Origin: a virus | Strand: one strand, 5' to 3' | DNA length: 64,000 nucleotides | IMG/VR virus record: IMGVR_UViG_3300045988_166693 | Span: 51,420-115,419 of that record | Shown: positions 1-64,000 of the stretch, piece after piece | How positions within the stretch are numbered: the stretch's first letter is position 1 | Layout: each line of letters starts with the position of its first letter | Made by a program: the position numbers and the translations under genes | The notes under the pieces: model-generated | Databases searched by the model: none | What the model was told of the DNA's origin: nothing | What the model saw: only the letters and a program-made list of their open reading frames with translations

Positions 1-377
1 CGGATCTTCATACCCTTGAGCACCTGCGAAGCCTGCTCATACAGGCACTCGGCCAGGGTGTCGGCCCTGGTCTGACCTACACTGGTCCATGCTTCCCAGC
101 CGCGTCCGGTCATCCACTGCGAGCCGTTTCCGGCTGCATTCAGGTGGATGGAAACCAGAATGCTGTCCTTCACGCGGTTGGCGCGTGCGCAACGCTCCTG
201 CAGGGAGATGTCTTTCTCTTCGGGGACGAGCAGCTGTGCGTCCAGACCTTTGGCCTTGAGCGCACTGACCACTCTTGCGGCTATTTCTCGGGCGTAGGCA
301 TACTCCCTCACCCGTCCGTCGGGAGACCGCTTCCCGGCGGTATCCGATCCGTGCCCGTTGTCAATCCAGATTTTCAT
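1..377 (-). CDS. N-acetylmuramoyl-L-alanine amidase (endolysin), C-terminal part runs off the window
   Basis: Own translation of the minus strand from ATG 377..375 gives MKIWIDNGHGSDTAGKRSPDGRVREYAYAREIAARV...VSIHLNAAGNGSQWMTGRGWEAW. The DxGHG and SIHxNA motifs match Amidase_3-type lysins. It is absent from the ORF track because it is open at the window edge. Confidence 0.8.
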   Translation of the reverse strand, partial: MKIWIDNGHGSDTAGKRSPDGRVREYAYAREIAARVVSALKAKGLDAQLLVPEEKDISLQERCARANRVKDSILVSIHLNAAGNGSQWMTGRGWEAWTSVGQTRADTLAECLYEQASQVLKGMKI

Positions 378-443
378 TTCGGGAAAAGTTTAGTGTCAGT
401 TTAGTTTTTGTGTTGTGCTTGTTTCTTTGTGTTGTGGCTGTTC

Positions 444-1019
444 TTATGCAGAAGCCAGGACTCCGGCTTTTTCCAGCTCGTCAATAAGCTTGTTCAACAC
501 CGTGTGGGCATCAGCCTGTCCGGTTGCGTCAGTCACGTGAGCGCCCTGTTTCACCAGACCTGCCTTACCCGACGTAGCATTGGTGTAAGTCGTATCGGTC
601 CAGTTTACCGTTACATAGGCTTTCCCGCTTCCGTCTACCTTTACAGCATAGTTCTTGCTGTTTTCGGAATAGCCGGTCTGGATACCTCCCAGCGCAGAAT
701 CAGTGGCTTTCGGAAGCACATAGCTTTCACCACCGCCGCCACCGCCGGCTGCTGCGGAATCCTTGATGACCAATGCCTTGACTTTTTTCACCTCTACATC
801 GCTCAGCAGACGCACCTTCATGCCGGCAGGTACGTTGATTTCGATGACGGTATTGGTGAAATTCACCGTCTCCATCGTGACAGGTTCCATGGTGTCAATA
901 AACTGGGAGATTGTAAGTCTTCCGGATTTCACACCCTGAATCTGCACCATTGTACGTCCTTCGGAAGTATATTCGGCCATATAGCCTTCTGCTCCCTTCT
1001 TAAAACTGATTTCGTCCAT
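444..1019 (-). CDS. fibre-like virion protein with a Gly6 hinge
   Basis: 191-aa ORF. LPKATDSALGGIQTG and ATSGKAGLVKQGAHV resemble the ATxxxxGxV motif of phage fibre proteins. It has a GGGGGG linker. The plus-strand ORFs over it look like shadow frames. Confidence 0.5.
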   Translation of the reverse strand: MDEISFKKGAEGYMAEYTSEGRTMVQIQGVKSGRLTISQFIDTMEPVTMETVNFTNTVIEINVPAGMKVRLLSDVEVKKVKALVIKDSAAAGGGGGGESYVLPKATDSALGGIQTGYSENSKNYAVKVDGSGKAYVTVNWTDTTYTNATSGKAGLVKQGAHVTDATGQADAHTVLNKLIDELEKAGVLASA

Positions 1020-1048
1020 TGTTTGTGTTGTGTTTATGGTTTGTAACT

Positions 1049-1681
1049 TTATTTATACGGATTCTCCCGGTACTCCGGAAGAATGAACTGTATGTTCACC
1101 GCCGCTTCATGCAGCACCTTGTGTACCTGCTCCTCGCTCACCTCCATTTCGTCGGTAAATTCGGTGAAGATGTTTCCTACCCAGTCGGACGCGCTGTTGA
1201 GTCTCTTGATGGCTACGGCCTTGCATCCGTTTGTGACGAAAAGCGATTTCGCCATCTTGTCCTTCACCTGCGTGTCGATGTCGGTGAAGCAGAGATACAG
1301 GTTCTCCGCCAGTCCCTGACTGAACACCGCCATCTCGCTCATGGGCAGACGCTGTACATTGTCCTTCATGCCCGAAACCCCCTTGCGCTTTACCTCGAAA
1401 TAGATGGAAAGAAAGGCTGCGTTCCCCAACGGGTGTGGCTGCACGATGTAAACCCTGTCGGCTTTTGTTTCGTAGAGCACTTTCCACAACTCGCCGAACA
1501 CCTTTGCCGTGTTCTCGCTCCGTTTGAATCCCAACCGTTCGGTCTCCTGTTTGTATCGCTCCAGCTTGAGATCATTCATTTTGTCGCGAAACTTCCGGTT
1601 CCTTTTGTCAATCCAGTTGAGAACAAAGGTTATGATAGAAAGTGCACCTGCAAAAATAGCCGCTACCATTTCTGCACCCAT
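1049..1681 (-). CDS. hypothetical protein with N-terminal transmembrane anchor
   Basis: 210-aa ORF with hydrophobic N-terminus MVAAIFAGALSIITFVL. It sits in the same operon as the holin-like and amidase genes. Confidence 0.5.
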   Translation of the reverse strand: MGAEMVAAIFAGALSIITFVLNWIDKRNRKFRDKMNDLKLERYKQETERLGFKRSENTAKVFGELWKVLYETKADRVYIVQPHPLGNAAFLSIYFEVKRKGVSGMKDNVQRLPMSEMAVFSQGLAENLYLCFTDIDTQVKDKMAKSLFVTNGCKAVAIKRLNSASDWVGNIFTEFTDEMEVSEEQVHKVLHEAAVNIQFILPEYRENPYK

Positions 1682-1699
1682 TCCGTCTGCTCCTTTCTG

Positions 1700-2101
1700 T
1701 TATTCCTTCTTAGGTAGTGTCTGATCTTTTTTAAAAAGTTCCCCGATGGCTTTCACCAGATTATAGAACCCGCATCCGGACAGTCCGGCAGCCACTCCGT
1801 AGATCAGCGCACCCCACCACGCATAAACCGACAGCAGCGGAGACACCTGAAGCGCCCATGCCACCATGCAGACTACAATACCCACGGCACACGACATACC
1901 GATCTTTGCCAGACGGTTGCCGGCCACGGCAGGGATCAGCTTCGCGATCTGCGTCACGATGGCCGAAATAAGTGCTACGATACCGGTAAACGTACCCAGG
2001 TCGATTGCGAAATCACCTCCGGCGGTTTCAGTTCCGGAAACTTCCTGTGCGAAGAGTGCACAGGGCATCAGCATTGCAAAGAGTAAAATCATCTTTTTCA
2101 T
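1700..2101 (-). CDS. holin-like membrane protein
   Basis: 133 aa with a signal-peptide-like N-terminus and about three hydrophobic helices. It is the first gene after the promoter at 2145..2187 and lies upstream of the amidase. Confidence 0.45.
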   Translation of the reverse strand: MKKMILLFAMLMPCALFAQEVSGTETAGGDFAIDLGTFTGIVALISAIVTQIAKLIPAVAGNRLAKIGMSCAVGIVVCMVAWALQVSPLLSVYAWWGALIYGVAAGLSGCGFYNLVKAIGELFKKDQTLPKKE

Positions 2102-2144
2102 TTTGTCGTCTTTTTTTAGTTAAACATCTGTTTTTCTTGCAATA

Positions 2145-2187
2145 CAAAGTTAGGAATTGGGCATTTCAGAATGAAGGACAAAAAAAA
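2145..2187 (-). promoter_or_regulatory. conserved late-type promoter (TTTTTTGTCCTTCA, 19-nt spacer, TAACTTTG)
   Basis: In minus sense it reads TTTTTTTTGTCCTTCA, 19 nt, then TAACTTTG (Bacteroidota -7 box TAnnTTTG). The same architecture occurs at 7350, 15919, 17018 and 31181 (minus) and at 41932 (plus). Confidence 0.55.
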
Positions 2188-2188
2188 T

Positions 2189-2210
2189 AGCCCGATCTCA
2201 CGACCAGGCT
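2189..2210 (-). terminator. intrinsic terminator hairpin feeding into the promoter U/T tract
   Basis: In minus sense AGCCTGGTC-GTGA-GATCGGGCT (9-bp stem including G-U pairs) is followed by ATTTTTTTT. A near-identical copy lies at 7394..7415. Confidence 0.5.
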
Positions 2211-2241
2211 AACGATATAATAATTATATCCTATTTTTTCT

Positions 2242-2475
2242 TTACAAACACCCGATAATAATACCTACCGCATCAGCTATAAGGCCTTTCTTGTCGAATG
2301 TGCCTTTCTTCATCAGTTTATCCCAAACAACTTCCTTCCCCACTCCGGCCAATGCGGCAACTAATACCGCTACCCACAGAGGAAGGATCAGGTTAAGGAC
2401 AACTACCATCACATTGCTCGCAATGACGTGCTTTAGTCCGTCATGTCCGAAATAATTGAATACTTTGCTTATCAT
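2242..2475 (-). CDS. small two-helix membrane protein
   Basis: 77 aa with two hydrophobic segments (VMVVVLNLILPLWVAVLVAALAG and LIADAVGIIIGCL). Its start overlaps the upstream gene's stop. Confidence 0.5.
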   Translation of the reverse strand: MISKVFNYFGHDGLKHVIASNVMVVVLNLILPLWVAVLVAALAGVGKEVVWDKLMKKGTFDKKGLIADAVGIIIGCL

Positions 2476-3182
2476 GCTTCTACTTTTTGAACAAATCCAC
2501 CACTTACAAGGTCTGCAAGGTTATGAGTTACCTTGTTGCCTGTATTTCTGATACACTTATATACTACTCCGCTTTGGGTGTAATACTTGCCTTCTTCCAG
2601 TATCATTCCCTGCCACATCGGATTTAACTCTTCGTTGTAAGGTATCGGGTCTTCCAATGTTCCTTCGTGATCTTCTACTACTTCAACCCATAAAGACGAC
2701 TGGTTCCCCGGAGACCAGTTAGATTGCGTAGTGTGATCCTGCATTACTTCGTAAAGTTTCCCGTTGTACTTATACTTTTCTCCCTGTTTTACCTGCACGC
2801 TGTCTGCCGACCATTCGGGATAAAACTCTTTAACCGACAATGCTTCCTTGTTGGTAAGATTGAGTGTGCCGATAATCTCATTAACCATAGCGACATCTTT
2901 TTTCAACCGTTCCAAATCTGAATACTTCGGCATTACTCCACTTTCAGCAGTCCAAATCTCATCTTCCTGCACTTCTTCGCCTGTTCGTTTCCATATCTGC
3001 ACGAAGCATACATCATACTCCCTGTAAACACAAAACTCCGCATCGGACGGCTGTTCCACTTCGCAAACAGGTTTATATCCTTGTGCGATAATTTCCTCTT
3101 CGGTAAGCTTTCCGCCCACCTGCACTCCTTTTTCCACTTCAAGCGTCTGAAGTGTTCCTTCTGTAATTTTTCCGTACTTCAT
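2472..3182 (-). CDS. fibre-associated protein with CBM5/12-like carbohydrate-binding repeat; paralog of 8287..8931
   Basis: Trimmed to the ATG at 3182 (MKYGKITEG), because the track start overlaps the RT gene. KQGEKYKYNGKLYEVMQDHTTQSNWSPGNQSSLWVEV resembles the chitin-binding type-3 motif. The C-terminal EDPIPYN...GKYYTQSGVVYKCIRNTG is shared with 8287..8931. Confidence 0.55.
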   Translation of the reverse strand: MKYGKITEGTLQTLEVEKGVQVGGKLTEEEIIAQGYKPVCEVEQPSDAEFCVYREYDVCFVQIWKRTGEEVQEDEIWTAESGVMPKYSDLERLKKDVAMVNEIIGTLNLTNKEALSVKEFYPEWSADSVQVKQGEKYKYNGKLYEVMQDHTTQSNWSPGNQSSLWVEVVEDHEGTLEDPIPYNEELNPMWQGMILEEGKYYTQSGVVYKCIRNTGNKVTHNLADLVSGGFVQKVEA

Positions 3183-3219
3183 ATTATTAATGTTTTTAAA
3201 TATTGCTATCAATTGTCCG

Positions 3220-4692
3220 TTATGCTCGCATATATGCAGGCTCGCGGAGCTGTAGGGGGAACCTCCTTTTCGGATAGTACCTTGTCGGCGGTTTGAATAT
3301 GGAAGCATAGTCGTTCAGGTTTAGATATGATGTCTTGTTTGGTTTATACTTGTCTTTCAGCACACAGACGAACCTGCCGTTCTTGTTGCGGAAATACAGC
3401 CATTCGGAGAATGTTTCCAGAGCTTTCTTTGCTATGCGCTTTTTGATGTTGAAGGACGCTGTTCCTTTCATCAGACCGAAATAGCTGTTTATGCTTTGCA
3501 TGACGTGTACGGCGTTATCGTACGACGGCATCCGGCTGTATTCTTCTATCGCTGTATGGAGGGCATGTACTGTACGGTTGGATATGTAAATACGGTTCAG
3601 CTTTACTACCTTTCCGCAGAACTTTACTCCGTGTAAGGCCGGCTGTATGTAGAATTTATCGGGATGGACTTTGAGTTTCAACCGCTCGGCTACTTTGATG
3701 AATACTTTCCGGGCATGGATTATTTCGGATGCGGTTTCTGCCACCACGCATATATCATCTACAAACCGTGTGTATCTAACTCCGGTTTTTATCATTTCCG
3801 CATCGGCTTCGGCCATGACGAGGTTTGCCAACAATTGGGAATAGAAGTTTCCAATCGGGAGTCCTTTTTCGGGCGGGAGTCCGAAAAGGCTTTTGTTGGG
3901 CGGTACTTTATCCCACATTTTTATATCGGAACGTCGCTCGCAGTCTGTGGCCGGATTATGCTGTATCAGGGTGTGAAGCAGGAGGAGTTTTTCCTCCTTA
4001 TCGGGCTTGTCGTAGTACATATCGGCGTATTTCCGCAAGATACGGTATGCTGTTTCCTTGTCTATCGACATAAAGAAGCCTGATATGTCCATTGTGGCTA
4101 CGAAGGCTTTCTTTGTGTAGCCGTCCGTTATATCACGGATGTTCCGCTGTATCTGCTCGATGGCTGTAGATGCGGAATGTCCGATACGGTTGCCGTGGCT
4201 TACATCACCATTGGCTTCATGGACTTTCTCGCATATCTCTCCAAGCATCGGGGCAACGTAGTGGTGCACGATGCGGTCGGTGTAGTTTGCTGCGAAAACT
4301 TCTCTATACACAGGGTAGTCGAGGACAAAGCAGATGCTTGTCTGTGGCTGGTATCCGTTGTCTATCCTGTTTATCAATTCATAAATACGCGACAGGTTGA
4401 AATGGAACGATGCTGCTTCGAGCGATGCGTGCTTGTTTTTGTAACAGTCGCTTTCGGCAGCTATCCAGGCGGACACTTTTTCTGATAAATCGGAGGCGGG
4501 CACCACACTATAGGTGTTGTTCGTGTTGTTGTTGTTCAAGTTGCCATTGCCCATGTTCACATACCAGGCATTGTTGCCATTGTTGCGGACACAGCTCCAG
4601 ACGTTGCCGCCCAGGACTTCTGCCCTGTTAATCGAAATAGCTTGCTCACTGCAAGCACAGGGACCTTTATCATTAAACAGTTCTGCCGACAT
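3220..4692 (-). CDS. DGR reverse transcriptase; the ORF as drawn also contains the TR, and the RT proper probably begins near 4476
   Basis: GLPIGNFYSQLLANL matches the DGR-specific I/LGxxxSQ motif. RFVDDI is the YxDD box. The N-terminal region CYKNKHASLEAASFHFNL...YQPQTSICFVL...DRIVHHYV parallels the Brt-type N-terminus. It lies next to avd, the TR and the VR-bearing target. Confidence 0.9.
   Translation of the reverse strand: MSAELFNDKGPCACSEQAISINRAEVLGGNVWSCVRNNGNNAWYVNMGNGNLNNNNTNNTYSVVPASDLSEKVSAWIAAESDCYKNKHASLEAASFHFNLSRIYELINRIDNGYQPQTSICFVLDYPVYREVFAANYTDRIVHHYVAPMLGEICEKVHEANGDVSHGNRIGHSASTAIEQIQRNIRDITDGYTKKAFVATMDISGFFMSIDKETAYRILRKYADMYYDKPDKEEKLLLLHTLIQHNPATDCERRSDIKMWDKVPPNKSLFGLPPEKGLPIGNFYSQLLANLVMAEADAEMIKTGVRYTRFVDDICVVAETASEIIHARKVFIKVAERLKLKVHPDKFYIQPALHGVKFCGKVVKLNRIYISNRTVHALHTAIEEYSRMPSYDNAVHVMQSINSYFGLMKGTASFNIKKRIAKKALETFSEWLYFRNKNGRFVCVLKDKYKPNKTSYLNLNDYASIFKPPTRYYPKRRFPLQLREPAYMRA
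4491..4618 (-). repeat. DGR template repeat (TR), 128 nt
   Basis: It aligns base for base with 5135..5262. There are 18 mismatches, and all of them are at plus-strand T, which is adenine in the transcribed sense. It encodes the Asn-rich NNGNNAWYVNMGNGNLNNNNTNNTYS. Confidence 0.9.
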
Positions 4693-4695
4693 AGT

Positions 4696-5049
4696 TCAAG
4701 ACTTTTCGGTTCTGACATTCTTTATCCTCGCAAGCGAAGATAAAATGTTATCGCACAAAACGTCTATTACAGACGCTTTCTCTTTGCTGCATCCTCCAAG
4801 AGCCACTATCAAGTATATCCCAAACTGCAATTCGTATGTCAGTTCTGTAGCTCTTTTATAATAGTCCATTCCGCGGACCTGACGCATAGCGTAACTGAAA
4901 AGCAATGCGCCTTGCTTCAGCATTGGGTCTATATATGTTCTGCTTATGACCTTATAAGCTTTGCTGTTGATTTCTATGAGACAATTATTCAGGCGTATAA
5001 CGTCCTGAATAATTGGTGCATCCAAATGTTTCCTCCCGGATCTGTTCAT
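4696..5049 (-). CDS. avd: DGR accessory variability determinant (Avd-like four-helix-bundle protein)
   Basis: 117 aa, helical and basic, placed exactly between the VR-bearing target and the TR/RT as in BPP-1-type DGRs. Confidence 0.65.
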   Translation of the reverse strand: MNRSGRKHLDAPIIQDVIRLNNCLIEINSKAYKVISRTYIDPMLKQGALLFSYAMRQVRGMDYYKRATELTYELQFGIYLIVALGGCSKEKASVIDVLCDNILSSLARIKNVRTEKS

Positions 5050-5099
5050 TTCTATTGTCGCGTATTAAATGTTAATATATTTTAATGCAAAAGTTGATG

Positions 5100-5118
5100 A
5101 GCCGTGCTCCGCACGGCT
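5100..5118 (-). promoter_or_regulatory. GC hairpin downstream of the VR (DGR homing-enhancing hairpin position, or terminator)
   Basis: aGCCGTGC-TCC-GCACGGCt forms an 8-bp stem with a 3-nt loop, 16 nt beyond the VR 3' end. Confidence 0.55.
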
Positions 5119-5126
5119 GAGATAAA

Positions 5127-6545
5127 TCAAAAAGCGGAGGCGGGCACCACACTATAGGTGCTGCCCGTGCTGCTGCTGGTCAAGGTGCCACCGCCCATGC
5201 CCACACACCAGGCACTGCCGCCACCGTTGCGGACACAGCTCCAGACGTTGCCGCCCAGGACTGCAGGAACTCCCCATTTCTCATAACTGTTAAGATAGTT
5301 TATTAATCCTGAAATTATGCTTTTGTTTGTCCAGTATGGATATAATTCTTTCTCTCCGGCCATATATTTATTTTCAAGAGATTTAATGTAATACACAGCA
5401 TGAGAGTCCGCCATATTCCAGTCATAATTTGTACTGGAATTGCCGGGTCTGCTTATGTATGGGGTAATGATATACCAATAACCGTCAACGGTAATTGCTT
5501 CTGCTCCTTTTGCTCCCGGAGAAAGAAGAGGTCGTTCGGCAGAATTTACTCCGGTGTCGTTCATGTTTACACCGTTTGTTTTCTGCTGTTCGTACAGCCA
5601 TTCAGCATATTCAGGTTTGAAATAGTATGCGTTGTTTACCGAATGCCTGTTATTTGTATTGTACATTGCTTTCAAGCCTGTATTCTGGCCGTTTACGAAG
5701 AAAAACATATCTTCGCCTGCCTGAGCCTGTGTACCTGACGAATTCAGGATTTCCAGATCGGTTATTGTGCCTTCTGCTTCAGAAGATGTTATGCCGCTAC
5801 AGATAGCAAACCTGTGGCGAAGCCATTCATTCTGTACATACATGGCTTCAAGACGTTCGGCGTAATTATCCGCTATCATAGCATTTACATTGCCGCAATT
5901 CTTTTCCATTATCCAGCGTTGCCTGGTATTGCCGCTGTAAAGTTCAAGCTTATCGTCTTCAGTTACGGTTACGCTCCAGTCGGCTGCAAAGTGACTTCCT
6001 ACGGTATGTGTGCCAAGGTTTTCATCTACTGTCCCATGATAGTCAGTACCTTCGCGTACGCCGGTCATCTGGTCGTATTCATAAATTGAGTGTTGCATAG
6101 CGTTTGATGCTTTGTTTGTGGTACCGGATGTGGCGTAATATTCTCCCTTCCACGGCCAATAAAGAATGGCTCTGATACCGTTACATTCCAAAGAAAAACC
6201 TACAGGAGGAGCAATGAGTTCATTGTCAAAGCCATTTGCCATGCTTCGGTCGTTCCATTCTTTTACTGTGTAATGTTTCAGGTCTGCATCTACAATCTTG
6301 ATATGGTCGTTTGTGGCTATCGCTGCAGTCTTTCCTTCACTCGTGGTGATAATGGTCGAACGTACCGGCAGTATCAGCATTTGCGATTCAAGGGCGTATT
6401 CATCCACTGTCGGAATGGCTGCTATTTTAGCCGGGTATTCGGAAAGGATTTCTCCGACATTTTCCACTCCTTTTGCCTCAATAGCTGCCTTAATCGCAGC
6501 TTTACTGGCTAATATCTTGTTTAGTTTGTCTGCTGTTGTTCCCAT
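5127..6545 (-). CDS. DGR target: tail-fibre/receptor-binding-like protein with C-terminal C-type-lectin-fold variable region
   Basis: 472 aa with a fibre-like N-terminus MGTTADKLNKILASKAAIKAAIEAKG. The C-terminus GGNVWSCVRNGGGSAWCVGMGGGTLTSSSTGSTYSVVPASAF is the VR-encoded CLec/FGE-like ligand-binding tip. Confidence 0.85.
   Translation of the reverse strand: MGTTADKLNKILASKAAIKAAIEAKGVENVGEILSEYPAKIAAIPTVDEYALESQMLILPVRSTIITTSEGKTAAIATNDHIKIVDADLKHYTVKEWNDRSMANGFDNELIAPPVGFSLECNGIRAILYWPWKGEYYATSGTTNKASNAMQHSIYEYDQMTGVREGTDYHGTVDENLGTHTVGSHFAADWSVTVTEDDKLELYSGNTRQRWIMEKNCGNVNAMIADNYAERLEAMYVQNEWLRHRFAICSGITSSEAEGTITDLEILNSSGTQAQAGEDMFFFVNGQNTGLKAMYNTNNRHSVNNAYYFKPEYAEWLYEQQKTNGVNMNDTGVNSAERPLLSPGAKGAEAITVDGYWYIITPYISRPGNSSTNYDWNMADSHAVYYIKSLENKYMAGEKELYPYWTNKSIISGLINYLNSYEKWGVPAVLGGNVWSCVRNGGGSAWCVGMGGGTLTSSSTGSTYSVVPASAF
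5135..5262 (-). repeat. DGR variable repeat (VR), 128 nt
   Basis: This is the counterpart of the TR at 4491..4618. Of the 18 substitutions, 16 are A-to-G and 2 are A-to-C relative to the TR. The first 26 and last 37 plus-strand nucleotides are identical. Confidence 0.9.
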
Positions 6546-6796
6546 TATATAACTTCTCCGTTTATATTGTCAAGGATTGAGTTGATATCTCCTATCTGGT
6601 CGATTGTCGCATACTTTTTATCTGCTTGTAAACCCGTGATAAAGCCGCTTACATCGGGAATATCACTGGGTTTGGCCAGCTGATCTGTCTGTATATATTT
6701 TTGCGTACCATTATCGGAAACATAAATTCGCTCCGTGCCTTTTATATCTTCCAGTTTAGTCTGTACCTGACTTAATTTTGTTCCTGTAATTGCCAT
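6545..6796 (-). CDS. small fibre-module protein
   Basis: 83 aa. Its stop overlaps the target gene's ATG (TAATG), consistent with translational coupling. Confidence 0.5.
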   Translation of the reverse strand: MAITGTKLSQVQTKLEDIKGTERIYVSDNGTQKYIQTDQLAKPSDIPDVSGFITGLQADKKYATIDQIGDINSILDNINGEVI

Positions 6797-6850
6797 AATA
6801 TTATCCTATTTTATATATCTCCAATACTTTTCATATCCAGGCATGGATTT

Positions 6851-7057
6851 CTACAGCTCTGACTCCAGCCTAAAGTACGTGCCGTCCTCCATCAGAAATA
6901 GACTGCCATCCTCCATAAGAAGCGCGTCCGAAATCTGAGGGATATCTTCTCCTCCAGAATCTTCACACAAATTACATGTGCAAATGTCTTCAGGTATTCT
7001 TATTTCAGCAATGCGTATGGCTCCTATATCAGTTTGCGCCAAATGGATTCCTTTCAT
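6851..7057 (-). CDS. hypothetical acidic protein
   Basis: 68 aa with an ATGA overlap to the upstream gene. Confidence 0.4.
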   Translation of the reverse strand: MKGIHLAQTDIGAIRIAEIRIPEDICTCNLCEDSGGEDIPQISDALLMEDGSLFLMEDGTYFRLESEL

Positions 7058-7335
7058 TGACCAGCCTCCCTTATAGTCGCCCTAACAGGCTTGTTTGTCA
7101 CTGAAATCTTTATATTTTTGGGATATACTGCATGACAGAAATCAGCATCAATCACTTCTCCCCAGCTTGACTGCTGGTAGCATTTCTTGTACCTTCCCTC
7201 GTTACTTCCACGCTGGTATAAGATAAAAGAACCAACCTCTTCCATTTCAATATGCAGATTATAATCTGCATTTACCTGAACTTCCGCCGAAAACATATTT
7301 TCATCGGGATTGAACACTAATTGTTTTTCTTCCAT
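7054..7335 (-). CDS. hypothetical protein
   Basis: Trimmed to ATG 7335 (MEEKQLVF), which lies 14 nt downstream of the -7 box. The track start falls inside the promoter. Confidence 0.5.
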   Translation of the reverse strand: MEEKQLVFNPDENMFSAEVQVNADYNLHIEMEEVGSFILYQRGSNEGRYKKCYQQSSWGEVIDADFCHAVYPKNIKISVTNKPVRATIREAGQ

Positions 7336-7349
7336 ATCTTTTTTTATTG

Positions 7350-7392
7350 TAAAGATAAAGATTAACGGAACATATTTGAAGGACAAAAAAAA
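7350..7392 (-). promoter_or_regulatory. late-type promoter copy (TATCTTTA box at the same 19-nt spacing)
   Basis: In minus sense it reads TTTTTTTTGTCCTTCA, 19 nt, then TATCTTTA. It is preceded by the terminator hairpin at 7394..7415, which is near-identical to 2189..2210. Confidence 0.5.
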
Positions 7393-7458
7393 TAGCCCGG
7401 TCTCACAACCAGGCTAGCCTATGGATATTATAAACAAATTGAAGTATTGATCATCCTT

Positions 7459-7594
7459 TGAAAAAAGAAGGAGACGATTTCTCGTCTCCTCCCCACATTC
7501 TATCACTCATTGAGCACTACCTCATTATAGAATGTCGTTTAATTCTCACTCTTCGGAATAGATCGCGTTCTCGGTTTACACGTGCGAAATGTTT
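7459..7594 (-). ncRNA. candidate small RNA of about 135 nt
   Basis: A canonical promoter sits at 7601..7631 (minus): TTTG, 19 nt, TACCTTTG. A terminator follows at 7469..7490 (GGAGACGA-TTTC-TCGTCTCC) plus a U tract. There is an internal 8-bp stem (CATTCTAT/ATAGAATG) and no ORF longer than 19 aa. Confidence 0.3.
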
Positions 7595-7803
7595 TCGATG
7601 CAAAGGTATAGAAAAGATTATTTGCAGCAAACATTTCTGCGGATATTTGTTTGAATTATGTTAGTTTTAACTTATTTTTAACCTATTATTATCCATTTTC
7701 GCCATCCGGCGACAAAAAAGGCGGTTTTTTAAGCCCGCCCATGATCTGATCATTCGTCTTTGAGGTAGTCCAACGTATTTTATTTATATCTAATCGAAAA
7801 TAT

Positions 7804-7833
7804 AATAAAAAACCTGCCATTTTAAGGCAGGTT
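7804..7833 (-). terminator. intrinsic terminator of the fibre operon
   Basis: AACCTGCC-ATTTTAA-GGCAGGTT is followed by a U-rich tract in minus sense, just after the stop of 7860..8273. Confidence 0.6.
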
Positions 7834-7859
7834 AATTAAATAGAGATAAAAAGTATCTG

Positions 7860-8273
7860 TTAATCAAGCATGATTTTCAGAAGATCCAGTTTGGACATAG
7901 GCCACTTGTTTTCCTTTGCCAGTTGGATTGCTCCTTCATCGGAAATCTTTTCAAGAGTTACTTCTACTTCCTTTTCAAGTTCCGGTTCACAGGCTGCATC
8001 TACTTTCTTCTGGTATGGCGCAAAGAAATTGTTAAGTTCTTCCTTTTCACTCTCCGGAAGTTCATTCCACTTGCGGGCCTTTTCCTGCATTTCGTCAAAG
8101 TTCTTAGGCTTGAACTTTTCCTGTGCATCCTTCAGAAGTGCATCATAGGCTTCCACATGCTTGCGCATTTCCTTCCGGTTCTTAATAATACTGACTGCAT
8201 CTTTGTCGTTTACACTTGTGATCACTGCATCATCCAGCATTTTGTATGCTATAACTACTGTTTTAAGTTTCAT
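7860..8273 (-). CDS. hypothetical helical protein (possible fibre assembly factor)
   Basis: 137 aa, rich in Lys and Glu, and the last gene of the fibre operon. Confidence 0.45.
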   Translation of the reverse strand: MKLKTVVIAYKMLDDAVITSVNDKDAVSIIKNRKEMRKHVEAYDALLKDAQEKFKPKNFDEMQEKARKWNELPESEKEELNNFFAPYQKKVDAACEPELEKEVEVTLEKISDEGAIQLAKENKWPMSKLDLLKIMLD

Positions 8274-8286
8274 AGAGATATAATTT

Positions 8287-8931
8287 TTAGTTTGCTACTT
8301 CTACATAAATTCCTACAAGTCCGGACAAGTCCTGATATACGGCCTGTCCGGTGTTTCTGGTACATTTGTACGTGATACCATTCTGGGAGTAATACTTTCC
8401 TTCAAATAACTCCATGTTGTTATTGTACGGAATAGGATCTTCTTTTGTCCCGGCATTGGTTTCGTTGATTTCTTCGTACAATGCTGCCGTATCAACGCTA
8501 GGCGGTTGGTTTTCCAGTACATTTTCAATAGTCTGTTTCACTTTATAAAGCCTGTCCTGATAAAGCACCTTGTAATCTTTTTCAAGTTTCTGACTGATGA
8601 AATTTTCCCAGGCTGGGTACAGGTTCTTAAACTGCAATGCCTGTTCGTCCGTAAGGTTCATGGCGTTGATCTGTGAAGCAAACAGACCGATCATCTGATT
8701 TACCTGTTCTTCCGGATAGACTACCTGACCCCTTGCAGCTTTCTTTGCCTTGAAGATACGTTCCGCATCTTCTTTGGTGATTTCAGTCCATTCATCGTTA
8801 CTTTCATCCAAAGGGATATATACCTGTTTCGCTACTACCCGATCTTCATCTTTTGTTGCGGAAGATTGCGTAAGAAACTTCCCATACATCGGGGATATCC
8901 ACTTTCCTTCTTGTTCTGTTCTTATTTCCAT
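8287..8931 (-). CDS. fibre-associated protein, paralog of 2472..3182
   Basis: It shares NLTDEQALQFKNLYPAW and the C-terminal EDPIPYNNNMELFEGKYYSQNGITYKCTRNTG with 2472..3182. Confidence 0.55.
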   Translation of the reverse strand: MEIRTEQEGKWISPMYGKFLTQSSATKDEDRVVAKQVYIPLDESNDEWTEITKEDAERIFKAKKAARGQVVYPEEQVNQMIGLFASQINAMNLTDEQALQFKNLYPAWENFISQKLEKDYKVLYQDRLYKVKQTIENVLENQPPSVDTAALYEEINETNAGTKEDPIPYNNNMELFEGKYYSQNGITYKCTRNTGQAVYQDLSGLVGIYVEVAN

Positions 8932-8933
8932 AA

Positions 8934-10097
8934 TTAAAAATCTGTTTTTCTTATTGTAACTTCAAGTCTTGATAATTCTATATAACTGGAATTCCACCAT
9001 ATAACGACAGCTTTAGTTACACTTTCGTCTATGTCGTTTGTGGTAAAATCGAAGCTGTCTACTATCGGATAATACCTGATTTCACCGGCTGCTACCGTTA
9101 ATTCTCCAGCAGGGCCAGTTTCGTACCACGGCTGCTCATACTTATAATTGACATTGCCCGACTTGTATCTGTACACTGCAATCTTACTACCAGCTTCCAG
9201 CGTACCTCCTGAAAATCCAACGGCTGTAATACCAAACGTAATGTTGTACAGGCGCAATCTCTTAATATCGGAATTGCTTTGCAGAACCTCACCACGCGGA
9301 GTAACAAAGTCGTATGGCTTGGTAGAAAATACTTTAACTTTATACAAGGTTGTTGTATCTTCCGTTGCCTTCATGTTTCTGTACCTTCCTTTTACATCTT
9401 TTGCCATCAGGTGCATACATACGGTATCTTTAGGAGACATTCCGATAAACTCCAGATCTTCCGCGCTTATCTCCAGCATTGTCTGATGTTTGGGCTGAAA
9501 CTCTACCAGTTTGTAATATCCAGTTTTACCTTGCACCCAAATTCGGAATACTAGAGTAACACCACCTGTCACATCGTATATGTCGTTAAGAGTAAGTTCA
9601 GTTTCTCTCTTTTCCGGCATATATATCGGCACTCTCAAACTTTGTCCTATTACAACATATTCCGGCACTACCAATGTGATCATATCACTTGTCGCTTTTG
9701 CATCATACCCGGCAAAGTCCCCTAACCGGTAAGGTGCATTTTGGCCACCCGGAACTGGTATATAAGACCATGGAACGTCATTTGGAGAATTGTTTTCCAA
9801 ATTATCAATAATAGGAATGTTTATATTACATGTTCCATTCTTTCCGATCCACCATTTATCTTTGATAGTAACCAGTTGACCGTCCCAGGAATCAACGACA
9901 AATGCTCCGGGGTTATCTCTCGTAAAGTTTACAGCACCAATATCAGAAGGCTTATATTTTGCAAACATATTAATGTTTGCTCCGCTTTGAAATGCTGTAA
10001 TAGCATTGTTGTTTACAACACCACCATTGGCATTAAGTGTATCTCTCACATCATCCCATTTCAGGTTTTCGGTTGGTAAAATATCGTAAACTGCCAT
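8934..10097 (-). CDS. tail fibre/receptor-binding-module protein (hypothetical)
   Basis: 387 aa with beta-rich composition, directly downstream of the large fibre gene. Confidence 0.5.
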   Translation of the reverse strand: MAVYDILPTENLKWDDVRDTLNANGGVVNNNAITAFQSGANINMFAKYKPSDIGAVNFTRDNPGAFVVDSWDGQLVTIKDKWWIGKNGTCNINIPIIDNLENNSPNDVPWSYIPVPGGQNAPYRLGDFAGYDAKATSDMITLVVPEYVVIGQSLRVPIYMPEKRETELTLNDIYDVTGGVTLVFRIWVQGKTGYYKLVEFQPKHQTMLEISAEDLEFIGMSPKDTVCMHLMAKDVKGRYRNMKATEDTTTLYKVKVFSTKPYDFVTPRGEVLQSNSDIKRLRLYNITFGITAVGFSGGTLEAGSKIAVYRYKSGNVNYKYEQPWYETGPAGELTVAAGEIRYYPIVDSFDFTTNDIDESVTKAVVIWWNSSYIELSRLEVTIRKTDF

Positions 10098-10099
10098 AG

Positions 10100-10327
10100 T
10101 TATTCCTCCTTACTATTAAATTTGCATGTAGCGTCTTTATACACTACAAGATTCCCTTCTACGTCAAGAGATCCCTTTACAGTAACATGACCTTTGACAA
10201 GTAAATCTCCTTCAATAACTCCTTTTTCCGGGATCAATACTTGTTTCTCCACTACTTTTGTTACAATCTTCTCGGTCGGAATGTCTAACTTAAACACTCT
10301 GATCATCCAAAGTACGAACTTCTTCAT
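10100..10327 (-). CDS. small beta-rich protein
   Basis: 75 aa. GVIEGDLLVKGHVTVKGSLDVEGNLVVYKD is a bactofilin-like repeat pattern. It overlaps the fibre gene's 3' end by 38 nt. Confidence 0.4.
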   Translation of the reverse strand: MKKFVLWMIRVFKLDIPTEKIVTKVVEKQVLIPEKGVIEGDLLVKGHVTVKGSLDVEGNLVVYKDATCKFNSKEE

Positions 10328-13300
10328 AGCCTAGCTTTTTAAGTTGTTTTTTTAATATGACTATTTCTCTCTCAAGTTTCTTGATTTTCTTATCGGTTCT
10401 TGTTTCATAAGTTAGCAAGTGTCTAGCGGTATGAACCGCAAACGTATACGCTACTGTTGCATAGTCCATAGACAGGAAGTTATCATTCTCTTCCACGGCC
10501 CACGGAAGGATTGACTGAGTATATTGGGCCGATCCTCCCAAGTTCAGCCTATTTTGATTCATATTAGGTCTATTCCACCGATACACAAATGAAGGTGCTT
10601 TTGCTATGTCCATAAGAGACAAATTTACCTGCTGCATTATTGACTTGTATCGTATATCAGAACTATAAAATGTGGCACCGCCAGATACAAGCAAGTTACC
10701 TACTATTTCAACGTAACCGCCTCCATATATAGAAAATGAGCATCCTGCACTTGTACCTGCGTCATTATTACTTACAGCCATAAAAATGCGCCCCCAGTCA
10801 TTCGCATCATCACGTACAGATCCAAAAACATATCTAGTTTGGTACCCTCTACCATTCACAATATCTCCCCATCTTATGATTGGCCTAAAAGTACCACCAT
10901 TTACATATATCCCATCGCTGGAATATCTTATAGACGAAAGGTTAGAAGTAAACATTTCTGATGATTCCAAACCTGTTAAAGTATTATCTTCTAATATATA
11001 TCTTGCTCCTCTAATATCACTTGACCCGTAAATACCTCCATTTACATGCAACTTATAACTGGGAGATGTAGTTCCTATACCAACATATCCGCTGGGATTT
11101 ATTCCTAGATTTGAACCAAGATTTTGGATAATTCTTGCACCGGCATATCCTATAATATCATTGTTGCCTATATCAATGTTGCCTGTGACATTACTTGTTC
11201 CGTCAAAGGATTGTCCCCAAATAGTTCGTGCTGTCTGTAACTTAGTAGCTGATGCAACATTATCACTTAATAAAGCCAAATTTCCGTTTCTTGTTGGCAA
11301 AATCAATGTGTTACTATGATCCCCGTCGCATTGCAGTCTAGTTGAATAATCAATGGCTCCAGTTGATGAATTATGAAAATCAATATATTTTCCGACTTCA
11401 AATGTTCCATCAGTTTCTACAAAAGGAATAACTCCCCAATATGTACTTCCGGATCTCTTGTGTGTTCCATCTAACTTGTCGGCATTGCTGGCATTTCCAC
11501 TAATATTAATACCCCATGTTCCACTTGCTCCGCTTCCCGTTTTAGTAGGGTACTTGCTGTCGCTTTCACTTTTTGTATATGCACCGATTCCAGCCGGAGT
11601 TATATTGATAGTCTTAGCCCCGGTTGCGTTGTAAGTAAATTGGTTCGTTCCCTCTGTTGTTCCTCCGTTCAGTTTTACAATTAAATTCTGCTTCCCTGTG
11701 ACTTCTGAAATAGTCGGCCAGCGAGTAACGTATGCAGACGGAGCAGCCTTTAACAACGCATCCCAATTAGCGTGCAGATCCGAGATCGTAGCAATGCTTA
11801 CAGCCGTTAGCCATGCAGGTTTTTGCGCTGCTAGTACAGAATCCCAGCTAGAATGCAGGTCAGTAATATTTGCAATATTAGTCGCAAACACAGAAGGCTT
11901 TCCGGAAATATTGCCCCATGCAACGCTACCAGCTTCTCCACCTCCTACTGCTACTAATTTCCCGTTTTCCTTCTTTATAGTAGTACCATCCACTACTACC
12001 CCATCCATGACTGTAGACACGGAAACCGGATCTATTGCATACATTGTAACACCGCCTGTAACAGCTAGATTTCCCTCTAGGGTAATTACTCCGTCTGCGG
12101 TTTTGTGCAAGCGAATACCGCCTATATAAAAATCTCCAGTTTTAGTAACTCCGTCTATATTTGCATTTCCACCTAAATATAAATCTTTCCATTTCGCATC
12201 AGACAAGCCTAAATTAATGCTGTTGCTTGCTGCGCCAAAAGGTCTAAAAGATTTAAGTTCTAACAAGACAGATAAAGTATCATCATTGTTGATTTTAAAT
12301 CTTATGTTTTGGTTATTTTTAGTAATTACATCAATAGTTCCACTTCCTGTTATATTTCCAACATTATCTAAATTTCCGCTTACATTCTCAGTTCCGTCAA
12401 AGCTACGTCCCCATAACGTGCGAGCAGTTTCCAACTTAGTGGAAGCGTAAGCATACAGGTCGGTTATTGTTTTTGTCGTTCCACCGACAGTTATGGAAAG
12501 GTTAGTTGCTGATGAAGTTGATAATGCAGTAAGAAGTCCTGTTTTGTGAGTTCCGTCCAAAAGATCAGCGTCTAGACCGCTTCCTGCACCGTCATTACCA
12601 CTATCCCAAACCGTCCTACCTTTCCATAAAAGATTTGTAGTTGTAAGATGAAATGCATGCACGGTATTATCGGTATCCGTAAGAGATAATCCACCTCTAT
12701 TAGTTGTAGTAGAATGGAACAAATTGATCTGATCTGTTCTTCCTCTAAATTTTACAGATAGATTTCCGGTCATTGTATCTCCGGACACATTGACATATCT
12801 ACTATCAGCGTCCGTCTTGGTATAAGCGTCCGTAATACCATAACCGGACAGGGTTGTCGGCTTTCCGCTGGTTATATCAGACCATGCATGTTTATGTCCA
12901 CTAAGGCTAAACGTACTTCCCTTGGTCAGAGTAAGAGTGTGTCCGCTAATAGATGCAGCAGTTACGGCATTACCTATTCCGGTAACACTGACAGCATTAA
13001 TTCCATCTGTTATACCATAGCCAGCTAATGTTGTAGCTTTAACGGCATAGTTTTTCCCGGACACCCAGCTTTCAGTTGCGTACCCGGTTAAAGCAGTAGT
13101 AAGGTGCGACTTGTTGATCTGTTCCGTGGTAGATCCGGCCAATGCTGTCCACATGGCAGACTTATCAAAGGATGATCCGCTGCCCTCTCTTGCTTTCAAA
13201 ACTCTTGATCCGTCAACTTCTTGCCAGTAGATTGTATCGTTGTCTATGGGCAGTCCGTCATAAATTGAAGGGAAAGAAACACCATCAGACGCATACGTTG

Positions 13301-14903
13301 TGAGACCACCTGTTAATGCCAGATTTCCTTCCAGCATTAGCGCACCATCCTCCAACTTCCTCAGCTTAATTCCAGCAATAGTAACCCAGTCCGATGCTGC
13401 CAGCGAAGGTGCTGTAATAGCTCCGGATGCCTTAATAGCGGCTGTATTCAGCACAGAGGAAAATGTCTTTTCTCCGGTTATTGTCTGCTTGGTTCCCAGT
13501 GTTACGAAAGTACTATCTACATATTTTTTGTCGGCCTTTGTTTCAAGTATTTCCGCGAGATTATCCGTTTCTGTCATTCCGGACAAAAACGCTTCCAGTT
13601 CCTTCCATTTGTTTATGATTGTATCAGCATCAGAACCTTCCAAGAAGTCATTCAGCTTATTAGACACAGCATTTAAAGCCTCAGTAGTTGCATAGTTCTT
13701 GCTGGCCACCCAACTTTCGGTAGCGTATCCTTTTCCTGTTACCCAGCTTTCAGTAGCATATCCGGCCAGTGCGTTAGTAAGATGCGACTTGTTGATCTGG
13801 TTGTCCGAAGATCCGGAAAGTGCAGACCACATGGCATTTTCATCGAAGGAACTTCCTGCACCAGCTATAGCTTTTAGTACATTGTTTTCCTTTTTGATAG
13901 TAATACCATCAACCGCAATAGCATCCATAATTGTAGATACAGATCTACCAGCCGTTGCGTAAAATGTCATTGCTCCTGTAACAGCTACATCTGCATCAAT
14001 GTAGACAACACCGTTTTCTTCGTAGATCTTTTTCTTTGATTCTCCGACTGAAAGACCGGCAGTGAAATGCTTTAATGCTGTTATCTCCTGCTCGGTATCA
14101 ATAGTAACATATTTTGAAGCGATCTCTTCTTTCGTATAGAAAGGCTTTTCACCCTGTATCTCTGACCAATTATAGGTCGGTTTGGTATCACCAATCCATG
14201 TGGGCTTACCAGTAATGTTTACCCATTTGACTGATCCTGCTTCACCGCCACCTGTACCTCCAATCACCTCTACTCTCTGTGTCGCAGGGTTAAACCATAT
14301 TGTCTGGTTATCATAAGGAATCCCTTCAAATATAGAAGGTACAACAGGATCTAAAGTTGCATACTGTGTAAAAGCGCCCTGGGATAGAACAGGGTATTTG
14401 GTTATTATATATTCATTTCCCTGGGAATCTGATCTTAGCTGCCAGAAATTACCCTCACGGGTTTCATCCGTCTGATACTTTCCATAATCAAATGTTATCT
14501 TTCTTTGCTTGGTTGCACCTTCCAGCGCATCAGTTTCTGTTATTTCCCCAACCTTTACATAATAATAAGCCGGGCTTGGGTTCTCTCCGTTGATGGTTCC
14601 GTCTATAGCATAATCATTGACGGAAAAAATGAGATAAGCCTGATCGCCATCCCGATTAAGGCGAGCATAGATAAAATGATGACCTGTCTTATTCAGCTTT
14701 GTATTGACCCCGTACAAAAACCACTTGCGGCTTTCTCCGTTTGGCAAATATTGGATACCTCCTCCCTGTTGAGGAGATACAATAATAGAGCACCCCAACA
14801 CAACTGATATCTGTATCAGATTGGGATTACCCAGGGCATTTTCTATCATTGACACTCCCTGGTAGGATATTCTATATAAAGCACTTTTGTATTCGGTTAT
14901 CAT
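10290..14903 (-). CDS. large tail fibre with C-terminal intramolecular chaperone (Peptidase_S74-like) domain
   Basis: 1537 aa. GYATESWV units are repeated. A threefold module reads LEGNLA(L/V)TGG.T.YA...DG.TIKKEN. The C-terminus SDIRYKSIMQQVNLSLMDIAKAPSFVYRW...GGSAQYTQSILPWAV...LEREIVILKKQLKKLG is typical of self-cleaving fibre chaperones. Confidence 0.8.
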   Translation of the reverse strand: MITEYKSALYRISYQGVSMIENALGNPNLIQISVVLGCSIIVSPQQGGGIQYLPNGESRKWFLYGVNTKLNKTGHHFIYARLNRDGDQAYLIFSVNDYAIDGTINGENPSPAYYYVKVGEITETDALEGATKQRKITFDYGKYQTDETREGNFWQLRSDSQGNEYIITKYPVLSQGAFTQYATLDPVVPSIFEGIPYDNQTIWFNPATQRVEVIGGTGGGEAGSVKWVNITGKPTWIGDTKPTYNWSEIQGEKPFYTKEEIASKYVTIDTEQEITALKHFTAGLSVGESKKKIYEENGVVYIDADVAVTGAMTFYATAGRSVSTIMDAIAVDGITIKKENNVLKAIAGAGSSFDENAMWSALSGSSDNQINKSHLTNALAGYATESWVTGKGYATESWVASKNYATTEALNAVSNKLNDFLEGSDADTIINKWKELEAFLSGMTETDNLAEILETKADKKYVDSTFVTLGTKQTITGEKTFSSVLNTAAIKASGAITAPSLAASDWVTIAGIKLRKLEDGALMLEGNLALTGGLTTYASDGVSFPSIYDGLPIDNDTIYWQEVDGSRVLKAREGSGSSFDKSAMWTALAGSTTEQINKSHLTTALTGYATESWVSGKNYAVKATTLAGYGITDGINAVSVTGIGNAVTAASISGHTLTLTKGSTFSLSGHKHAWSDITSGKPTTLSGYGITDAYTKTDADSRYVNVSGDTMTGNLSVKFRGRTDQINLFHSTTTNRGGLSLTDTDNTVHAFHLTTTNLLWKGRTVWDSGNDGAGSGLDADLLDGTHKTGLLTALSTSSATNLSITVGGTTKTITDLYAYASTKLETARTLWGRSFDGTENVSGNLDNVGNITGSGTIDVITKNNQNIRFKINNDDTLSVLLELKSFRPFGAASNSINLGLSDAKWKDLYLGGNANIDGVTKTGDFYIGGIRLHKTADGVITLEGNLAVTGGVTMYAIDPVSVSTVMDGVVVDGTTIKKENGKLVAVGGGEAGSVAWGNISGKPSVFATNIANITDLHSSWDSVLAAQKPAWLTAVSIATISDLHANWDALLKAAPSAYVTRWPTISEVTGKQNLIVKLNGGTTEGTNQFTYNATGAKTINITPAGIGAYTKSESDSKYPTKTGSGASGTWGINISGNASNADKLDGTHKRSGSTYWGVIPFVETDGTFEVGKYIDFHNSSTGAIDYSTRLQCDGDHSNTLILPTRNGNLALLSDNVASATKLQTARTIWGQSFDGTSNVTGNIDIGNNDIIGYAGARIIQNLGSNLGINPSGYVGIGTTSPSYKLHVNGGIYGSSDIRGARYILEDNTLTGLESSEMFTSNLSSIRYSSDGIYVNGGTFRPIIRWGDIVNGRGYQTRYVFGSVRDDANDWGRIFMAVSNNDAGTSAGCSFSIYGGGYVEIVGNLLVSGGATFYSSDIRYKSIMQQVNLSLMDIAKAPSFVYRWNRPNMNQNRLNLGGSAQYTQSILPWAVEENDNFLSMDYATVAYTFAVHTARHLLTYETRTDKKIKKLEREIVILKKQLKKLGYEEVRTLDDQSV

Positions 14904-15901
14904 TTTGCTTTGTATCTCTGATTCATTTCCTTAATTTCCTTTGCTTCCTTCGCCATCGCATTCATAATACCCAGAATGCGGACCGCCTCACTGTCGTACA
15001 CAGCATCGTAGTCATCGAAGCCCTGGTATTTCATCACGTTGTTCACCATTTCCACCTCGATCTTGATCGGGTTCTGACGCCCGGGCTTCTTCCCGTTGGG
15101 AGTGAACAGCTCGGGATACATCCTGGCGTATGACTCCTGCACACTTTGGAAATACTGCACCATGACGGGAAACATGCGGCTTTCCACCGGCCGGAACCAG
15201 CGGGCGTTTTTCCGGATCTGTCCGGAGTAGAATGCCCACACACGGCGGCTGTACTTGCGCAGGTAGCGCCCTTCGCGGATTTCTCCGGTCTCGCGCACCG
15301 ACTCGTTGAACAGGGCCGCCAGAAACTGACAGCGGATGTCCCTCATGCGCCGCTTCTGCATCCTCACCGCCGCACGGCTCGAATTGCGGCGCAGCAGTGT
15401 CTGAAGCACCTTCTCCGTGTCCCAGTACATGATCAGCAGGTTCTGGGCCGACTGGTACTGGCCGAAGGAGACATTCAGCATGACGTCGCCCGGAGCCTTG
15501 AGCCGGAGCGTCCCCATCCGCAGGCGGATGATCCCGTAGGGAGTGACAGTGCGCCCGAACGGCTCGTCCAGGTATCCGAGTCTCTGACTGATCCACTGGT
15601 CCACCTGCCACGCCCGCAAGGGAATGCGCTCAAACAGGTGGCGCAGCCCCTTGCGGCGGAACAGGAATACCGTATCGCCTTTTTCATCCGTCAGCGTGCG
15701 GCGGATCACCTTCAGATCGAGAAACAGCATGAAACATTTCAGCTTGTACACGCGGTCGGCCTGCTGCTCGTCGCCCGCAGCTGCTTGCGCCATCCTTTTC
15801 AGGTAAAGGCGGTTCACTTCTTCCAGTTCTTCCGACGAAAGCCGGTTCCAGCTGTCGGGCAGTCCGGGAAGGTTGATCTGATAGTTTGTCGTGCTTGTCA
15901 T
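14900..15901 (-). CDS. hypothetical late protein
   Basis: 333 aa and high GC, with an ATG 17 nt downstream of the late-promoter box and an ATGA overlap with the fibre gene. The antisense ORFs here are shadow frames. Confidence 0.55.
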   Translation of the reverse strand: MTSTTNYQINLPGLPDSWNRLSSEELEEVNRLYLKRMAQAAAGDEQQADRVYKLKCFMLFLDLKVIRRTLTDEKGDTVFLFRRKGLRHLFERIPLRAWQVDQWISQRLGYLDEPFGRTVTPYGIIRLRMGTLRLKAPGDVMLNVSFGQYQSAQNLLIMYWDTEKVLQTLLRRNSSRAAVRMQKRRMRDIRCQFLAALFNESVRETGEIREGRYLRKYSRRVWAFYSGQIRKNARWFRPVESRMFPVMVQYFQSVQESYARMYPELFTPNGKKPGRQNPIKIEVEMVNNVMKYQGFDDYDAVYDSEAVRILGIMNAMAKEAKEIKEMNQRYKAK

Positions 15902-15918
15902 TTTGTCGTTTCTTTACC

Positions 15919-15960
15919 CAAAGTTAGGAATAGGGTTTCTCAGAATGAAGGACAAAAAAT
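15919..15960 (-). promoter_or_regulatory. late-type promoter copy
   Basis: In minus sense it reads TTTTTTGTCCTTCA, 19 nt, then TAACTTTG. Confidence 0.55.
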
Positions 15961-15970
15961 AAGGTGCGGA

Positions 15971-16999
15971 TTAATGCCTGTTGAGAGCCTGCGGGCGGAA
16001 AACAAAGAGGGCGTTGTCCGGATTGTCGTAGTCGAACAGCGGCGGTTTGGTCTCCGGTTGCGGTGTCTCCGTGACCGGCGGAACGTAGAGCGGTGATCCC
16101 TTGATGAAGTCGCCGAACTGATCCTGGTTGCTGGCGATAAACTTCCGCGCCTGCGTCATCGCATAGGTGGCGTCGTTCTCGCTGTACTTGCGCTGTTTCT
16201 CCGGCCGGCGGGATTCCACATACAGGGCCAGCGTCATGCGGAGCTTGTCCACGGCCTTCTGCCACACGGCATTTACGGCATCCTTACCCTCGCCCGTAAA
16301 CAGATCCGACTCCAGCGAGCGGGTGCACCATTTCACCAGTGCCTCGGTCAGATCCTCCCCTATTTCGGGAGCGATGTAGGCATTCTGGCAGTAGCGCACA
16401 TCGGGGAGCAGGGCGATGAACTTCTCGCGGCTTTCACCGATGTCCAGATAGCGGTTCATCTCAATGGCCGTCGTGAAAAGCAGGTCGCCCTGCAGGTAGA
16501 AGTAACGGCTTTCCCGCCACAGCGCGGCAAATACCGGACTTTCGCTGCACGCATCCTCTTCCAGGAAGATCAGCAGGCGGTCCAATCCCCGGCGTCCCTT
16601 GAAATACGCATCGCGTTCAAACCGGCTCACGGACTTCTCGTCGGCCTTGTCGTAGCCGTCGGTGTACACCTGGTTCAGTCCTCCCCCGTCGTTCAGACTC
16701 ACCGTCAGGATGCCGGTGCTGTTGGCCAGTGCGATGTAGACTACCGGCGACTGGCACAGCCGGATCAGCCGGATTTCAGGCGTGAGCTTTTCCTTGTCCA
16801 CGTAGGCTGCCGTCACTCCGCCATAGCCCTCTACGGCCTGTTCATAGTCCGCACACACCTTGTCGTAAAGCTTGCGGCCGAGAATCGGCACAAGGATGTT
16901 CTCTTCCGTCTCTTCCATTAGCGTCAGGAGCGACTGGTCGCCGCTGTACACGCTGGTGGGCACGTAAGCCCTGATTTCTTCGGTTGTATTTACTAACAT
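15971..16999 (-). CDS. hypothetical late protein
   Basis: Trimmed to ATG 16999 (MLVNTTEE). The track start is a TTG inside the -7 box. 342 aa. Confidence 0.55.
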   Translation of the reverse strand: MLVNTTEEIRAYVPTSVYSGDQSLLTLMEETEENILVPILGRKLYDKVCADYEQAVEGYGGVTAAYVDKEKLTPEIRLIRLCQSPVVYIALANSTGILTVSLNDGGGLNQVYTDGYDKADEKSVSRFERDAYFKGRRGLDRLLIFLEEDACSESPVFAALWRESRYFYLQGDLLFTTAIEMNRYLDIGESREKFIALLPDVRYCQNAYIAPEIGEDLTEALVKWCTRSLESDLFTGEGKDAVNAVWQKAVDKLRMTLALYVESRRPEKQRKYSENDATYAMTQARKFIASNQDQFGDFIKGSPLYVPPVTETPQPETKPPLFDYDNPDNALFVFRPQALNRH

Positions 17000-17017
17000 A
17001 GCTGTTTTGTTTTTCCC

Positions 17018-17058
17018 CAAAGTTAGGTATCATATCTGTTAATTTGAAGGACAGAAAA
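17018..17058 (-). promoter_or_regulatory. late-type promoter copy
   Basis: In minus sense it reads TTTTTCTGTCCTTCA, 19 nt, then TAACTTTG. It faces away from the plus-strand operon, so this is a divergent control region. Confidence 0.5.
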
Positions 17059-17158
17059 AGTTCATTAAATTTATTTTTGTTTCATTTTTGTTGGTTCCAT
17101 GTGTTGTTTATGAATTATTTTTGTTATTTTTGTCGTGTCAAACCACTGTAATAAAACG

Positions 17159-17617
17159 ATGAAAAAGACTTATGTGCTTATGCTTTCGCAATCTTTCCCG
17201 GCCAAACACCCCCGGTCGGGAAACGCGACCGGGTTCCGTGAAAAGTTTCTTTCCGGAGAAAAACGGCACACCATCCGCGCTAACTTTCCGCTTTGGGCGA
17301 AACGAATCCGGGAGGTGCAGCAAGGGAAAGCGGAACTTTCCATCCGCCAATGGGAAGGACGTCCTTACCTGAGCCGGCAGGTCATTATCGGATGTCTGAC
17401 CGCAGAATCAGGTATAGGAATCCAGAAACTTACGTTTCAGCTTGACAGGGACGGATGTGCCTCTTTCAAATTCTTCGACATCGACGGCAAATATCCGGAA
17501 CTGACAGAACTGGCGGCGAACGACGGCCTGTCGGTAGACGACTGGAAAGAGTGGTTTCGCGGTTATGACTTCAGTCAGCCGATGGCAGTTATTCAGTTCG
17601 GTAAATTCAGGTATTAG
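17159..17617 (+). CDS. ASCH/PUA-like domain protein
   Basis: Trimmed to ATG 17159 (MKKTYVLML). The KRHTIRANFPLW motif and the size are consistent with ASCH-type folds, from recall only. Confidence 0.4.
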   Translation: MKKTYVLMLSQSFPAKHPRSGNATGFREKFLSGEKRHTIRANFPLWAKRIREVQQGKAELSIRQWEGRPYLSRQVIIGCLTAESGIGIQKLTFQLDRDGCASFKFFDIDGKYPELTELAANDGLSVDDWKEWFRGYDFSQPMAVIQFGKFRY

Positions 17618-17619
17618 TT

Positions 17620-17787
17620 ATGAAAGGATATCTTAAAATAGCCGTAATAATAACAATCTGTTCATGGCTTTTATGGACCCTCTGCCATTTTTTAGGCATG
17701 GATTACGACATTGCCCTCATTGAACTTATGCTTATTTATTTAGTGATTGATAGAGTGAAAGAGAAAATCAGAAACGATAAACAATAA
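17620..17787 (+). CDS. small membrane protein (55 aa, below the track cutoff)
   Basis: The ATG is 2 nt after the upstream stop. MKGYLKIAVIITICSWLLWTLCHFLG...LIELMLIYLVI gives two hydrophobic helices. Confidence 0.4.
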   Translation: MKGYLKIAVIITICSWLLWTLCHFLGMDYDIALIELMLIYLVIDRVKEKIRNDKQ

Positions 17788-17793
17788 TAATAT

Positions 17794-18252
17794 ATGGATA
17801 ATATAACCAAACAGCAAGCTGTTGAAATCATGGAAAAGGCTTTCGATCTGAAAGATTTCAACAACAGAGAAGACGGAAAATCCTTTTATCGCGAAGATGG
17901 CGAAAGCGTTTCCTTCTTTTTTGATACAAGGCAGTATGACAGGCCGACAGTTATAGAAAAACTGAAAGAATGCTTGCAGGATATGAATTTAGAACAGGGA
18001 CAATTCCGTATAGACAGTATGACTCTTCTAAATATAAAAGTGACAATCATGCCAAAAACTGAATTTAAAATAGGAGATACATTCCAGTGCGGACTGGTGA
18101 AGCTGAAATGTGTGGGTAATATAGAAGGATGCAGAGAGTGTTACTTCGATCAGGAAGAGCCGTGTTTTGCTCATGTTTCACTAGTAGGGCATTGTGACAG
18201 CCTATCACGTGAAGATAAAACCGATGTAATTTTTGTAAAGGTGGAGGATTGA
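17794..18252 (+). CDS. hypothetical protein; C-terminal Cys-rich domain is paralogous to 19055..19270
   Basis: MPKTEFKIGDTFQCG...REDKTDVIFVKVED aligns with MPKKEFKIGETFQIG...REDKTDVIFVKVEE. Confidence 0.55.
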   Translation: MDNITKQQAVEIMEKAFDLKDFNNREDGKSFYREDGESVSFFFDTRQYDRPTVIEKLKECLQDMNLEQGQFRIDSMTLLNIKVTIMPKTEFKIGDTFQCGLVKLKCVGNIEGCRECYFDQEEPCFAHVSLVGHCDSLSREDKTDVIFVKVED

Positions 18253-18255
18253 AAT

Positions 18256-18591
18256 ATGAAAGCAAAAGTTTTATCTACCGGGAAAATTATTGAAGTTGAG
18301 TTGAACCTTAATTCTCAACCTACTTCAAAGTCTGGTGCAAAAAGTGTATATGAAGGCTCTGACGGGCATACCTATTTTGATACCGAACTGGATTTCAAAA
18401 ATGTTTATCCGGATTGGCAGCAAGTAAGGATACAGGCTGCAATTGCAATAATGGCAGCGAATCATGCGAGTCCTGAGCTAATGCAATTTCTAACCACAAA
18501 AGAAGATTTCCCATTTAAAGCACTTGCTAAAGTGTCTGTCAAATCAGCGGATGCACTTGTTAGTGAACTTCAAAAATCAATGGAGTTATAA
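18256..18591 (+). CDS. hypothetical protein
   Basis: 111 aa, with only a 3-nt gap to its neighbours. Confidence 0.5.
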   Translation: MKAKVLSTGKIIEVELNLNSQPTSKSGAKSVYEGSDGHTYFDTELDFKNVYPDWQQVRIQAAIAIMAANHASPELMQFLTTKEDFPFKALAKVSVKSADALVSELQKSMEL

Positions 18592-18592
18592 T

Positions 18593-18793
18593 ATGGCAGC
18601 TTATAACGTAAACGGGCGGTGCGAAGACTGCACATTTGCTGACGCATTTGGAAGAAGTTGCCAGCATGGGATTCTCTTCCCTGTTATGGTTCTGATGTCA
18701 TTCGGGGACGTGTACAATTGTCCGAACTTTCAGAAGAAAAATGATGAACAGCTTCAGGAACAAATTCGATTAAAGAACAAAGGAAATAAATAG
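18593..18793 (+). CDS. small Cys-rich protein
   Basis: Trimmed to ATG 18593 (MAAYNVNGRCEDC), directly after the upstream stop. Confidence 0.45.
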   Translation: MAAYNVNGRCEDCTFADAFGRSCQHGILFPVMVLMSFGDVYNCPNFQKKNDEQLQEQIRLKNKGNK

Positions 18794-18796
18794 GAT

Positions 18797-19051
18797 ATGG
18801 ACTTCAAGAAATTAAAAAGGCTACAAGAACTTATAGACACCCATGAATGGCAAGAAAATTACGGCCTTATGGTATGGATAGACTATTCCAATTGCCAGGA
18901 GGTGTTTAATGATATATTGAAAGTAGATTTTGAAACTTATGTAGACTGCGTGGCACAAAATACCGGTATTTGCATTTCCCATTTTGAAGATGTGCTGAGC
19001 TATTATACCAGTGAGAATATTGAGGACTTATTCCCTAAAGACGAGGATTGA
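18797..19051 (+). CDS. hypothetical protein
   Basis: 84 aa with operon spacing. The gene junction GAGGATTGAAATATG is repeated at 18243 and 19037. Confidence 0.5.
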   Translation: MDFKKLKRLQELIDTHEWQENYGLMVWIDYSNCQEVFNDILKVDFETYVDCVAQNTGICISHFEDVLSYYTSENIEDLFPKDED

Positions 19052-19054
19052 AAT

Positions 19055-19270
19055 ATGCCAAAGAAAGAATTTAAGATAGGAGAAACTTTTCAGATTGGAT
19101 TTGTAAGGCTGAAAGCAGAGAAACCACCAAAAGGTGTAATCGCATGCTGCCATTGTTTCATAGGCGGTCTAACAAGTGATTGCCGCGTGTTCAAACAAGT
19201 AATTGGTGAATGTTCCGCATTAAAGCGTGAAGATAAAACCGATGTAATCTTTGTAAAAGTGGAGGAATAA
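19055..19270 (+). CDS. small Cys-rich domain protein (paralog of the 17794..18252 C-terminus)
   Basis: See the evidence for 17794..18252. Confidence 0.5.
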   Translation: MPKKEFKIGETFQIGFVRLKAEKPPKGVIACCHCFIGGLTSDCRVFKQVIGECSALKREDKTDVIFVKVEE

Positions 19271-19273
19271 AAT

Positions 19274-19795
19274 ATGGACTTCAAATCACAAATAGCAACC
19301 ACACGCGACCAGTCGGAAATACTTCTTTCGCTGGGCCTGAAACCGGAAACGGCCGACATGGTGTATCACCACACTAACAGCCGCGTAAAATCAATGGAAT
19401 GGGAACTTCAAACAAAACCTCCCACATTGAGAGGAAAGTTCTGGTCTCCGGAAAGAATCGCAAAACTAAAAAGCCCTTTCCATAAACACCCGGACGGTAC
19501 CCTGATGACTGGTGAGGAGATTTTCGACGCTCTCTGGGGAAAAGATGTTCCTGCATGGAGCCTGGACCGTCTTTTGGAAATTATGCCGAAGTCAATCCCT
19601 CAAAGTAAACGTCCAAACGCGGATTTTGCAATGAATAGCGACGGAACCTTCTGGTTCATTTCATACGAAGAACTTGGATATGATATGAAGCATCAGGAAA
19701 TGAATATTGGCTCTTTTGACACCGCTATTTCCATGATTAGATGGCTTATAGAAAATAATCACCTGAACAAAGAATACTTAAAAGCAAAACCATGA
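19274..19795 (+). CDS. hypothetical protein
   Basis: 173 aa with operon spacing. Confidence 0.5.
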   Translation: MDFKSQIATTRDQSEILLSLGLKPETADMVYHHTNSRVKSMEWELQTKPPTLRGKFWSPERIAKLKSPFHKHPDGTLMTGEEIFDALWGKDVPAWSLDRLLEIMPKSIPQSKRPNADFAMNSDGTFWFISYEELGYDMKHQEMNIGSFDTAISMIRWLIENNHLNKEYLKAKP

Positions 19796-20112
19796 AAAGA
19801 GAAGAAATAGAAAAAGCAGCTAAAAAGGAGGCTGAAGAACTGGCATGCTTAGTATATTACGGAGGAAGTTCAATCTCACAGGAAGATGTTGAGAATGCTT
19901 GCGTGAAAATTGCAGAATGGCGTATCAACAGCGTGTGGCATGATGTAAAAGAACGTCCGGACGAAAATGAACCGACTATTATAGAAAAGAATAATGGAAA
20001 AACATTTTTTGCAGAGAAAGGATATAAAGGTCCATGGAAATACAATGTAGAACAATTTGGATTTAAAAGATGGGCATACATAAAAGACTTAATACCTAAT
20101 ACAGAAAAATAA
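19792..20112 (+). CDS. hypothetical protein
   Basis: 106 aa with an ATGA overlap. Confidence 0.5.
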   Translation: MKREEIEKAAKKEAEELACLVYYGGSSISQEDVENACVKIAEWRINSVWHDVKERPDENEPTIIEKNNGKTFFAEKGYKGPWKYNVEQFGFKRWAYIKDLIPNTEK

Positions 20113-20123
20113 AAATAGCTGAT

Positions 20124-20438
20124 ATGAAAATATATGAGACACCAAATCCATTCTTTTTAAGCGACATATTCGTCTTTGCAGAAGTAGAGGAAATCGGGCT
20201 ATGTTACATAAAAGTGAATTGTTTTAACAGAATCGAAGAAATTGGTTTTGATATTCAACGAAGAATGTGCCGGACTATTGAAGACATTATGAAATCTGCT
20301 AAAAAAGCTACAAAAATTCACAGACATATTTTCACCAGTATTGATATTGAATATTGGGGAAAAATCCGTAATCAATGGTTGCGGTCCGTGAAAACTCAAA
20401 CATACATAGAAAATAATTCTGGAACCATTATTATGTAG
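20124..20438 (+). CDS. hypothetical protein
   Basis: 104 aa. Confidence 0.45.
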   Translation: MKIYETPNPFFLSDIFVFAEVEEIGLCYIKVNCFNRIEEIGFDIQRRMCRTIEDIMKSAKKATKIHRHIFTSIDIEYWGKIRNQWLRSVKTQTYIENNSGTIIM

Positions 20439-20441
20439 ATT

Positions 20442-20804
20442 ATGGAAGACGTAATGAAGTTAAAAGAACAGAATAACACGTTAAAGATTAAAATTTGCAG
20501 CTATAGAACATGGATTAAAAAAAATCCAAAAGTTCAGAAATACGAATTATGGGATGGTGTAAAAGGTTGGATAAGAGAAACAATAAATCCTACTTTAAAG
20601 AAAAATGGATGGATAGAATGTATAAATGAATGGGATTATGGGCTTTTTATGAATGAAAAGCCAAAACAAATGGCGATTAGATTATTAAAAAATACGTTTG
20701 GAGAAGAATGGATGAAAGATAAAGAGTTTGTTTATAATCCTTATTATTACACTGGTAATAATAATTTTATGGATGTTCTATACGTATTTTACAAAAAAAA
20801 TTAA
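20442..20804 (+). CDS. hypothetical protein
   Basis: 120 aa. Confidence 0.45.
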   Translation: MEDVMKLKEQNNTLKIKICSYRTWIKKNPKVQKYELWDGVKGWIRETINPTLKKNGWIECINEWDYGLFMNEKPKQMAIRLLKNTFGEEWMKDKEFVYNPYYYTGNNNFMDVLYVFYKKN

Positions 20805-20813
20805 AAATAAATT

Positions 20814-21236
20814 ATGGAACCAATAATAAAATTCAGAGGTCAGGAAATAGACTCAAACAAATGGCTGTATGGCGACTTATTCCAGCGGCTCGGATGCTAT
20901 CCCGAGATTATATTCCCATACATCGACGAAAACGGGAAAACGCAATATGCTGAAATAGCAGTAAAGGAAAAGACGGTAGGCCAGTTCATCGGGAGAAAAG
21001 ATAAGGACAAAACGGAAATCTACGACGGAGACATAATAACTGTCAACGGAGACTTTCCAAAATTGGTGAAATTTATCCCAGAGAGAGCAGCCTTTTGTAT
21101 CGCCAATATTTGTGATTTGAACAATCAGGACCAATTGGATATTTGGATGCAACCTCCTATATCATGGTGGGAGAAAATGGATATAGATGTAATAGGTAAT
21201 ATTCACGATAACCCCGAACTTCTAAATATAAATTGA
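20814..21236 (+). CDS. YopX-family phage protein
   Basis: FRGQEIDSNKWLYGDL...VGQFIGRKDKDKTEIYDGDII...IDVIGNIHDNPELL matches the YopX pattern (QYTGLKDKNGKEIYEGDI...GNIYENPELL). Confidence 0.7.
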   Translation: MEPIIKFRGQEIDSNKWLYGDLFQRLGCYPEIIFPYIDENGKTQYAEIAVKEKTVGQFIGRKDKDKTEIYDGDIITVNGDFPKLVKFIPERAAFCIANICDLNNQDQLDIWMQPPISWWEKMDIDVIGNIHDNPELLNIN

Positions 21237-21238
21237 TT

Positions 21239-21889
21239 ATGAAAACAATAGAAATATACGAAACAAATGATGGTAGCCGATTCGACAAAAAAGAAAAAGC
21301 TATTAAATATGAAGAACTGTGCGATAAATGCAATTCGATAAATCTAAAACTCGGAATATTAGGACGTGACTTAGAATCAAATGAGTATATACAGCATGAT
21401 CCGGAAGTCATAAAAAACACATTTAGAGAGTTTATGGGTATTGTAGCAGATTCAATACCTGATTATTCCAACATGGCTATTGAATGTGGTAACGGGGAAA
21501 GGCACATGAGCCATATATATCGAGTCATCTCTGATTATAACATTATATGCCTTAGCAATTTAATGTTTAGATTTTACTGTATCGACTTTAAAAATGGAAA
21601 AGAGTTTCAGCAACCTTACTTCACTTCACATCAAGAAAAAGTGACAGTCAGAGTGAAATTAGACAACTGCGAAAACTTCTTCCACACCTGCGCAACATGC
21701 AACAGCTATGGCGACGGGAAATGTACCAATTTCGGGAAGGAAGTAAAAGCGGAAGATTCCTGCAAATACTATCAGTCGGACGTGATTGAATATACCTGCC
21801 AGCAGTGTGGACGTAAATACGAAATCACTGATTCCGATGCTGGAAATCGTGAGAAATTTTGCTGCAAAGCATGTGAAAACGGAAATTAA
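21239..21889 (+). CDS. hypothetical protein with C-terminal zinc-ribbon cysteines
   Basis: Trimmed to ATG 21239. The C-terminus has CATCNSYGDGKC...CQQCG...CCKAC. Confidence 0.5.
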   Translation: MKTIEIYETNDGSRFDKKEKAIKYEELCDKCNSINLKLGILGRDLESNEYIQHDPEVIKNTFREFMGIVADSIPDYSNMAIECGNGERHMSHIYRVISDYNIICLSNLMFRFYCIDFKNGKEFQQPYFTSHQEKVTVRVKLDNCENFFHTCATCNSYGDGKCTNFGKEVKAEDSCKYYQSDVIEYTCQQCGRKYEITDSDAGNREKFCCKACENGN

Positions 21890-21905
21890 TCAAAACTAAG
21901 CAACC

Positions 21906-22256
21906 ATGAAAATAGAAATTACACCTGAAGAAATGCTGGAGAGATTCAAGCTCTACGGAGAAATTTATCTGCTTCTGGCTCCCGTCTGTGAATATGATGA
22001 CATGGACGATTTCAGTATAGAAAGTTATGAGATTATCGACAAGCTGGATTTAGAGGATGAAATATTTGTCCTGGCAGATGGCGATGAAGTCAGGTTTAAA
22101 GGCGTGGAATTTACAGAAGATATGCTGTATATTCTATATACGAACGAAGATGGATTTGAAGAATATGCACACCCAGTCATACACCTGGAAACAGAATCCA
22201 TCCGAAAAGTGAAATCAATTCTGGAACAATATGTAAATGCAATCATCCATGAGTAA
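21906..22256 (+). CDS. acidic hypothetical protein
   Basis: 116 aa, rich in Asp and Glu. Confidence 0.45.
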   Translation: MKIEITPEEMLERFKLYGEIYLLLAPVCEYDDMDDFSIESYEIIDKLDLEDEIFVLADGDEVRFKGVEFTEDMLYILYTNEDGFEEYAHPVIHLETESIRKVKSILEQYVNAIIHE

Positions 22257-22327
22257 AACCAAATTATATTATCTGTTTTTGGCAGCCATGTATGTGGTGT
22301 TGTCGTAACCTGTAAAACTGGAATATT

Positions 22328-22537
22328 ATGCAGTACATTTTAACCGAAGAAGAATATAGAAATCTCGCACCTGTAAGTAAGGTGCAAAAGCTGGAGGAAA
22401 AGATTGAAAGACTTAATGCTAAGGTTTTAGAACTTGGTCATCATGGAATATGTATGAGAGACAAAGGAGATTACTGTGACTTTTGCGCTCTGTCCGGACT
22501 AGATACATGTAAAAAGAGTAAGAACTATTCAAAATAA
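22328..22537 (+). CDS. hypothetical protein
   Basis: 69 aa with a coiled-coil N-terminus and Cys pairs. Confidence 0.4.
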   Translation: MQYILTEEEYRNLAPVSKVQKLEEKIERLNAKVLELGHHGICMRDKGDYCDFCALSGLDTCKKSKNYSK

Positions 22538-22618
22538 TAAGTCCTTATAATACAGAAAAATATTAAAACTATTCAATAATATATTTGATATTTCATATTA
22601 TAAGACTATATTTGTGAT

Positions 22619-23227
22619 ATGAAATCATCAAAGGTATTAAAGATATTAAATATTAGCAGGCAAACGCTTGTCAAATATGTAAAGAATGGCGATATACGTG
22701 TAGTGATGCAGGCGAACAAGCAGTATGACTACAACGAAGAAGACGTATATCGAAAAGCCGGACTTTCCGAAAATCGTGTAAATGTGGTTTATGCGAGAGT
22801 TTCAACTTCTAAACAGAAAAGAGACCTCGAGAATCAGGCAGAAACTCTTATAAGCTATTGTAATTCGAATGGAGTGAAAGTAGATAAAGTGTATAAGGAT
22901 ATAGCAAGCGGAATGAATTTTGAAAGGAAACAGTTCCGCTCTATGCTGGAAGATGTCTTGAATTATAGAATAAGGAGTATATACATTACGTACAAAGACC
23001 GCTTCAGCAGAATATCCTTTGATATGTTTGAACGTCTGTTTTTGGAATACAACTGCAAGATTATTGTAATCAACAAAACCGAATCAACGACTGAAGATGA
23101 TGAGAAGGAAATATTTTCCGACATCATTTCAATGCTTCACTGCTTTGCCATGAAGATGTATTCAAGGAGACGGAAAAAGAAAATGGAACTGATAAGGGAG
23201 GACTTGAAAAATGAACTTGATATATAG
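22619..23227 (+). CDS. tnpA: IS607-family TnpA (MerR-like HTH plus serine recombinase)
   Basis: N-terminal HTH LKILNISRQTLVKYVKNG, then VVYARVSTSKQKRDLENQ, which carries the catalytic-serine motif of small serine recombinases. Confidence 0.75.
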   Translation: MKSSKVLKILNISRQTLVKYVKNGDIRVVMQANKQYDYNEEDVYRKAGLSENRVNVVYARVSTSKQKRDLENQAETLISYCNSNGVKVDKVYKDIASGMNFERKQFRSMLEDVLNYRIRSIYITYKDRFSRISFDMFERLFLEYNCKIIVINKTESTTEDDEKEIFSDIISMLHCFAMKMYSRRRKKKMELIREDLKNELDI

Positions 23228-24443
23228 TTTTTACATTCCGCAAACGGAACAGCTTGTAAACCTGTGCAGGGTTTCAAACAACCTCTACAATCAGGCCTTA
23301 TACCTGTTCCGTCATTCTCTCAAGAATGAGAATAAATGGCTGTGGTATGCCGACATGGATAAGCTGATGAAAGCTACGCCTAATCTTGAGGGGGAGATAA
23401 ACTATAAACTTCTGAAAGCTCAGGTTTCGCAGCAAATCCTGAAGGTTCTGGACAGAAATGTGAAAGCATACTGCAAGGCAATAAAGGACTTCAAGGAACA
23501 ACCTTCTAAATATAAGGCAATGCCGCAGCTTCCGTCTTTCAGAAAGCGCGGCAGTCTGTTTAACCTGTATTACACGAATCAGGCCGCAAGCATTAAGGAT
23601 GGAAAAATCCGTCTTGCTAAAGACCTGAATATAATCATTCCGCAATGGGATAAGTACAAGGAGCGTATTCAAGACTTTCAGCAAGTAAGAATAATTCCTT
23701 CCGGAAAGAAACTGAAAGTGGAAATAGTTTACCGTTATGAAATCAAAGATGAAAATCTGGATAAAACCAGATATGCTTCAATAGATTTAGGCATTGACAA
23801 TCTTGCCACAATGGTAACTGATAATGGAAGTTTCCTTTACAGCGGAAAGTTCCTGAAGTCTTATAACAGAAACTTTAACCGCCAGCTGGCCCGACTGCAA
23901 AGTATAAAGGACAAGCAGGGAATAAAGAAAGCTACAAAGCGGATGCAAAATCTTTATGAAAAGCGTGACAGATACTTTGAGGACGCATTTCATAAATACA
24001 GCCGCATGATAGTGAATCATCTTATAGAAAACAGAATAGGAAACTTAGTTGTAGGCTACAACACCGGCTGGAAGCAGTCGGTAAACATCGGAAAGCGCAA
24101 CAATCAGAAGTTCGTGCAGATTCCGTTTGCGAGACTGGCTTCCTATCTGAAATATAAATGTGAAATGGCTGGCATACGGTTCGTGGAAAATGAAGAATCC
24201 TATACATCAAAGTGTGATGCGCTTGCCAAGGAAGAAATCGGGAAACATGAGTCGTATCTCGGAAAGAGAGTAAAACGTGGACTGTTCCGTTCTTCTACAG
24301 GCAGATACATCAATGCCGATGTAAATGGAGCAGTAAACATTTTAAGAAAAGTAGTCGGTGAGTCTGATTGTATCAGTCAGATAACCGGTAGCGGGCGGTT
24401 GTTGCGTCCGATAAGGTACAGAAGCCCTTTCAGGGTTGCGTGA
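23211..24443 (+). CDS. tnpB: TnpB-like RNA-guided nuclease (RuvC D-E-D present, zinc-finger cysteines absent)
   Basis: SIDLGIDNLAT (D), VENEESYTSKCD (E) and INADVNGAVNILRK (D). Only one Cys lies between the E and the last D, where CxxC..CxxC is usual. Confidence 0.75.
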   Translation: MNLIYSFYIPQTEQLVNLCRVSNNLYNQALYLFRHSLKNENKWLWYADMDKLMKATPNLEGEINYKLLKAQVSQQILKVLDRNVKAYCKAIKDFKEQPSKYKAMPQLPSFRKRGSLFNLYYTNQAASIKDGKIRLAKDLNIIIPQWDKYKERIQDFQQVRIIPSGKKLKVEIVYRYEIKDENLDKTRYASIDLGIDNLATMVTDNGSFLYSGKFLKSYNRNFNRQLARLQSIKDKQGIKKATKRMQNLYEKRDRYFEDAFHKYSRMIVNHLIENRIGNLVVGYNTGWKQSVNIGKRNNQKFVQIPFARLASYLKYKCEMAGIRFVENEESYTSKCDALAKEEIGKHESYLGKRVKRGLFRSSTGRYINADVNGAVNILRKVVGESDCISQITGSGRLLRPIRYRSPFRVA

Positions 24444-24508
24444 CTTATGCAAAAAACAGAATAGATTTTAATAATTTGAATAGTTTTTACAACATAAAAT
24501 AACAAACC
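24300..24508 (+). ncRNA. expected omega/reRNA scaffold region of the TnpB; position inferred, not resolved
   Basis: In IS200/605/607 elements the guide RNA scaffold overlaps the tnpB 3' end and runs to the right end. No structure was computed here. Confidence 0.25.
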
Positions 24509-24525
24509 ATTAAAACTACATCGCT

Positions 24526-25044
24526 ATGGAATTTAAACATCAGAAAGACCTAGGTCCGGACGCCATTCAGAAATGGTGTGAGGAACTGGACCGGAAACCA
24601 AAGATAGAAATAAATGATACACAAAGAAGACTACTTTCCATTTTCAAAATGAATCATGAAATTGTTGGTAATTTCCTGAATGCACATAAAGAACTGTCTT
24701 CGCAGTTTGATTACACTTCTTTCCTGATAAATCTTATAGAAAAAAATTTTACTTTCAAGATAGATTATCCTTCAGCACTTATAATGAGCACACTGGTAGA
24801 CCGACCGGCCATCGCTGTAATGTATGCCAATTACCTCCAGTATAAATGTTTCCAGTACGGAATCAAGGAAATAAACATTAATGCTCTGAAATATATATTA
24901 CTTTGTAAAGGAGTATTCAGTGAGGAAGTTTTGCATGAAATGTGGGACAAACAAAAGTATATCAGTGAAAAAGAAAGAGGACTTCTCAACATGCTGGATA
25001 ATGCTTATTTTATGGAAAGTATAAGGGATATTAAAGTAAAATAA
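24526..25044 (+). CDS. hypothetical protein
   Basis: 172 aa, the first gene after the IS. Confidence 0.5.
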   Translation: MEFKHQKDLGPDAIQKWCEELDRKPKIEINDTQRRLLSIFKMNHEIVGNFLNAHKELSSQFDYTSFLINLIEKNFTFKIDYPSALIMSTLVDRPAIAVMYANYLQYKCFQYGIKEININALKYILLCKGVFSEEVLHEMWDKQKYISEKERGLLNMLDNAYFMESIRDIKVK

Positions 25045-25053
25045 CAAAGGACT

Positions 25054-25836
25054 ATGCTATTCTGTATCACAAACAAATGCAGTATGGAATGTCCTCACTG
25101 CATGAGCGACTGTAAACCTGACGGACAGTTTCTCGAAAAGAAGGACATCACTACGTTTATAAATTTCTTCAACTTTATGAAGTTCCGCTCTTTGCTTATA
25201 AGCGGTGGAGAGCCGACAGAACATCCGGACTTTTCATGGATTGTGGAAACTCTGGCTCAAAAGTGTAAACCTTTGGCTATGGTTATAGTTTCAAACGGTT
25301 CTTTTATTGACCACAAACATAGGTTTGATGCAGTTGTTGAGCTTATGCGGAAATACCCATTCCTGAGATTACAGATTACTTCTATTAAGGGATTGTATAA
25401 AAACCATGATAGCATTGTACGTGTAGAAGACTTTATTAGAGGACTTTTCTCGGACCGTGTATCATTTGAAACTGAACGCATCGTAATGATGAGACCTCTG
25501 GGTAGAGCTGCAACAAATCCTGAAATAATGGAAATGGTAAAACAGACCAACAATGGTTACAATGATTGTTCGAACACTACACTTATATCCATACAGACAC
25601 AAAACATTAAGGATTTTGCATACAACTGTGAGAGCCTAGGAAAATTCTGTATGCCTATGGTGGACTACAAGCTTGATGTACACATGAGCGAATCCATGCT
25701 TTGCCCTTCTGTAGGAAATCTGAAAGATGACGGTTTCCTTAAGGTTTTTGAACGTATGAAGAACTTTACTCCATGCGGAAAGTGTGGAAGTACGGATAAG
25801 GTTATGAATCTTATAAATCAGATAAAATCAAAGTAA
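25054..25836 (+). CDS. radical SAM protein with C-terminal Cys cluster (twitch/SPASM-like)
   Basis: CSMECPHC is the CX3CX2C motif at residues 9-16. LLISGGEPTEHPDF is the SAM-binding GGE motif. The C-terminus has CPSVG...TPCGKCGS. Confidence 0.7.
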   Translation: MLFCITNKCSMECPHCMSDCKPDGQFLEKKDITTFINFFNFMKFRSLLISGGEPTEHPDFSWIVETLAQKCKPLAMVIVSNGSFIDHKHRFDAVVELMRKYPFLRLQITSIKGLYKNHDSIVRVEDFIRGLFSDRVSFETERIVMMRPLGRAATNPEIMEMVKQTNNGYNDCSNTTLISIQTQNIKDFAYNCESLGKFCMPMVDYKLDVHMSESMLCPSVGNLKDDGFLKVFERMKNFTPCGKCGSTDKVMNLINQIKSK

Positions 25837-25845
25837 AGATATTAT

Positions 25846-26487
25846 ATGACCGCAAACGATTACTCAATAGAAAAATATGTGTCTGAATACCTGAAACCGC
25901 TGGAAGAGAAAGGAATTATCACAGACTTGCGGGTTATTCCATGCAGATGCCGCATCATGTTCAGACTGAATGAACCCTCACGAGAAAACTCAATGAAAGT
26001 CATTATAGAAACGGAGGAAGACGAAGATCGTATCATATATTTCAAGTCCGATGTTTCGGTGGAGGAAACATTCCGGTCACCTGAACGGAGGTTTATTTAT
26101 CAAAGACTGATGAATGCAAATAAAACCCTTAATGATGAACTAAACAGGAAATCAGCAAACACCGATTTATACATTACGAAATACCTGAAACCACTGGAAG
26201 AGAAAGGACTGATAAAGAACCTCGCTGCGTGTAAGAATCATAGCGTATGGTTTACGATGGTGAAAGAAATTAAAGGTGTGTCTATCACTGTCAATCTAAT
26301 CCCAGGGACGACAGTAGATACTGTTGCATTTTACCCTATTCCTCTTGACATAGGTCGTTACGGAGTAGAAACAACATTTATACCCAATCCGGTAAATGAT
26401 GATCATTACACGGAAAACCTTGAGAAACGTATTCAGGAATCAATGAATACACTGAAAGAAATATTTGATAACCCACTACAGGAATAA
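25846..26487 (+). CDS. hypothetical protein with an internal duplication
   Basis: EKYVSEYLKPLEEKGIITDL and DLYITKYLKPLEEKGLIKNL. The underlying 30-nt DNA is nearly identical at about 25889 and about 26183. Confidence 0.5.
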   Translation: MTANDYSIEKYVSEYLKPLEEKGIITDLRVIPCRCRIMFRLNEPSRENSMKVIIETEEDEDRIIYFKSDVSVEETFRSPERRFIYQRLMNANKTLNDELNRKSANTDLYITKYLKPLEEKGLIKNLAACKNHSVWFTMVKEIKGVSITVNLIPGTTVDTVAFYPIPLDIGRYGVETTFIPNPVNDDHYTENLEKRIQESMNTLKEIFDNPLQE

Positions 26488-26491
26488 GATT

Positions 26492-26902
26492 ATGGAAACG
26501 AAATCAGAAGGTGCAAAAAGACTGGAAGATGAAGTCCTCACCATCAAGCAGGAAATGGAAACCAAGCTCGCTCCATACAGGATGAAGCTCCTGGAAATAC
26601 ATAATGAAATGACCCGAATCTCGCAACCCTACGAGAAAAGAATCAAGCAGAAAGAACAGGAATATCTCGACAAATTCCTTGTAGACTGTAACGGAAATAG
26701 CGTTCACACGGGAGACATCCTGACAAACAACGTAACTGGTGAGTCATTTAAGGTGGTAAACCGGTTCCAGCAAAAGGTGATTCATTACCTCGGGAATCCG
26801 CGTGTGGTGGTCGTAAAACTGAACAAGAAAGGAGAGCCTGGTAAAAAAGAATTTTCTATATTTACAAGTGAATTACAGAGCTGTTATAAGATAAACAAAT
26901 AA
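26492..26902 (+). CDS. hypothetical protein
   Basis: Trimmed to ATG 26492 (METKSEG), just after the upstream stop. Confidence 0.5.
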   Translation: METKSEGAKRLEDEVLTIKQEMETKLAPYRMKLLEIHNEMTRISQPYEKRIKQKEQEYLDKFLVDCNGNSVHTGDILTNNVTGESFKVVNRFQQKVIHYLGNPRVVVVKLNKKGEPGKKEFSIFTSELQSCYKINK

Positions 26903-26905
26903 ACC

Positions 26906-27388
26906 ATGAAAAAAGAATTTACAGAAGACCAGCTTGTATATATACGAGACATTTTCGCTCAGGAATGTGAGAAATATATAGATTTAGGCAAAAGAGATGA
27001 TGCTCAGGAAGCACTGGATATTGTAAACGTAGTACAGTCAAAATACGAGTGTGAAGAATACGCCGACCTGGAATCCTTTATGCTGGATGAAAGCGGGACT
27101 TATTACTACATAGAAAAACGTGAATTGGAAGAAAGTGAAGAAGAATCTGTCAGACTGATGATTCAATTTGCCAAATCTTCGGAACAAAACCCATCTGAGG
27201 AACTGAAAGAAGCGGTAAATGAACATTTGGGTTTAATCCATGCAAATCGAGGAAAAACAAAGCTGGATGTAATAATGAATAGAAAAGTAAATATAAACAG
27301 ACTCATTGTTCTTTGCATAAATTCATGCGAGGAAAGCGAATTGATAAGACTTGATGACATAGCAGACTTGCTGGCCGAAAACATTTAA
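26906..27388 (+). CDS. acidic hypothetical protein
   Basis: 160 aa. Confidence 0.45.
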   Translation: MKKEFTEDQLVYIRDIFAQECEKYIDLGKRDDAQEALDIVNVVQSKYECEEYADLESFMLDESGTYYYIEKRELEESEEESVRLMIQFAKSSEQNPSEELKEAVNEHLGLIHANRGKTKLDVIMNRKVNINRLIVLCINSCEESELIRLDDIADLLAENI

Positions 27389-27400
27389 AACGAATAAACC

Positions 27401-28141
27401 ATGGAAGAAAGAAAAATAAACTTTAAAAAGAACGATGATAATACTCCGGTTCTTGATCCGGACGGAATGCTTTACAAAAAGCTGACAGAGAAACAGACGA
27501 AAATAAACGAAAGAATCTATTCATTGCTTTACATGCTAAAAGAAGGGAGCCTGAATGAGGGCACAAAAGAAGCATTGCTTGAATTGTTTCATAAGAATGC
27601 AATAGATATCCTGAACGAACTTGGATATGAAGACAGCCTGAATAAAAAGTACAATGAATACATCCAGGAAATACGCTCACTTAACCATGAGAACCGGGAA
27701 CTAAGAAAACAGCTTGGGATGAAAGTATCAAACGAGGATGCAAGAGGACGGTTGAAACTTATCACTGAATCCTTTGGTGAATGGTGGTACAATGAAGGAA
27801 CCGGAAATATAGATAATATTATTTTCGACAGGTACAAAATGACCGCCACATTGAGAGGAGAGATCTTTCCTTCCAGCCTAAAAAAGCAGGTAGAAATGTT
27901 GAAGCAAAAAGGATTTGATGTATCGTCTATTACAAACTACGGGCATCACCTTACTGCCTCCGAAAAAAACCTCATTATGCTGAAAGAACTCTTTGAAAAC
28001 GCTTTTCCACATTCTAATATTGACGAAATAAATACAGCCACCTATCTGGGAGGTGAAAGCGGAGAAGAATATGTGTACGTTATTACAAAGATCATCGTTA
28101 ATTTCAATAACCTTGACGACATTAAAATCACAGAGCCATGA
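27401..28141 (+). CDS. hypothetical coiled-coil protein
   Basis: 246 aa. Confidence 0.5.
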   Translation: MEERKINFKKNDDNTPVLDPDGMLYKKLTEKQTKINERIYSLLYMLKEGSLNEGTKEALLELFHKNAIDILNELGYEDSLNKKYNEYIQEIRSLNHENRELRKQLGMKVSNEDARGRLKLITESFGEWWYNEGTGNIDNIIFDRYKMTATLRGEIFPSSLKKQVEMLKQKGFDVSSITNYGHHLTASEKNLIMLKELFENAFPHSNIDEINTATYLGGESGEEYVYVITKIIVNFNNLDDIKITEP

Positions 28142-28566
28142 CCGAACTGAATACTGAAAATGTGGACCGAATTTTCGCCGACTGCATGTTCCGCAGCCAC
28201 GAAGAATACGAAGAATGTAAAGGGAAAAACCTCTATCTGTTTGTGAACTCCATTCAGAACCCTACAGTAAAAGTCGGATTCCATCCGGAACGCATCGAGG
28301 TGCACCGGCACGAGATCCGCGAAATGCTTTCACAACTGCCCGACGGATTCTTTCCCGGCACAGGCGATGGAGCCTCTTTCCTTCAGGCATGTTCTACCAA
28401 AGACGGGCAGTTATGGACCGGATTCCATACAGAGACGGAAAAGCTTTGTCTGCTGGGAATAGCTGCAAAAGAAATGATGATCCTTACTCCTGATCCGGCG
28501 ATATGGATTTCACTTCCGGGAGGTATGCCCTACTTCCGTGTAGAAAACAAAAAACAAACTGATTAA
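28138..28566 (+). CDS. hypothetical protein
   Basis: 142 aa with an ATGA overlap. Its GC is visibly higher than its neighbours. Confidence 0.5.
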   Translation: MTELNTENVDRIFADCMFRSHEEYEECKGKNLYLFVNSIQNPTVKVGFHPERIEVHRHEIREMLSQLPDGFFPGTGDGASFLQACSTKDGQLWTGFHTETEKLCLLGIAAKEMMILTPDPAIWISLPGGMPYFRVENKKQTD

Positions 28567-28576
28567 TTAATTTGGT

Positions 28577-28885
28577 ATGAAAAAGAACAATCTAAAATCC
28601 GGAGACAGACTGATTATGTCCGGCTATTTGTTTACAGCTTTATCTGTAATAATTATTTATTTTACTACTGACGACATTCGCCTGCTTATACTGGCTACAT
28701 TTGCCTCTCTTTCGGCATTGGCCGGAATGATCATCAATAGCCTGAGCCTGGTGATGAAAGTGCTTGTCGAAGTAGAAAAAGAAAAGCACAACACACTGAT
28801 AAACAATACAATGAAATTCATTTCAGGTACATACAATAACGAAAAGAAAGAAGAAGGAAGGAAAGACGACGAAAAAATTCATTAA
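28577..28885 (+). CDS. membrane protein (two helices)
   Basis: 102 aa with helices YLFTALSVIIIYFT and LILATFASLSALAGMIINSLSLV. Confidence 0.5.
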   Translation: MKKNNLKSGDRLIMSGYLFTALSVIIIYFTTDDIRLLILATFASLSALAGMIINSLSLVMKVLVEVEKEKHNTLINNTMKFISGTYNNEKKEEGRKDDEKIH

Positions 28886-28980
28886 TAAACTCTGAGAAAT
28901 TTATTAATAAACACTTTTCACGCCTATTAATAAACTCCAAAAAATTTATTCGATGCCACTGAAAAATTTATTAATAATTT
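28880..28980. repeat. cluster of palindromic ATTAATAA boxes
   Basis: ATTAATAA occurs at 28881, 28903, 28926 and 28970. Two copies extend to the perfect palindrome TTTATTAATAAA. Spacing is 22, 23 and 44 bp. Confidence 0.6.
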
Positions 28981-29087
28981 TTTTGGCAGAAAAGAACGCT
29001 TTTCTCCCCTCTCATTCACTGGAATAGAAGAAACGCATATAGTTTATGTAAATATTTTTCACATTAAATCTGCTATATATTTATGAA

Positions 29088-29124
29088 AAATCCCGGCTAG
29101 AAAGCGACCTTTCTGCCGGGATTT
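29088..29124. terminator. long hairpin terminator between convergent units
   Basis: AAATCCCGGC(t)AGAAAG-CGAC-CTTTCTGCCGGGATTT gives 16 paired positions, flanked by A and T runs. Confidence 0.6.
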
Positions 29125-29163
29125 CCAATAAACCAAAAACCTAAAGAAGAAGAAAAATGTATA

Positions 29164-30897
29164 TTATAGTGTAGATTCCGTTTCTTCTGTGCCGGTTGCG
29201 CTCCGGTCGAGTGTGGTAAATGTCTGCTGACGGATGACTATTTCTCCATGCTTGTCCCATTTGTTGAATGTATAGATGTTCTTCAGGAACCGCAGATAAA
29301 TGCGCTGCCGGGTAGAAAGCTGATTCTGCTTGAGCAACTGCAATTCGCGCATGTAAGTACCTCCGGTGCTTCCGCTTTTCCCCGGTGTGCTTCCAATTAA
29401 ACTAGGATGAACCCCTATGGCAAAGAAGATTATACTGGATATCTCCTCTAATTCATCTTTTAATTCAGTTGCATTTGTCAGCTGCGGTACATCCACAATC
29501 TCCACCGCATGTTGCATCGTCTTTCCGTCAGGACCTACGAAAGAGTCCAGACAGATCGTCTTACCGTTATTCTCGCGGCGCTGCAGAAACTCGTTTACCT
29601 TCTTGTAGATGCTGTCTCTTACTTCCTGCTTTTTCTCCGTCGTATCAGCTCCCAGTTCGTCGAACATCGCACGCAGATACTCGTTGTTGATGAAGATCAT
29701 CTTTCCCCACATGGTCGCATTCTGGCGGGCCATGGCTTTGTCGGTAATCAGGGTCGTAGCATAATCGTAAGTCATCGACGGAAAAATACTCCACCAGGCC
29801 GGCTGCGGGTAATAGGGTTTCAGCATCGAAGGGTAATAGCTTGGACAGCAGAACCAGGTAGTACGGTTCCTGGGTGATCTCTTCTTACTCTTATCCACCT
29901 GACGGCGCAGTTCCGTAAGCATGTTTTCCGGCATAAGCGTGGGATAGGCCACCACATCTTTTGCATTCAACTTGGGCGTGGCATCCTTGCGCCATTTCTC
30001 AGCATAATACACGTAGTTGATCCGCATCCGGTCGTCCATCTCCTCCATGCGGCAGCACACCGCCGGAATGTTTCCTAACTTGACGATCTTCGGGTCCCAC
30101 TCTTCGTCCTTCCGTCCGATGCTGAGACCGATGGTCGGGAAATAAATATCCATGTGCGCGTCGTCGGTCATGCACTTCAGGTAGTGAAGTTCCAGATTGT
30201 TGTTCTCGCAGAACTTGTCCCATTCCTTGTCAGTCTCTTCCCAGGTGCGGTAATCCTCCCGGAGCTGTTTCAGCTCGTATTCCGGTGTTCCAACCTGTGC
30301 GATATCTTTCTGCTCCTCTCCGGACACGGCCTGCGACCAGGTGATTGTGCCTCCCCCACCCTGCTCTTCGCCGCTTTCTGCTTTCTGCTGGTCAATCTGT
30401 GCCTGAACCTCCATGATGCGGTTACGGATCAGCAGTCCGGCATCCTTGAATGGAATCAGCTCAGTCTTTACCGTACTGTTTACATAGCGCGACCAGCGGT
30501 ACATAAGCTGCGGTCCGAGCCCTACGGTCAGGTCAATAATATATTTGATGGCGGTTGCCGTGTACGGCAGACTGCCTACCAGCTTGTAGATAGTGTTCGG
30601 AAGCATGTTCTCCGGTCCCCAGGGAATGTAACCCAGACCGGGTGTTCCGGCATTGCTGACCGGCACCGGATTCGACTGTTTGCTGTCGAAGATATTGAAC
30701 GTGCCCTGAATGGGCAATCCGCCGATGGCCCCTCCCCCTTTCAGCATTTCAGAAGAAGATACGGAAGGGATTTCCGATACACGGGCCATGCCGATGTACT
30801 CGAAGCCGCGTCCCATGAGCGAAGTAACCTTGCCGCGGAACTGCTTGATCTCCTGAACGGTTTTCTGCCGGTTTGTTTTTTTTGTGTTTGTCGTCAT
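29164..30897 (-). CDS. large late protein, possibly portal-like
   Basis: 577 aa, in a two-gene unit driven by the late-type promoter at 31181. The portal assignment rests only on size and context. Confidence 0.3.
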   Translation of the reverse strand: MTTNTKKTNRQKTVQEIKQFRGKVTSLMGRGFEYIGMARVSEIPSVSSSEMLKGGGAIGGLPIQGTFNIFDSKQSNPVPVSNAGTPGLGYIPWGPENMLPNTIYKLVGSLPYTATAIKYIIDLTVGLGPQLMYRWSRYVNSTVKTELIPFKDAGLLIRNRIMEVQAQIDQQKAESGEEQGGGGTITWSQAVSGEEQKDIAQVGTPEYELKQLREDYRTWEETDKEWDKFCENNNLELHYLKCMTDDAHMDIYFPTIGLSIGRKDEEWDPKIVKLGNIPAVCCRMEEMDDRMRINYVYYAEKWRKDATPKLNAKDVVAYPTLMPENMLTELRRQVDKSKKRSPRNRTTWFCCPSYYPSMLKPYYPQPAWWSIFPSMTYDYATTLITDKAMARQNATMWGKMIFINNEYLRAMFDELGADTTEKKQEVRDSIYKKVNEFLQRRENNGKTICLDSFVGPDGKTMQHAVEIVDVPQLTNATELKDELEEISSIIFFAIGVHPSLIGSTPGKSGSTGGTYMRELQLLKQNQLSTRQRIYLRFLKNIYTFNKWDKHGEIVIRQQTFTTLDRSATGTEETESTL

Positions 30898-30898
30898 A

Positions 30899-31162
30899 TC
30901 ACTTAACCAATATCTTTGTGTCGTTAATCTGCAGGATCAGTACGTCGTACACAATGCGGAAATCTCCGTTCAGTAGCACCAGCTTCCGGAAACCTTTCTC
31001 GCGGTTGTACGACACGGCCCGCTGCACGTTGTAACATTCGCTGATCGTCCCGTCCTTGCACACGAAACGTATGTCGAACGGTTTGTTTTTCCCGTCCGGA
31101 GTGCGGGCGTTCATCAGCTTGTACGCCTCAGTCCAGAGCAGTCGTTTGGTAGGTTTCTTCAT
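30899..31162 (-). CDS. hypothetical small protein
   Basis: Trimmed to ATG 31162 (MKKPTKRLLW), 18 nt downstream of the -7 box. Confidence 0.5.
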   Translation of the reverse strand: MKKPTKRLLWTEAYKLMNARTPDGKNKPFDIRFVCKDGTISECYNVQRAVSYNREKGFRKLVLLNGDFRIVYDVLILQINDTKILVK

Positions 31163-31180
31163 TTTCCTCTTGTTTTGACA

Positions 31181-31222
31181 CAAAGATAAATAAGGCAGAA
31201 CTGGGAATGAAGGACAAAAAAA
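31181..31222 (-). promoter_or_regulatory. late-type promoter copy
   Basis: In minus sense it reads TTTTTTTGTCCTTCA, 19 nt, then TATCTTTG. Confidence 0.55.
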
Positions 31223-31224
31223 TA

Positions 31225-31408
31225 CGCATCTCCCTTCACAGGGAAATGCGATCATGAAACTTTTCAAAAGAAAAAATACATCTGTTTAAGCTCACCGGCC
31301 TTCACAGGCAAATGAGCTCCGATTCAATATTTTATTATTGCCTTGACAAAGATACGAATAATTGTTCATCATGCAAAAAACCGCACCTCCTTTCACAGGA
31401 AAGTGCGG
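31225..31408 (-). terminator. three hairpins sharing the loop TTCACA (UGUGAA in minus sense)
   Basis: They lie at 31225..31250, 31290..31317 and 31381..31408. The stems differ and the loop is identical. The first and third are followed by a U tract in minus sense. Confidence 0.5.
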
Positions 31409-31486
31409 TTATAAAAAATAAAATACGATCATTTGAATCTGTATTCAAAGTATTGCAAAGATAAGTATGTCCTTTGACATTCCAAC

Positions 31487-31517
31487 AAAAAAAGCAGGAA
31501 GTGATGACTCTTCCTGC
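31487..31517 (-). terminator. intrinsic terminator after the par operon
   Basis: GCAGGAAG, an 8-nt loop, CTTCCTGC, then UUUUUUU in minus sense. Confidence 0.6.
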
Positions 31518-31612
31518 CTTTTGCCGTCAGAGCCACCGCTCTTAATCATTGAAATTCAATGCGAAGATACAAAAAAGTCGCAAACAGAAAATTTCTGCCT
31601 GCGACTTTTATG

Positions 31613-32137
31613 TTATTCATCCTCTGTCTTCCCGTTTATCCTGTCGAGCGCCTTGCTGATGATGTCCAGTCCCTCTCTGGTGGCTTTCCCGTTCGGGAAA
31701 AACTCTTCCTTGAACCTTTCAACCGCCACATACACAAAATCCTGTATGTCGATCTCGTATTCCAGCTTGATCCGACTGATATCTTTGTGCATCTTCTTGT
31801 CGAAGCGGAGTGCGATAAGCTTGTCACGTTTCACTGCCGTTTTTGCCCGGCGGCTGCGCTTCGCTTTCTCGTCCGATGGTTCCGGCGCGACGGCTTCTTC
31901 CCCAGACGCTGACTCTGCCTCTTCCGCCCTGCCCTCTTCGGGTTCTTTCGGCTCAGGAACAGGCGCAGCTTCCGTCTGTCCCGGTGGAACTCCGGTATCC
32001 GTATTTACCAGATTCTTGTCCTCTTCTTCCGGCGCATTTCCCGAAGGGGGAACGAACGCTGGCCGGATGTTCTGCTTCGCATCGTCAACAAACTGACCTA
32101 TATTGAGCAAAGCTTTCTTATTCTTTTTGTTGATCAT
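31613..32137 (-). CDS. small partition partner (ParG/omega-like RHH candidate) with a disordered Pro/Glu-rich middle
   Basis: 174 aa, immediately downstream of parA. The C-terminal KLIALRFDKKMHKDISRIKLEYEIDIQDFVYVAVERF looks like a strand-helix-helix. Confidence 0.4.
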   Translation of the reverse strand: MINKKNKKALLNIGQFVDDAKQNIRPAFVPPSGNAPEEEDKNLVNTDTGVPPGQTEAAPVPEPKEPEEGRAEEAESASGEEAVAPEPSDEKAKRSRRAKTAVKRDKLIALRFDKKMHKDISRIKLEYEIDIQDFVYVAVERFKEEFFPNGKATREGLDIISKALDRINGKTEDE

Positions 32138-32152
32138 ATACTACCCTCCTCT

Positions 32153-33046
32153 TTAAATCACCGGTTTCTCTTCCGGATCGGTTTCTGTTGCTTCCTCTTC
32201 ATCTTCCTGAACACCGTTTGCCGATATCCATGCGTCCAGCGCTATGCTTTGCCAGTTGGACGGACGGGTGCATCCGGTTATTTCCTCGGCCAGCGACATG
32301 TAGTCCTCTGCCCCATTCGACTCGGGCGCGTGCTCAAAAATTCCTTTGTACTGAAGCGGAGTCTCGTCAAACTTCACATTCTTGCGGATCTTTGTTTTGA
32401 AAACCTTGTCGCCATATCTGCTGTCGAAGAACTCGCTTACTGCACGCGAAATTCGGGTCTGTTTGTCATACTTGATGATCAGGAAACCCAGGATATCAAG
32501 TCTGGGATTTACATTTTCCTTGATCTCGCTGATCCCGAAAAGAAGATCCTGCATACCCTGAAGGGAGAACCCGGAACATTCTGCCGGTATCAGCACATAA
32601 TCGGATGCAGACATGTTGTTGTTGTTCATCAGACCTTCTTTCGGACTGCAGTCAATCAGCACATAGTCGAACATGTATGTTCCGTCCTGCTGTGGCTGCA
32701 GGTAAGGTTTCAGTTTCTTGTTATAAAGGAACATTTCCCGGTTTACTTTTCCGTTCAGATATGACTCTATATCGCGGAGCCCTTTGGAAGAAGGTACATA
32801 GAACAGGCCGGGATACTGCTCGTAAATCGGCATGGGCATATCGTCCGTGCGCAACCATTCATTGAGCGTGGCGTCACCTTCACTCTGATTAAATCCAAGC
32901 ATTCCGCTGAGATTACACTGCGCATCCGTATCAATCAGCAGCACACGTTTTCCAAGCGCCCAAAGCGCTACACCCAGATTGTAAGTAGTGGTAGTCTTTG
33001 CTACTCCACCCTTGAAATTAAGAATAGAAATTACTTTTGTCATCAT
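32153..33046 (-). CDS. parA: ParA/Soj-family partition ATPase
   Basis: ISILNFKGGVAKTTTTYNLG is the deviant Walker A, followed by LLIDTDAQCN. Confidence 0.85.
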   Translation of the reverse strand: MMTKVISILNFKGGVAKTTTTYNLGVALWALGKRVLLIDTDAQCNLSGMLGFNQSEGDATLNEWLRTDDMPMPIYEQYPGLFYVPSSKGLRDIESYLNGKVNREMFLYNKKLKPYLQPQQDGTYMFDYVLIDCSPKEGLMNNNNMSASDYVLIPAECSGFSLQGMQDLLFGISEIKENVNPRLDILGFLIIKYDKQTRISRAVSEFFDSRYGDKVFKTKIRKNVKFDETPLQYKGIFEHAPESNGAEDYMSLAEEITGCTRPSNWQSIALDAWISANGVQEDEEEATETDPEEKPVI

Positions 33047-33059
33047 TAATAGGATTTGA

Positions 33060-33720
33060 ATTTCAACACCACAAAAGTAATGATAATCTTTGAAATATCA
33101 AAGCTATATAGATAAATAAATATATAGCTATACAAATATTCAGTTATTCCGATAACCATATATTCAGCTATACAGATAGTCAGCTATACAACTATACAAA
33201 TAGCAAAATATATACATAACCGGCTATGCAACAATATAGTTATACAGATATAAGCCTTCCAAAAACCAACGGGATATATGGCTATACAGATAGGCAGTTA
33301 TCCGACTATCTGTATATATAAATATTTAGCTATACAGTTATATGGCTATACATATATTTAATTATATAGCTATTTATATATCTACCTATCAGGTTATCCT
33401 TATTCCTGCATATCCAGCTATTCAGATATACATATAGCTGGATATATAGATAGTTGTATATGCAGATATACATGTAGCTGAATATATGACTAGCTAAATA
33501 TATAAATAGCTGAATATATGAATATATAAATAGCCGGATATCGGACTAGCCGTATATCTGTATATATACCTGTCTGTATAACCGGACATGCGAAATAAAT
33601 AACCGGATATGTGTAAAGCCATATATCCGGTTATATACAAAGCTATATATCCATATATTTAAATAGCCATATAGCTGGTTATGTAAATATATGGATATAT
33701 GTATTTATGGTTTAGGTATT
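33060..33720. repeat. 660-bp AT-rich field of short degenerate repeats (candidate centromere)
   Basis: There are at least 10 copies of RGCTATACA in the left half and at least 6 copies of TAGCYGRATAT in the right half. There is no ORF. It lies directly upstream of parA. Confidence 0.6.
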
Positions 33721-34596
33721 TCACATCTCGATTTCCTTAACCGGCATCCAGTCGTCAGGATCAGCAAAACTTATCCCGGTGTTGCCGCTAAACAGCCGGC
33801 ATGAAGCGTTGGTACACCGGTTGCGGAGTAGGGGAACGGATGGCGCTTCGGCCGAATAAAGCACGTCACCGTCCGCAGACAGGGCCTCGATGCGGATCGG
33901 CGACTGGAACTCTTCGTCCGGGGTAGGGGTGAAGCTGTACATCGAGAAGGAAAGTCCGGTCCGGCCTGTATATTCACTTCCGGTCTTCCAGGAAAGGGAG
34001 TAGGCTGATCCGGAAGATCCGGCTGCGTTTCCCGTCTGAAGGTCCAGCTTCCGGTAGTGGTCGTCGACCGTAAGACGGATGGAGTCAACGCCTTGCGGCA
34101 TTGCGTCGCGCAGAGTCACTTTCACCATGGTGACGACCCGCTCCATAGGAACCGTCTGCTGGTCCTGCAGGTTTTCGTCCGCTTCCAGCGGAAAATCCGT
34201 CCAGAAAGTTTCCGTCACCTTTGACGGATAAAAAGTCCGGTCTTCCGACTGCTGAAGGCTGGTGCTGCTGTGGGCGAGGAAATAAAGATGGTGCGATCCG
34301 TATTTGAGCGTCATGCTGATGGGAGAGGGGAGTGTCAGTGTGTCCGACTGCAGGCAGTCGCCGCCCAGATAGTCCCAGTAGGAGAGGGTAGTGGCCAGAT
34401 CGGACAGCGACTCGGCGCGCGACGGCTGCCAGGAAGCAATGTCTCCCTGTGAAATTTCCATGAACGAAGGCACAAAAGATACCCTGCACGTCTGATCACT
34501 CATTTCGGGATCGTCCGGTTCGCCAACAATGTTTTCCTGACTGCATGCTGCCAGAAGTAGTGCGGCCGCCATGCAAATGCTTTTTGATAAATCCAT
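33721..34596 (-). CDS. lipoprotein (moron-like)
   Basis: Trimmed to ATG 34596. MDLSKSICMAAALLLAACSQ is a signal peptide with a lipobox Cys. The track N-terminus runs through the iterons. Confidence 0.6.
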   Translation of the reverse strand: MDLSKSICMAAALLLAACSQENIVGEPDDPEMSDQTCRVSFVPSFMEISQGDIASWQPSRAESLSDLATTLSYWDYLGGDCLQSDTLTLPSPISMTLKYGSHHLYFLAHSSTSLQQSEDRTFYPSKVTETFWTDFPLEADENLQDQQTVPMERVVTMVKVTLRDAMPQGVDSIRLTVDDHYRKLDLQTGNAAGSSGSAYSLSWKTGSEYTGRTGLSFSMYSFTPTPDEEFQSPIRIEALSADGDVLYSAEAPSVPLLRNRCTNASCRLFSGNTGISFADPDDWMPVKEIEM

Positions 34597-34674
34597 ACTG
34601 CTAAGTTTAAAAGTTCTGTCAATAGAACGCGGAAAGTGAATTTTGTCTCCCTTTTCAGGAAATATTTTTAGAGG

Positions 34675-35114
34675 AGTTCGGAATCTTTGCACCTTCGTAT
34701 AGTTCGGAATCTTTGCACCTTTTGACGAAAACATTGAACGATATGACGGAAACTTTACCCGTTAACACGGAATCTTTGCACAAAGTTGTTTATAAAATGC
34801 TTATATTCAATCGGTTGCTCATTCTATATAATCATCTATATAATATACTGTAAAGAAACGATAGTTTCTTAAATAAAGGGCAAAAAGAAGAAATACGTCG
34901 GTCTGCTTTTATAAAGAATATAATGATATAAGATATATAGGCAAGAGTAATGTTTTATAAAACAGATACTTACATTAATAAAGGTGAAAAGTTTCCGTCA
35001 GATTGGGTAAAGTTTCCGTCAATCGGGGAAAACTTTCCGTGTATTGGGGTAAAGTTTCCGTCAATCGGGGGAAACTTTCCGAACATAAAAGAGAAAAGGT
35101 GCAAAGTTTCCGAA
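34675..35114. repeat. iteron-type replication origin
   Basis: A 21-bp perfect direct repeat AGTTCGGAATCTTTGCACCTT occurs at 34675 and 34701, with a partial copy at 34768. An AT-rich block of about 200 bp follows. Then come six copies of AAAsTTTCCG at 34988, 35009, 35029, 35050, 35071 and 35102 with 20-21-bp spacing. The last copy, GGTGCAAAGTTTCCGAAC, is the inverse of the left repeat. Confidence 0.7.
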
Positions 35115-35211
35115 CTATTTTGCTTTGTGATTTTCCTATAATGGAAAATATTAGCGTTTTATTTTCCGTTTTTGGAAAATATATCTATATTTGTGCCAAA
35201 TAACCAGACCT

Positions 35212-35466
35212 ATGAAGATTTACTTAGAAGAAAGATTAAAAGAGTCAGGTATAAGCAAGGATGAACTGGCAAAGAGACTGGGGATTTCCAATTCAAGTCT
35301 GACAAAGAAATTAAACGGTCCGTCACGGACTAACCTGCAATTCCTTGAAAGCGTGGCCGATGCGTTGGGGATATCTGTCTTTTCGCTGATTGAGGATGAA
35401 AAATGCGTGAAGGTAGGTACATTCCAGGCTGACGGAAACACTTACGAAATACGGAAAATAAACTGA
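35212..35466 (+). CDS. XRE-family HTH regulator
   Basis: Trimmed to ATG 35212. The HTH reads SGISKDELAKRLGISNSSLTKKLNG. Confidence 0.65.
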   Translation: MKIYLEERLKESGISKDELAKRLGISNSSLTKKLNGPSRTNLQFLESVADALGISVFSLIEDEKCVKVGTFQADGNTYEIRKIN

Positions 35467-35472
35467 TAGCCT

Positions 35473-36936
35473 ATGCGACGAAAGAAAAGTACACCTGAGT
35501 CGAGCAATTCACTGATAAAGGAACTCAGCTCTGTTGAGTTTATCAAACAGCCATACCTGTATGCGATGGTGGGTGCCGATTTCTCGCTTTACCAGCGAAG
35601 CATTATGATTGAAATCGTGAAGTCGATGCAGGATCGGATCAATGAATTTCTGAAGAACAAGCGGGCCGACGGGCAAATGTCTCTTTTCCCAAAAGATCTG
35701 AGCGACGACCAGATTGTTACGTTCAGAATCAGCGCTTCCTCCATTGGAGTCAGTCCACGTGATTATGTTTATCTGGACGAAGCCTGTAAAAATCTGATGG
35801 AAATGAATATTTCCTATTACGATTATGACCAGATGGGGAGAAAAATGCGTACATACGCTCACTTGTTTTCAACGATTAAAATGCCCGTGACTCCGGTTTC
35901 CGGATCGAAAGAGAAGGAAAAACGGATGAACTATGTGGAAGCCCGTATGGATGCAAAAATCCTGAAATACCTTTGCGACCTCGGGAATGGGAAAGGATAT
36001 CTGGATCATATCTATCGGATTGCACGTATCTGCAAGCGTAAACGTACACCGAGTATCTACATCTATCTTTCCCGCTGGAAAGACTTTCCGAAGAAAACGG
36101 TGGAATATGTCGAACTGAAGAAGTTTCTGGGTGTGATCACCCTGGAAGAAGAAAAGGTGAACGGGAAAATGGTCAAGACAGAAAAAGACAAATATCCGAA
36201 GTTCAGTAAATTCTGCAAGGAAGTGATGGACCCGATACGGGAGGATCTTGACCGGATGGCCAGCGAAAATCTGGTAGACTTTACCTTTGATTATGAACCT
36301 GTGTACAAAGGTGCAACCAAACGGGGTAACCCGGATGAAATACTTTTCAACATCAAGCTGAGCGAGCTGGGGGAGGAGATGTCGCGGAAACGAAGGCAGC
36401 AAAAGCTACCTGCCGACATCTGGGATCTGCTGCGGTCGGAATACAAGCTGACGGAAACCGATGTGCGTATGCTCACCGACATGCTTCCTGATGAACTTAT
36501 GAATGAGTTCCGGTCCGAAGTGTTGGCCCTGCGTGACCGAATGAACCGGTATAAGGTAAACAATCCGAAAAGCTATGTGGTAACATCACTCAAGAATTTT
36601 ATTATCCAGCATACACCGGAAGCGAAAGAAGCCAAAGAGGATGAAAGGGTAGGGGAGAAGAAGGAGACACCTCATACCAAACCCATCAGCGAAGAAGACA
36701 AGAACAGATGGCAGGCATTTATGGAACTGCTTCAGGGAAGCGTTTCGGTCAATGAGTTTAAGACATGGTTGTCGTCGCTTGAATTTGTGTCTCTCAAAGG
36801 GGATGAAGTCACGGTTTCTGTCCCGGCGGCTTATGTAGCCACCTATATTGACGAAAAGCTGAATATCCCGTTTATACAGGCTCTCAATGCCGTGTATGGT
36901 GAAAACGTGAAACTTCTTTATGAAGTAAGAAAATGA
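35473..36936 (+). CDS. plasmid-type replication initiator with DnaA-domain-I-like C-terminus
   Basis: 487 aa next to the iterons. The N-terminal QPYLYAMVGADFSLYQRSIMIEIV is initiator-like. The C-terminal WQAFMELLQGSVSVNEFKTWLSSLEFVSLKGDEVTVSVPAAYVATYIDEKL parallels the DnaA N-terminal domain pattern. Confidence 0.55.
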   Translation: MRRKKSTPESSNSLIKELSSVEFIKQPYLYAMVGADFSLYQRSIMIEIVKSMQDRINEFLKNKRADGQMSLFPKDLSDDQIVTFRISASSIGVSPRDYVYLDEACKNLMEMNISYYDYDQMGRKMRTYAHLFSTIKMPVTPVSGSKEKEKRMNYVEARMDAKILKYLCDLGNGKGYLDHIYRIARICKRKRTPSIYIYLSRWKDFPKKTVEYVELKKFLGVITLEEEKVNGKMVKTEKDKYPKFSKFCKEVMDPIREDLDRMASENLVDFTFDYEPVYKGATKRGNPDEILFNIKLSELGEEMSRKRRQQKLPADIWDLLRSEYKLTETDVRMLTDMLPDELMNEFRSEVLALRDRMNRYKVNNPKSYVVTSLKNFIIQHTPEAKEAKEDERVGEKKETPHTKPISEEDKNRWQAFMELLQGSVSVNEFKTWLSSLEFVSLKGDEVTVSVPAAYVATYIDEKLNIPFIQALNAVYGENVKLLYEVRK

Positions 36937-36941
36937 AGAAG

Positions 36942-36974
36942 AAATCCCGGAACGGAAGCGCCGTCCCGGGATTT
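36942..36974. terminator. hairpin terminator between convergent rep and late genes
   Basis: AAATCCCGGAACGG-AAGCG-CCGTCCCGGGATTT has 13 of 14 positions paired and is followed by a U-rich tract. Confidence 0.6.
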
Positions 36975-36977
36975 ATT

Positions 36978-37481
36978 TCATTCCACATAGTCCTGCGGAT
37001 CTATACAGAGATTTACCTGCTGTACATCGGTCAGTTCGACGAAGACCGCATACCAGTTGTTCAGGAAAGGTCCGTAGGTTGAATAGTGAAGCTCCTCCGT
37101 TTCAAGGTTTATGTTCCGGAAAATCTTTCGTTTCTCCTGCTGATCGCGAAGCCAGGCCAGGAACTTATGCATGTGCATCTTTGCTTCCTGAATAGCTTCG
37201 TATGACTGCTGCTTGTCCGTCGGCTTCATATTATTCGTTTTAACGAGGAAATAAACCACGTGTACAGGTTTATCCAGACCGCCTCTGATCGTCCCGTCCT
37301 GGGCAAATTCGTAGCCCACACAAGGCGATTTCACATCGGGCAGCTTGCTCATGAACGAGGGAATAGCTACAATGTTGTCGAAAAGGAAAAACCGTTTGTT
37401 CTTTCCGGTTTCTCCGGGCGTATGAAGCATGGGCTTGTACTTCGTGGCCCATTCTTCGATGATTTCTTTTAATTCTGTCAT
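36978..37481 (-). CDS. hypothetical (virion-module-like) protein
   Basis: 167 aa with high-GC core composition. Confidence 0.5.
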   Translation of the reverse strand: MTELKEIIEEWATKYKPMLHTPGETGKNKRFFLFDNIVAIPSFMSKLPDVKSPCVGYEFAQDGTIRGGLDKPVHVVYFLVKTNNMKPTDKQQSYEAIQEAKMHMHKFLAWLRDQQEKRKIFRNINLETEELHYSTYGPFLNNWYAVFVELTDVQQVNLCIDPQDYVE

Positions 37482-37581
37482 GGGGTTCTTTTTAGTTTGA
37501 TTAATGTAAATCTCTTTATACCAGGTGCCACATCTTCAAAAAACATGGAGTAGGGGCGTGCATACACTTTGTTTACCCATA

Positions 37582-38118
37582 TCATTTCATCCGGAATTTA
37601 TAATCACTTCGTTTAAACTCGTCCTGGAAAGAAACCAGTACGCCGTTTTCGATGAAGTCCTGATAATAGGACGACACGAGCACTTCCAGTCGCCGGAGCT
37701 GGTGACGCACCTCCATGGCGATGACGGGTCGTGACTGGCGGTCGCCTTCTTCCTTCCATATCTGATAAAGCTGGTTGAAACGGGCATCCTTGCTGCGTTC
37801 CACATCTTCGATGGGCTGTCCGGCACCGACACCCATATCCACGAAATACAGGTAATAGTTGAAGAAGAAGGAAATCTTTTTTGTGTCACCTCCGGCCCCG
37901 TTGAACACCTTGGCATACATGCGCCGGTAAGCCTGCCCGGTACTCCGTTTGGCTGCCGGTGTATTGCGGTACCCGATGTACGGACCGGGGAATCCCCCCG
38001 GCCATACATGCTGTGTCTCGAAGTTGGTCTGAAGCTGCCGGATCATATTATTTGCCCAGCGTGTCAGGTCAAGAAACTCCTCTTTTACCGCCTGACTGAT
38101 GGTTTTCTGTTCTGACAT
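37582..38118 (-). CDS. hypothetical (virion-module-like) protein
   Basis: 178 aa and high GC. Confidence 0.5.
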   Translation of the reverse strand: MSEQKTISQAVKEEFLDLTRWANNMIRQLQTNFETQHVWPGGFPGPYIGYRNTPAAKRSTGQAYRRMYAKVFNGAGGDTKKISFFFNYYLYFVDMGVGAGQPIEDVERSKDARFNQLYQIWKEEGDRQSRPVIAMEVRHQLRRLEVLVSSYYQDFIENGVLVSFQDEFKRSDYKFRMK

Positions 38119-38260
38119 GGCTTATACATAGTTTAATGGATTTTCAAAAATATCTTTTATCATTTTCTGTTTGCATCCTTTGAACCATTTGAAAGGTTTT
38201 TTGCAGTAACTGATACCAATGGTTCCGGTTGTAGGACTCCTTTTTCATACATTTATACTT

Positions 38261-38770
38261 TTATGTAAAAGTTGTTTTTCTTTTAAACCAATAGGCTTTC
38301 CCTGCCTGATTCCCTTTTTGGAAACTTCCAGGATAACCTTTTTCCTTACTGACTGCATGGCCTATCAATAAACTTTCAAGAGATTGCTTCCTGGTGTATT
38401 CCTTGTCCTTTTTCAGTCCCAGTTCTTTTGCCTTCACTCTTAATTCCCATGCGGAGATGCCCATTATTTCTGTGATTTCCTTATTGGGAGTATTGGGAAA
38501 ATATGTCTTCAGAGCCTGGATCATTGCCGGACTCCAGAACAGTTTCACATTGAATTTTGTACGTTCAACGATCCGTCCGGTTTCTTTATTGAGAAAAACT
38601 CCGGTTTCCCTGGGGTGTTTCTTCCGGTAGCGTTCTCTTTCCTGATCTCTGGCGCATTCTTTGCAGATAGACATCGGCTTGCCATGACGCATTTTGAAAT
38701 CTTTCAGTAAAAATGTCCTGCCACATTTACTACATCGTTTTGTATTCTCTTTTTCGTGCTGTATTTCCAT
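38261..38770 (-). CDS. zinc-ribbon plus HTH protein
   Basis: CSKCGRTF...CKEC at the N-terminus, and NKEITEIMGISAWELRVKAKELG as the HTH. Confidence 0.5.
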   Translation of the reverse strand: MEIQHEKENTKRCSKCGRTFLLKDFKMRHGKPMSICKECARDQERERYRKKHPRETGVFLNKETGRIVERTKFNVKLFWSPAMIQALKTYFPNTPNKEITEIMGISAWELRVKAKELGLKKDKEYTRKQSLESLLIGHAVSKEKGYPGSFQKGNQAGKAYWFKRKTTFT

Positions 38771-38771
38771 A

Positions 38772-39410
38772 CTACAATGAATAAGCTATCTTAGACATAT
38801 TATCGTTTACTCTTTTATCAATTTCTTCATAAACTGAAAGATACATGTATTTCTTCCCATTATACTTATTCATTCTTCTGATGGAAGAATATAGCCCGTC
38901 AACATTTAAGTTCATTTTTCTTGCACATTCGGCCGCAGATAAAAAGACCTCTTTCGTTTCCAGGCAAATTACTTTTTTACCTAAAGGCTTTGAGGACTTT
39001 ATATGAGGGCCAAAGTTGCTGTCAGGATCATTGATAAGACGTAAACATTTCTCCCTTGATAATTTCCTTTGTTTTTCCTGTCTTTCTTTAGACCAGTTAT
39101 TAAAGCCTTTGCTCGCCTTATTCCCTTTGGCAAAACGTCCTGTATTTATGTCAATGTTAGGATTTCTTGTAAATTTCAGATCATCCAGCCGCTGTTCTTC
39201 ATATATTTTTCTGAAATCCTTTTCATAGTAAAACCTGAGACCTCTACATATAGCGCCACGTAAGCAGCTGTCAGTTATGGAATTTCTATCTACTTTACTG
39301 ATGCTGGCGGCCAGTTTTATAGATCCAAAAAATCCGGCAACGGTTCCATTTGGATTTACCGCAACTACCGGGCGATTGCTTCCGACTTTATATTGAGTAT
39401 TTGTAAGCAT
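38772..39410 (-). CDS. NUMOD/IENR-like DNA-binding protein; its original first codons were displaced by the IS66 insertion
   Basis: VAGFFGSIKLAASISKVDRNSITDSC and KEVFLSAAECARKMNLNVDGLYSSIRR resemble homing-endonuclease-associated HTH modules. The present ATG (ATGCTTAC) lies inside the IS terminal repeat. The ancestral start ATGCCATTAAATACTC is at 42740..42725. Confidence 0.55.
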   Translation of the reverse strand: MLTNTQYKVGSNRPVVAVNPNGTVAGFFGSIKLAASISKVDRNSITDSCLRGAICRGLRFYYEKDFRKIYEEQRLDDLKFTRNPNIDINTGRFAKGNKASKGFNNWSKERQEKQRKLSREKCLRLINDPDSNFGPHIKSSKPLGKKVICLETKEVFLSAAECARKMNLNVDGLYSSIRRMNKYNGKKYMYLSVYEEIDKRVNDNMSKIAYSL

Positions 39411-39506
39411 CCGATTTCCTCATCTTTATTAAACATTTTATCCATAATATCTTTGTCCTTCACAAAAGTATAGGAAATAATTAAATATTGGAAGGATAAA
39501 AAATTT

Positions 39507-39968
39507 ATGGCATTATCACACTCAGAAGCTCAGGTTCTTTATGCACGATATTTGAAGAGTGGAATGACACTTGAAAAGTTTTGCAAACTTCACCAAGTTC
39601 CTTATTGGGATTTTTCTGACTGGATTAACCAATGGGAAAAATTATATGGAGCAAAGTACGTTGAGAATTCTACGACAATCCAGTATAAGCAAGAAAGGAA
39701 ACTTTTTTCAAGTGAAAATCCGTCTTTTTCTTCAAATGCTCAAAAAATATTTCCAATAGAATTTGTAGAAAACAACTCACCTCTACATTTCCCTAATGAA
39801 CATCCTAGTTTCAATGTTGACCTGGAACTCCCTAAACCTGGAACTATTATAAAAGGTGCCAAACTTACTTTCCCAAGTGGTATGACTGTTAATATACCGC
39901 GCATTACAATCAAAGGATTAGTATTAATAGCGATTATGTATGAAGGAAACTGTACTGGGATTGAATAA
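39507..39968 (+). CDS. IS66 accessory protein (orf1, HTH)
   Basis: 153 aa, the first ORF of the IS. Confidence 0.55.
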   Translation: MALSHSEAQVLYARYLKSGMTLEKFCKLHQVPYWDFSDWINQWEKLYGAKYVENSTTIQYKQERKLFSSENPSFSSNAQKIFPIEFVENNSPLHFPNEHPSFNVDLELPKPGTIIKGAKLTFPSGMTVNIPRITIKGLVLIAIMYEGNCTGIE

Positions 39969-39972
39969 AGAT

Positions 39973-40260
39973 ATGAAATTCTATTTCTGTCCAGAATATG
40001 TAAACATGCAGAAGGGCATAGACAGTCTTTGTGGATTTATACGAAGTAATCTAATGCGTGATCCGTTTTCTAATGAGGTATTTATATTTATGGGAAGAAA
40101 TAAGAAGCAGATAAAGATATTAAGATGGGATGAAGATAAGTTTATACTTTATACAGTTAAGCTATATAATAAAAAAAGATTTACCCCTTATTATAATCCT
40201 AGAAAAAACAATTATTATTTAGAATGGAAACAAATTTGTAGCCTTTTATTTTCCATATAA
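39973..40260 (+). CDS. IS66 Orf2-like protein
   Basis: Trimmed to ATG 39973. VNMQKGIDSLCGFIRSNLMRDPFSNEVFIFMGRNKKQIKILRWDEDKFILYTVKL matches the IS66 Orf2 pattern (DMRKG.DGL...FvF.N....lKiL.Wd..Gf). Confidence 0.7.
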   Translation: MKFYFCPEYVNMQKGIDSLCGFIRSNLMRDPFSNEVFIFMGRNKKQIKILRWDEDKFILYTVKLYNKKRFTPYYNPRKNNYYLEWKQICSLLFSI

Positions 40261-40370
40261 GGCAATTTTTTGATTAAAAATTTCCTTATATGGAAATTTT
40301 TGGGTGTTTTAGTATGTATGTCAAATTTGTCTCATTTTGTGCATTAATATATAAAGTCTATTTTTAGTGC

Positions 40371-41927
40371 ATGAAAAGAAACCATTTAAACGATTTCCTT
40401 GTAGAACAAATAAAAAATAAAGACTCTCAAATTGAAGGTCTCAATCAACTTATTTCCAGCCTTATCGAAAAAATCGAATCACTGGAAAAGAATATCTGTT
40501 CGTATGAAAATCTTGTGAAAGAACTTCGTGATACTATAAATCTACTCAATAAGAGATTATATGGGTCAAAAAGCGAAAAATCTCACTCAGAGAACTCAGA
40601 AAGGAAGTATAATGGTGAAAAACTAAGTTCCAAGGGAACTTATCCTAAAGAAAAGATTGAAGAAAAACCGGATAAAAAGTCGAATCCTCGTAAAGCGTAT
40701 AAACGTCCAGAAAGACGTACATACGACGATATAGAAGAGAAAATAGAAATACTTGAACCGGATGCTGAAGAATTGATAGGAGCAAAATTTGTTCGCTCTG
40801 AAAAATCATTCCGCTTATATATGATTCCGGCGAAAATTGTAAAAGTAATCTATGACAGAAGGATTTATGCAAAAGACGGACATTTAATTATGCCTAAACT
40901 TCCTTATACTCCAGAAGAATTTTACAGAAGGCACGCAGATCCGTCATTGATGGCTGGTATCCTTACTAATAAATTTCTATATCATTTACCTATACATCGC
41001 CAGTTAAATATGTTTGTAAATGCCGGAGCTAAAATCGCGCGTTCAACTTTATATGACTGGTGTGGTACAGCTATTGATGCTCTTGAAGGACTTTATTATT
41101 CCATCATGTCAGAGGTGCTAAAAGGTAACTATTTGAATATAGACGAAACGACAATCTCTGTAATTGATGAAGATGTCCATCATGCAAAGAAAGAATATAT
41201 GTGGGGGCTTGTTAACACCAGAAGTAAATTGACTTTCTTTGCTTATGAAGATGGCTCTAGAAGCAGGAATGTAATCAGTAACATATTAGAAAGCTATATA
41301 GGTACAATTCAAACAGATGGATATTCGGCGTATAAGTCTATAGGAGAAAACGAAAATAATAAAATTCAAAGGTTATCTTGTCTTAGTCATATAAGAAGAA
41401 AGTTTTTGGAAAGTAGAGATAACGACAGAGAAAATTCAGAAAAGGCACTTGGAATTATAGATAAAATATATAGGCTTGAAAGATTTTTCAGAAAACAAAA
41501 ATTTCATCCTGATAAAATAAGAGAGTATAGAATTAGGTATGTAGTGCCGATATTTCATAAATTCAAGAATTGGCTTGAAAAAAGTATATCCAATCCTAAG
41601 ATTCTCGATGAAACTTTAATCGGGAAGGCCATATCGTATGCCTATCGTGAATTTAAGGCTCTTACGTTAATTTTTGATGATGGATTCTTTAAAGCTGATA
41701 ACAATGCAGCAGAAAGAGCTATGCGACCATGCAAACTCGGAATGAATAATTATCTTTTCTTCGGAAATCACGAGAGCGCAAGGAGAGGAGCTATTATTTA
41801 CACTATCATTGAAAGTTGTAAATTAAATGGCATAAATGTGTTCGAATATCTTACAGATGTTTTTAGCAGAGAACCCCAACCAGGAGAAACGTACGATATG
41901 TTTCTCCCGAACAGGTGGAATCAATAA
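40371..41927 (+). CDS. IS66-family DDE transposase
   Basis: 518 aa with an N-terminal coiled coil. It also has NIDETTISV, IQTDGYSAYK, LSCLSHIRRKF and NNAAERAMRP motifs, which are typical of IS66 TnpC. Confidence 0.8.
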   Translation: MKRNHLNDFLVEQIKNKDSQIEGLNQLISSLIEKIESLEKNICSYENLVKELRDTINLLNKRLYGSKSEKSHSENSERKYNGEKLSSKGTYPKEKIEEKPDKKSNPRKAYKRPERRTYDDIEEKIEILEPDAEELIGAKFVRSEKSFRLYMIPAKIVKVIYDRRIYAKDGHLIMPKLPYTPEEFYRRHADPSLMAGILTNKFLYHLPIHRQLNMFVNAGAKIARSTLYDWCGTAIDALEGLYYSIMSEVLKGNYLNIDETTISVIDEDVHHAKKEYMWGLVNTRSKLTFFAYEDGSRSRNVISNILESYIGTIQTDGYSAYKSIGENENNKIQRLSCLSHIRRKFLESRDNDRENSEKALGIIDKIYRLERFFRKQKFHPDKIREYRIRYVVPIFHKFKNWLEKSISNPKILDETLIGKAISYAYREFKALTLIFDDGFFKADNNAAERAMRPCKLGMNNYLFFGNHESARRGAIIYTIIESCKLNGINVFEYLTDVFSREPQPGETYDMFLPNRWNQ

Positions 41928-41931
41928 TTTT

Positions 41932-41967
41932 TGTCCTTCAATGATTTCTATATTCTTTTTACCTTTG
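41932..41967 (+). promoter_or_regulatory. late-type promoter architecture inside the IS (plus orientation)
   Basis: TTTTTGTCCTTCA, 19 nt, then TACCTTTG. The spacing is identical to the five minus-strand copies. Confidence 0.5.
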
Positions 41968-41990
41968 AATTATTCTTAATTATAAGTTAT

Positions 41991-42095
41991 ATGAAAAAAG
42001 GTAATATGATAGATATAAAAGAGTTCTTCACTCTTCTTTTAATAAGCGTTTTACTAGGTTCTTTGCTGGGTCAGATAGTAAAACTCCTAATATAA
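41991..42095 (+). CDS. candidate 34-aa hydrophobic peptide
   Basis: MKKGNMIDIKEFFTLLLISVLLGSLLGQIVKLLI starts 23 nt downstream of the promoter box. It overlaps the 3' end of 42028..42555 in antisense. Confidence 0.3.
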   Translation: MKKGNMIDIKEFFTLLLISVLLGSLLGQIVKLLI

Positions 42096-42555
42096 ATGCT
42101 CCTATAAAACAAAAAATATATTTGATTTTGTTATTCCCAGATGTAATATTTATAAAGAAAGAAATAACACCAACGACAGAAGCTATAGTAGCCGCAGTAG
42201 TGCTTCTTATCTTTAGTTTTGCAATTCTTTTATCGTCAATAACTTTCTGTCGCAAATCTTCAATATATCCTTTTATGCCATCAGTACTGCATGCAACCTC
42301 AATACCTTTATGGGTTAACGTTATATTATTACCTATTCTTTCAATCAATTGATACCTCTTAATTAATATTGTATCTAAAATAGTATATGACATCTTGCGA
42401 CTATACTGTTCTTTGTATATCTTTTCTAGATAATCATCTAAGGTTGATTCTCGAACATAATCGTCATTACGATGTATATAACTTAAAGCATCATTACATA
42501 TTTTTATTTTAAGGTCATCTAATAACATGTAAATAAAAATAGTTCGCATCTTCAT
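42028..42555 (-). CDS. winged-helix plus C-terminal two-helix membrane protein (IS passenger)
   Basis: 175 aa. YTILDTILIKRYQLIERIGNNITLTHKGIE looks like a wHTH. TTAATIASVVGVISFFI and YIFCFIGAFILGVLL look like transmembrane helices. Confidence 0.5.
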   Translation of the reverse strand: MKMRTIFIYMLLDDLKIKICNDALSYIHRNDDYVRESTLDDYLEKIYKEQYSRKMSYTILDTILIKRYQLIERIGNNITLTHKGIEVACSTDGIKGYIEDLRQKVIDDKRIAKLKIRSTTAATIASVVGVISFFINITSGNNKIKYIFCFIGAFILGVLLSDPAKNLVKRLLKEE

Positions 42556-42620
42556 ATCGTGCGCCCACAGAGAACCACTCTGAATCCGACTTTACGGATT
42601 ACACGATATGAAGATGCGAA
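42543..42620 (-). promoter_or_regulatory. three-way-junction structure enclosing the start codon of 42028..42555
   Basis: A 19-bp perfect stem (42543..42561 with 42602..42620) contains the ATG at 42555..42553. Two inner hairpins are CAGAG-AACCA-CTCTG and AATCCG-ACTTTA-CGGATT. Confidence 0.5.
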
Positions 42621-42814
42621 ATGTAGGTTCATAATGGGCAATACAAAGATACGAAAAAATCCCCAATAAAATGAGGTACTAAATTATATTTTGTATATTT
42701 ACACCCAATAGGCGGATGCTTACCGAGTATTTAATGGCATATTTTTATCGAATTAAACATAATTCCGTTTATGCGTAAATTTCCACCTGATAAAATTTGT
42801 GTGAATATTTGAAA

Positions 42815-44239
42815 TCAAAAAATAGATAATTGCGCATCTTCACATGACTTGTCGACGAACATTTTCTTGAAGATGTAATAAAGAACATCTACAACAATGC
42901 TGTTCCCGGCCATTTTATATTGCTGCGTCCTGCTGACTCCTGATTTCTGAATATTGTCTATATCTTTTTCGGAAACTCCCATAAGGCGGAAACATTCGCG
43001 AGGTGTGAGTTTTCGGATGCGGTAATTTGTTGTCAATCCATATATGGAGTTAGGTCGTGCTGAGATTAATGTGGAACCTATACTTTCATCAAAATCTGTC
43101 TGCAATTCCGATATTCCGCTTTTGGATTTATCTTTTACATACGGTCTTAAAGACAAGTCAGGATTTATTGTTACATCACAATCTTGCTTACGTGTCGCGT
43201 TGGCTATAATTTTTAATTTTTCGGCAGCTAATAAAATTTTTGGTTCAGCTACAAAGCAATCAGTATTTCCACCGCTTCCTGTACTTCCATGAATGGTATT
43301 AGCTATATCTGTAAGATGTCTTTTAACAACTTTACCTTTAGAATTTCTAGTATAACCTACACATTTAGGTTCAATAGAAAAAGGCTCCGAAATAAAACTC
43401 ATATTAGAAGTATCTACAGTCGTCTTAATTGTGCCACATATATCAGATACCTTTTGATTATATAACTCAGGAATAATAATTTCCTTTATGAAGTTATCAC
43501 ATGGCCTGTCATTAGGATGAGTCAAAATACTTGTTGCTATACCTTCTCCCATTGTAGGATTAAACTTAAATCCATTTCCTCTCTCCTTATTTTTCTCATT
43601 ACGCTGAATAAAAGTATTTACAACCTTTTCACTCAGGTAAAAATTTTCATCTACATCTTTTTCAAGAACATCTTTCAATCTTTTTTCAAGGGTAAAAGGC
43701 TTTGGAAAATGAAAAGAAACCTCTCCCAATATCGACACCATAAAGACACGTTCCCTGTTTTGCGGTACTCCGAAGTCCTTTGCGTTGAGAACTTTCGTAT
43801 AATTGCTGTAGCCCTGCCCTTCAAGAAATCTGATCCATTCTTTCAGGTACGGGGTAAACTTCTTCGATACGAGGTTCTTCACGTTCTCCATGAGAAGATA
43901 TTTCGGACGCTTTGCCTCTATTGCCTTACGGCATTCCCATAGCAGACTGCTTCGTGTTCCGCTACCCTCTGCAAGTCCTTTCTGCTGTCCGGCTGTACTT
44001 ATGTCGGTACAAGGGAATGAGTATGTCAGAAAATCGAAGTCAGGAACACTGCTCCAGTCTATCTTTGATATGTCGCCATAATTAGGAGTGTCTCCATGTA
44101 CGGCCATATATGCCTGAATGGCGTACTTGTCAATTTCACTTATTCCAATCACCTCAAAGTCTATGCCCAGTCTGCGTAAAGCCATAGACTGCGAACCATA
44201 TCCTGCAAATGCTTCAAAGACTCGTATTTTATTCTTCAT
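42815..44239 (-). CDS. DNA (cytosine-5) methyltransferase
   Basis: FEAFAGYGSQ (motif I), FPCTDIS (IV), ENVKNL (VI), QNRERVF (VIII) and GNSIVV (X), with a long variable target-recognition region. Confidence 0.85.
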   Translation of the reverse strand: MKNKIRVFEAFAGYGSQSMALRRLGIDFEVIGISEIDKYAIQAYMAVHGDTPNYGDISKIDWSSVPDFDFLTYSFPCTDISTAGQQKGLAEGSGTRSSLLWECRKAIEAKRPKYLLMENVKNLVSKKFTPYLKEWIRFLEGQGYSNYTKVLNAKDFGVPQNRERVFMVSILGEVSFHFPKPFTLEKRLKDVLEKDVDENFYLSEKVVNTFIQRNEKNKERGNGFKFNPTMGEGIATSILTHPNDRPCDNFIKEIIIPELYNQKVSDICGTIKTTVDTSNMSFISEPFSIEPKCVGYTRNSKGKVVKRHLTDIANTIHGSTGSGGNTDCFVAEPKILLAAEKLKIIANATRKQDCDVTINPDLSLRPYVKDKSKSGISELQTDFDESIGSTLISARPNSIYGLTTNYRIRKLTPRECFRLMGVSEKDIDNIQKSGVSRTQQYKMAGNSIVVDVLYYIFKKMFVDKSCEDAQLSIF

Positions 44240-44254
44240 CCTTATTGTGTTTGG

Positions 44255-44506
44255 TTATTTGTAAAACTTAAAATGTGAGTGTGTACCCTTCGGACGCACA
44301 TTCCGGTTAAACTTTGTATGGTACTTCTTACCGTCCTTCCGGGGAACGTGACGGTTCTGACCGACAATACTGAAATAAAACGGCACATGGCGTGAGGTGT
44401 GGCGGAGAGTTTGGGCTAGTTTTTCATACGCTTCTGTAGAGCCAAAAACAGAATATGGATTTTGATATATAGTATGACTATAAAATGTTTTATCTGTGTA
44501 CATCAT
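44255..44506 (-). CDS. small basic protein
   Basis: 83 aa, rich in His, Lys and Arg. Confidence 0.4.
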   Translation of the reverse strand: MMYTDKTFYSHTIYQNPYSVFGSTEAYEKLAQTLRHTSRHVPFYFSIVGQNRHVPRKDGKKYHTKFNRNVRPKGTHSHFKFYK

Positions 44507-44509
44507 AAA

Positions 44510-44785
44510 CTATTCCGTTATTTCACCTTTCAACCGCTTAATGGCAAGGTTTCTTGCCTTGATGGTTCCTTCCTGCTCGCGTACTTTTGTTTGGAGCGAT
44601 GAAACCCGGCGTTGCAATTTCTCCACCGTGGGCGTGTTGTTCCGCTCATAGTTCAATTCTGCCTGAAGCTTTTCCACCTTCTTCTCCAGTTCCGCCGTGC
44701 GTGCCTGTTCGCGCCGGTAGTCCCGGCAGAGGTACTTAAAAAGTATCTCTACCGGAATGTCCAGTGCCTTATTCCACTTTTCCAT
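44510..44785 (-). CDS. coiled-coil protein
   Basis: 91 aa. Confidence 0.45.
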   Translation of the reverse strand: MEKWNKALDIPVEILFKYLCRDYRREQARTAELEKKVEKLQAELNYERNNTPTVEKLQRRVSSLQTKVREQEGTIKARNLAIKRLKGEITE

Positions 44786-45500
44786 CGTCTTCTTTCTTTT
44801 TGATGTACCAGTCGAACTCTTCCAGCGGTTTGTCTACCACAGAAATGTAATCTTTCTCCCGTTTCAGCACCCCTTTGTTGATAAGCTGCCGAATAAGCTT
44901 CAGTCCGCTTCCGTAACCGTAATGAGCATTCAGCACATCTATCGGAGCTGTCCCGATACATTTCCTTCCGTTCTTTTCAGTAAATCCTAAGTTGTGGCAT
45001 ACACGAGCGGCCGCAGACAATTTCTCATAGTCGTATTCCTCAAACTCGGGCTGTACTTCAGCTTCGGCCTGATACGGATATACGTCCATGATGGCGGTCT
45101 CTGCGATGGATGCAATGACGTAATCGGCCATAGTACCTTTCATGCCTTCGTCCAGCTTCTTCACCGCATCGCGAAGGTCGGCAGCCTGTACCAGAATGTT
45201 GGTGGCTGTCTTCTTCTCCGCTCCGCTTTTCTCGTCGAGGGTGATAAAGTACAGCTTGCATTTGTACCATGTTCCGGCTCCTTCCTCGTCGGACGGGAAT
45301 ATCTCGCTATAGTTGGCCCGCTTGATGTCGGTCACTGTGAACTCTCCTGTAATAAAAGGGGTTACTTCCTCAATAAGCCGTGCTTCGGCTTCGGTGAAAC
45401 TCAGGGCATCTACCAGATAGGGCTCTGTCACTTTCTTGTTCATTCCGTTTTCCGCTACCTTTTCGTAGCGGATTTTCCCCTCAAACCATGTGTGCATCAT
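44769..45500 (-). CDS. DUF4494-like protein with C-terminal winged-helix-like extension
   Basis: The N-terminus WFEGKIRYEKVAENGMNKKVTEPYLVDALSFTEAEARLIEE fits my recollection of the Bacteroidota DUF4494 family. Confidence 0.45.
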   Translation of the reverse strand: MMHTWFEGKIRYEKVAENGMNKKVTEPYLVDALSFTEAEARLIEEVTPFITGEFTVTDIKRANYSEIFPSDEEGAGTWYKCKLYFITLDEKSGAEKKTATNILVQAADLRDAVKKLDEGMKGTMADYVIASIAETAIMDVYPYQAEAEVQPEFEEYDYEKLSAAARVCHNLGFTEKNGRKCIGTAPIDVLNAHYGYGSGLKLIRQLINKGVLKREKDYISVVDKPLEEFDWYIKKKEDDGKVE

Positions 45501-45727
45501 AATTTGTCCTCCCGTATTTTTTCGCGTTGGGCAATCATGGCATCGGCCATATCGTATGATATTTGAGCTATCATTTTAATATCGAATGATGTAACTGTAC
45601 GATAGTTCTTTCCAAAGAATCTCTTGATTCTATTCTTTAATGTAAGGTTCTCTGACACTGTTTTTTCCATGAGCACCTTCATAGCTTCCATAGCGATGTG
45701 GTCTCTGCTGATATTACTTCCTGCCAT
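45497..45727 (-). CDS. hypothetical protein
   Basis: 76 aa with an ATGA overlap. Confidence 0.45.
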   Translation of the reverse strand: MAGSNISRDHIAMEAMKVLMEKTVSENLTLKNRIKRFFGKNYRTVTSFDIKMIAQISYDMADAMIAQREKIREDKL

Positions 45728-45733
45728 AGTTAT

Positions 45734-46843
45734 TTATTTAGATTGTTGTTTTCTGATCCAAAGAATTGTCATCACGCAATAGTTGGCCAGGTCGAGATAT
45801 GTATCTTCCAGCCTTTCGTCCTTCACCTGCCCTTCACCATTATTTTTAATCAGGGAATTTATTCTCCGAATTTTGTCACCGATGCGGATTTTAGCTACCA
45901 GTATTCCGTCTTCGTCCATCGACTTTTCAAAGGCGTTGCCATAGTCGGCATTCTTTTTGCGGTAGGTGTCAAGCTGTAGTGCGCTAATTTCAGCCATAGA
46001 CAATCTACTATCCAAAGATCTGTTCTTATAAGCGGAACGAGCTAAACCAGCAATATGAAGTAAACTTTCTGTACAATATAAATCGAATGCGGTCTTCTTA
46101 AAACAATCTTTATACAGAGCATTTATTCTATCATGCTTGAATCTTAAAGTCCCATCTGCCAGCGCATCGTATGGTTTAAGTTCATTCAGCACCTCTTCAA
46201 ACTTCGCAACCATTTCTTCCTCGGTTTCTTGCGCGGGTTTCTCCGGTTGTTTCTCTCCTTCTTCGTTATCAGAAGGTATATTTACCGGTTCAGGCAGTTC
46301 TTCCAAAAAATCTTCCGGAACGTCGACTATGTTCCGACCCCACTGACCTACCTCATACCAGAACACAGGCTTCCCGTCCTTGTGGAGCTGACGGGTATTA
46401 TGCACTTTGTAGATTGCAACCTGAGCATTTGAGATACGTTTTAAATCATATTCTTCCAGATGATAAATGAGGGAATCATTCACCAATTTAAGCGCGTCGT
46501 AGTCTTTCAGCTTTACTACCTGTCCGACACTGAATTTTGATACTTTAATTTCTCCGTCCATATATTTTGCTATTTTAGTTCCTGATGGCTGTTCTTTGCT
46601 TATGATTTTTCTGAAATCAAGCTGTGGAAGTCTTAAATGTTCCCTGACTTTCAATGTGTCAAAATCTTTGCTATTGAAATCCGTACATATTCCGACGTAC
46701 ATCTTTTCAAATTCACTCGGAAGAAACGGATGGCTTGCAAATACGCCTTCACCCGGTTCTTTAGATATGTTTCTGATATAGTTACATATCGCTTCTTTAG
46801 CTTTCTCAGCATTGATTTTTATCTTCTTTTTCTTCTTTCCCAT
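45734..46843 (-). CDS. fusion protein with C-terminal DUF1599-like (all-alpha NTP-pyrophosphohydrolase-like) domain
   Basis: Trimmed to ATG 46843 (MGKKKKK). The C-terminus reads KKNADYGNAFEK...ILVAKIRIGDKIRRINSLI...DERLEDTYLDLANYCVM. Confidence 0.5.
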   Translation of the reverse strand: MGKKKKKIKINAEKAKEAICNYIRNISKEPGEGVFASHPFLPSEFEKMYVGICTDFNSKDFDTLKVREHLRLPQLDFRKIISKEQPSGTKIAKYMDGEIKVSKFSVGQVVKLKDYDALKLVNDSLIYHLEEYDLKRISNAQVAIYKVHNTRQLHKDGKPVFWYEVGQWGRNIVDVPEDFLEELPEPVNIPSDNEEGEKQPEKPAQETEEEMVAKFEEVLNELKPYDALADGTLRFKHDRINALYKDCFKKTAFDLYCTESLLHIAGLARSAYKNRSLDSRLSMAEISALQLDTYRKKNADYGNAFEKSMDEDGILVAKIRIGDKIRRINSLIKNNGEGQVKDERLEDTYLDLANYCVMTILWIRKQQSK

Positions 46844-48563
46844 TTTCTTCTGATTTATCGTTGTTGTCGTTATATACTTTCTCCATCTCGCGGAAAAGGC
46901 TGGTATATGCTTCTGGTGGAAGTCCTCCCTTTTCAGTCTCCTGCAGGCTGTTAAATAGGATGAAACGAGGCTCTTCATCCAATATGTCTGATATGGATGT
47001 AATCAAAGGAAACAAATTTCTCATAATATATGGGACCCGGGATAAATCGCCCGTCCTTTCTGTTTCAAGCAGGTATTCTTTGGTTACTCCCGCACGGATG
47101 GCAAATTGCTCCCGCGTATATCCATGATTGAGATACATAGTCCTGATTCCCTCCCCTATATTCAGCGCATAGCGTTTCCGGCTATTCAAGGCCAGATCGG
47201 AAGCTTTTATCTTTTTCAGTTTACGAAGAGTCGTTCCCATGACTTCCTGCCCAGCCTGTAACAGATAATCGCTCATGGCTTTCTTTGTTCCAAACACATT
47301 GTACAGATATCTGAGAGTCATTATGTCCAGACATCCTTTTCCCCGGTACACCTTCTGGCGAAAATGGCGGAGATAACGATCTTTATTTCTTTCAGGAATA
47401 ATACAGATATGATCCTCCACACACATTCTTCTGAACTCTGCCAGAACTGTATCAGCTTTCGATTCCGGGAGTGATTCCATGAAGTCGAAAATATCCGTAT
47501 CTTCACAATCTTCGTAAGGTATTTCTCGGATTTCGTTCAACAGATTCTCTACATTGTTGCGTGTGCCCATGCGGTAAAACAATGTGCGATAATCAGCCAG
47601 TGACATTTCATTCCGGGCTAATTTTATGCGCAGCATTGCGATGACATACTCCACAAAGTCCATCTGCATGGACATAATGGCGCTTTCAACCATCTCCATA
47701 AGGTCTCCCTTTATCATTTCCTGGTTGAACTGTTGTGTGAACTCCCGCACTTCAGTCAGTTCTTCATCGGGGACAACCGATTTCCCGCATAGCTCTCTCA
47801 CCAGATCTCTTGCGGCACAGGCTATCTTTTCGTTATGGTTGTCGCGTTTCTGGTCTGTTTTCCCAATTTGAAACATGAGACCTTTTATTTGCTTCTCTAT
47901 GTAATTCCGAAAGTCTATCCCAGAATTGCATATCATTATAACCATTTCTATATTGGTAATAATCTCGCTGTTGGGTATGCTGCATTTATCCACCGCCTTC
48001 TTAGTGGAAGAATATATTTTTTTCAGAATATCTTCATACCTTTTGTAGAAAAGGCACTGCAGCTTTTGGGAAAGAGTCCCGCCTTTTTGAATAAAATCAT
48101 CAGTCAGTGAAGGATAGATAGTTGATGTATATACTTTCAACTGGGCCTTATCGTGGAGAAGACATTTTTCAAGAAGTATTTGAGAGGATTCGTCCAGAAC
48201 GGCACAGCGGCGCTTGATGTTATGACGCAACATCCCTTTATCCTGTAGCCCGGAAATAGCTGCATGAATGTATGTGTGCATGATACTGGCCATCATGATT
48301 TGCACCATTATCAGGTGTGAGTTCATGATGTCGGCAGCAATCTTTCGTTTTCCCAGACTCTCGTTGCCTGGAAAAATGATCTTGCTGAGAAGCGACTGTT
48401 TTGACTCCTGATGCTTACTGTGGATTAAACTTTCTGCCTTCCCTTTTGCCCCTATATTGGCTAAATTAGAAAAAGACAAAGGTTTATTTCCGCTTAAAAT
48501 AGCAGGGAAATCAGCTGCTTGAAACAGACTGCCATCCCCTGCCGGGTTTGTAAATTCGTTCAT
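46806..48563 (-). CDS. large hypothetical protein with C-terminal XRE-type HTH
   Basis: 585 aa. IGEGIRTMYLNHGYTREQFAIRAGVTKEYLLETERTG is the HTH. I do not recognise the remainder. Confidence 0.55.
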   Translation of the reverse strand: MNEFTNPAGDGSLFQAADFPAILSGNKPLSFSNLANIGAKGKAESLIHSKHQESKQSLLSKIIFPGNESLGKRKIAADIMNSHLIMVQIMMASIMHTYIHAAISGLQDKGMLRHNIKRRCAVLDESSQILLEKCLLHDKAQLKVYTSTIYPSLTDDFIQKGGTLSQKLQCLFYKRYEDILKKIYSSTKKAVDKCSIPNSEIITNIEMVIMICNSGIDFRNYIEKQIKGLMFQIGKTDQKRDNHNEKIACAARDLVRELCGKSVVPDEELTEVREFTQQFNQEMIKGDLMEMVESAIMSMQMDFVEYVIAMLRIKLARNEMSLADYRTLFYRMGTRNNVENLLNEIREIPYEDCEDTDIFDFMESLPESKADTVLAEFRRMCVEDHICIIPERNKDRYLRHFRQKVYRGKGCLDIMTLRYLYNVFGTKKAMSDYLLQAGQEVMGTTLRKLKKIKASDLALNSRKRYALNIGEGIRTMYLNHGYTREQFAIRAGVTKEYLLETERTGDLSRVPYIMRNLFPLITSISDILDEEPRFILFNSLQETEKGGLPPEAYTSLFREMEKVYNDNNDKSEENGKEEKEDKNQC

Positions 48564-48589
48564 ATCTCTGAGTGATTAATCTGTTCGTA

Positions 48590-49084
48590 TTAGAAAGGAA
48601 GATCATCCTGTTCGTCCTTCAGGTTAAGCGTTCCCTGCGCAGGCTGCTGTGGGGCCGCTTGTGCCGGCTGAGCGGGTGAAGGAGCAGAAACCGGTGCAGG
48701 CTGGCTGCCGAAATCGTCGGGCGAAGTAGGAAGCGGAGCAGACGATGATTCTGCCTTCCGTCCGAGCAGACGGAAATCGCGTGCCCATATCTCGGACACA
48801 TAGCGTTTTTCTCCGGTTCCTTCGGCCTCGTAGCTTCGCGTGCGGAACTCTCCTTCTACATACACCTGCGAACCTTTGCGGGCCAGCTGACTGATGATTT
48901 CGGCCAGATTGTCCCAGGCCACAATGGGAATCCATTCCGTCTTTTCCTTTGTCTCTCCGTTGTCCTTGTTTTTCATCTTCCGGCTGCAGGCGATGGAGAA
49001 ACTCGCTACCTTGTGACCGCTTTCCAGCACTTTATAATCGGGGTCTTTCCCCAGATTACCGATGAATGTACATTTGTTTATCAT
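48590..49084 (-). CDS. ssb: single-stranded DNA-binding protein
   Basis: OB-fold N-terminus INKCTFIGNLGKDPDY...TEWIPIVAWDNLAE, a Pro/Gln/Ala-rich linker, and the acidic tip DDLPF. Confidence 0.9.
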   Translation of the reverse strand: MINKCTFIGNLGKDPDYKVLESGHKVASFSIACSRKMKNKDNGETKEKTEWIPIVAWDNLAEIISQLARKGSQVYVEGEFRTRSYEAEGTGEKRYVSEIWARDFRLLGRKAESSSAPLPTSPDDFGSQPAPVSAPSPAQPAQAAPQQPAQGTLNLKDEQDDLPF

Positions 49085-49106
49085 ATCGTTTCTTTTAAAT
49101 ATTCAG

Positions 49107-49198
49107 TCCCACGCCGGGGAGTCGAACCCCCTGATAAGCGAATTGTCAAACCTTTAAACTTTTGTATGGAAAATATGCGCCGTCGCACGTTGCGTGGG
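49107..49198 (-). tRNA. atypical tRNA-like element (92 nt)
   Basis: The 7-bp acceptor pairing is CCCACGC/GCGTGGG. The T arm is canonical, GGGG-UUCGACU-CCCC. A 5-bp stem carries the 7-nt loop CCAUACA, which lacks U33. The extra arm is long and no CCA is encoded. Confidence 0.35.
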
Positions 49199-49216
49199 AG
49201 CCATTCTATATATAGG

Positions 49217-49579
49217 CTATTTCACTTTCATTACATCACCAAAATTTTCACTGAACGAATCGTCTTCCCCCGGATTTCCCTGAAACCATATCTGAATCCC
49301 CAGGAACTTCGCCACGCGGAACGCTATGCGTGCTCCGCGGCTGTCCTTCCAGTTCGTCTGCAGATAGATATGCCCGCAACGCGACAACAGAAGTATATCC
49401 CAGATCATGTGCATCCAGTATGGACGCGAAGGTTTCAGGCCGAGAATAATGGGATTTACCGGAGTGAGCCCTATCTCCGCTATTTCGCGGTCCGCCTGCT
49501 CAAAGTTCTTGTATGCCTGCAGGTAGGAAAGCCCTCCGATCTTTCCGGAGTTATAGCATTTATTCTTCTTCTCTTTCAT
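49217..49579 (-). CDS. DUF4406 / nucleoside 2-deoxyribosyltransferase-like protein
   Basis: Trimmed to ATG 49579. YNSGKIGGLSY...NPIILG...DILLLSRCGHIYLQTNWKDSRGARIAFRVAKFLG fits the DUF4406 pattern. Confidence 0.5.
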   Translation of the reverse strand: MKEKKNKCYNSGKIGGLSYLQAYKNFEQADREIAEIGLTPVNPIILGLKPSRPYWMHMIWDILLLSRCGHIYLQTNWKDSRGARIAFRVAKFLGIQIWFQGNPGEDDSFSENFGDVMKVK

Positions 49580-49710
49580 TTGTTCTGATTTAAAATTCCC
49601 GGAATCGCTCCCGGGAATTACTTTACTAACCAAATTTTACAACCTAATATGAGTAGATCTCATTGGCAAAAATAACAAAAATAATTCATAACGTATCAAA
49701 AAAGTAAGTT

Positions 49711-49941
49711 TTATTCGACAAAAACTTTACCCTGACTAACAAAAACGATACGTTGAATTAATGGGAGGTCGTCTCCGTTCCGGTCTTTGATGACAAGAAC
49801 GACGCTTCGTTCTACATTCTTTCGGGCATTACGGAGGATAATAGATTGATTTTTCCCGGATTCAATCCACTCTCTCACAACGGCTGCCGTGTAGTTCTGG
49901 TCAAAACAAATGTAATATGTCCGGTTGGCGAGTGTGATCAT
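49711..49941 (-). CDS. hypothetical protein
   Basis: 76 aa. Confidence 0.45.
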   Translation of the reverse strand: MITLANRTYYICFDQNYTAAVVREWIESGKNQSIILRNARKNVERSVVLVIKDRNGDDLPLIQRIVFVSQGKVFVE

Positions 49942-49947
49942 TTCTTA

Positions 49948-50388
49948 TTATTTCCAGTATAACAAAGAATATCGGCGGACGCGCCGCGGCTGCATCATTT
50001 CCAGCTTTCTCAGCCGGTCGTCGTCAATCACCACATTCGGCACATCACACGAGTCGCAGGCCGGTTTCAGCACCCGGGCCATACCGAGCGCCACAGCCAT
50101 CATCAGCAAATGTTCCGCTGAATCCAGAGTAGCCCCTTCATACCGGCTCCCGTGTCCGCGAGCCAGAATCCAGGGCGCTCCTTCCGGACGCTGGCTGTAC
50201 CGCATGACTCGCGGAAGCCCCTTCACGGCCGAAAGTATCTGCATATACTTTTCTTTCAGACGGTCGGCGCTGAATGTATGTGCCTCTCCCCGCAGGCCGG
50301 GAACGGTAACGCTCTTTCCGCACCGTTCGTTCGCCCGATAGGTGGTGTACTGATAGATCTGATTGACGGTATCTGTGGTGACGTTCAT
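49948..50388 (-). CDS. hypothetical protein
   Basis: 146 aa and high GC. Confidence 0.5.
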   Translation of the reverse strand: MNVTTDTVNQIYQYTTYRANERCGKSVTVPGLRGEAHTFSADRLKEKYMQILSAVKGLPRVMRYSQRPEGAPWILARGHGSRYEGATLDSAEHLLMMAVALGMARVLKPACDSCDVPNVVIDDDRLRKLEMMQPRRVRRYSLLYWK

Positions 50389-50390
50389 GG

Positions 50391-50990
50391 CTATCTGATT
50401 ACGAGATTGTTTTCAATCACCAGATGAACATAGTTGATCTGTGCAAGACAGTCGGCCATCGGAGTGTGCCGGTCCGCTACCTTGGGCGGAAGGAGTCCTG
50501 CCTCAGTAAGCGCATCCATGTACGGCCGGACGTCGCGCACCTTCCGGAAGTTCCAGGGTAACACTTCTGCGTCAGACCCGTTGACGTGCTGGTTATACCA
50601 GGAATACATGGAGCGAAGCATAGCCACGTCGAAATCCAGCTGAAGGCACCATAACGTGAAGTCTCCGTTTTCGTCTGTTTCGGTCATGAAGTCCATCAGT
50701 TCTTCCATGAAATCTACCAGTAGTGTCTCCGCTCCTTCCACGAAGTTACGGCGGGCTGCATCCGACTGCATCATCCACCATTTCAGTGTAGATGCTTCGA
50801 TTCTGAACCCATAGCGTATGGAGTCTGCCAGATCTATTTTCCACACCTTGCGCCGTCCGGTTTCTCCGGTTTGCGGATCAAACTCAATGGCAGCCACCGA
50901 ACGGACCACGCTTCCAGGTGTCCTGCCCAGCGTTTCCGTATCTATCATTATATGCTTGAATTTATTTTCTTTCATTGCAATCGGATTCAT
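50391..50990 (-). CDS. DnaQ-like 3'-5' exonuclease
   Basis: Trimmed to ATG 50990. HIMIDTETLG is the Exo I DxE motif, and it has LKWWMMQSD. It resembles the Rv2179c-like exonuclease family. Confidence 0.6.
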   Translation of the reverse strand: MNPIAMKENKFKHIMIDTETLGRTPGSVVRSVAAIEFDPQTGETGRRKVWKIDLADSIRYGFRIEASTLKWWMMQSDAARRNFVEGAETLLVDFMEELMDFMTETDENGDFTLWCLQLDFDVAMLRSMYSWYNQHVNGSDAEVLPWNFRKVRDVRPYMDALTEAGLLPPKVADRHTPMADCLAQINYVHLVIENNLVIR

Positions 50991-51186
50991 TCTTTCTTTT
51001 GTATATAGGTTTTTCACGAAGGATATCCAGCGCCATGTCAGCCTTGCGCACCATGGACAGGGTTTCCGACGCATAAAGGTCGCCGGCGGCCATGCGTGCG
51101 AGCAGGATGTCCCGATATTCCGATCGGGAGATCACTTCCTTTATTTCCGGCTGTTCCCGTACTGATCGCTCCGTCCAATAGCTCAT
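50962..51186 (-). CDS. hypothetical protein
   Basis: 74 aa. Confidence 0.4.
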   Translation of the reverse strand: MSYWTERSVREQPEIKEVISRSEYRDILLARMAAGDLYASETLSMVRKADMALDILREKPIYKRKNESDCNERK

Positions 51187-51662
51187 AATTTCTTTTTCTT
51201 CGATTCAAACTCCTGCTGAAGGATGGTTTCGTATTCCTGGCCGAGTGAATATCTGCTGCACAGATAAACCCGTCCGCGATAGATAAACCATTGGGGCGTG
51301 CGACTCTGGTTGATCGGGATGCCGAATGCTACGCGGAAGTCATCCGACGTAACGTCGGGCAGGCGGATGATCTTTTGGGCTATCTCCTTCCCTTTCTCGT
51401 TGTTCATGTTGGGGATATACTCTCCCTTTCCGATATACTCGTAGGCAAACAGGTTGGGACAGCCCTTAAACTTCAGGCTTCCGATTCCCACTCCCGGATA
51501 CAGACACCCCGGGCGGTCAGTCCGCGCTTCTGCTCCCAGTTCGGCCGCCAGTTTGTCGGCAGCTTCGGCAGCTTTCTTTCCTTTCTCCAGAAACTCGCTG
51601 ATGCAGCGTCCGCGGTGCGTGTCTGTCAGCGAAACTTTGTAGTAATATCTTTTTTCTTCCAT
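51183..51662 (-). CDS. hypothetical protein
   Basis: Trimmed to ATG 51662 (MEEKRYYYK). Confidence 0.5.
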   Translation of the reverse strand: MEEKRYYYKVSLTDTHRGRCISEFLEKGKKAAEAADKLAAELGAEARTDRPGCLYPGVGIGSLKFKGCPNLFAYEYIGKGEYIPNMNNEKGKEIAQKIIRLPDVTSDDFRVAFGIPINQSRTPQWFIYRGRVYLCSRYSLGQEYETILQQEFESKKKKL

Positions 51663-51764
51663 TGTCAGAACAGATCTTTTACCAGGCAAACAATACCATA
51701 AATACAAAGGCTCACGAAAATCATCAGGAATATCAGGACGACACATCCCTGCATGGCCATGCGT

Positions 51765-52136
51765 TTAAACTCGTCCATAATCGGCTCCTTTCTCCAGCGT
51801 CATGCCGGGAATATAGTAAAGTCCGCACGAGTTCAGTTTCTCAAGCGCGGCCCGGATGCTTTTGTCCGACCGGTTGACGAAAGCTGCCATATATCCTTTG
51901 CGCCCGTTATAGTTCACCGGGAAAAACACCGGCATCACCTTATTCCATGGGATCGGGGAAAAGGGAATATTCCGCACCAGGCAGTCTTCTGAAATAACTT
52001 CCTCGGCGTTGAGCGGAAGTTTCTCAAATATCATGTGCGGATCGCCTTCTTCGGCGAAAGTCTTTAAAAGGGGATTTTGCAGTTTGATAAATAGAGCCTT
52101 GTTAAGCTCCCTGCGACGTTGATTTGTGTAGTACAT
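51765..52136 (-). CDS. hypothetical protein
   Basis: 123 aa. Confidence 0.5.
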   Translation of the reverse strand: MYYTNQRRRELNKALFIKLQNPLLKTFAEEGDPHMIFEKLPLNAEEVISEDCLVRNIPFSPIPWNKVMPVFFPVNYNGRKGYMAAFVNRSDKSIRAALEKLNSCGLYYIPGMTLEKGADYGRV

Positions 52137-52274
52137 GTTGCCTGCTAATTGTGTTTTAAAATTGTTAGTTAGTGTGGCAAATGTAACAAAAAATAATCAA
52201 AAGAGTAAAGAAAAAGTAGTTTTTGTGTAGGATGACCGACAAAAATTGCACGCTTGCAGCTGTCGGAATCACTT

Positions 52275-52403
52275 TTATGAAATCTTTTTCCCGTTGACGT
52301 ATTTCAGGATCTGTCCGGCCTCGATTATCTGTTTGTTGAGCCGGCGCTTGTCGAGCTGCCTGGCGGCTTGCAGGCAGCTCGGCGATGGGATGAATATTTG
52401 CAT
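52275..52403 (-). pseudogene. 42-aa remnant resembling the N-terminus of pyrimidine-dimer DNA glycosylase-like proteins
   Basis: MQIFIPSPSCLQAARQLDKRRLNKQIIEAGQILKYVNGKKIS then a stop. I recall the family N-terminus as M..F.P......a..LD..RL.KQ..Ea.QIL, and full-length members are several-fold longer. Confidence 0.25.
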
Positions 52404-52415
52404 GATCACTGGTTT

Positions 52416-52835
52416 TTATCTTCTGTTTTCCTCTTCAATGTTGGCAATTATCTCCTCGTAAACTTGCGGAGTCGTTGCCGGGTCCTCGGTGTCGGTCATT
52501 CCTATCTGACGTATCACCACTTCGCAGCCGAGGAAGTGAGCCATGCGCAGGAAATTCACGATGTGAGTATCTTTCCCGTATGCAATTTTCCGAAGGGCTT
52601 CGTAAGATACACCTGTGTCCTTGTCGGCCGTCATGAAATTTACTCCGCAAATCTTAGCACGGTTGAAAAGGAATAATCCGATTTCGCGTGCTGATTTCAT
52701 TGCGCTGTCCGGATAACGCGGAGGATTTTTCGGCAGAGCGAGCGCACGGTGAATGTTATAACGACGGTAGCGTACTACCAGATAACCTGCACAAAGCAGG
52801 ATACAGATAATTGTGAAAATAGTTGATCCTTCCAT
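52416..52835 (-). CDS. membrane-anchored HTH protein
   Basis: N-terminal helix IFTIICILLCAGYLVV, then the HTH DTGVSYEALRKIAYGKDTHIVNFLRMAHFLG. Confidence 0.5.
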   Translation of the reverse strand: MEGSTIFTIICILLCAGYLVVRYRRYNIHRALALPKNPPRYPDSAMKSAREIGLFLFNRAKICGVNFMTADKDTGVSYEALRKIAYGKDTHIVNFLRMAHFLGCEVVIRQIGMTDTEDPATTPQVYEEIIANIEEENRR

Positions 52836-52839
52836 GATT

Positions 52840-53067
52840 TTATTGTATTTCGGTTAAACTTTCTGTTGCTTCTTCCAGGCTGTCGATTGCAGCCTCCATG
52901 TATTCAATGATTTCCTGCATTTCTTCTCCACGCTCAGACTCCTGGATGGATTCCGGCATGTTGTCGAATGCCTGTTGCTCCTCGTCTAAAAGGTCTTGCA
53001 GCTTTGCTTTTGTCTCCGAGATGCTTTCCCGAAGATTTTCGATTTCTTTCCGTCTTTTCTTATTCAT
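52840..53067 (-). CDS. acidic coiled-coil protein
   Basis: 75 aa. Confidence 0.45.
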   Translation of the reverse strand: MNKKRRKEIENLRESISETKAKLQDLLDEEQQAFDNMPESIQESERGEEMQEIIEYMEAAIDSLEEATESLTEIQ

Positions 53068-53092
53068 GTGATTAAAGTTTAAAAATAAAGAA

Positions 53093-53120
53093 GGCCGGCA
53101 GAGATCACTCTCCGTCGGCC
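53093..53120 (-). terminator. intrinsic terminator
   Basis: In minus sense GGCCGACGGAG-AGTGAT-CTCTGCCGGCC is followed by UUCUUUAUUUUU. Confidence 0.55.
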
Positions 53121-53170
53121 TGTTCTAACTTAAAATTCCGCTTCACAGCGGCAGGAAATTATGATTATTA

Positions 53171-53410
53171 TCATTTCAGAAAACATAATCCGCAACGGTA
53201 TTCTTTCTTATCTTCCGGAACTTCATATTCAAGCAGGTATTCCGCAAAGAAATCTTTCGCTTCTTCTTCAGTTCCGTTTACATCTTCACAAGCGCTGTCG
53301 TCTAAAATTATTTTCCCATCACATACAAGACGGTAGTATCCGCTTATGGACTGTTCGCATTCAAAATTCTTTCCTGTTGCTTTTACTACATCCTCAAAAC
53401 TAGCTCCCAT
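53171..53410 (-). CDS. small acidic protein
   Basis: 79 aa. The fully antisense plus-strand ORF 53161..53403 was judged less protein-like. Confidence 0.45.
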   Translation of the reverse strand: MGASFEDVVKATGKNFECEQSISGYYRLVCDGKIILDDSACEDVNGTEEEAKDFFAEYLLEYEVPEDKKEYRCGLCFLK

Positions 53411-53520
53411 GACTCTAAACAGTTTTTCCCGTGTGCCTCACGTTTTATATTAAACATTTGTAGTCCGGCAGGGTATCACTCCCTACCAGACCAGAACTAA
53501 CTAAAAACTAACCTATGGAA

Positions 53521-53775
53521 TTATTTGATAGTGTCACATACGACAATTACTTCACCGGTTTCCGATTGCATGGCTACCTTATCGTCGTACATACCTAAAT
53601 CATATTTCTTAAACTCCTCTCCTACCATGATATCAAGAGTAAGAGAATCGCATGATATGTCTTTCACTTCTCCGTGAATTTCCTTTGCTTTGCATAATGC
53701 CTGGTAGTGATACTCTTCAAGTGTATCACTGTCTATTTCTCCATAAAAAGAGAATGGTTTAAATGTATTTCCCAT
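53521..53775 (-). CDS. small hypothetical protein
   Basis: 84 aa. Confidence 0.5.
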   Translation of the reverse strand: MGNTFKPFSFYGEIDSDTLEEYHYQALCKAKEIHGEVKDISCDSLTLDIMVGEEFKKYDLGMYDDKVAMQSETGEVIVVCDTIK

Positions 53776-53898
53776 AATTCTAAAAGTTTGACGTTGTAAA
53801 TATAGTTATTTTTCTCAAGTAGCCGAAGGAAAATCACTTTCCCTGCGGCTGGATTACTAACTTAAAAACTTCCGCTTCACAGCGTAACCAATAGAACT

Positions 53899-54207
53899 TT
53901 AATATTTATAATATAATGTTGTTTCATTAAAGCATCCATATTCATTATATGTACTGCTTTCAACCGAATAACATTCTGCATAAAACATATAGATATAAGT
54001 TGTAGCTCCTAATCTTTTTCGTTTTTTTGGTTCTTTGATAAGTATATATTTATTTTCCTTATCAATGTATGAAGAAGATATAATTCCGTTTGAATAGTTT
54101 AGGAACTCATTATAAATCTTATTAAATATGTTTTTTTGCTTTTCAGTTGGATTTTGGGGATTCCTTGATATAAGTTCTTTTGCTATTTCTTTACTTATTT
54201 TTTTCAT
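53899..54207 (-). CDS. small hypothetical protein
   Basis: 102 aa. The ATG sits in a GGAATTATG leader. Confidence 0.5.
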   Translation of the reverse strand: MKKISKEIAKELISRNPQNPTEKQKNIFNKIYNEFLNYSNGIISSSYIDKENKYILIKEPKKRKRLGATTYIYMFYAECYSVESSTYNEYGCFNETTLYYKY

Positions 54208-54274
54208 AATTCCTTAGTTTTAATAGTTACATAATAGTTCCGGATCAGGATGCAAACCTGAATCCGGAAGTAGG

Positions 54275-54736
54275 TTAGATGCGCATCATGTCAAGACATT
54301 GTTTCATAGGTATGAGTTCGTCACCAAAGCATTGTTGGAGGAAATTGTAAGACAGCTTAAAATTCCCTTTTACGCTTCTTATTTTAAATATCTTACCTTC
54401 ACACAATGACCTAAGATTTTCATCGTCATTAAGCATCCAGAATAGTTTTTCTAAGGAGTATTTTGGAAGCATCCCAGATATATGCAATTTACCTACAGGG
54501 TGAACTTCTTTAGGAACATCCATTACTATTACCTCAGCAGCAAAAATAGGAAAATCAGTTATGCAATCTAGTAAATCGTTTAGATTGTTATCGTCACCTT
54601 CATATAGGAAAGCATATTTTCTGAATCTACTCCATATCCCAGGTTTAAGAATACGTTTGGCTATTTCTACTGGTTCACCTTTCATGAATGTTTTACCATT
54701 AGCTACTTCCTCAATAATGTTTTTTTCTACTTTCAT
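54275..54736 (-). CDS. hypothetical protein
   Basis: 153 aa with the conserved leader cassette and an upstream hairpin. Confidence 0.55.
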   Translation of the reverse strand: MKVEKNIIEEVANGKTFMKGEPVEIAKRILKPGIWSRFRKYAFLYEGDDNNLNDLLDCITDFPIFAAEVIVMDVPKEVHPVGKLHISGMLPKYSLEKLFWMLNDDENLRSLCEGKIFKIRSVKGNFKLSYNFLQQCFGDELIPMKQCLDMMRI

Positions 54737-54803
54737 AATTCCAAAATTTTAGTTAGACAATGGTATCCAGCGTGCCGATAAAAGCACACCGGAAATGATT
54801 GGA

Positions 54804-55256
54804 TTATACAGTCTGTGCTGTATATTTAATCCATGCCGTAGGCATTGTAGAAAGTACATGCTGAAGATCAGATCTCGTACCGGTCAAAGACTCTTTCATG
54901 ATTGACTGTGCTTTCTCTGGGAAATTATCTATCATCTGAATCTGAAACCATGATAAAGGTTTCTTTTCTTTGATCATCTTCACATAATAAGGAATCACTT
55001 CGCGATGATTGGAAAGGAATGCCAGAATGTTTTGCGTTTGAGGGACCGGATATTTTTCAGGCTTTTTACGTGACATGCGGCGTGCGTTGGCCAGCAGCTC
55101 TTGCATATATCCCATTGGAACCGTACACTTGAAATTGCCTTCTTTTATGGTTTTTATTTCTACCGTTTTACCACACATTCTGTATTCTTCGCTACGGAGT
55201 ACCTGACCGTCATTGATAATACCTGCAATCTGTTTTTCTAATGATACTGTTCTCAT
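54804..55256 (-). CDS. hypothetical protein
   Basis: 150 aa with the conserved leader cassette. Confidence 0.55.
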   Translation of the reverse strand: MRTVSLEKQIAGIINDGQVLRSEEYRMCGKTVEIKTIKEGNFKCTVPMGYMQELLANARRMSRKKPEKYPVPQTQNILAFLSNHREVIPYYVKMIKEKKPLSWFQIQMIDNFPEKAQSIMKESLTGTRSDLQHVLSTMPTAWIKYTAQTV

Positions 55257-55325
55257 AATTCCATTGTTTTAAAAGTTAGACGATAGTACCGGAGGAAGAA
55301 TCAATCTCCCGTCCGGCCAAAGAAA

Positions 55326-55694
55326 CTATATACAACTCAAAACTTCTCTTTTGCAGATAGGAAGGAAATTATCTATTAAATATCTAGCACATTCTTTCCT
55401 CTCGCTTAGGTAGATACTGCACGATTTATTAATATAATCACTCCATATATCTTCCAATGTTACAGGTAAGATCTGCAATGCGTAATTATGTAAATCAATT
55501 TCAACTATCCTTTTATTTATTAAATCAATAGCTAAATTAATAGCACTTGTTTTACGAGCTACGTCTATGTCGTTTCTATGATTGTTATACCATTTTGTTC
55601 TGCACAATCTTACATAATTGTCGTATTTATGAGTCGTTTCTTCCAGCTTTTCTTTTTTAGCTTTCAGTTTACTAATTGTTTTTTCTATATTCAT
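55326..55694 (-). CDS. hypothetical protein
   Basis: 122 aa with the leader cassette (GGAGTTATG variant). Confidence 0.55.
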   Translation of the reverse strand: MNIEKTISKLKAKKEKLEETTHKYDNYVRLCRTKWYNNHRNDIDVARKTSAINLAIDLINKRIVEIDLHNYALQILPVTLEDIWSDYINKSCSIYLSERKECARYLIDNFLPICKREVLSCI

Positions 55695-55759
55695 AACTCC
55701 TTTTATTTTAGTTAGATAACGTACCTGGAAGGAGTATTACTCTTCCTTCCGGATATGAA

Positions 55760-55945
55760 TCAAAAGTTATCAGAAATCTTCTTTTCTACTCTCTTTTTGA
55801 ATTTTTCTATCATTCCTTCAATCTCATACCGTAGCTCTTCATTTTCCAGATAGGAGCAATATGTTCTGCTATTATCAATGCTCTGTAAAATGTTTGTTAC
55901 GGCATATTGATTTTTCTCTGATAAACTAAGTTTTTTTATTCCCAT
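55760..55945 (-). CDS. small hypothetical protein
   Basis: 61 aa with the conserved leader cassette. Confidence 0.5.
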   Translation of the reverse strand: MGIKKLSLSEKNQYAVTNILQSIDNSRTYCSYLENEELRYEIEGMIEKFKKRVEKKISDNF

Positions 55946-56012
55946 AATTCCAATGATTTTAAGTTAGACAATAGCAACCGGAGGGAGTATCACTCTCCCA
56001 CCGGATTGAGGT

Positions 56013-56654
56013 TTAGGCCCAAAGTTTCTTTGCTAATTCATAGTTCTTTTGAGCTTCATTGACTGCTTTTTTAGCATAGGTCAAAGAGTAAGCATGTTCG
56101 CGAGGATATTTCCCGGATTTAAGCCCCTGATGATATTCGGTGGCGACTTCCAGTTTGTGCTCATAATAGTCTATGCTTTCAGGCATTGAAAGATTTATCG
56201 TATCAGCTTTGTCTTCCCAATACTTAGCAACTCGTCTGTGTTCCTCTGCTTTATCCATCATTTTCACTGCTTTTCCAGTATTGTTCCAGGCATCTTCTAT
56301 CATTTTACGATGTCTTCTTTCACTATGATGACCAACTTTGATTGGCTCTCCAAGTGAAAGGAAATCACGGTCTTTGTTGGATTTATCAAAGTATTCCTGG
56401 CTTTTGATGTCTGCCGCATTAGCCCATTCAAGTCGTCTTTCAGCTCTTTTCTTAGCCCATTCCTGCACGTTGAATCCATCTGCACGAACTATAGAATAGT
56501 AATAACATCCGTCACGCTCAAATATCAGATTGAATACGATACTTTCATTTTCTTTCCCATATTTGGTAGTTACAAGGATAGTTTCACCTTTTTCATGCTT
56601 TTCATCACACTTTGCAAGAAATACATTTGGACACAATTTGTAGTAAACATTCAT
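56013..56654 (-). CDS. DUF3560-like protein
   Basis: 213 aa. LGEPIKVGHHSERRHRKMIE matches my recollection of the DUF3560 signature. It has the leader cassette. Confidence 0.5.
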   Translation of the reverse strand: MNVYYKLCPNVFLAKCDEKHEKGETILVTTKYGKENESIVFNLIFERDGCYYYSIVRADGFNVQEWAKKRAERRLEWANAADIKSQEYFDKSNKDRDFLSLGEPIKVGHHSERRHRKMIEDAWNNTGKAVKMMDKAEEHRRVAKYWEDKADTINLSMPESIDYYEHKLEVATEYHQGLKSGKYPREHAYSLTYAKKAVNEAQKNYELAKKLWA

Positions 56655-56720
56655 AATTCAAGAATTTAAAAGTTAGACAATAAGTAAGGCAGTCGGAATC
56701 ACTTCCGGCTGCCCTCTACA

Positions 56721-57848
56721 TTACAGAGAGAAAGCTGCTCTCAGCTCCAGTTCTCGTTTCTTTGAGAAAACCCAACCTGCACCGCATTTCAGCTTACCGT
56801 TGAATCGTCCGCCAAGCTCTTTCAGCTTTTCCACATATTCGCGGGTATTACCGATGATGGCCACAGCCTTTTCGCTATAATCTACAAGCTGCAGATCACC
56901 TGCATTTCCTACGGTTTTGAGGGTTGTTTTTACAGGTTTTTCTTCGGGCTCCTGATAAAGATTTACATCTCTCAGATAACCGCGAACGCAACTGGAAGCA
57001 CATGTGTACCGGTCATTCCTTACAAACTCAGAGTAGGTTTTCGGAATGAACTCACTGTTTTCGTTCACACCGATAGCTTCGGGATGTTTGGCATAGAATT
57101 TTTCTTTTGCTTCCTCCCATACTTTATCAGAATAGCTTCGCTCCAAATCCGGCGTATATCCGATTCCGCCATATAAAGCAGTAAACTCGTCACCGATGTT
57201 TTCTTCGATGTCCTGGTACCCGTTAAAAGTGGTGTCTGCAAACATGGAACAGATTTTACCGACCATTTTTTCGGTCGGACCGTCCGTCCATCTTACGTTG
57301 TATCTGTTTGAACCATTCTTTTTGGAATAGAACTTTACACCCGGAAAAGCACGTTTCAGAAGCACAAGCATGTTCTGTTTGGCTGTCTTGTCGTCATACC
57401 CGCCTTTGCTTTCTGTCAGTATCGAGCCATACTCTTTTCGGAGCTGCTCGGTACGATTTTGGCTGGCTATACGTTTGTTTTTCTCCAGACGCTCGTTCCA
57501 TGCCTGCTGTACTTCGCACTGGTGAACCAGTTTGGCTATTTCCTGCTCGGGCATACGGTAGTCGGGCTCTTTGTCGTCCCAATAGTAACCAATCCCGAAC
57601 TTCTTTGATAACGGCTGGTCGTCCTGGCCTACTCTCCAATATGCAAAACGGTGCCATCCTCCGATTTCGGCCATTTGCTGCCGTCCGTGAATGTCAGGAA
57701 CAGAAGTCACGATAAACTTACCGCTTTCGCTTCCTCCATAACCTAAGAATCCATAAACGCGCTGGCCTACTTCGAGAACCTTTTTACCGATTTCTACCAT
57801 CTGAAAACCATTTGACCAATCCATTCTGTACATTTTTCCTGATTCCAT
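56721..57848 (-). CDS. large early protein with a plasmid/ICE-type C-terminal module
   Basis: 375 aa. The C-terminal EKAVAIIGNTREYVEKLKELGGRFNGKLKCGAGWVFSKKRE resembles a short module seen on polyvalent and antirestriction-associated proteins. It has the leader cassette. Confidence 0.55.
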   Translation of the reverse strand: MESGKMYRMDWSNGFQMVEIGKKVLEVGQRVYGFLGYGGSESGKFIVTSVPDIHGRQQMAEIGGWHRFAYWRVGQDDQPLSKKFGIGYYWDDKEPDYRMPEQEIAKLVHQCEVQQAWNERLEKNKRIASQNRTEQLRKEYGSILTESKGGYDDKTAKQNMLVLLKRAFPGVKFYSKKNGSNRYNVRWTDGPTEKMVGKICSMFADTTFNGYQDIEENIGDEFTALYGGIGYTPDLERSYSDKVWEEAKEKFYAKHPEAIGVNENSEFIPKTYSEFVRNDRYTCASSCVRGYLRDVNLYQEPEEKPVKTTLKTVGNAGDLQLVDYSEKAVAIIGNTREYVEKLKELGGRFNGKLKCGAGWVFSKKRELELRAAFSL

Positions 57849-57911
57849 AATTCTATAAATTTTAAGTTAGACAATAGACCCCGGCAGATTCTCAAAAACC
57901 TGCCGGAATGT

Positions 57912-58454
57912 TTAAGCTACACAGAAGTAGAAATCACCCTGATGGCGGTATCCGCTGGTAAGCAATGTCCTGGAGTATGCTTCGTAGTCGAAATACTGAC
58001 CAAACTCAGTTTGAAGTTCTTCAGGCCATTTCATTTCCGCCATATAGGTGGCAAACGCTTCCTCAGAATCAAATTGCCCTGCGTATTTATCTCTGAACTT
58101 TTCTACGAGCTCTTCACCGTCTTTGATATAGGAATAATCCACAAAGTACATATCAAGAAACGTAAAGAATGCTTCTGTCTCTGTGTCATCCATATCTTTT
58201 GCACACTGAATGATACCAAATATTCGCGGGTCGATATAGCTTTCGTTTATCATCCCGTCCGGTATGTTATTATAGTCCTGGTACATAAACTCTGGCTCTT
58301 CCTCGTCGCTATGCAATTCCTTGCAGGCTTCCATAAACTTATCTTTCGATTCATAGTCGGCCAATTCCATCCATGCGCTAGCCAGCGAACCTTCATTATA
58401 TTTCTTATATGTACCTACATATACGCTTGCTCTGAGTAATTTTGATTTTTCCAT
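57912..58454 (-). CDS. ardA: ArdA-type antirestriction protein
   Basis: ASVYVGTYKKYNEGSLASAWMEL...EEEPEFMYQDYNNIP...FRDKYAGQFDSEEAFATYMAE...YFDYEAYSRTLL follows the ArdA pattern and is strongly acidic. Confidence 0.75.
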   Translation of the reverse strand: MEKSKLLRASVYVGTYKKYNEGSLASAWMELADYESKDKFMEACKELHSDEEEPEFMYQDYNNIPDGMINESYIDPRIFGIIQCAKDMDDTETEAFFTFLDMYFVDYSYIKDGEELVEKFRDKYAGQFDSEEAFATYMAEMKWPEELQTEFGQYFDYEAYSRTLLTSGYRHQGDFYFCVA

Positions 58455-58529
58455 AATTCCTTTGTTTTTAGTTAGACATAAAAGAAGCCGGAAGCAATGA
58501 TAAATCGCTTTCGGCTTATGTTTTTACTT

Positions 58530-58826
58530 TCATCTTTGTATTTTTACAAATGCAATGTTACTATTACTACAATAGTCATTTACAAGATAACCTTTTTCTG
58601 TAAATGCAGCCAGCACTTTTCTTATTACGGAAACAGTTGCTTTACCAGCTTTATCACTCTTATAATATGACAAATTACCATATTCACCCATACCGCAACC
58701 AGAATAATAATATTCAAAACAGAATGACTGATCAGAAGAATTATTTAAACCATCTAAAATATATTTAGCCAATTTGTCTTCAGCTGATTCTTTTGCATTT
58801 GTTTTAGGAATTTCAATTGTAAGCAT
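58530..58826 (-). CDS. small hypothetical protein
   Basis: 98 aa with the leader cassette. Confidence 0.5.
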   Translation of the reverse strand: MLTIEIPKTNAKESAEDKLAKYILDGLNNSSDQSFCFEYYYSGCGMGEYGNLSYYKSDKAGKATVSVIRKVLAAFTEKGYLVNDYCSNSNIAFVKIQR

Positions 58827-58893
58827 AATTCTTTTGTTTTTAGTTAGACATAAAAGAAGCCGGAAGCAGTTTCAGGCTGCTTTCGGCATAGAC

Positions 58894-59415
58894 TTAACCT
58901 TTTGACATTTGAACTAATGCTGCATCCCAAATAATTTTAGCTTCTTCATCGCTTAGATGTGAATGTGATTTATGCCATTTACAGAAACCGTAGCCATAAT
59001 ACATATAGTCCATGGCATTTTCTAATTCGGCTCGATGTGATGCTATAAAGTTTTGCCTTTCTATATGCTTTTTATACGCTTCATGGCTCAGTTTTTGGGC
59101 CTCACTTTTAAAAGTTAGTCCATTCGTTTTTCTGATTTCGGATGCAGGAACGTATGTATAATATTCTGCGATTCCTTCTATAAGATCAAAATCTCTGAAA
59201 TATTTCAAGCCCAATGCTTGTGACAAAACCTGTAATGATTTAGCGTCAACAAATACTAGATCACATTTATTTAAATCTTGATTGTCATATACTTTCATAC
59301 TTCCTGAATGATTTATTATATGATACAATGTCATGCAATGCTTTCGTAACACATATTTATCCTCAGTCATCAAACCTGCAGATTCTATTCTTTTGTTTAA
59401 TGTTTCTTGTTTCAT
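58894..59415 (-). CDS. hypothetical protein
   Basis: 173 aa with the leader cassette. Confidence 0.55.
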   Translation of the reverse strand: MKQETLNKRIESAGLMTEDKYVLRKHCMTLYHIINHSGSMKVYDNQDLNKCDLVFVDAKSLQVLSQALGLKYFRDFDLIEGIAEYYTYVPASEIRKTNGLTFKSEAQKLSHEAYKKHIERQNFIASHRAELENAMDYMYYGYGFCKWHKSHSHLSDEEAKIIWDAALVQMSKG

Positions 59416-59482
59416 AATTCCTTTGTTTTAAGTTAGACATAAAGCAGGCGGCCACCGGATAATCAGCAGCTGCCTGTATGAA

Positions 59483-59731
59483 TCACTCAAGCTTGAATAG
59501 AAAAAGATTATCTTTCCCGTCTAGATCAAAGGTGTATTCCGGTTTTTCTTTAATATGTGAAAACCAATCATCTTTTCTTTGATAGATGTATAAGTACATA
59601 CCCTCAAGATTTACATTTTCTTCCGTTCCGAAATACTCTTTTGTGTTCTCGTCTTGAACAAAGCCATAACAACCGCTATCCATTCCTTCACTAGACAAGT
59701 GATTCAGCAGATTAAAAGTTTCTTGTGTCAT
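59483..59731 (-). CDS. small hypothetical protein
   Basis: 82 aa with the leader cassette. Confidence 0.5.
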   Translation of the reverse strand: MTQETFNLLNHLSSEGMDSGCYGFVQDENTKEYFGTEENVNLEGMYLYIYQRKDDWFSHIKEKPEYTFDLDGKDNLFLFKLE

Positions 59732-59793
59732 AATTCCTATAATTTAGTTATACGATAGCATCCGGCACCGCTGCAAGGCGGAACCGGGAAAAA

Positions 59794-60024
59794 TCATGCG
59801 GCTTTGGCGGTTTCTATCAAGTTTCGGATTTCACTCAGTTTGTGTACATGACATCCGTTGTATGGCTCTTTGCAGTTATAAAGTCTGTTATACACATACA
59901 GAGTTACATATCTCTCATTTATTGGCAAGTCTATAAGCTCATTAATATCTACTTCTTCATAATACTGATTAGATGGAGCCAGAAACCATACACAATTACC
60001 TGATTCTTTTACTATTTTTCTCAT
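59794..60024 (-). CDS. small hypothetical protein
   Basis: 76 aa with the leader cassette. Confidence 0.5.
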   Translation of the reverse strand: MRKIVKESGNCVWFLAPSNQYYEEVDINELIDLPINERYVTLYVYNRLYNCKEPYNGCHVHKLSEIRNLIETAKAA

Positions 60025-60086
60025 AATTCCTATAGTTTTAGTTAGACAATGCCAGCCGTTTCGGAATAAACCGGAACGGCCGTAAA

Positions 60087-60650
60087 TCAGGAAGCTTTAA
60101 TCTGGTTTATAGGGTTGTTAGCCTTTCCATAAATAGCTTCACCATTAGAGAATATACCCAAACATAGAAGTCTTTCAGAGTATTTTTCATATACAGATTC
60201 AAGTTCTTCAGTTAGTTCAGATACGGCTTTTTCTACATTTTTTACAAGGTTCTTAGCTTGCATCTTACAGAATCCGGGATTTTCACTATATTCATAGCTT
60301 GACTCAAGCTGTTCAAGAGCTTCGGATTCATCATAGCATTCAAGGTCGTATTCTGTGCCGTCTATCTCTATATCCCAATCCAGATTTGCATCTGAAAAAT
60401 AACCGGACCTGATGATAGCTCTTACAGTAACATCAACCCAAAATTTACCGATACTCGCTTTTTTAGTTTTCTCTGAAAACACGCATCCAGGATAGCTCCT
60501 TTCTCCGTCATTTTTTCTCATAGAATCCCATCCAAGTTCTTTTAGTTCATACGATACATTATCTTTTGTATCCTGATAAGAAAAATCATCTTCGCATGAT
60601 ACCATAAAGATATTGCTAGCATTTGCATTGTAAAAATTAGGTGCACTCAT
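60087..60650 (-). CDS. acidic hypothetical protein
   Basis: Trimmed to ATG 60650 (MSAPNFY), which sits in the GGAATTATG leader. The track start runs through the cassette. Confidence 0.55.
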   Translation of the reverse strand: MSAPNFYNANASNIFMVSCEDDFSYQDTKDNVSYELKELGWDSMRKNDGERSYPGCVFSEKTKKASIGKFWVDVTVRAIIRSGYFSDANLDWDIEIDGTEYDLECYDESEALEQLESSYEYSENPGFCKMQAKNLVKNVEKAVSELTEELESVYEKYSERLLCLGIFSNGEAIYGKANNPINQIKAS

Positions 60651-60714
60651 AATTCCTATAGTTTTTAAGTTAGACAATGTTACCGCCATCCGTATAACAG
60701 GATAGCGGTATCAT

Positions 60715-61056
60715 TCACAGAGCAAGCTTTAACTGTACATATTGCGGTACATGTTTTTGCTCATAGGTAACAGGCTCCGGTTGTTTGTATTCCATATCTG
60801 CAATAGCTTTCATAAACTCTTTTCTGGAGATCTCATTCCCTCCCTGGCAATACTCTGTATGCGAAGCATTATAATGCCGCATGTAGTATTTACCAGACCG
60901 GTACGTGTAACCGTTATAAGTATATTCCTTGTATCTCCATAAACTTCGCCACCAGTCCATGCCCCATGAACGAGACCATGCTTCTGCAGCTTTTTCTGAG
61001 TTATCATACGTTTTTCCGTAGCGTTGAGCCATGCTTTTAAATTCCTGTAATGTCAT
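60715..61056 (-). CDS. hypothetical protein
   Basis: Trimmed to ATG 61056 (MTLQEFK) in the GGAATTATG leader. Confidence 0.55.
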   Translation of the reverse strand: MTLQEFKSMAQRYGKTYDNSEKAAEAWSRSWGMDWWRSLWRYKEYTYNGYTYRSGKYYMRHYNASHTEYCQGGNEISRKEFMKAIADMEYKQPEPVTYEQKHVPQYVQLKLAL

Positions 61057-61119
61057 AATTCCTATAGTTTTTAAGTTAGTGAAGCTGGCCAGGAAGTGAT
61101 AAAACCTCCCAGCCATAGT

Positions 61120-61485
61120 TCATGCTACATTAGCGTTTATTGAATCTTTAATCCGGATTTCTGTCATAGTATTGAGATCAAAGATGGCCAGCTGGTCATT
61201 TTCTATGCCTAACTGAATAGCTTTTTCACGGTCATTCACAACCAGCGTAGCGTCATAATAATATAAGCCTGACTGATCATCGTACCATCCGCCGATAGCA
61301 TTTGCTTTTCCGGCTTTTATGGCTTCCAACACAGAAGCTATACCAGACTCACCAAACGAGTTTTGCGTGTCTCGTATGGCAACGGCATAGCCAGATGTAA
61401 CCGGCTGCAAAGTTTCTGCATTGATAGTAAATCCGGCAGCATTCATAGCTGCAATTGCTGCAATAAGTTTAATACTTGCGTTCAT
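61120..61485 (-). CDS. hypothetical protein
   Basis: 121 aa with the leader cassette. Confidence 0.55.
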   Translation of the reverse strand: MNASIKLIAAIAAMNAAGFTINAETLQPVTSGYAVAIRDTQNSFGESGIASVLEAIKAGKANAIGGWYDDQSGLYYYDATLVVNDREKAIQLGIENDQLAIFDLNTMTEIRIKDSINANVA

Positions 61486-61553
61486 AATTCCTGTAGTTTT
61501 AAGTTAGTAAATCAAGTTCATGTATCCCCGATTAAAGAGATACACGATACCAG

Positions 61554-61646
61554 TCAGTCTTTGTAGAAAAACTTTTCGCCTGGTTTTCTGCCTATTCTGT
61601 AACCCAGATAGGCAAGACTGATCATCATTAATATTTCCATATTCAT
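61554..61646 (-). CDS. candidate 30-aa membrane peptide
   Basis: MNMEILMMISLAYLGYRIGRKPGEKFFYKD, preceded by the 9-bp hairpin CAGGCTGCA...TGCAGCCTG. It is below the track cutoff. Confidence 0.25.
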   Translation of the reverse strand: MNMEILMMISLAYLGYRIGRKPGEKFFYKD

Positions 61647-61701
61647 ACAGGATTAAAAGTTCGCAGGCTGCATACCGGCAAAGGTGTGCAGCCTGATAGC
61701 A

Positions 61702-61989
61702 TCATTCTGAGATGTATTCATCCCAAGATTTTTCAAGCATACCGTTATTTTTTGCCCATTTCCCATAACGAGATAGAAAATCTTCAAAATCATACTTTTC
61801 TGAACACTTCAAGTTTTTCATATAGGACTTATTCCCATAGAACTCTGATAACTCTTTTTCCCATTCATTATAGAATGAACATTCATGACCATTGGCTAAT
61901 ATTCTACCAGCATAGTCTTTTAATTCTTCATTTACTTTGCCGAATGTATTAATGTAACCACAAGCATAGAAAAACAGTAATTCTTTCAT
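61702..61989 (-). CDS. small hypothetical protein
   Basis: 95 aa with a leader cassette variant. Confidence 0.5.
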   Translation of the reverse strand: MKELLFFYACGYINTFGKVNEELKDYAGRILANGHECSFYNEWEKELSEFYGNKSYMKNLKCSEKYDFEDFLSRYGKWAKNNGMLEKSWDEYISE

Positions 61990-62652
61990 AATTCAAAAAA
62001 TTTTATAGTTAAACAATAAATAAGAAGTGCCATGCGCCCGAAAGCGCATAGCACTACATAGGTAGGGGTTTTCCGTACCACCCCCGAAGCTGGTTATCGG
62101 TACACCCGTGCATACCCGCCTATATGCACCATGATACACTATTTGCATAGCGTTCACGGATACACCTTTCGCATAGACGACCTTTGCAGGCGCACCGCCA
62201 TACAGACACACGTGTCCGCATGGTACGTTGATTCCATAGGCCCGGATAACTCCCAGCCCGTTCCATACATACGCTAAAACAGTATGGATCTTTTCCGGTT
62301 AACTACTCCGGCATACACCCAAGATTGAACAGGGCATAGCACACCTGTACATGAATCCATACGGACACGGCGCACCCTGACTTACCGTTCAACACGTTGC
62401 AGGGCACACCGCACCCATACGGGTACAGTTATGCCATAGAATTATGAATTATGATTTTCGCGGCCCTGGATACCATCGGCCTCTGGGACCGGATGACTGC
62501 AGGCGCACACGTGCGCCCCTATATGCAACAGTAGCACACGTGCCGCCGTATTACATAGGTAGGTATCTTTTTTGCCGGCCGTATGAAATAGAATATATTT
62601 TTGTGGGTGTCCGGGAGTCGGACCCGGACGAATACCATACACCCGCCGCGGC
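61990..62652. other. GC-rich noncoding island with over-represented SCATAS words
   Basis: About 660 nt with no convincing ORF. There are about 16 same-orientation CATAG/CATAC words. TACATAGGTAGG is repeated at 62056 and 62553. Confidence 0.5.
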
Positions 62653-63225
62653 TTATGCCGCTTTGAAAAACTCTTCAGCAAGCTGCAAAAGAATGTTTTC
62701 GGGCACGTCTTTATATTTGTCCCGGAGTTCTTTTGCCTTTTCCGCTATTTGTTTAGCACGTTTTTCCGCTTTATTTGCGGCTTTTTCCTTTGCTTTTTCC
62801 GCTTTGTTATCCTCTTTATTAAATAAATCCGCGTACATTTGCTCAATTCTTTCCGTTTCTTTCTTCAGCTTTAGAGATGACTCTAAAGAATAGAAAAAAT
62901 CACGAATAGTGAAACGTATTGGGATATATTCATAGAAGGCGTTCCCTATTTTTACCTGTTTGTATTCGCAAAACTCAATATTATTTTTATCTGTAATTTT
63001 GCGAAGCTTGCAAAAGACGTTTCTTTCCGAATAGTCATACAGGCCGCAAAGGTCCGAAAGCTCAAGCTTTTTGGTTATCCCGTACATGTTTAATAGCTCC
63101 ATAATTGCCGGGTCTTTCCGGTTTTTATTGATAGCGTTCAAAACTGCAAACGGGCTTAACATTTCGTTTGTCAAAACATTGATAGCTTCCTTTTTTACAT
63201 TTGCTTTAGATACATTTGTTTTCAT
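62653..63225 (-). CDS. hypothetical protein with Lys/Ala/Glu-rich C-terminal coiled coil
   Basis: 190 aa with the leader cassette. It is the promoter-proximal gene of the leftward early array. Confidence 0.55.
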   Translation of the reverse strand: MKTNVSKANVKKEAINVLTNEMLSPFAVLNAINKNRKDPAIMELLNMYGITKKLELSDLCGLYDYSERNVFCKLRKITDKNNIEFCEYKQVKIGNAFYEYIPIRFTIRDFFYSLESSLKLKKETERIEQMYADLFNKEDNKAEKAKEKAANKAEKRAKQIAEKAKELRDKYKDVPENILLQLAEEFFKAA

Positions 63226-63531
63226 AATTCCATAATTTTAAGTTAGTAATATAGTAACGGGTATCGACTATGCACGACCCGGGCAAACATAGTTCACCCG
63301 TTAGGCTACCTTTCGGCTCCTTTCCCGTTATCAATATATCACTACTTCATACGGATATTGTGTTACAGACTAACCGCGCCGCGTGTACTTTGTTCCGGTT
63401 GCTTTCGTTGTGGTTGGCAAACTATGCCAACCGGGAAAAATTCTAAACTATAGAAGTGAACAGGACCACCAACAAAAACGCTATACACGTTTATACGGTA
63501 TTTTTTCAAAGAACGTATTTTTTACCAAAAT

Positions 63532-63562
63532 TTTGTAGGAACAGGAAAAACACGTATCTTTG
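63532..63562 (+). promoter_or_regulatory. canonical Bacteroidota promoter (TTTG, 19 nt, TATCTTTG)
   Basis: TTTG at 63532..63535, an exact 19-nt spacer, and TATCTTTG at 63555..63562. Confidence 0.55.
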
Positions 63563-63568
63563 AACTTG

Positions 63569-63637
63569 CTACAGTTGGAAAGATATGTATCTTTCTTTTT
63601 CCGGGCCGGCGTTCCTGTAACGTCGGCCTTTTTTTTT
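63569..63637 (+). ncRNA. candidate 70-nt small RNA
   Basis: It lies between the promoter above and the terminator GGCCGGCG-TTCCTGTAA-CGTCGGCC plus T9 (63604..63637). It has an internal hairpin GAAAGATA-TG-TATCTTTC and no ORF. Confidence 0.35.
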
Positions 63638-63834
63638 AGGTAAGATCTATTTGCCGGGCTTTGGGAAGCCCCGGCGGCTTCTGTGATCTTTATTTCTTGA
63701 TCACGTTACAAAGGTAGTACTATTTTCTGTATGTGCAAACGTATGGTACTATTTTCTGTATTTATTTAACTGTTATTTACAATATATACTATTTTTGAAA
63801 GGTTTATTTACACTATTGCCTATTTTATCGTCTC

Positions 63835-64000
63835 ACCAGCGGGCACACCAGCGCACACCAGCGGGCACACCAGCGCACACCAGCGGGCACCAGCGCACAC
63901 ACCAGCGGGCACACCAGCGGGCACCAGCGCACACACCAGCGGGCACACCAGCGGGCACACCAGCGCACACCAGCGGGCACCAGCGCACACACCAGCGGGC
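63835..64000. repeat. tandem array of alternating 10/12-nt units, continuing past the window edge
   Basis: CAGCGGGCAC(AC) and CAGCGCACAC(AC) alternate about 15 times. The unit lengths are not multiples of 3. Confidence 0.8.

Follow-up and report, generated by a model that had tools for sequence, protein, structure and literature searches.

About 19 small genes stand in a 10-kb row in the genome of a tailed phage of about 115 kb from the human gut, and each has its own hairpin and the same leader of about 27 bases. The explanation we favour, tentatively and at a little under an even chance, is a regulated early operon of promoterless cassettes, punctuated by hairpins and with an optimised leader that also works as a patch for recombination. 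Positions refer to the window, that is, the whole 64,000-nt stretch of DNA that was analysed (Table 1).

The genome carries tape measure, amidase, holin-like, and tail-fibre-like genes together with ParA and Rep-like genes, and it is possibly a phage-plasmid. These phage genes, along with promoters of the Bacteroidota sigma-A type that are the phage's own, bear out the first-pass annotation's assignment to a Bacteroidota phage. The array is a hyperplastic accessory region of this phage, and several of its genes have domains of counter-defence type. Domains flanked by cassettes include ArdA, DUF3560, LPD29, DUF4942, and DUF4121, a gene content that calls for early expression. An SSB gene lies near the array, and ArdA with SSB makes a set like that of leading regions.

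Each cassette is about 62-75 bp long and keeps the same order: a variable GC-rich hairpin, 2-6 nt, (A/T)T(G)TCTAACT-W1-4-AAA, 4-6 nt, and GGAATT-ATG. The cassette had been listed before 17 start codons (54207 to 63225) and is present at all 17; an eighteenth, degenerate copy precedes a 28-aa ORF (61554..61640). In the consensus first given, the conserved core is corrected to TCTAACT, after which comes a W-run whose length varies. Matches to TGTCTAACTNAAAA with at most two mismatches number 22 in the window, against 2.8 ± 1.6 in shuffled sequence (0 of 100 shuffles reach 22), and 15 of the 22 belong to the minus-strand array. Elsewhere, leader-like sequences lie within 5' UTRs or between cistrons, none of them at promoter positions. 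Anchored on the ATG, A-12 and A-13 are found in 100% and A-3 in 97% of 117 unique copies. The first-pass annotation knew of no earlier description; Rfam gave nothing, and the only papers brought up by a literature string search were unrelated. It had also raised the possibility of generic Bacteroidota intergenic sequence, a reading that is not supported: a fixed 27-nt leader with TCTAACT and GAATT is not general in Bacteroidales genes. A boxA-like reading was likewise not supported.

Folding confirmed a hairpin at a fixed position before each cassette. Upstream hairpins in the array have dG values of -12 to -22 kcal/mol, the exception being a weak one before the first gene (-9.6), and the two originally cited as examples lie where claimed (60681-60710 and 60053-60082). 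Over the 117 unique copies, mean hairpin dG is -17.4, vs -8.9 ± 3.5 in shuffles. Stems of 9-14 bp and loops of 4-9 nt vary in sequence, and the MFE folds have a median of 13 pairs and a 6-nt loop. The statement that the hairpins lack U tracts was mostly right: 3-7 of the 10 nt after the stem are U, 3 of the 17 pass a terminator-like scan, and tails are fairly U-rich after the hairpins at 62026-62055 and 58485-58517. As had been said, they are not classic U-tract terminators, which are present elsewhere in the same genome.

Eleven matches to TTTG-N17-23-TAHHTTTG occur in the window, where 1.5 were expected. One of them serves the array strand, and over 11 kb this promoter (63709-63739) is the gene strand's only canonical sigma-A promoter; the ACAGAAAATAGTAC repeats beside it are putative operators. 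Exact TAHHTTTG is found in none of the 20 array intergenic regions and the -7 box is absent from all cassettes, in agreement with the earlier view that the motif has no TAnnTTTG box and is not the host sigma-A promoter. We infer polycistronic transcription of the array only from this lack of sigma-A boxes. A promoter role for the motif itself is no longer the reading that the sequence favours, because a canonical sigma-A promoter with putative flanking operators lies upstream of the array, because the 3' half of the leader matches known Bacteroidia translation determinants, and because the DNA examined (about 84 kb of the roughly 115-kb genome) yielded neither a phage RNA polymerase nor a sigma factor.

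Under the operon explanation, the array would be transcribed mainly as one early operon from this host-type promoter, and transcription would pass a long structured leader before the array. Each gene would be a promoterless, self-sufficient cassette, starting with a standardised unstructured A/U-rich leader, TCTAACT-W-AAAA-N4-6-GGAATT-AUG, and ending with its own GC-rich hairpin that lacks a proper U tract. By its anatomy the leader would be a translation module, a function suggested by work in F. johnsoniae, where A-3, A-12, and A-13 were shown experimentally to be translation-initiation determinants (PMC6847099; PMC7366714). TIR accessibility is only slightly higher in the array than in other phage genes (0.63 vs 0.57). 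The invariance of TCTAACT and GAATT exceeds the known adenine preferences, an observation that counts against a translation module. To judge from its structure and linkage, the hairpin is most likely transcript punctuation, acting as a weak attenuator and/or a 3' stabiliser, and it would insulate the next leader from sequence upstream. Twenty strong serial hairpins would extinguish distal expression of a single operon, so either each would have to terminate very weakly or antitermination would have to operate.

A search for the cassette in related phages, which the first-pass annotation had proposed, gave 159 copies, 117 of them unique, in 22 arrays (the window and 21 related IMG/VR loci). Across these arrays 42 gene families are flanked by cassettes, and gene order is colinear but mosaic. 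Comparison of the arrays shows that whole genes are gained, lost, and replaced between related phages at leader patches, and that the breakpoints fall within the conserved leader. Of the homology-block ends, 74% are at most 40 nt from a leader, vs 14% expected at random. Crossover intervals are scattered along the whole leader and include at least two non-overlapping zones. The hairpin stays linked to the gene before it and the spacer to the gene after it, and in relatives the hairpin of cassette 57849..57911 precedes another gene family. Two neighbouring copies (58455.. and 58827..) do agree with one mismatch over about 45 nt, which in the 58827.. copy are its 3' part; only the outer stem is the same, and the inner stem differs along with the loop. 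Recent cassette-mediated recombination, proposed from this pair, is plausible; the two variants of the hairpin are both old alleles that relatives carry too. Every cassette has the same leader of about 27 nt, and these leaders act as short homology patches; an incoming gene would bring its own translation start and be expressed at once, and repeated exchange would keep the leaders uniform by concerted evolution.

Table 1. Features of the array and its surroundings (positions in the window).
Position	Strand	Feature	Sequence or hairpin	Gene downstream
63717..63759	-	Two exact 14-nt direct repeats (63717-63730, 63746-63759) that overlap or flank the promoter	ACAGAAAATAGTAC	
63709..63739	-	Canonical Bacteroidota sigma-A promoter pointing into the array	TTTG-N19-TACCTTTG	
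63226..63708	-	Leader of ~480 nt, promoter to first array gene		
63226-63252	-	Conserved leader, weak hairpin upstream	ATTACTAACTTAAAATTATGGAATT	First array gene
53899..63225	-	Array of 17 small genes and a 28-aa ORF, each a self-contained cassette		
61990..62652	-	Highly structured non-coding spacer, 663 nt, z = -5.3; ends in hairpin, U-rich tail, and leader	62026-62055; TTGTTTAACTATAAAATTTTTTGAATT	61702-61989
61641..61701	-	Degenerate cassette	61663-61696; GAACTTTTAATCCTGTATGAAT	61554-61640 (28-aa ORF)
61486..61553	-	Class I cassette	hairpin; TTTACTAACTTAAAACTACAGGAATT	61120-61485
61057..61119	-	Class I cassette		60715-61056
60651..60714	-	Class I cassette	60681-60710	60087-60650
60025..60086	-	Class I cassette	60053-60082	59794-60024
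59732..59793	-	Class I cassette, variant	TCGTATAACTAAATT	59483-59731
59416..59482	-	Class I cassette		58894-59415
58827..58893	-	Class I cassette	58857-58889	58530-58826
58455..58529	-	Class I cassette	58485-58517	57912-58454 (ArdA)
57849..57911	-	Class I cassette		56721-57848 (LPD29)
56655..56720	-	Class I cassette	56686-56715	56013-56654 (DUF3560)
55946..56012	-	Class I cassette		55760-55945
55695..55759	-	Class I cassette	55720-55757	55326-55694
55257..55325	-	Class I cassette		54804-55256
54737..54803	-	Class I cassette		54275-54736
54208..54274	-	Class I cassette, variant	TTATGTAACTATTAAAA	53899-54207
53822..53885	+	Class II cassette	hairpin; ACTAACTTAAAAA; small hairpin CCGCTTCACAGCG	
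53463..53522	+	Inverted variant without ATG; adjoins stop codon of gene 53521-53775	hairpin; GAACTAACTAAAAACTAACCTATGGAATTAT	
53093..53163	+	Class II cassette	53092-53121; TGTTCTAACTTAAAA; TTCCGCTTCACAGCGG; CAGGAAATTATG	

Three extra copies of the cassette lie on the plus strand (53093-53163, 53463-53522, and 53822-53885). The last of these lies antisense to gene 53899-54207 at its 3' end, and the first is antisense to gene 53171-53410. Read on the minus strand, the hairpin of the first copy is followed by TTCTTTATTTTT and is terminator-like. The class II copies (n = 3) keep the hairpin, the box, and GGAATTAT, and they are conserved in relatives. They face no gene. A translation module fits them less well than a signal that acts autonomously at the level of DNA or RNA, for instance an antisense promoter.

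These copies bear on a second explanation, which we regard as possible but doubtful: the hairpin would terminate or attenuate transcription, and the TCTAACT-AAAA box would be a non-sigma-A promoter, used by the host RNA polymerase together with a sigma factor or activator that is alternative or comes from the phage. Each gene would then be transcribed as a separate unit, the copies on the plus strand would act as antisense promoters, and the mRNAs might be very short-leader or leaderless. The autonomy of hairpin and box, conserved when inverted without a gene, speaks for this, as do an architecture and shuffling like those of promoter-stem-loop (PeSL) cassettes, the AT-rich run after the box, as in a melting region, and the U-rich tails of several hairpins, which would need a restart. 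CTAACTT is also common to the box and three of the phage's own -7 boxes (CCTAACTTTG), and about 19% of B. thetaiotaomicron primary TSSs are without a sigma-A motif. However, the sequence does not match the nearly invariant sigma-A positions T-6 and G-5, nor T-7 in the TAACTAAAA variant; the phage's other operons do not have the box, and counter-defence genes need an unmodified host enzyme for expression at entry; the failure to find a sigma factor or polymerase in the 84 kb weighs on the same side. A -7-like placement would moreover give leaders of 6-10 nt, rare in Bacteroides (3.7% under 10 nt), and put the ATG-anchored A-12 and A-13 outside the mRNA.

We consider it unlikely that an endoribonuclease of host or phage recognises the hairpin and the single-stranded UGUCUAACU, cutting the polycistronic transcript into single-gene mRNAs, each protected by a 3' hairpin and with a leader of about 20 nt, as at the RNase III sites of the T7 early operon. 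The distance from hairpin to box is fixed at 2-6 nt, the hairpin travels with the gene before it, and predicted folds leave the invariant TCTAACT box single-stranded. With TAAC 15-18 nt from the ATG, the leader would come close to the modal 23-nt Bacteroides 5' UTR. RNase III requires a stem of about 20 bp, however, and those found here are too short; no nuclease candidate was identified, and the hairpins fold nearly equally on both strands (-17.4 vs -16.4 kcal/mol, p = 0.05), without a clear RNA-strand signature.

Capture of genes by a dedicated recombinase that targets the hairpin and the GTCTAAC core on folded DNA, as in integrons, seems improbable. The core fits RYYYAAC and equals the integron inverse-core consensus and, as in integron arrays (attC, Pc), one-orientation units of a promoterless ORF plus hairpin, highly variable in gene content, follow a common promoter. 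Unlike in integrons, there is no R''/R' inverted core pair, integrase, or attI, and every cassette brings a standard translation leader. No complementary GTTRRRY flanks the hairpin, the reverse motif being confined to the three class II copies, and the proteins scanned included no tyrosine or HUH recombinase, only recombinases of IS elements. Crossovers spread over separate leader zones and not at one nucleotide point to homologous, not site-specific, recombination. An attC-like reading is not supported.

N4 promoters have conserved 5-7-bp stems and 3-nt loops, and Frpo is a hairpin of about 300 nt containing -35/-10 boxes. A hairpin-dependent promoter on extruded or single-stranded DNA, either as for the virion RNAP of N4 or of the Frpo/ssi type found in plasmid leading regions, is highly improbable here and not supported: although the hairpins stand upstream of early or anti-restriction genes, are near-perfect palindromes that can form on either strand, and accompany a gene content like that of conjugative leading regions, the element is a tailed phage, no giant virion RNA polymerase, relaxase, or T4SS was seen in the DNA examined, and the first-pass comparison with N4 early promoters fails on hairpin size, loop, and sequence conservation.

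The operon that we favour resembles the early operon of T7 and T3 in its one host-type promoter region, its multi-kb length, and its anti-restriction functions first; intercistronic hairpins there punctuate the RNA and can stabilise upstream messages, as is predicted here. Unlike in T7/T3, the stems are far too short for RNase III, a conserved single-stranded box follows each hairpin, there are about 20 sites instead of 5, and processing is hypothetical. The leader shares A-3, A-12/-13, and an A/U-rich unstructured sequence with no functional Shine-Dalgarno spacing with the 'Kozak-like' initiation regions of Bacteroidia (Baez et al. 2019, PMC6847099), and differs from them in that its 27 nt are fixed in sequence and include GAATT and an invariant TCTAACT box.

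In its sequence architecture, the array is a variant of the PeSL cassettes described in phages of the T4 type (Arbiol et al. 2010, PMC2839356; Comeau et al. 2014, PMC4122927). Its signal is not the host consensus, whereas PeSLs have sigma-70 -35/-10 boxes and an AT-rich UP region; its cassettes are shorter than the roughly 100 bp of PeSLs; its hairpins are without poly-G/poly-C tracts and have weak U tails; and its lineage and host are those of a Bacteroidota phage with plasmid-like genes. The likeness drawn by the first-pass annotation nevertheless holds for both architecture and evolutionary behaviour, with the relatives' breakpoints in the leader. Specifically, both are intergenic composites of a stem-loop after the upstream stop, a conserved expression signal, a ribosome-binding region, and an ATG, both are concentrated in a hyperplastic region whose early genes are small and for the most part orphans, and both provide homology patches for whole-gene insertion, deletion, and replacement among related phages.

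We read the minus strand of window positions 53500-64000 and tabulated the sequence upstream of every start codon. The single cassette layout that the first-pass annotation had claimed for the 17 genes of the array precedes each of them: the stop codon of the previous gene is followed by a GC-rich hairpin, 2-6 nt, and a leader consisting of (A/T)T(G/A/C)TCTAACT, a short A/T run, AAA(A), 4-6 variable nt, GGAATT and the ATG. The intergenic regions of the array are 62-75 nt long with two exceptions, namely a 663-nt spacer after the first array gene and a seeming 100-nt gap that contains a 28-aa ORF (61554-61640) and, before it, a degenerate cassette. With up to two mismatches allowed, TGTCTAACTNAAAA has 22 copies in the window and 2.8 +/- 1.6 in shuffled sequence. 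The array hairpins fold at -12 to -22 kcal/mol, that of the first gene, which has no gene upstream, at -9.6. Two example hairpins had been placed correctly, and the 45-nt near-identity reported for the copies at 58455 and 58827 is accurate.

Scanning IMG/VR with the leader pattern gave 15 loci in a first, exact pass and more in a second, several of them on contigs of ~100-123 kb. The resulting catalogue covers the window and 21 related loci (22 loci) and holds 159 cassettes, 117 of them unique, collected with a single 24-28-nt pattern. Across this family the hairpins average -17.4 kcal/mol, and their shuffled counterparts -8.9 +/- 3.5. In minimum free energy (MFE) folds the median hairpin has 13 pairs and a loop of 6 nt; stems are 9-14 bp, and the array hairpins span 26-40 nt. 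In sequence the hairpins form 22 unrelated clusters that all fold at the same place, which is evidence of selection on structure. RNAalifold found no structure in a MAFFT alignment of 29 related hairpins, owing to register shifts; we worked with per-sequence folds and substitution counts within hairpin clusters. Substitutions per position are ~2.6 times denser at unpaired positions (100 substitutions) than at paired ones. Pairing was kept in 30 of the changes in pairs and broken in 37; specifically, one-sided changes kept it in 24 cases and broke it in 34, while two-sided changes kept it in 6 and broke it in 3. Because the two strands fold almost equally well (-17.4 versus -16.4 kcal/mol, p = 0.05), strand asymmetry cannot tell an RNA function from a DNA function, and the balance of G-U against A-C is likewise too weak for such an assignment. 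The 10 nt after the array stems contain 3-7 U by hand count, 3 of the 17 hairpins passed a terminator-like scan, and textbook terminators with a hairpin and U tract occur elsewhere in the genome (7467-7492, 36942-36974 and 63602-63630); on these grounds the array hairpins would be weak terminators at best.

The leader can be divided into two halves. Counting from the ATG, A occupies positions -12 and -13 in all 117 unique copies, -14 in 79%, -3 in 97% and -4 in 99%, and position -6 is mostly G (69%) rather than A; G-5 and T-2/T-1 were imposed by the search pattern that collected the copies. A-12 and A-13 are also present in four window copies that lie outside the search pattern, which we checked by hand. 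Ribosome profiling and reporter mutagenesis in F. johnsoniae found that A-3, and especially A-12 and A-13, stimulate initiation; Bacteroidia ribosomes ignore Shine-Dalgarno sequences (PMC6847099; PMC7366714). The leader combines A-3 and A-12/A-13 with low structure (unpaired probability 0.63) and no dependence on a Shine-Dalgarno sequence. Since its adenines match the F. johnsoniae determinants, the 3' half is, judged by its sequence, an optimised Bacteroidia translation initiation region. Known translation determinants do not explain the TCTAACT box, which is invariant and floats 15-18 nt from the ATG while the length of the W-run compensates.

Elsewhere in the window, strong Shine-Dalgarno-like sequences (AAGGAGG, GTGGAGGA) lie upstream of 9 of the 99 gene starts, against a background of 3.5%, and such a minority is odd in a host whose ribosomes are thought to be Shine-Dalgarno-blind.

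Our data indicate that the element is a human-gut tailed phage, ~115 kb in size, that carries plasmid-like maintenance genes. Within the window there are also genes for a 1537-aa tail-fibre-like protein, a holin-like protein, SSB and an exonuclease, and an Amidase_3 endolysin and a 1914-aa tape-measure protein are found just past its left end. Exactly the same proteins are present on contigs of 115,366, 115,387 and 115,391 bp from three human-gut assemblies, with different start points. ArdA, DUF3560, LPD29, ParA and Rep suggested the leading region of a conjugative plasmid or ICE, a reading excluded by the genes for tape measure, amidase, holin and tail fibre. No close relative turned up among GenBank phages or PLSDB plasmids by megablast, tblastn of a 585-aa protein and a PDB sequence search of two large proteins gave no match, and no tRNAs were found. 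The Bacteroidota consensus promoter TTTG-N17-23-TAHHTTTG is in excess (11 copies against 1.5 expected), and the host phylum is therefore taken to be Bacteroidota; a sigma-70-type scan gave no excess (47 against 46.6). Matches to Prevotella are single chromosomal ones outside the cassette family, and the host assignment stops at the phylum. Taken together, the ParA, Rep-like and repressor-like genes, the repeats and the palindrome suggest a phage-plasmid lifestyle.

Features of the window by position and strand
Feature	Position	Strand	Remarks
Reverse transcriptase	3220-4692	minus	diversity-generating retroelement
Template repeat	about 4470-4620	minus	diversity-generating retroelement
Small accessory ORF	4696-5049	minus	diversity-generating retroelement
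Variable repeat	about 5110-5260	minus	3' end of 472-aa gene 5127-6545
Genes with Shine-Dalgarno-like sequences	8934-10097, 18256-18591, 19274-19795, 23211-24443		examples
ParA	32153-33046		plasmid-like maintenance module (32153-36936)
AT-rich repeats	about 33480-33530		TATATATTCAGCTA type
Palindrome	33596-33637		17-bp arms
HTH repressor-like gene	35212-35466
Rep-like protein	35473-36936		DnaA_N and weak Rep3_N matches
Inverted (class II) cassettes	53093-53163, 53463-53522, 53822-53885	plus	three, at distal array end
Structured non-coding spacer	61990-62652	minus	663 nt, between first and second array genes; MFE -268 kcal/mol, z = -5.3
Sigma-A promoter	63709-63739	minus	TTTG-N19-TACCTTTG; ~480 nt upstream of first array gene
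Direct repeats ACAGAAAATAGTAC	63717-63759	minus	two exact 14-nt copies, 29 nt apart

Several further features of this genome were observed. A diversity-generating retroelement lies on the minus strand at 3220-6545, and its template and variable repeats differ only at template adenines. Insertion sequences occupy 22619-24443 and 40371-41927 and comprise an IS607-like serine recombinase with a TnpB-like 410-aa protein and a 518-aa transposase; a relative (locus L271) carries a different DDE transposase at another site (17072-18604 of that locus). Islands of 51-59% G+C at 1-2000, 15001-17000, 30001-31000 and 50001-52000 stand out from the remaining 31-46% G+C, which suggests a mosaic origin of modules. 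A GC-rich tandem array of 12- and 22-nt units (CACCAGCGGGCA / CACCAGCGCA), with ~15 copies at 63834-64000, runs ~60 nt past the end of the window (about 8990-9130 of L268). It belongs to 1 kb of non-coding DNA that separates an HU/DUF5053 gene block from the array promoter, and its sequence may be that of iterons or of a packaging or origin feature.

Bacteroidota sigma-A promoters have the form -33 TTTG / -7 TAHHTTTG, in which T-12, A-11, T-8, T-7, T-6 and G-5 are nearly invariant and 4-5 nt separate the -7 element from the start site (PMC6847099). The cassette box reads TAAC-T(T/A)(A/T)A and lacks T-6 and G-5, and no exact TAHHTTTG occurs in the 20 intergenic regions of the array, which rules out the box as a sigma-A promoter. 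The only sigma-A promoter that serves the array strand lies upstream of the whole array. Its -33/-7 spacer and upstream flank are overlapped by the ACAGAAAATAGTAC repeats, which have no further copies in the window and look like repressor operators. Neither an RNA polymerase nor a sigma factor was detected in the window and 20 kb of flanking DNA (~84 kb of the ~115-kb genome). The box is essentially absent from the same ~84 kb outside the array, apart from leader-like copies in two settings: within the holin-like gene's 5' UTR, behind a canonical promoter (2113-2126), and at an internal cistron of a relative's late operon. On balance we favour the reading that the array is one regulated early operon of promoterless cassettes. 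Such an operon, inferred from the sequence, would be transcribed polycistronically; the hairpins would have a role within it, and the TCTAACT box may have a specific partner. If this is right, the cassettes are a natural, portable part for polycistronic expression in Bacteroidales, a hairpin insulator plus leader. The weaknesses of this reading are real: the hairpins follow one another in a series of twenty, U-rich tails are present on some, and there are the inverted copies. If the cassettes are promoters instead, they define a new promoter class in this phylum.

In the relative's structural and lysis late region, a leader-like TATCTAACCTAAAAAACAGGAATTATG without a hairpin precedes an internal cistron (L271 7748-7774). 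The segment is homologous to the region upstream of window gene 7860-8273, where the window has no such copy. The leader can thus occur outside the array.

The 663-nt spacer contains a repeated element, CCTACCTATGTA, and a plus-strand sigma-A-like promoter at 62571-62603, and relatives have conserved its 3' end. The spacer could yield a non-coding RNA or act in antitermination or regulation.

Nothing argues as strongly for a signal at the DNA or RNA level, beyond translation, as the inverted copies. Two of them consist of the class I leader, as found before array genes, whose spacer is interrupted by an inserted 14-nt hairpin, CCGCTTCACAGCGG; taking out CCGCTTCACAGCGG restores class I spacing. 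They face no conserved ORF: an 80-aa plus-strand ORF (53161-53403) is judged spurious, being broken in one relative while the protein on the opposite strand is conserved. In every case they run antisense to a real gene, at its 3' end, and many relatives have kept them. Read on the gene strand, one has the form of a canonical terminator (a hairpin followed by TTCTTTATTTTT). Their occurrence without a gene makes the hairpin and box an autonomous unit. They may be, for example, antisense promoters or bidirectional transcript-end signals.

We consider it unlikely that the hairpin and TCTAACT box form the recognition element of a dedicated machinery, either a sigma-A-independent promoter class or a recombinase-driven capture of counter-defence genes. 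As a promoter, the pair may be an initiation signal of Bacteroidota phages, possibly hairpin-assisted and active in both orientations. As a device for gene capture, the pair may be integron-like in its working and different in its chemistry.

The genes downstream of the cassettes fall into 42 families, most without a Pfam or PHROG match. Pfam recognises ArdA, DUF3560, LPD29, DUF4942, DUF7688, BRCT and DUF4121, a set known from the 'polyvalent protein' and counter-defence literature; the remaining families have no Pfam match. Gene order among relatives is colinear but mosaic. For example, ArdA is followed either by an LPD29 gene or by an unrelated 270-aa gene. Hairpins of any one of the 22 clusters always stand behind one particular upstream gene end, the W-run and spacer go with the downstream gene, and a hairpin may have one gene after it in one phage and another elsewhere. 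Comparison of the window array with its relatives placed 74% of the ends of homology blocks no more than 40 nt from the centre of a leader; random positions give 14%. The crossover intervals vary from case to case, some lying only in the TCTAAC zone and others only in the GAATTATG zone, which indicates homologous exchange over a short conserved patch and argues against cleavage at one site. The leader is a precise sequence handle that could serve to mine counter-defence and host-takeover genes of gut Bacteroidota phages, which have few cultured representatives; most of the 42 families are of unknown function and are neighbours of ArdA-type genes.

Among known systems, the N4-type hairpin promoter named for comparison in the first-pass annotation fits poorly. 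N4 promoters have a conserved 5-7-bp stem, a 3-nt loop and specific bases, and are used by a giant virion-packaged RNA polymerase. The stems here vary, in 22 sequence clusters, around a median of 13 pairs, the median loop being 6 nt. The largest window protein (1537 aa) is tail-fibre-like; the DNA examined covers ~84 kb of the genome. A generic Bacteroidota leader, an outcome that the first-pass annotation had named as a refutation, is rejected as a general feature: ORF starts in 650 kb of Bacteroidales DNA show no enrichment of TCTAAC ahead of them (2 of 160 cases have it at 13-18 nt, which ranks 56th among 90 permutations). A strict 21-nt pattern gave 13 single chromosomal matches in genome contigs, at least 11 of which are assigned to Bacteroidota; we estimate that these matches exceed a crude chance expectation yet are extremely rare. 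Most open a substantial ORF, and their positions are 5' UTRs or between cistrons, a hint that a role at the level of mRNA would at least be compatible with the leader. The 14-mer alone has mostly chance matches in IMG/VR.

In integron attC sites, inverted R'' (RYYYAAC) and R' (GTTRRRY) cores pair at the base of the hairpin, an integrase gene and attI lie next to the cassettes, and crossover occurs at one fixed position; here only a RYYYAAC-like box is present, 3' of the hairpin and without a GTTAGAC partner, the scanned proteins include no tyrosine recombinase, and crossover zones are scattered rather than fixed. The box resembles a boxA (NusB/NusE) site only superficially, matching neither AGAGTTCTTTGAAAGATT, the Bacteroidales rrn boxA found in ~75 of 109 rrn leaders recovered from metagenomes, nor the gamma-proteobacterial consensus GYTCTTTAANA. 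Pairing with 16S rRNA as an epsilon-like enhancer is rejected at a best run of 8 pairs, shuffled motifs reaching 8-11; the best duplex, which is not significant, joins the invariant UCUAACUU to AAGUUAGG near position 452 of Bacteroidales 16S rRNA (loci L148-L267), in helix 17, a region homologous to the one once proposed as the target of the T7 epsilon enhancer in E. coli. Frpo/ssi promoters, which belong to conjugative elements and rebuild -35/-10 boxes in a long (~300 nt) imperfect hairpin, are excluded by the 26-40-nt spans in a tailed phage, and T7-type RNase III sites, with their duplex of ~20 bp or more and internal loop, by stems of 9-14 bp.

The comparison with the promoter-stem-loop (PeSL) cassettes of T4-type phages holds for architecture, clustering and breakpoints and fails for the conserved signal. 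As in PeSLs, an intergenic composite places a stem-loop right after the upstream stop, then a conserved signal, a ribosome-binding site and ATG; the copies cluster in a hyperplastic region of small orphan early genes (42 families here); and the breakpoints of indels and replacements between relatives fall in the cassettes, the same gene-shuffling behaviour described for T4-type phages (PMC2839356, PMC4122927). The PeSL signal, in contrast, is a host primary-sigma consensus promoter, which the cassette box is not. For PeSLs, reporter fusions and inverse PCR have been used to assay promoter and terminator activity and the formation of mini-circles (PMC2839356). Rfam yielded no match, whether thresholds were gathering or permissive, and all papers that contain the motif string are unrelated, in agreement with the annotation's remark that it knew of no description. 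Modular shuffling of the PeSL kind seems to have an origin here separate from that in T4-type phages, the host being one with quite different promoter and translation signals. The cassettes are a real feature of the whole family: a PeSL-like system of modular genes in a Bacteroidota phage of the gut, whose signals either suit the unusual expression machinery of the host or depart from it.
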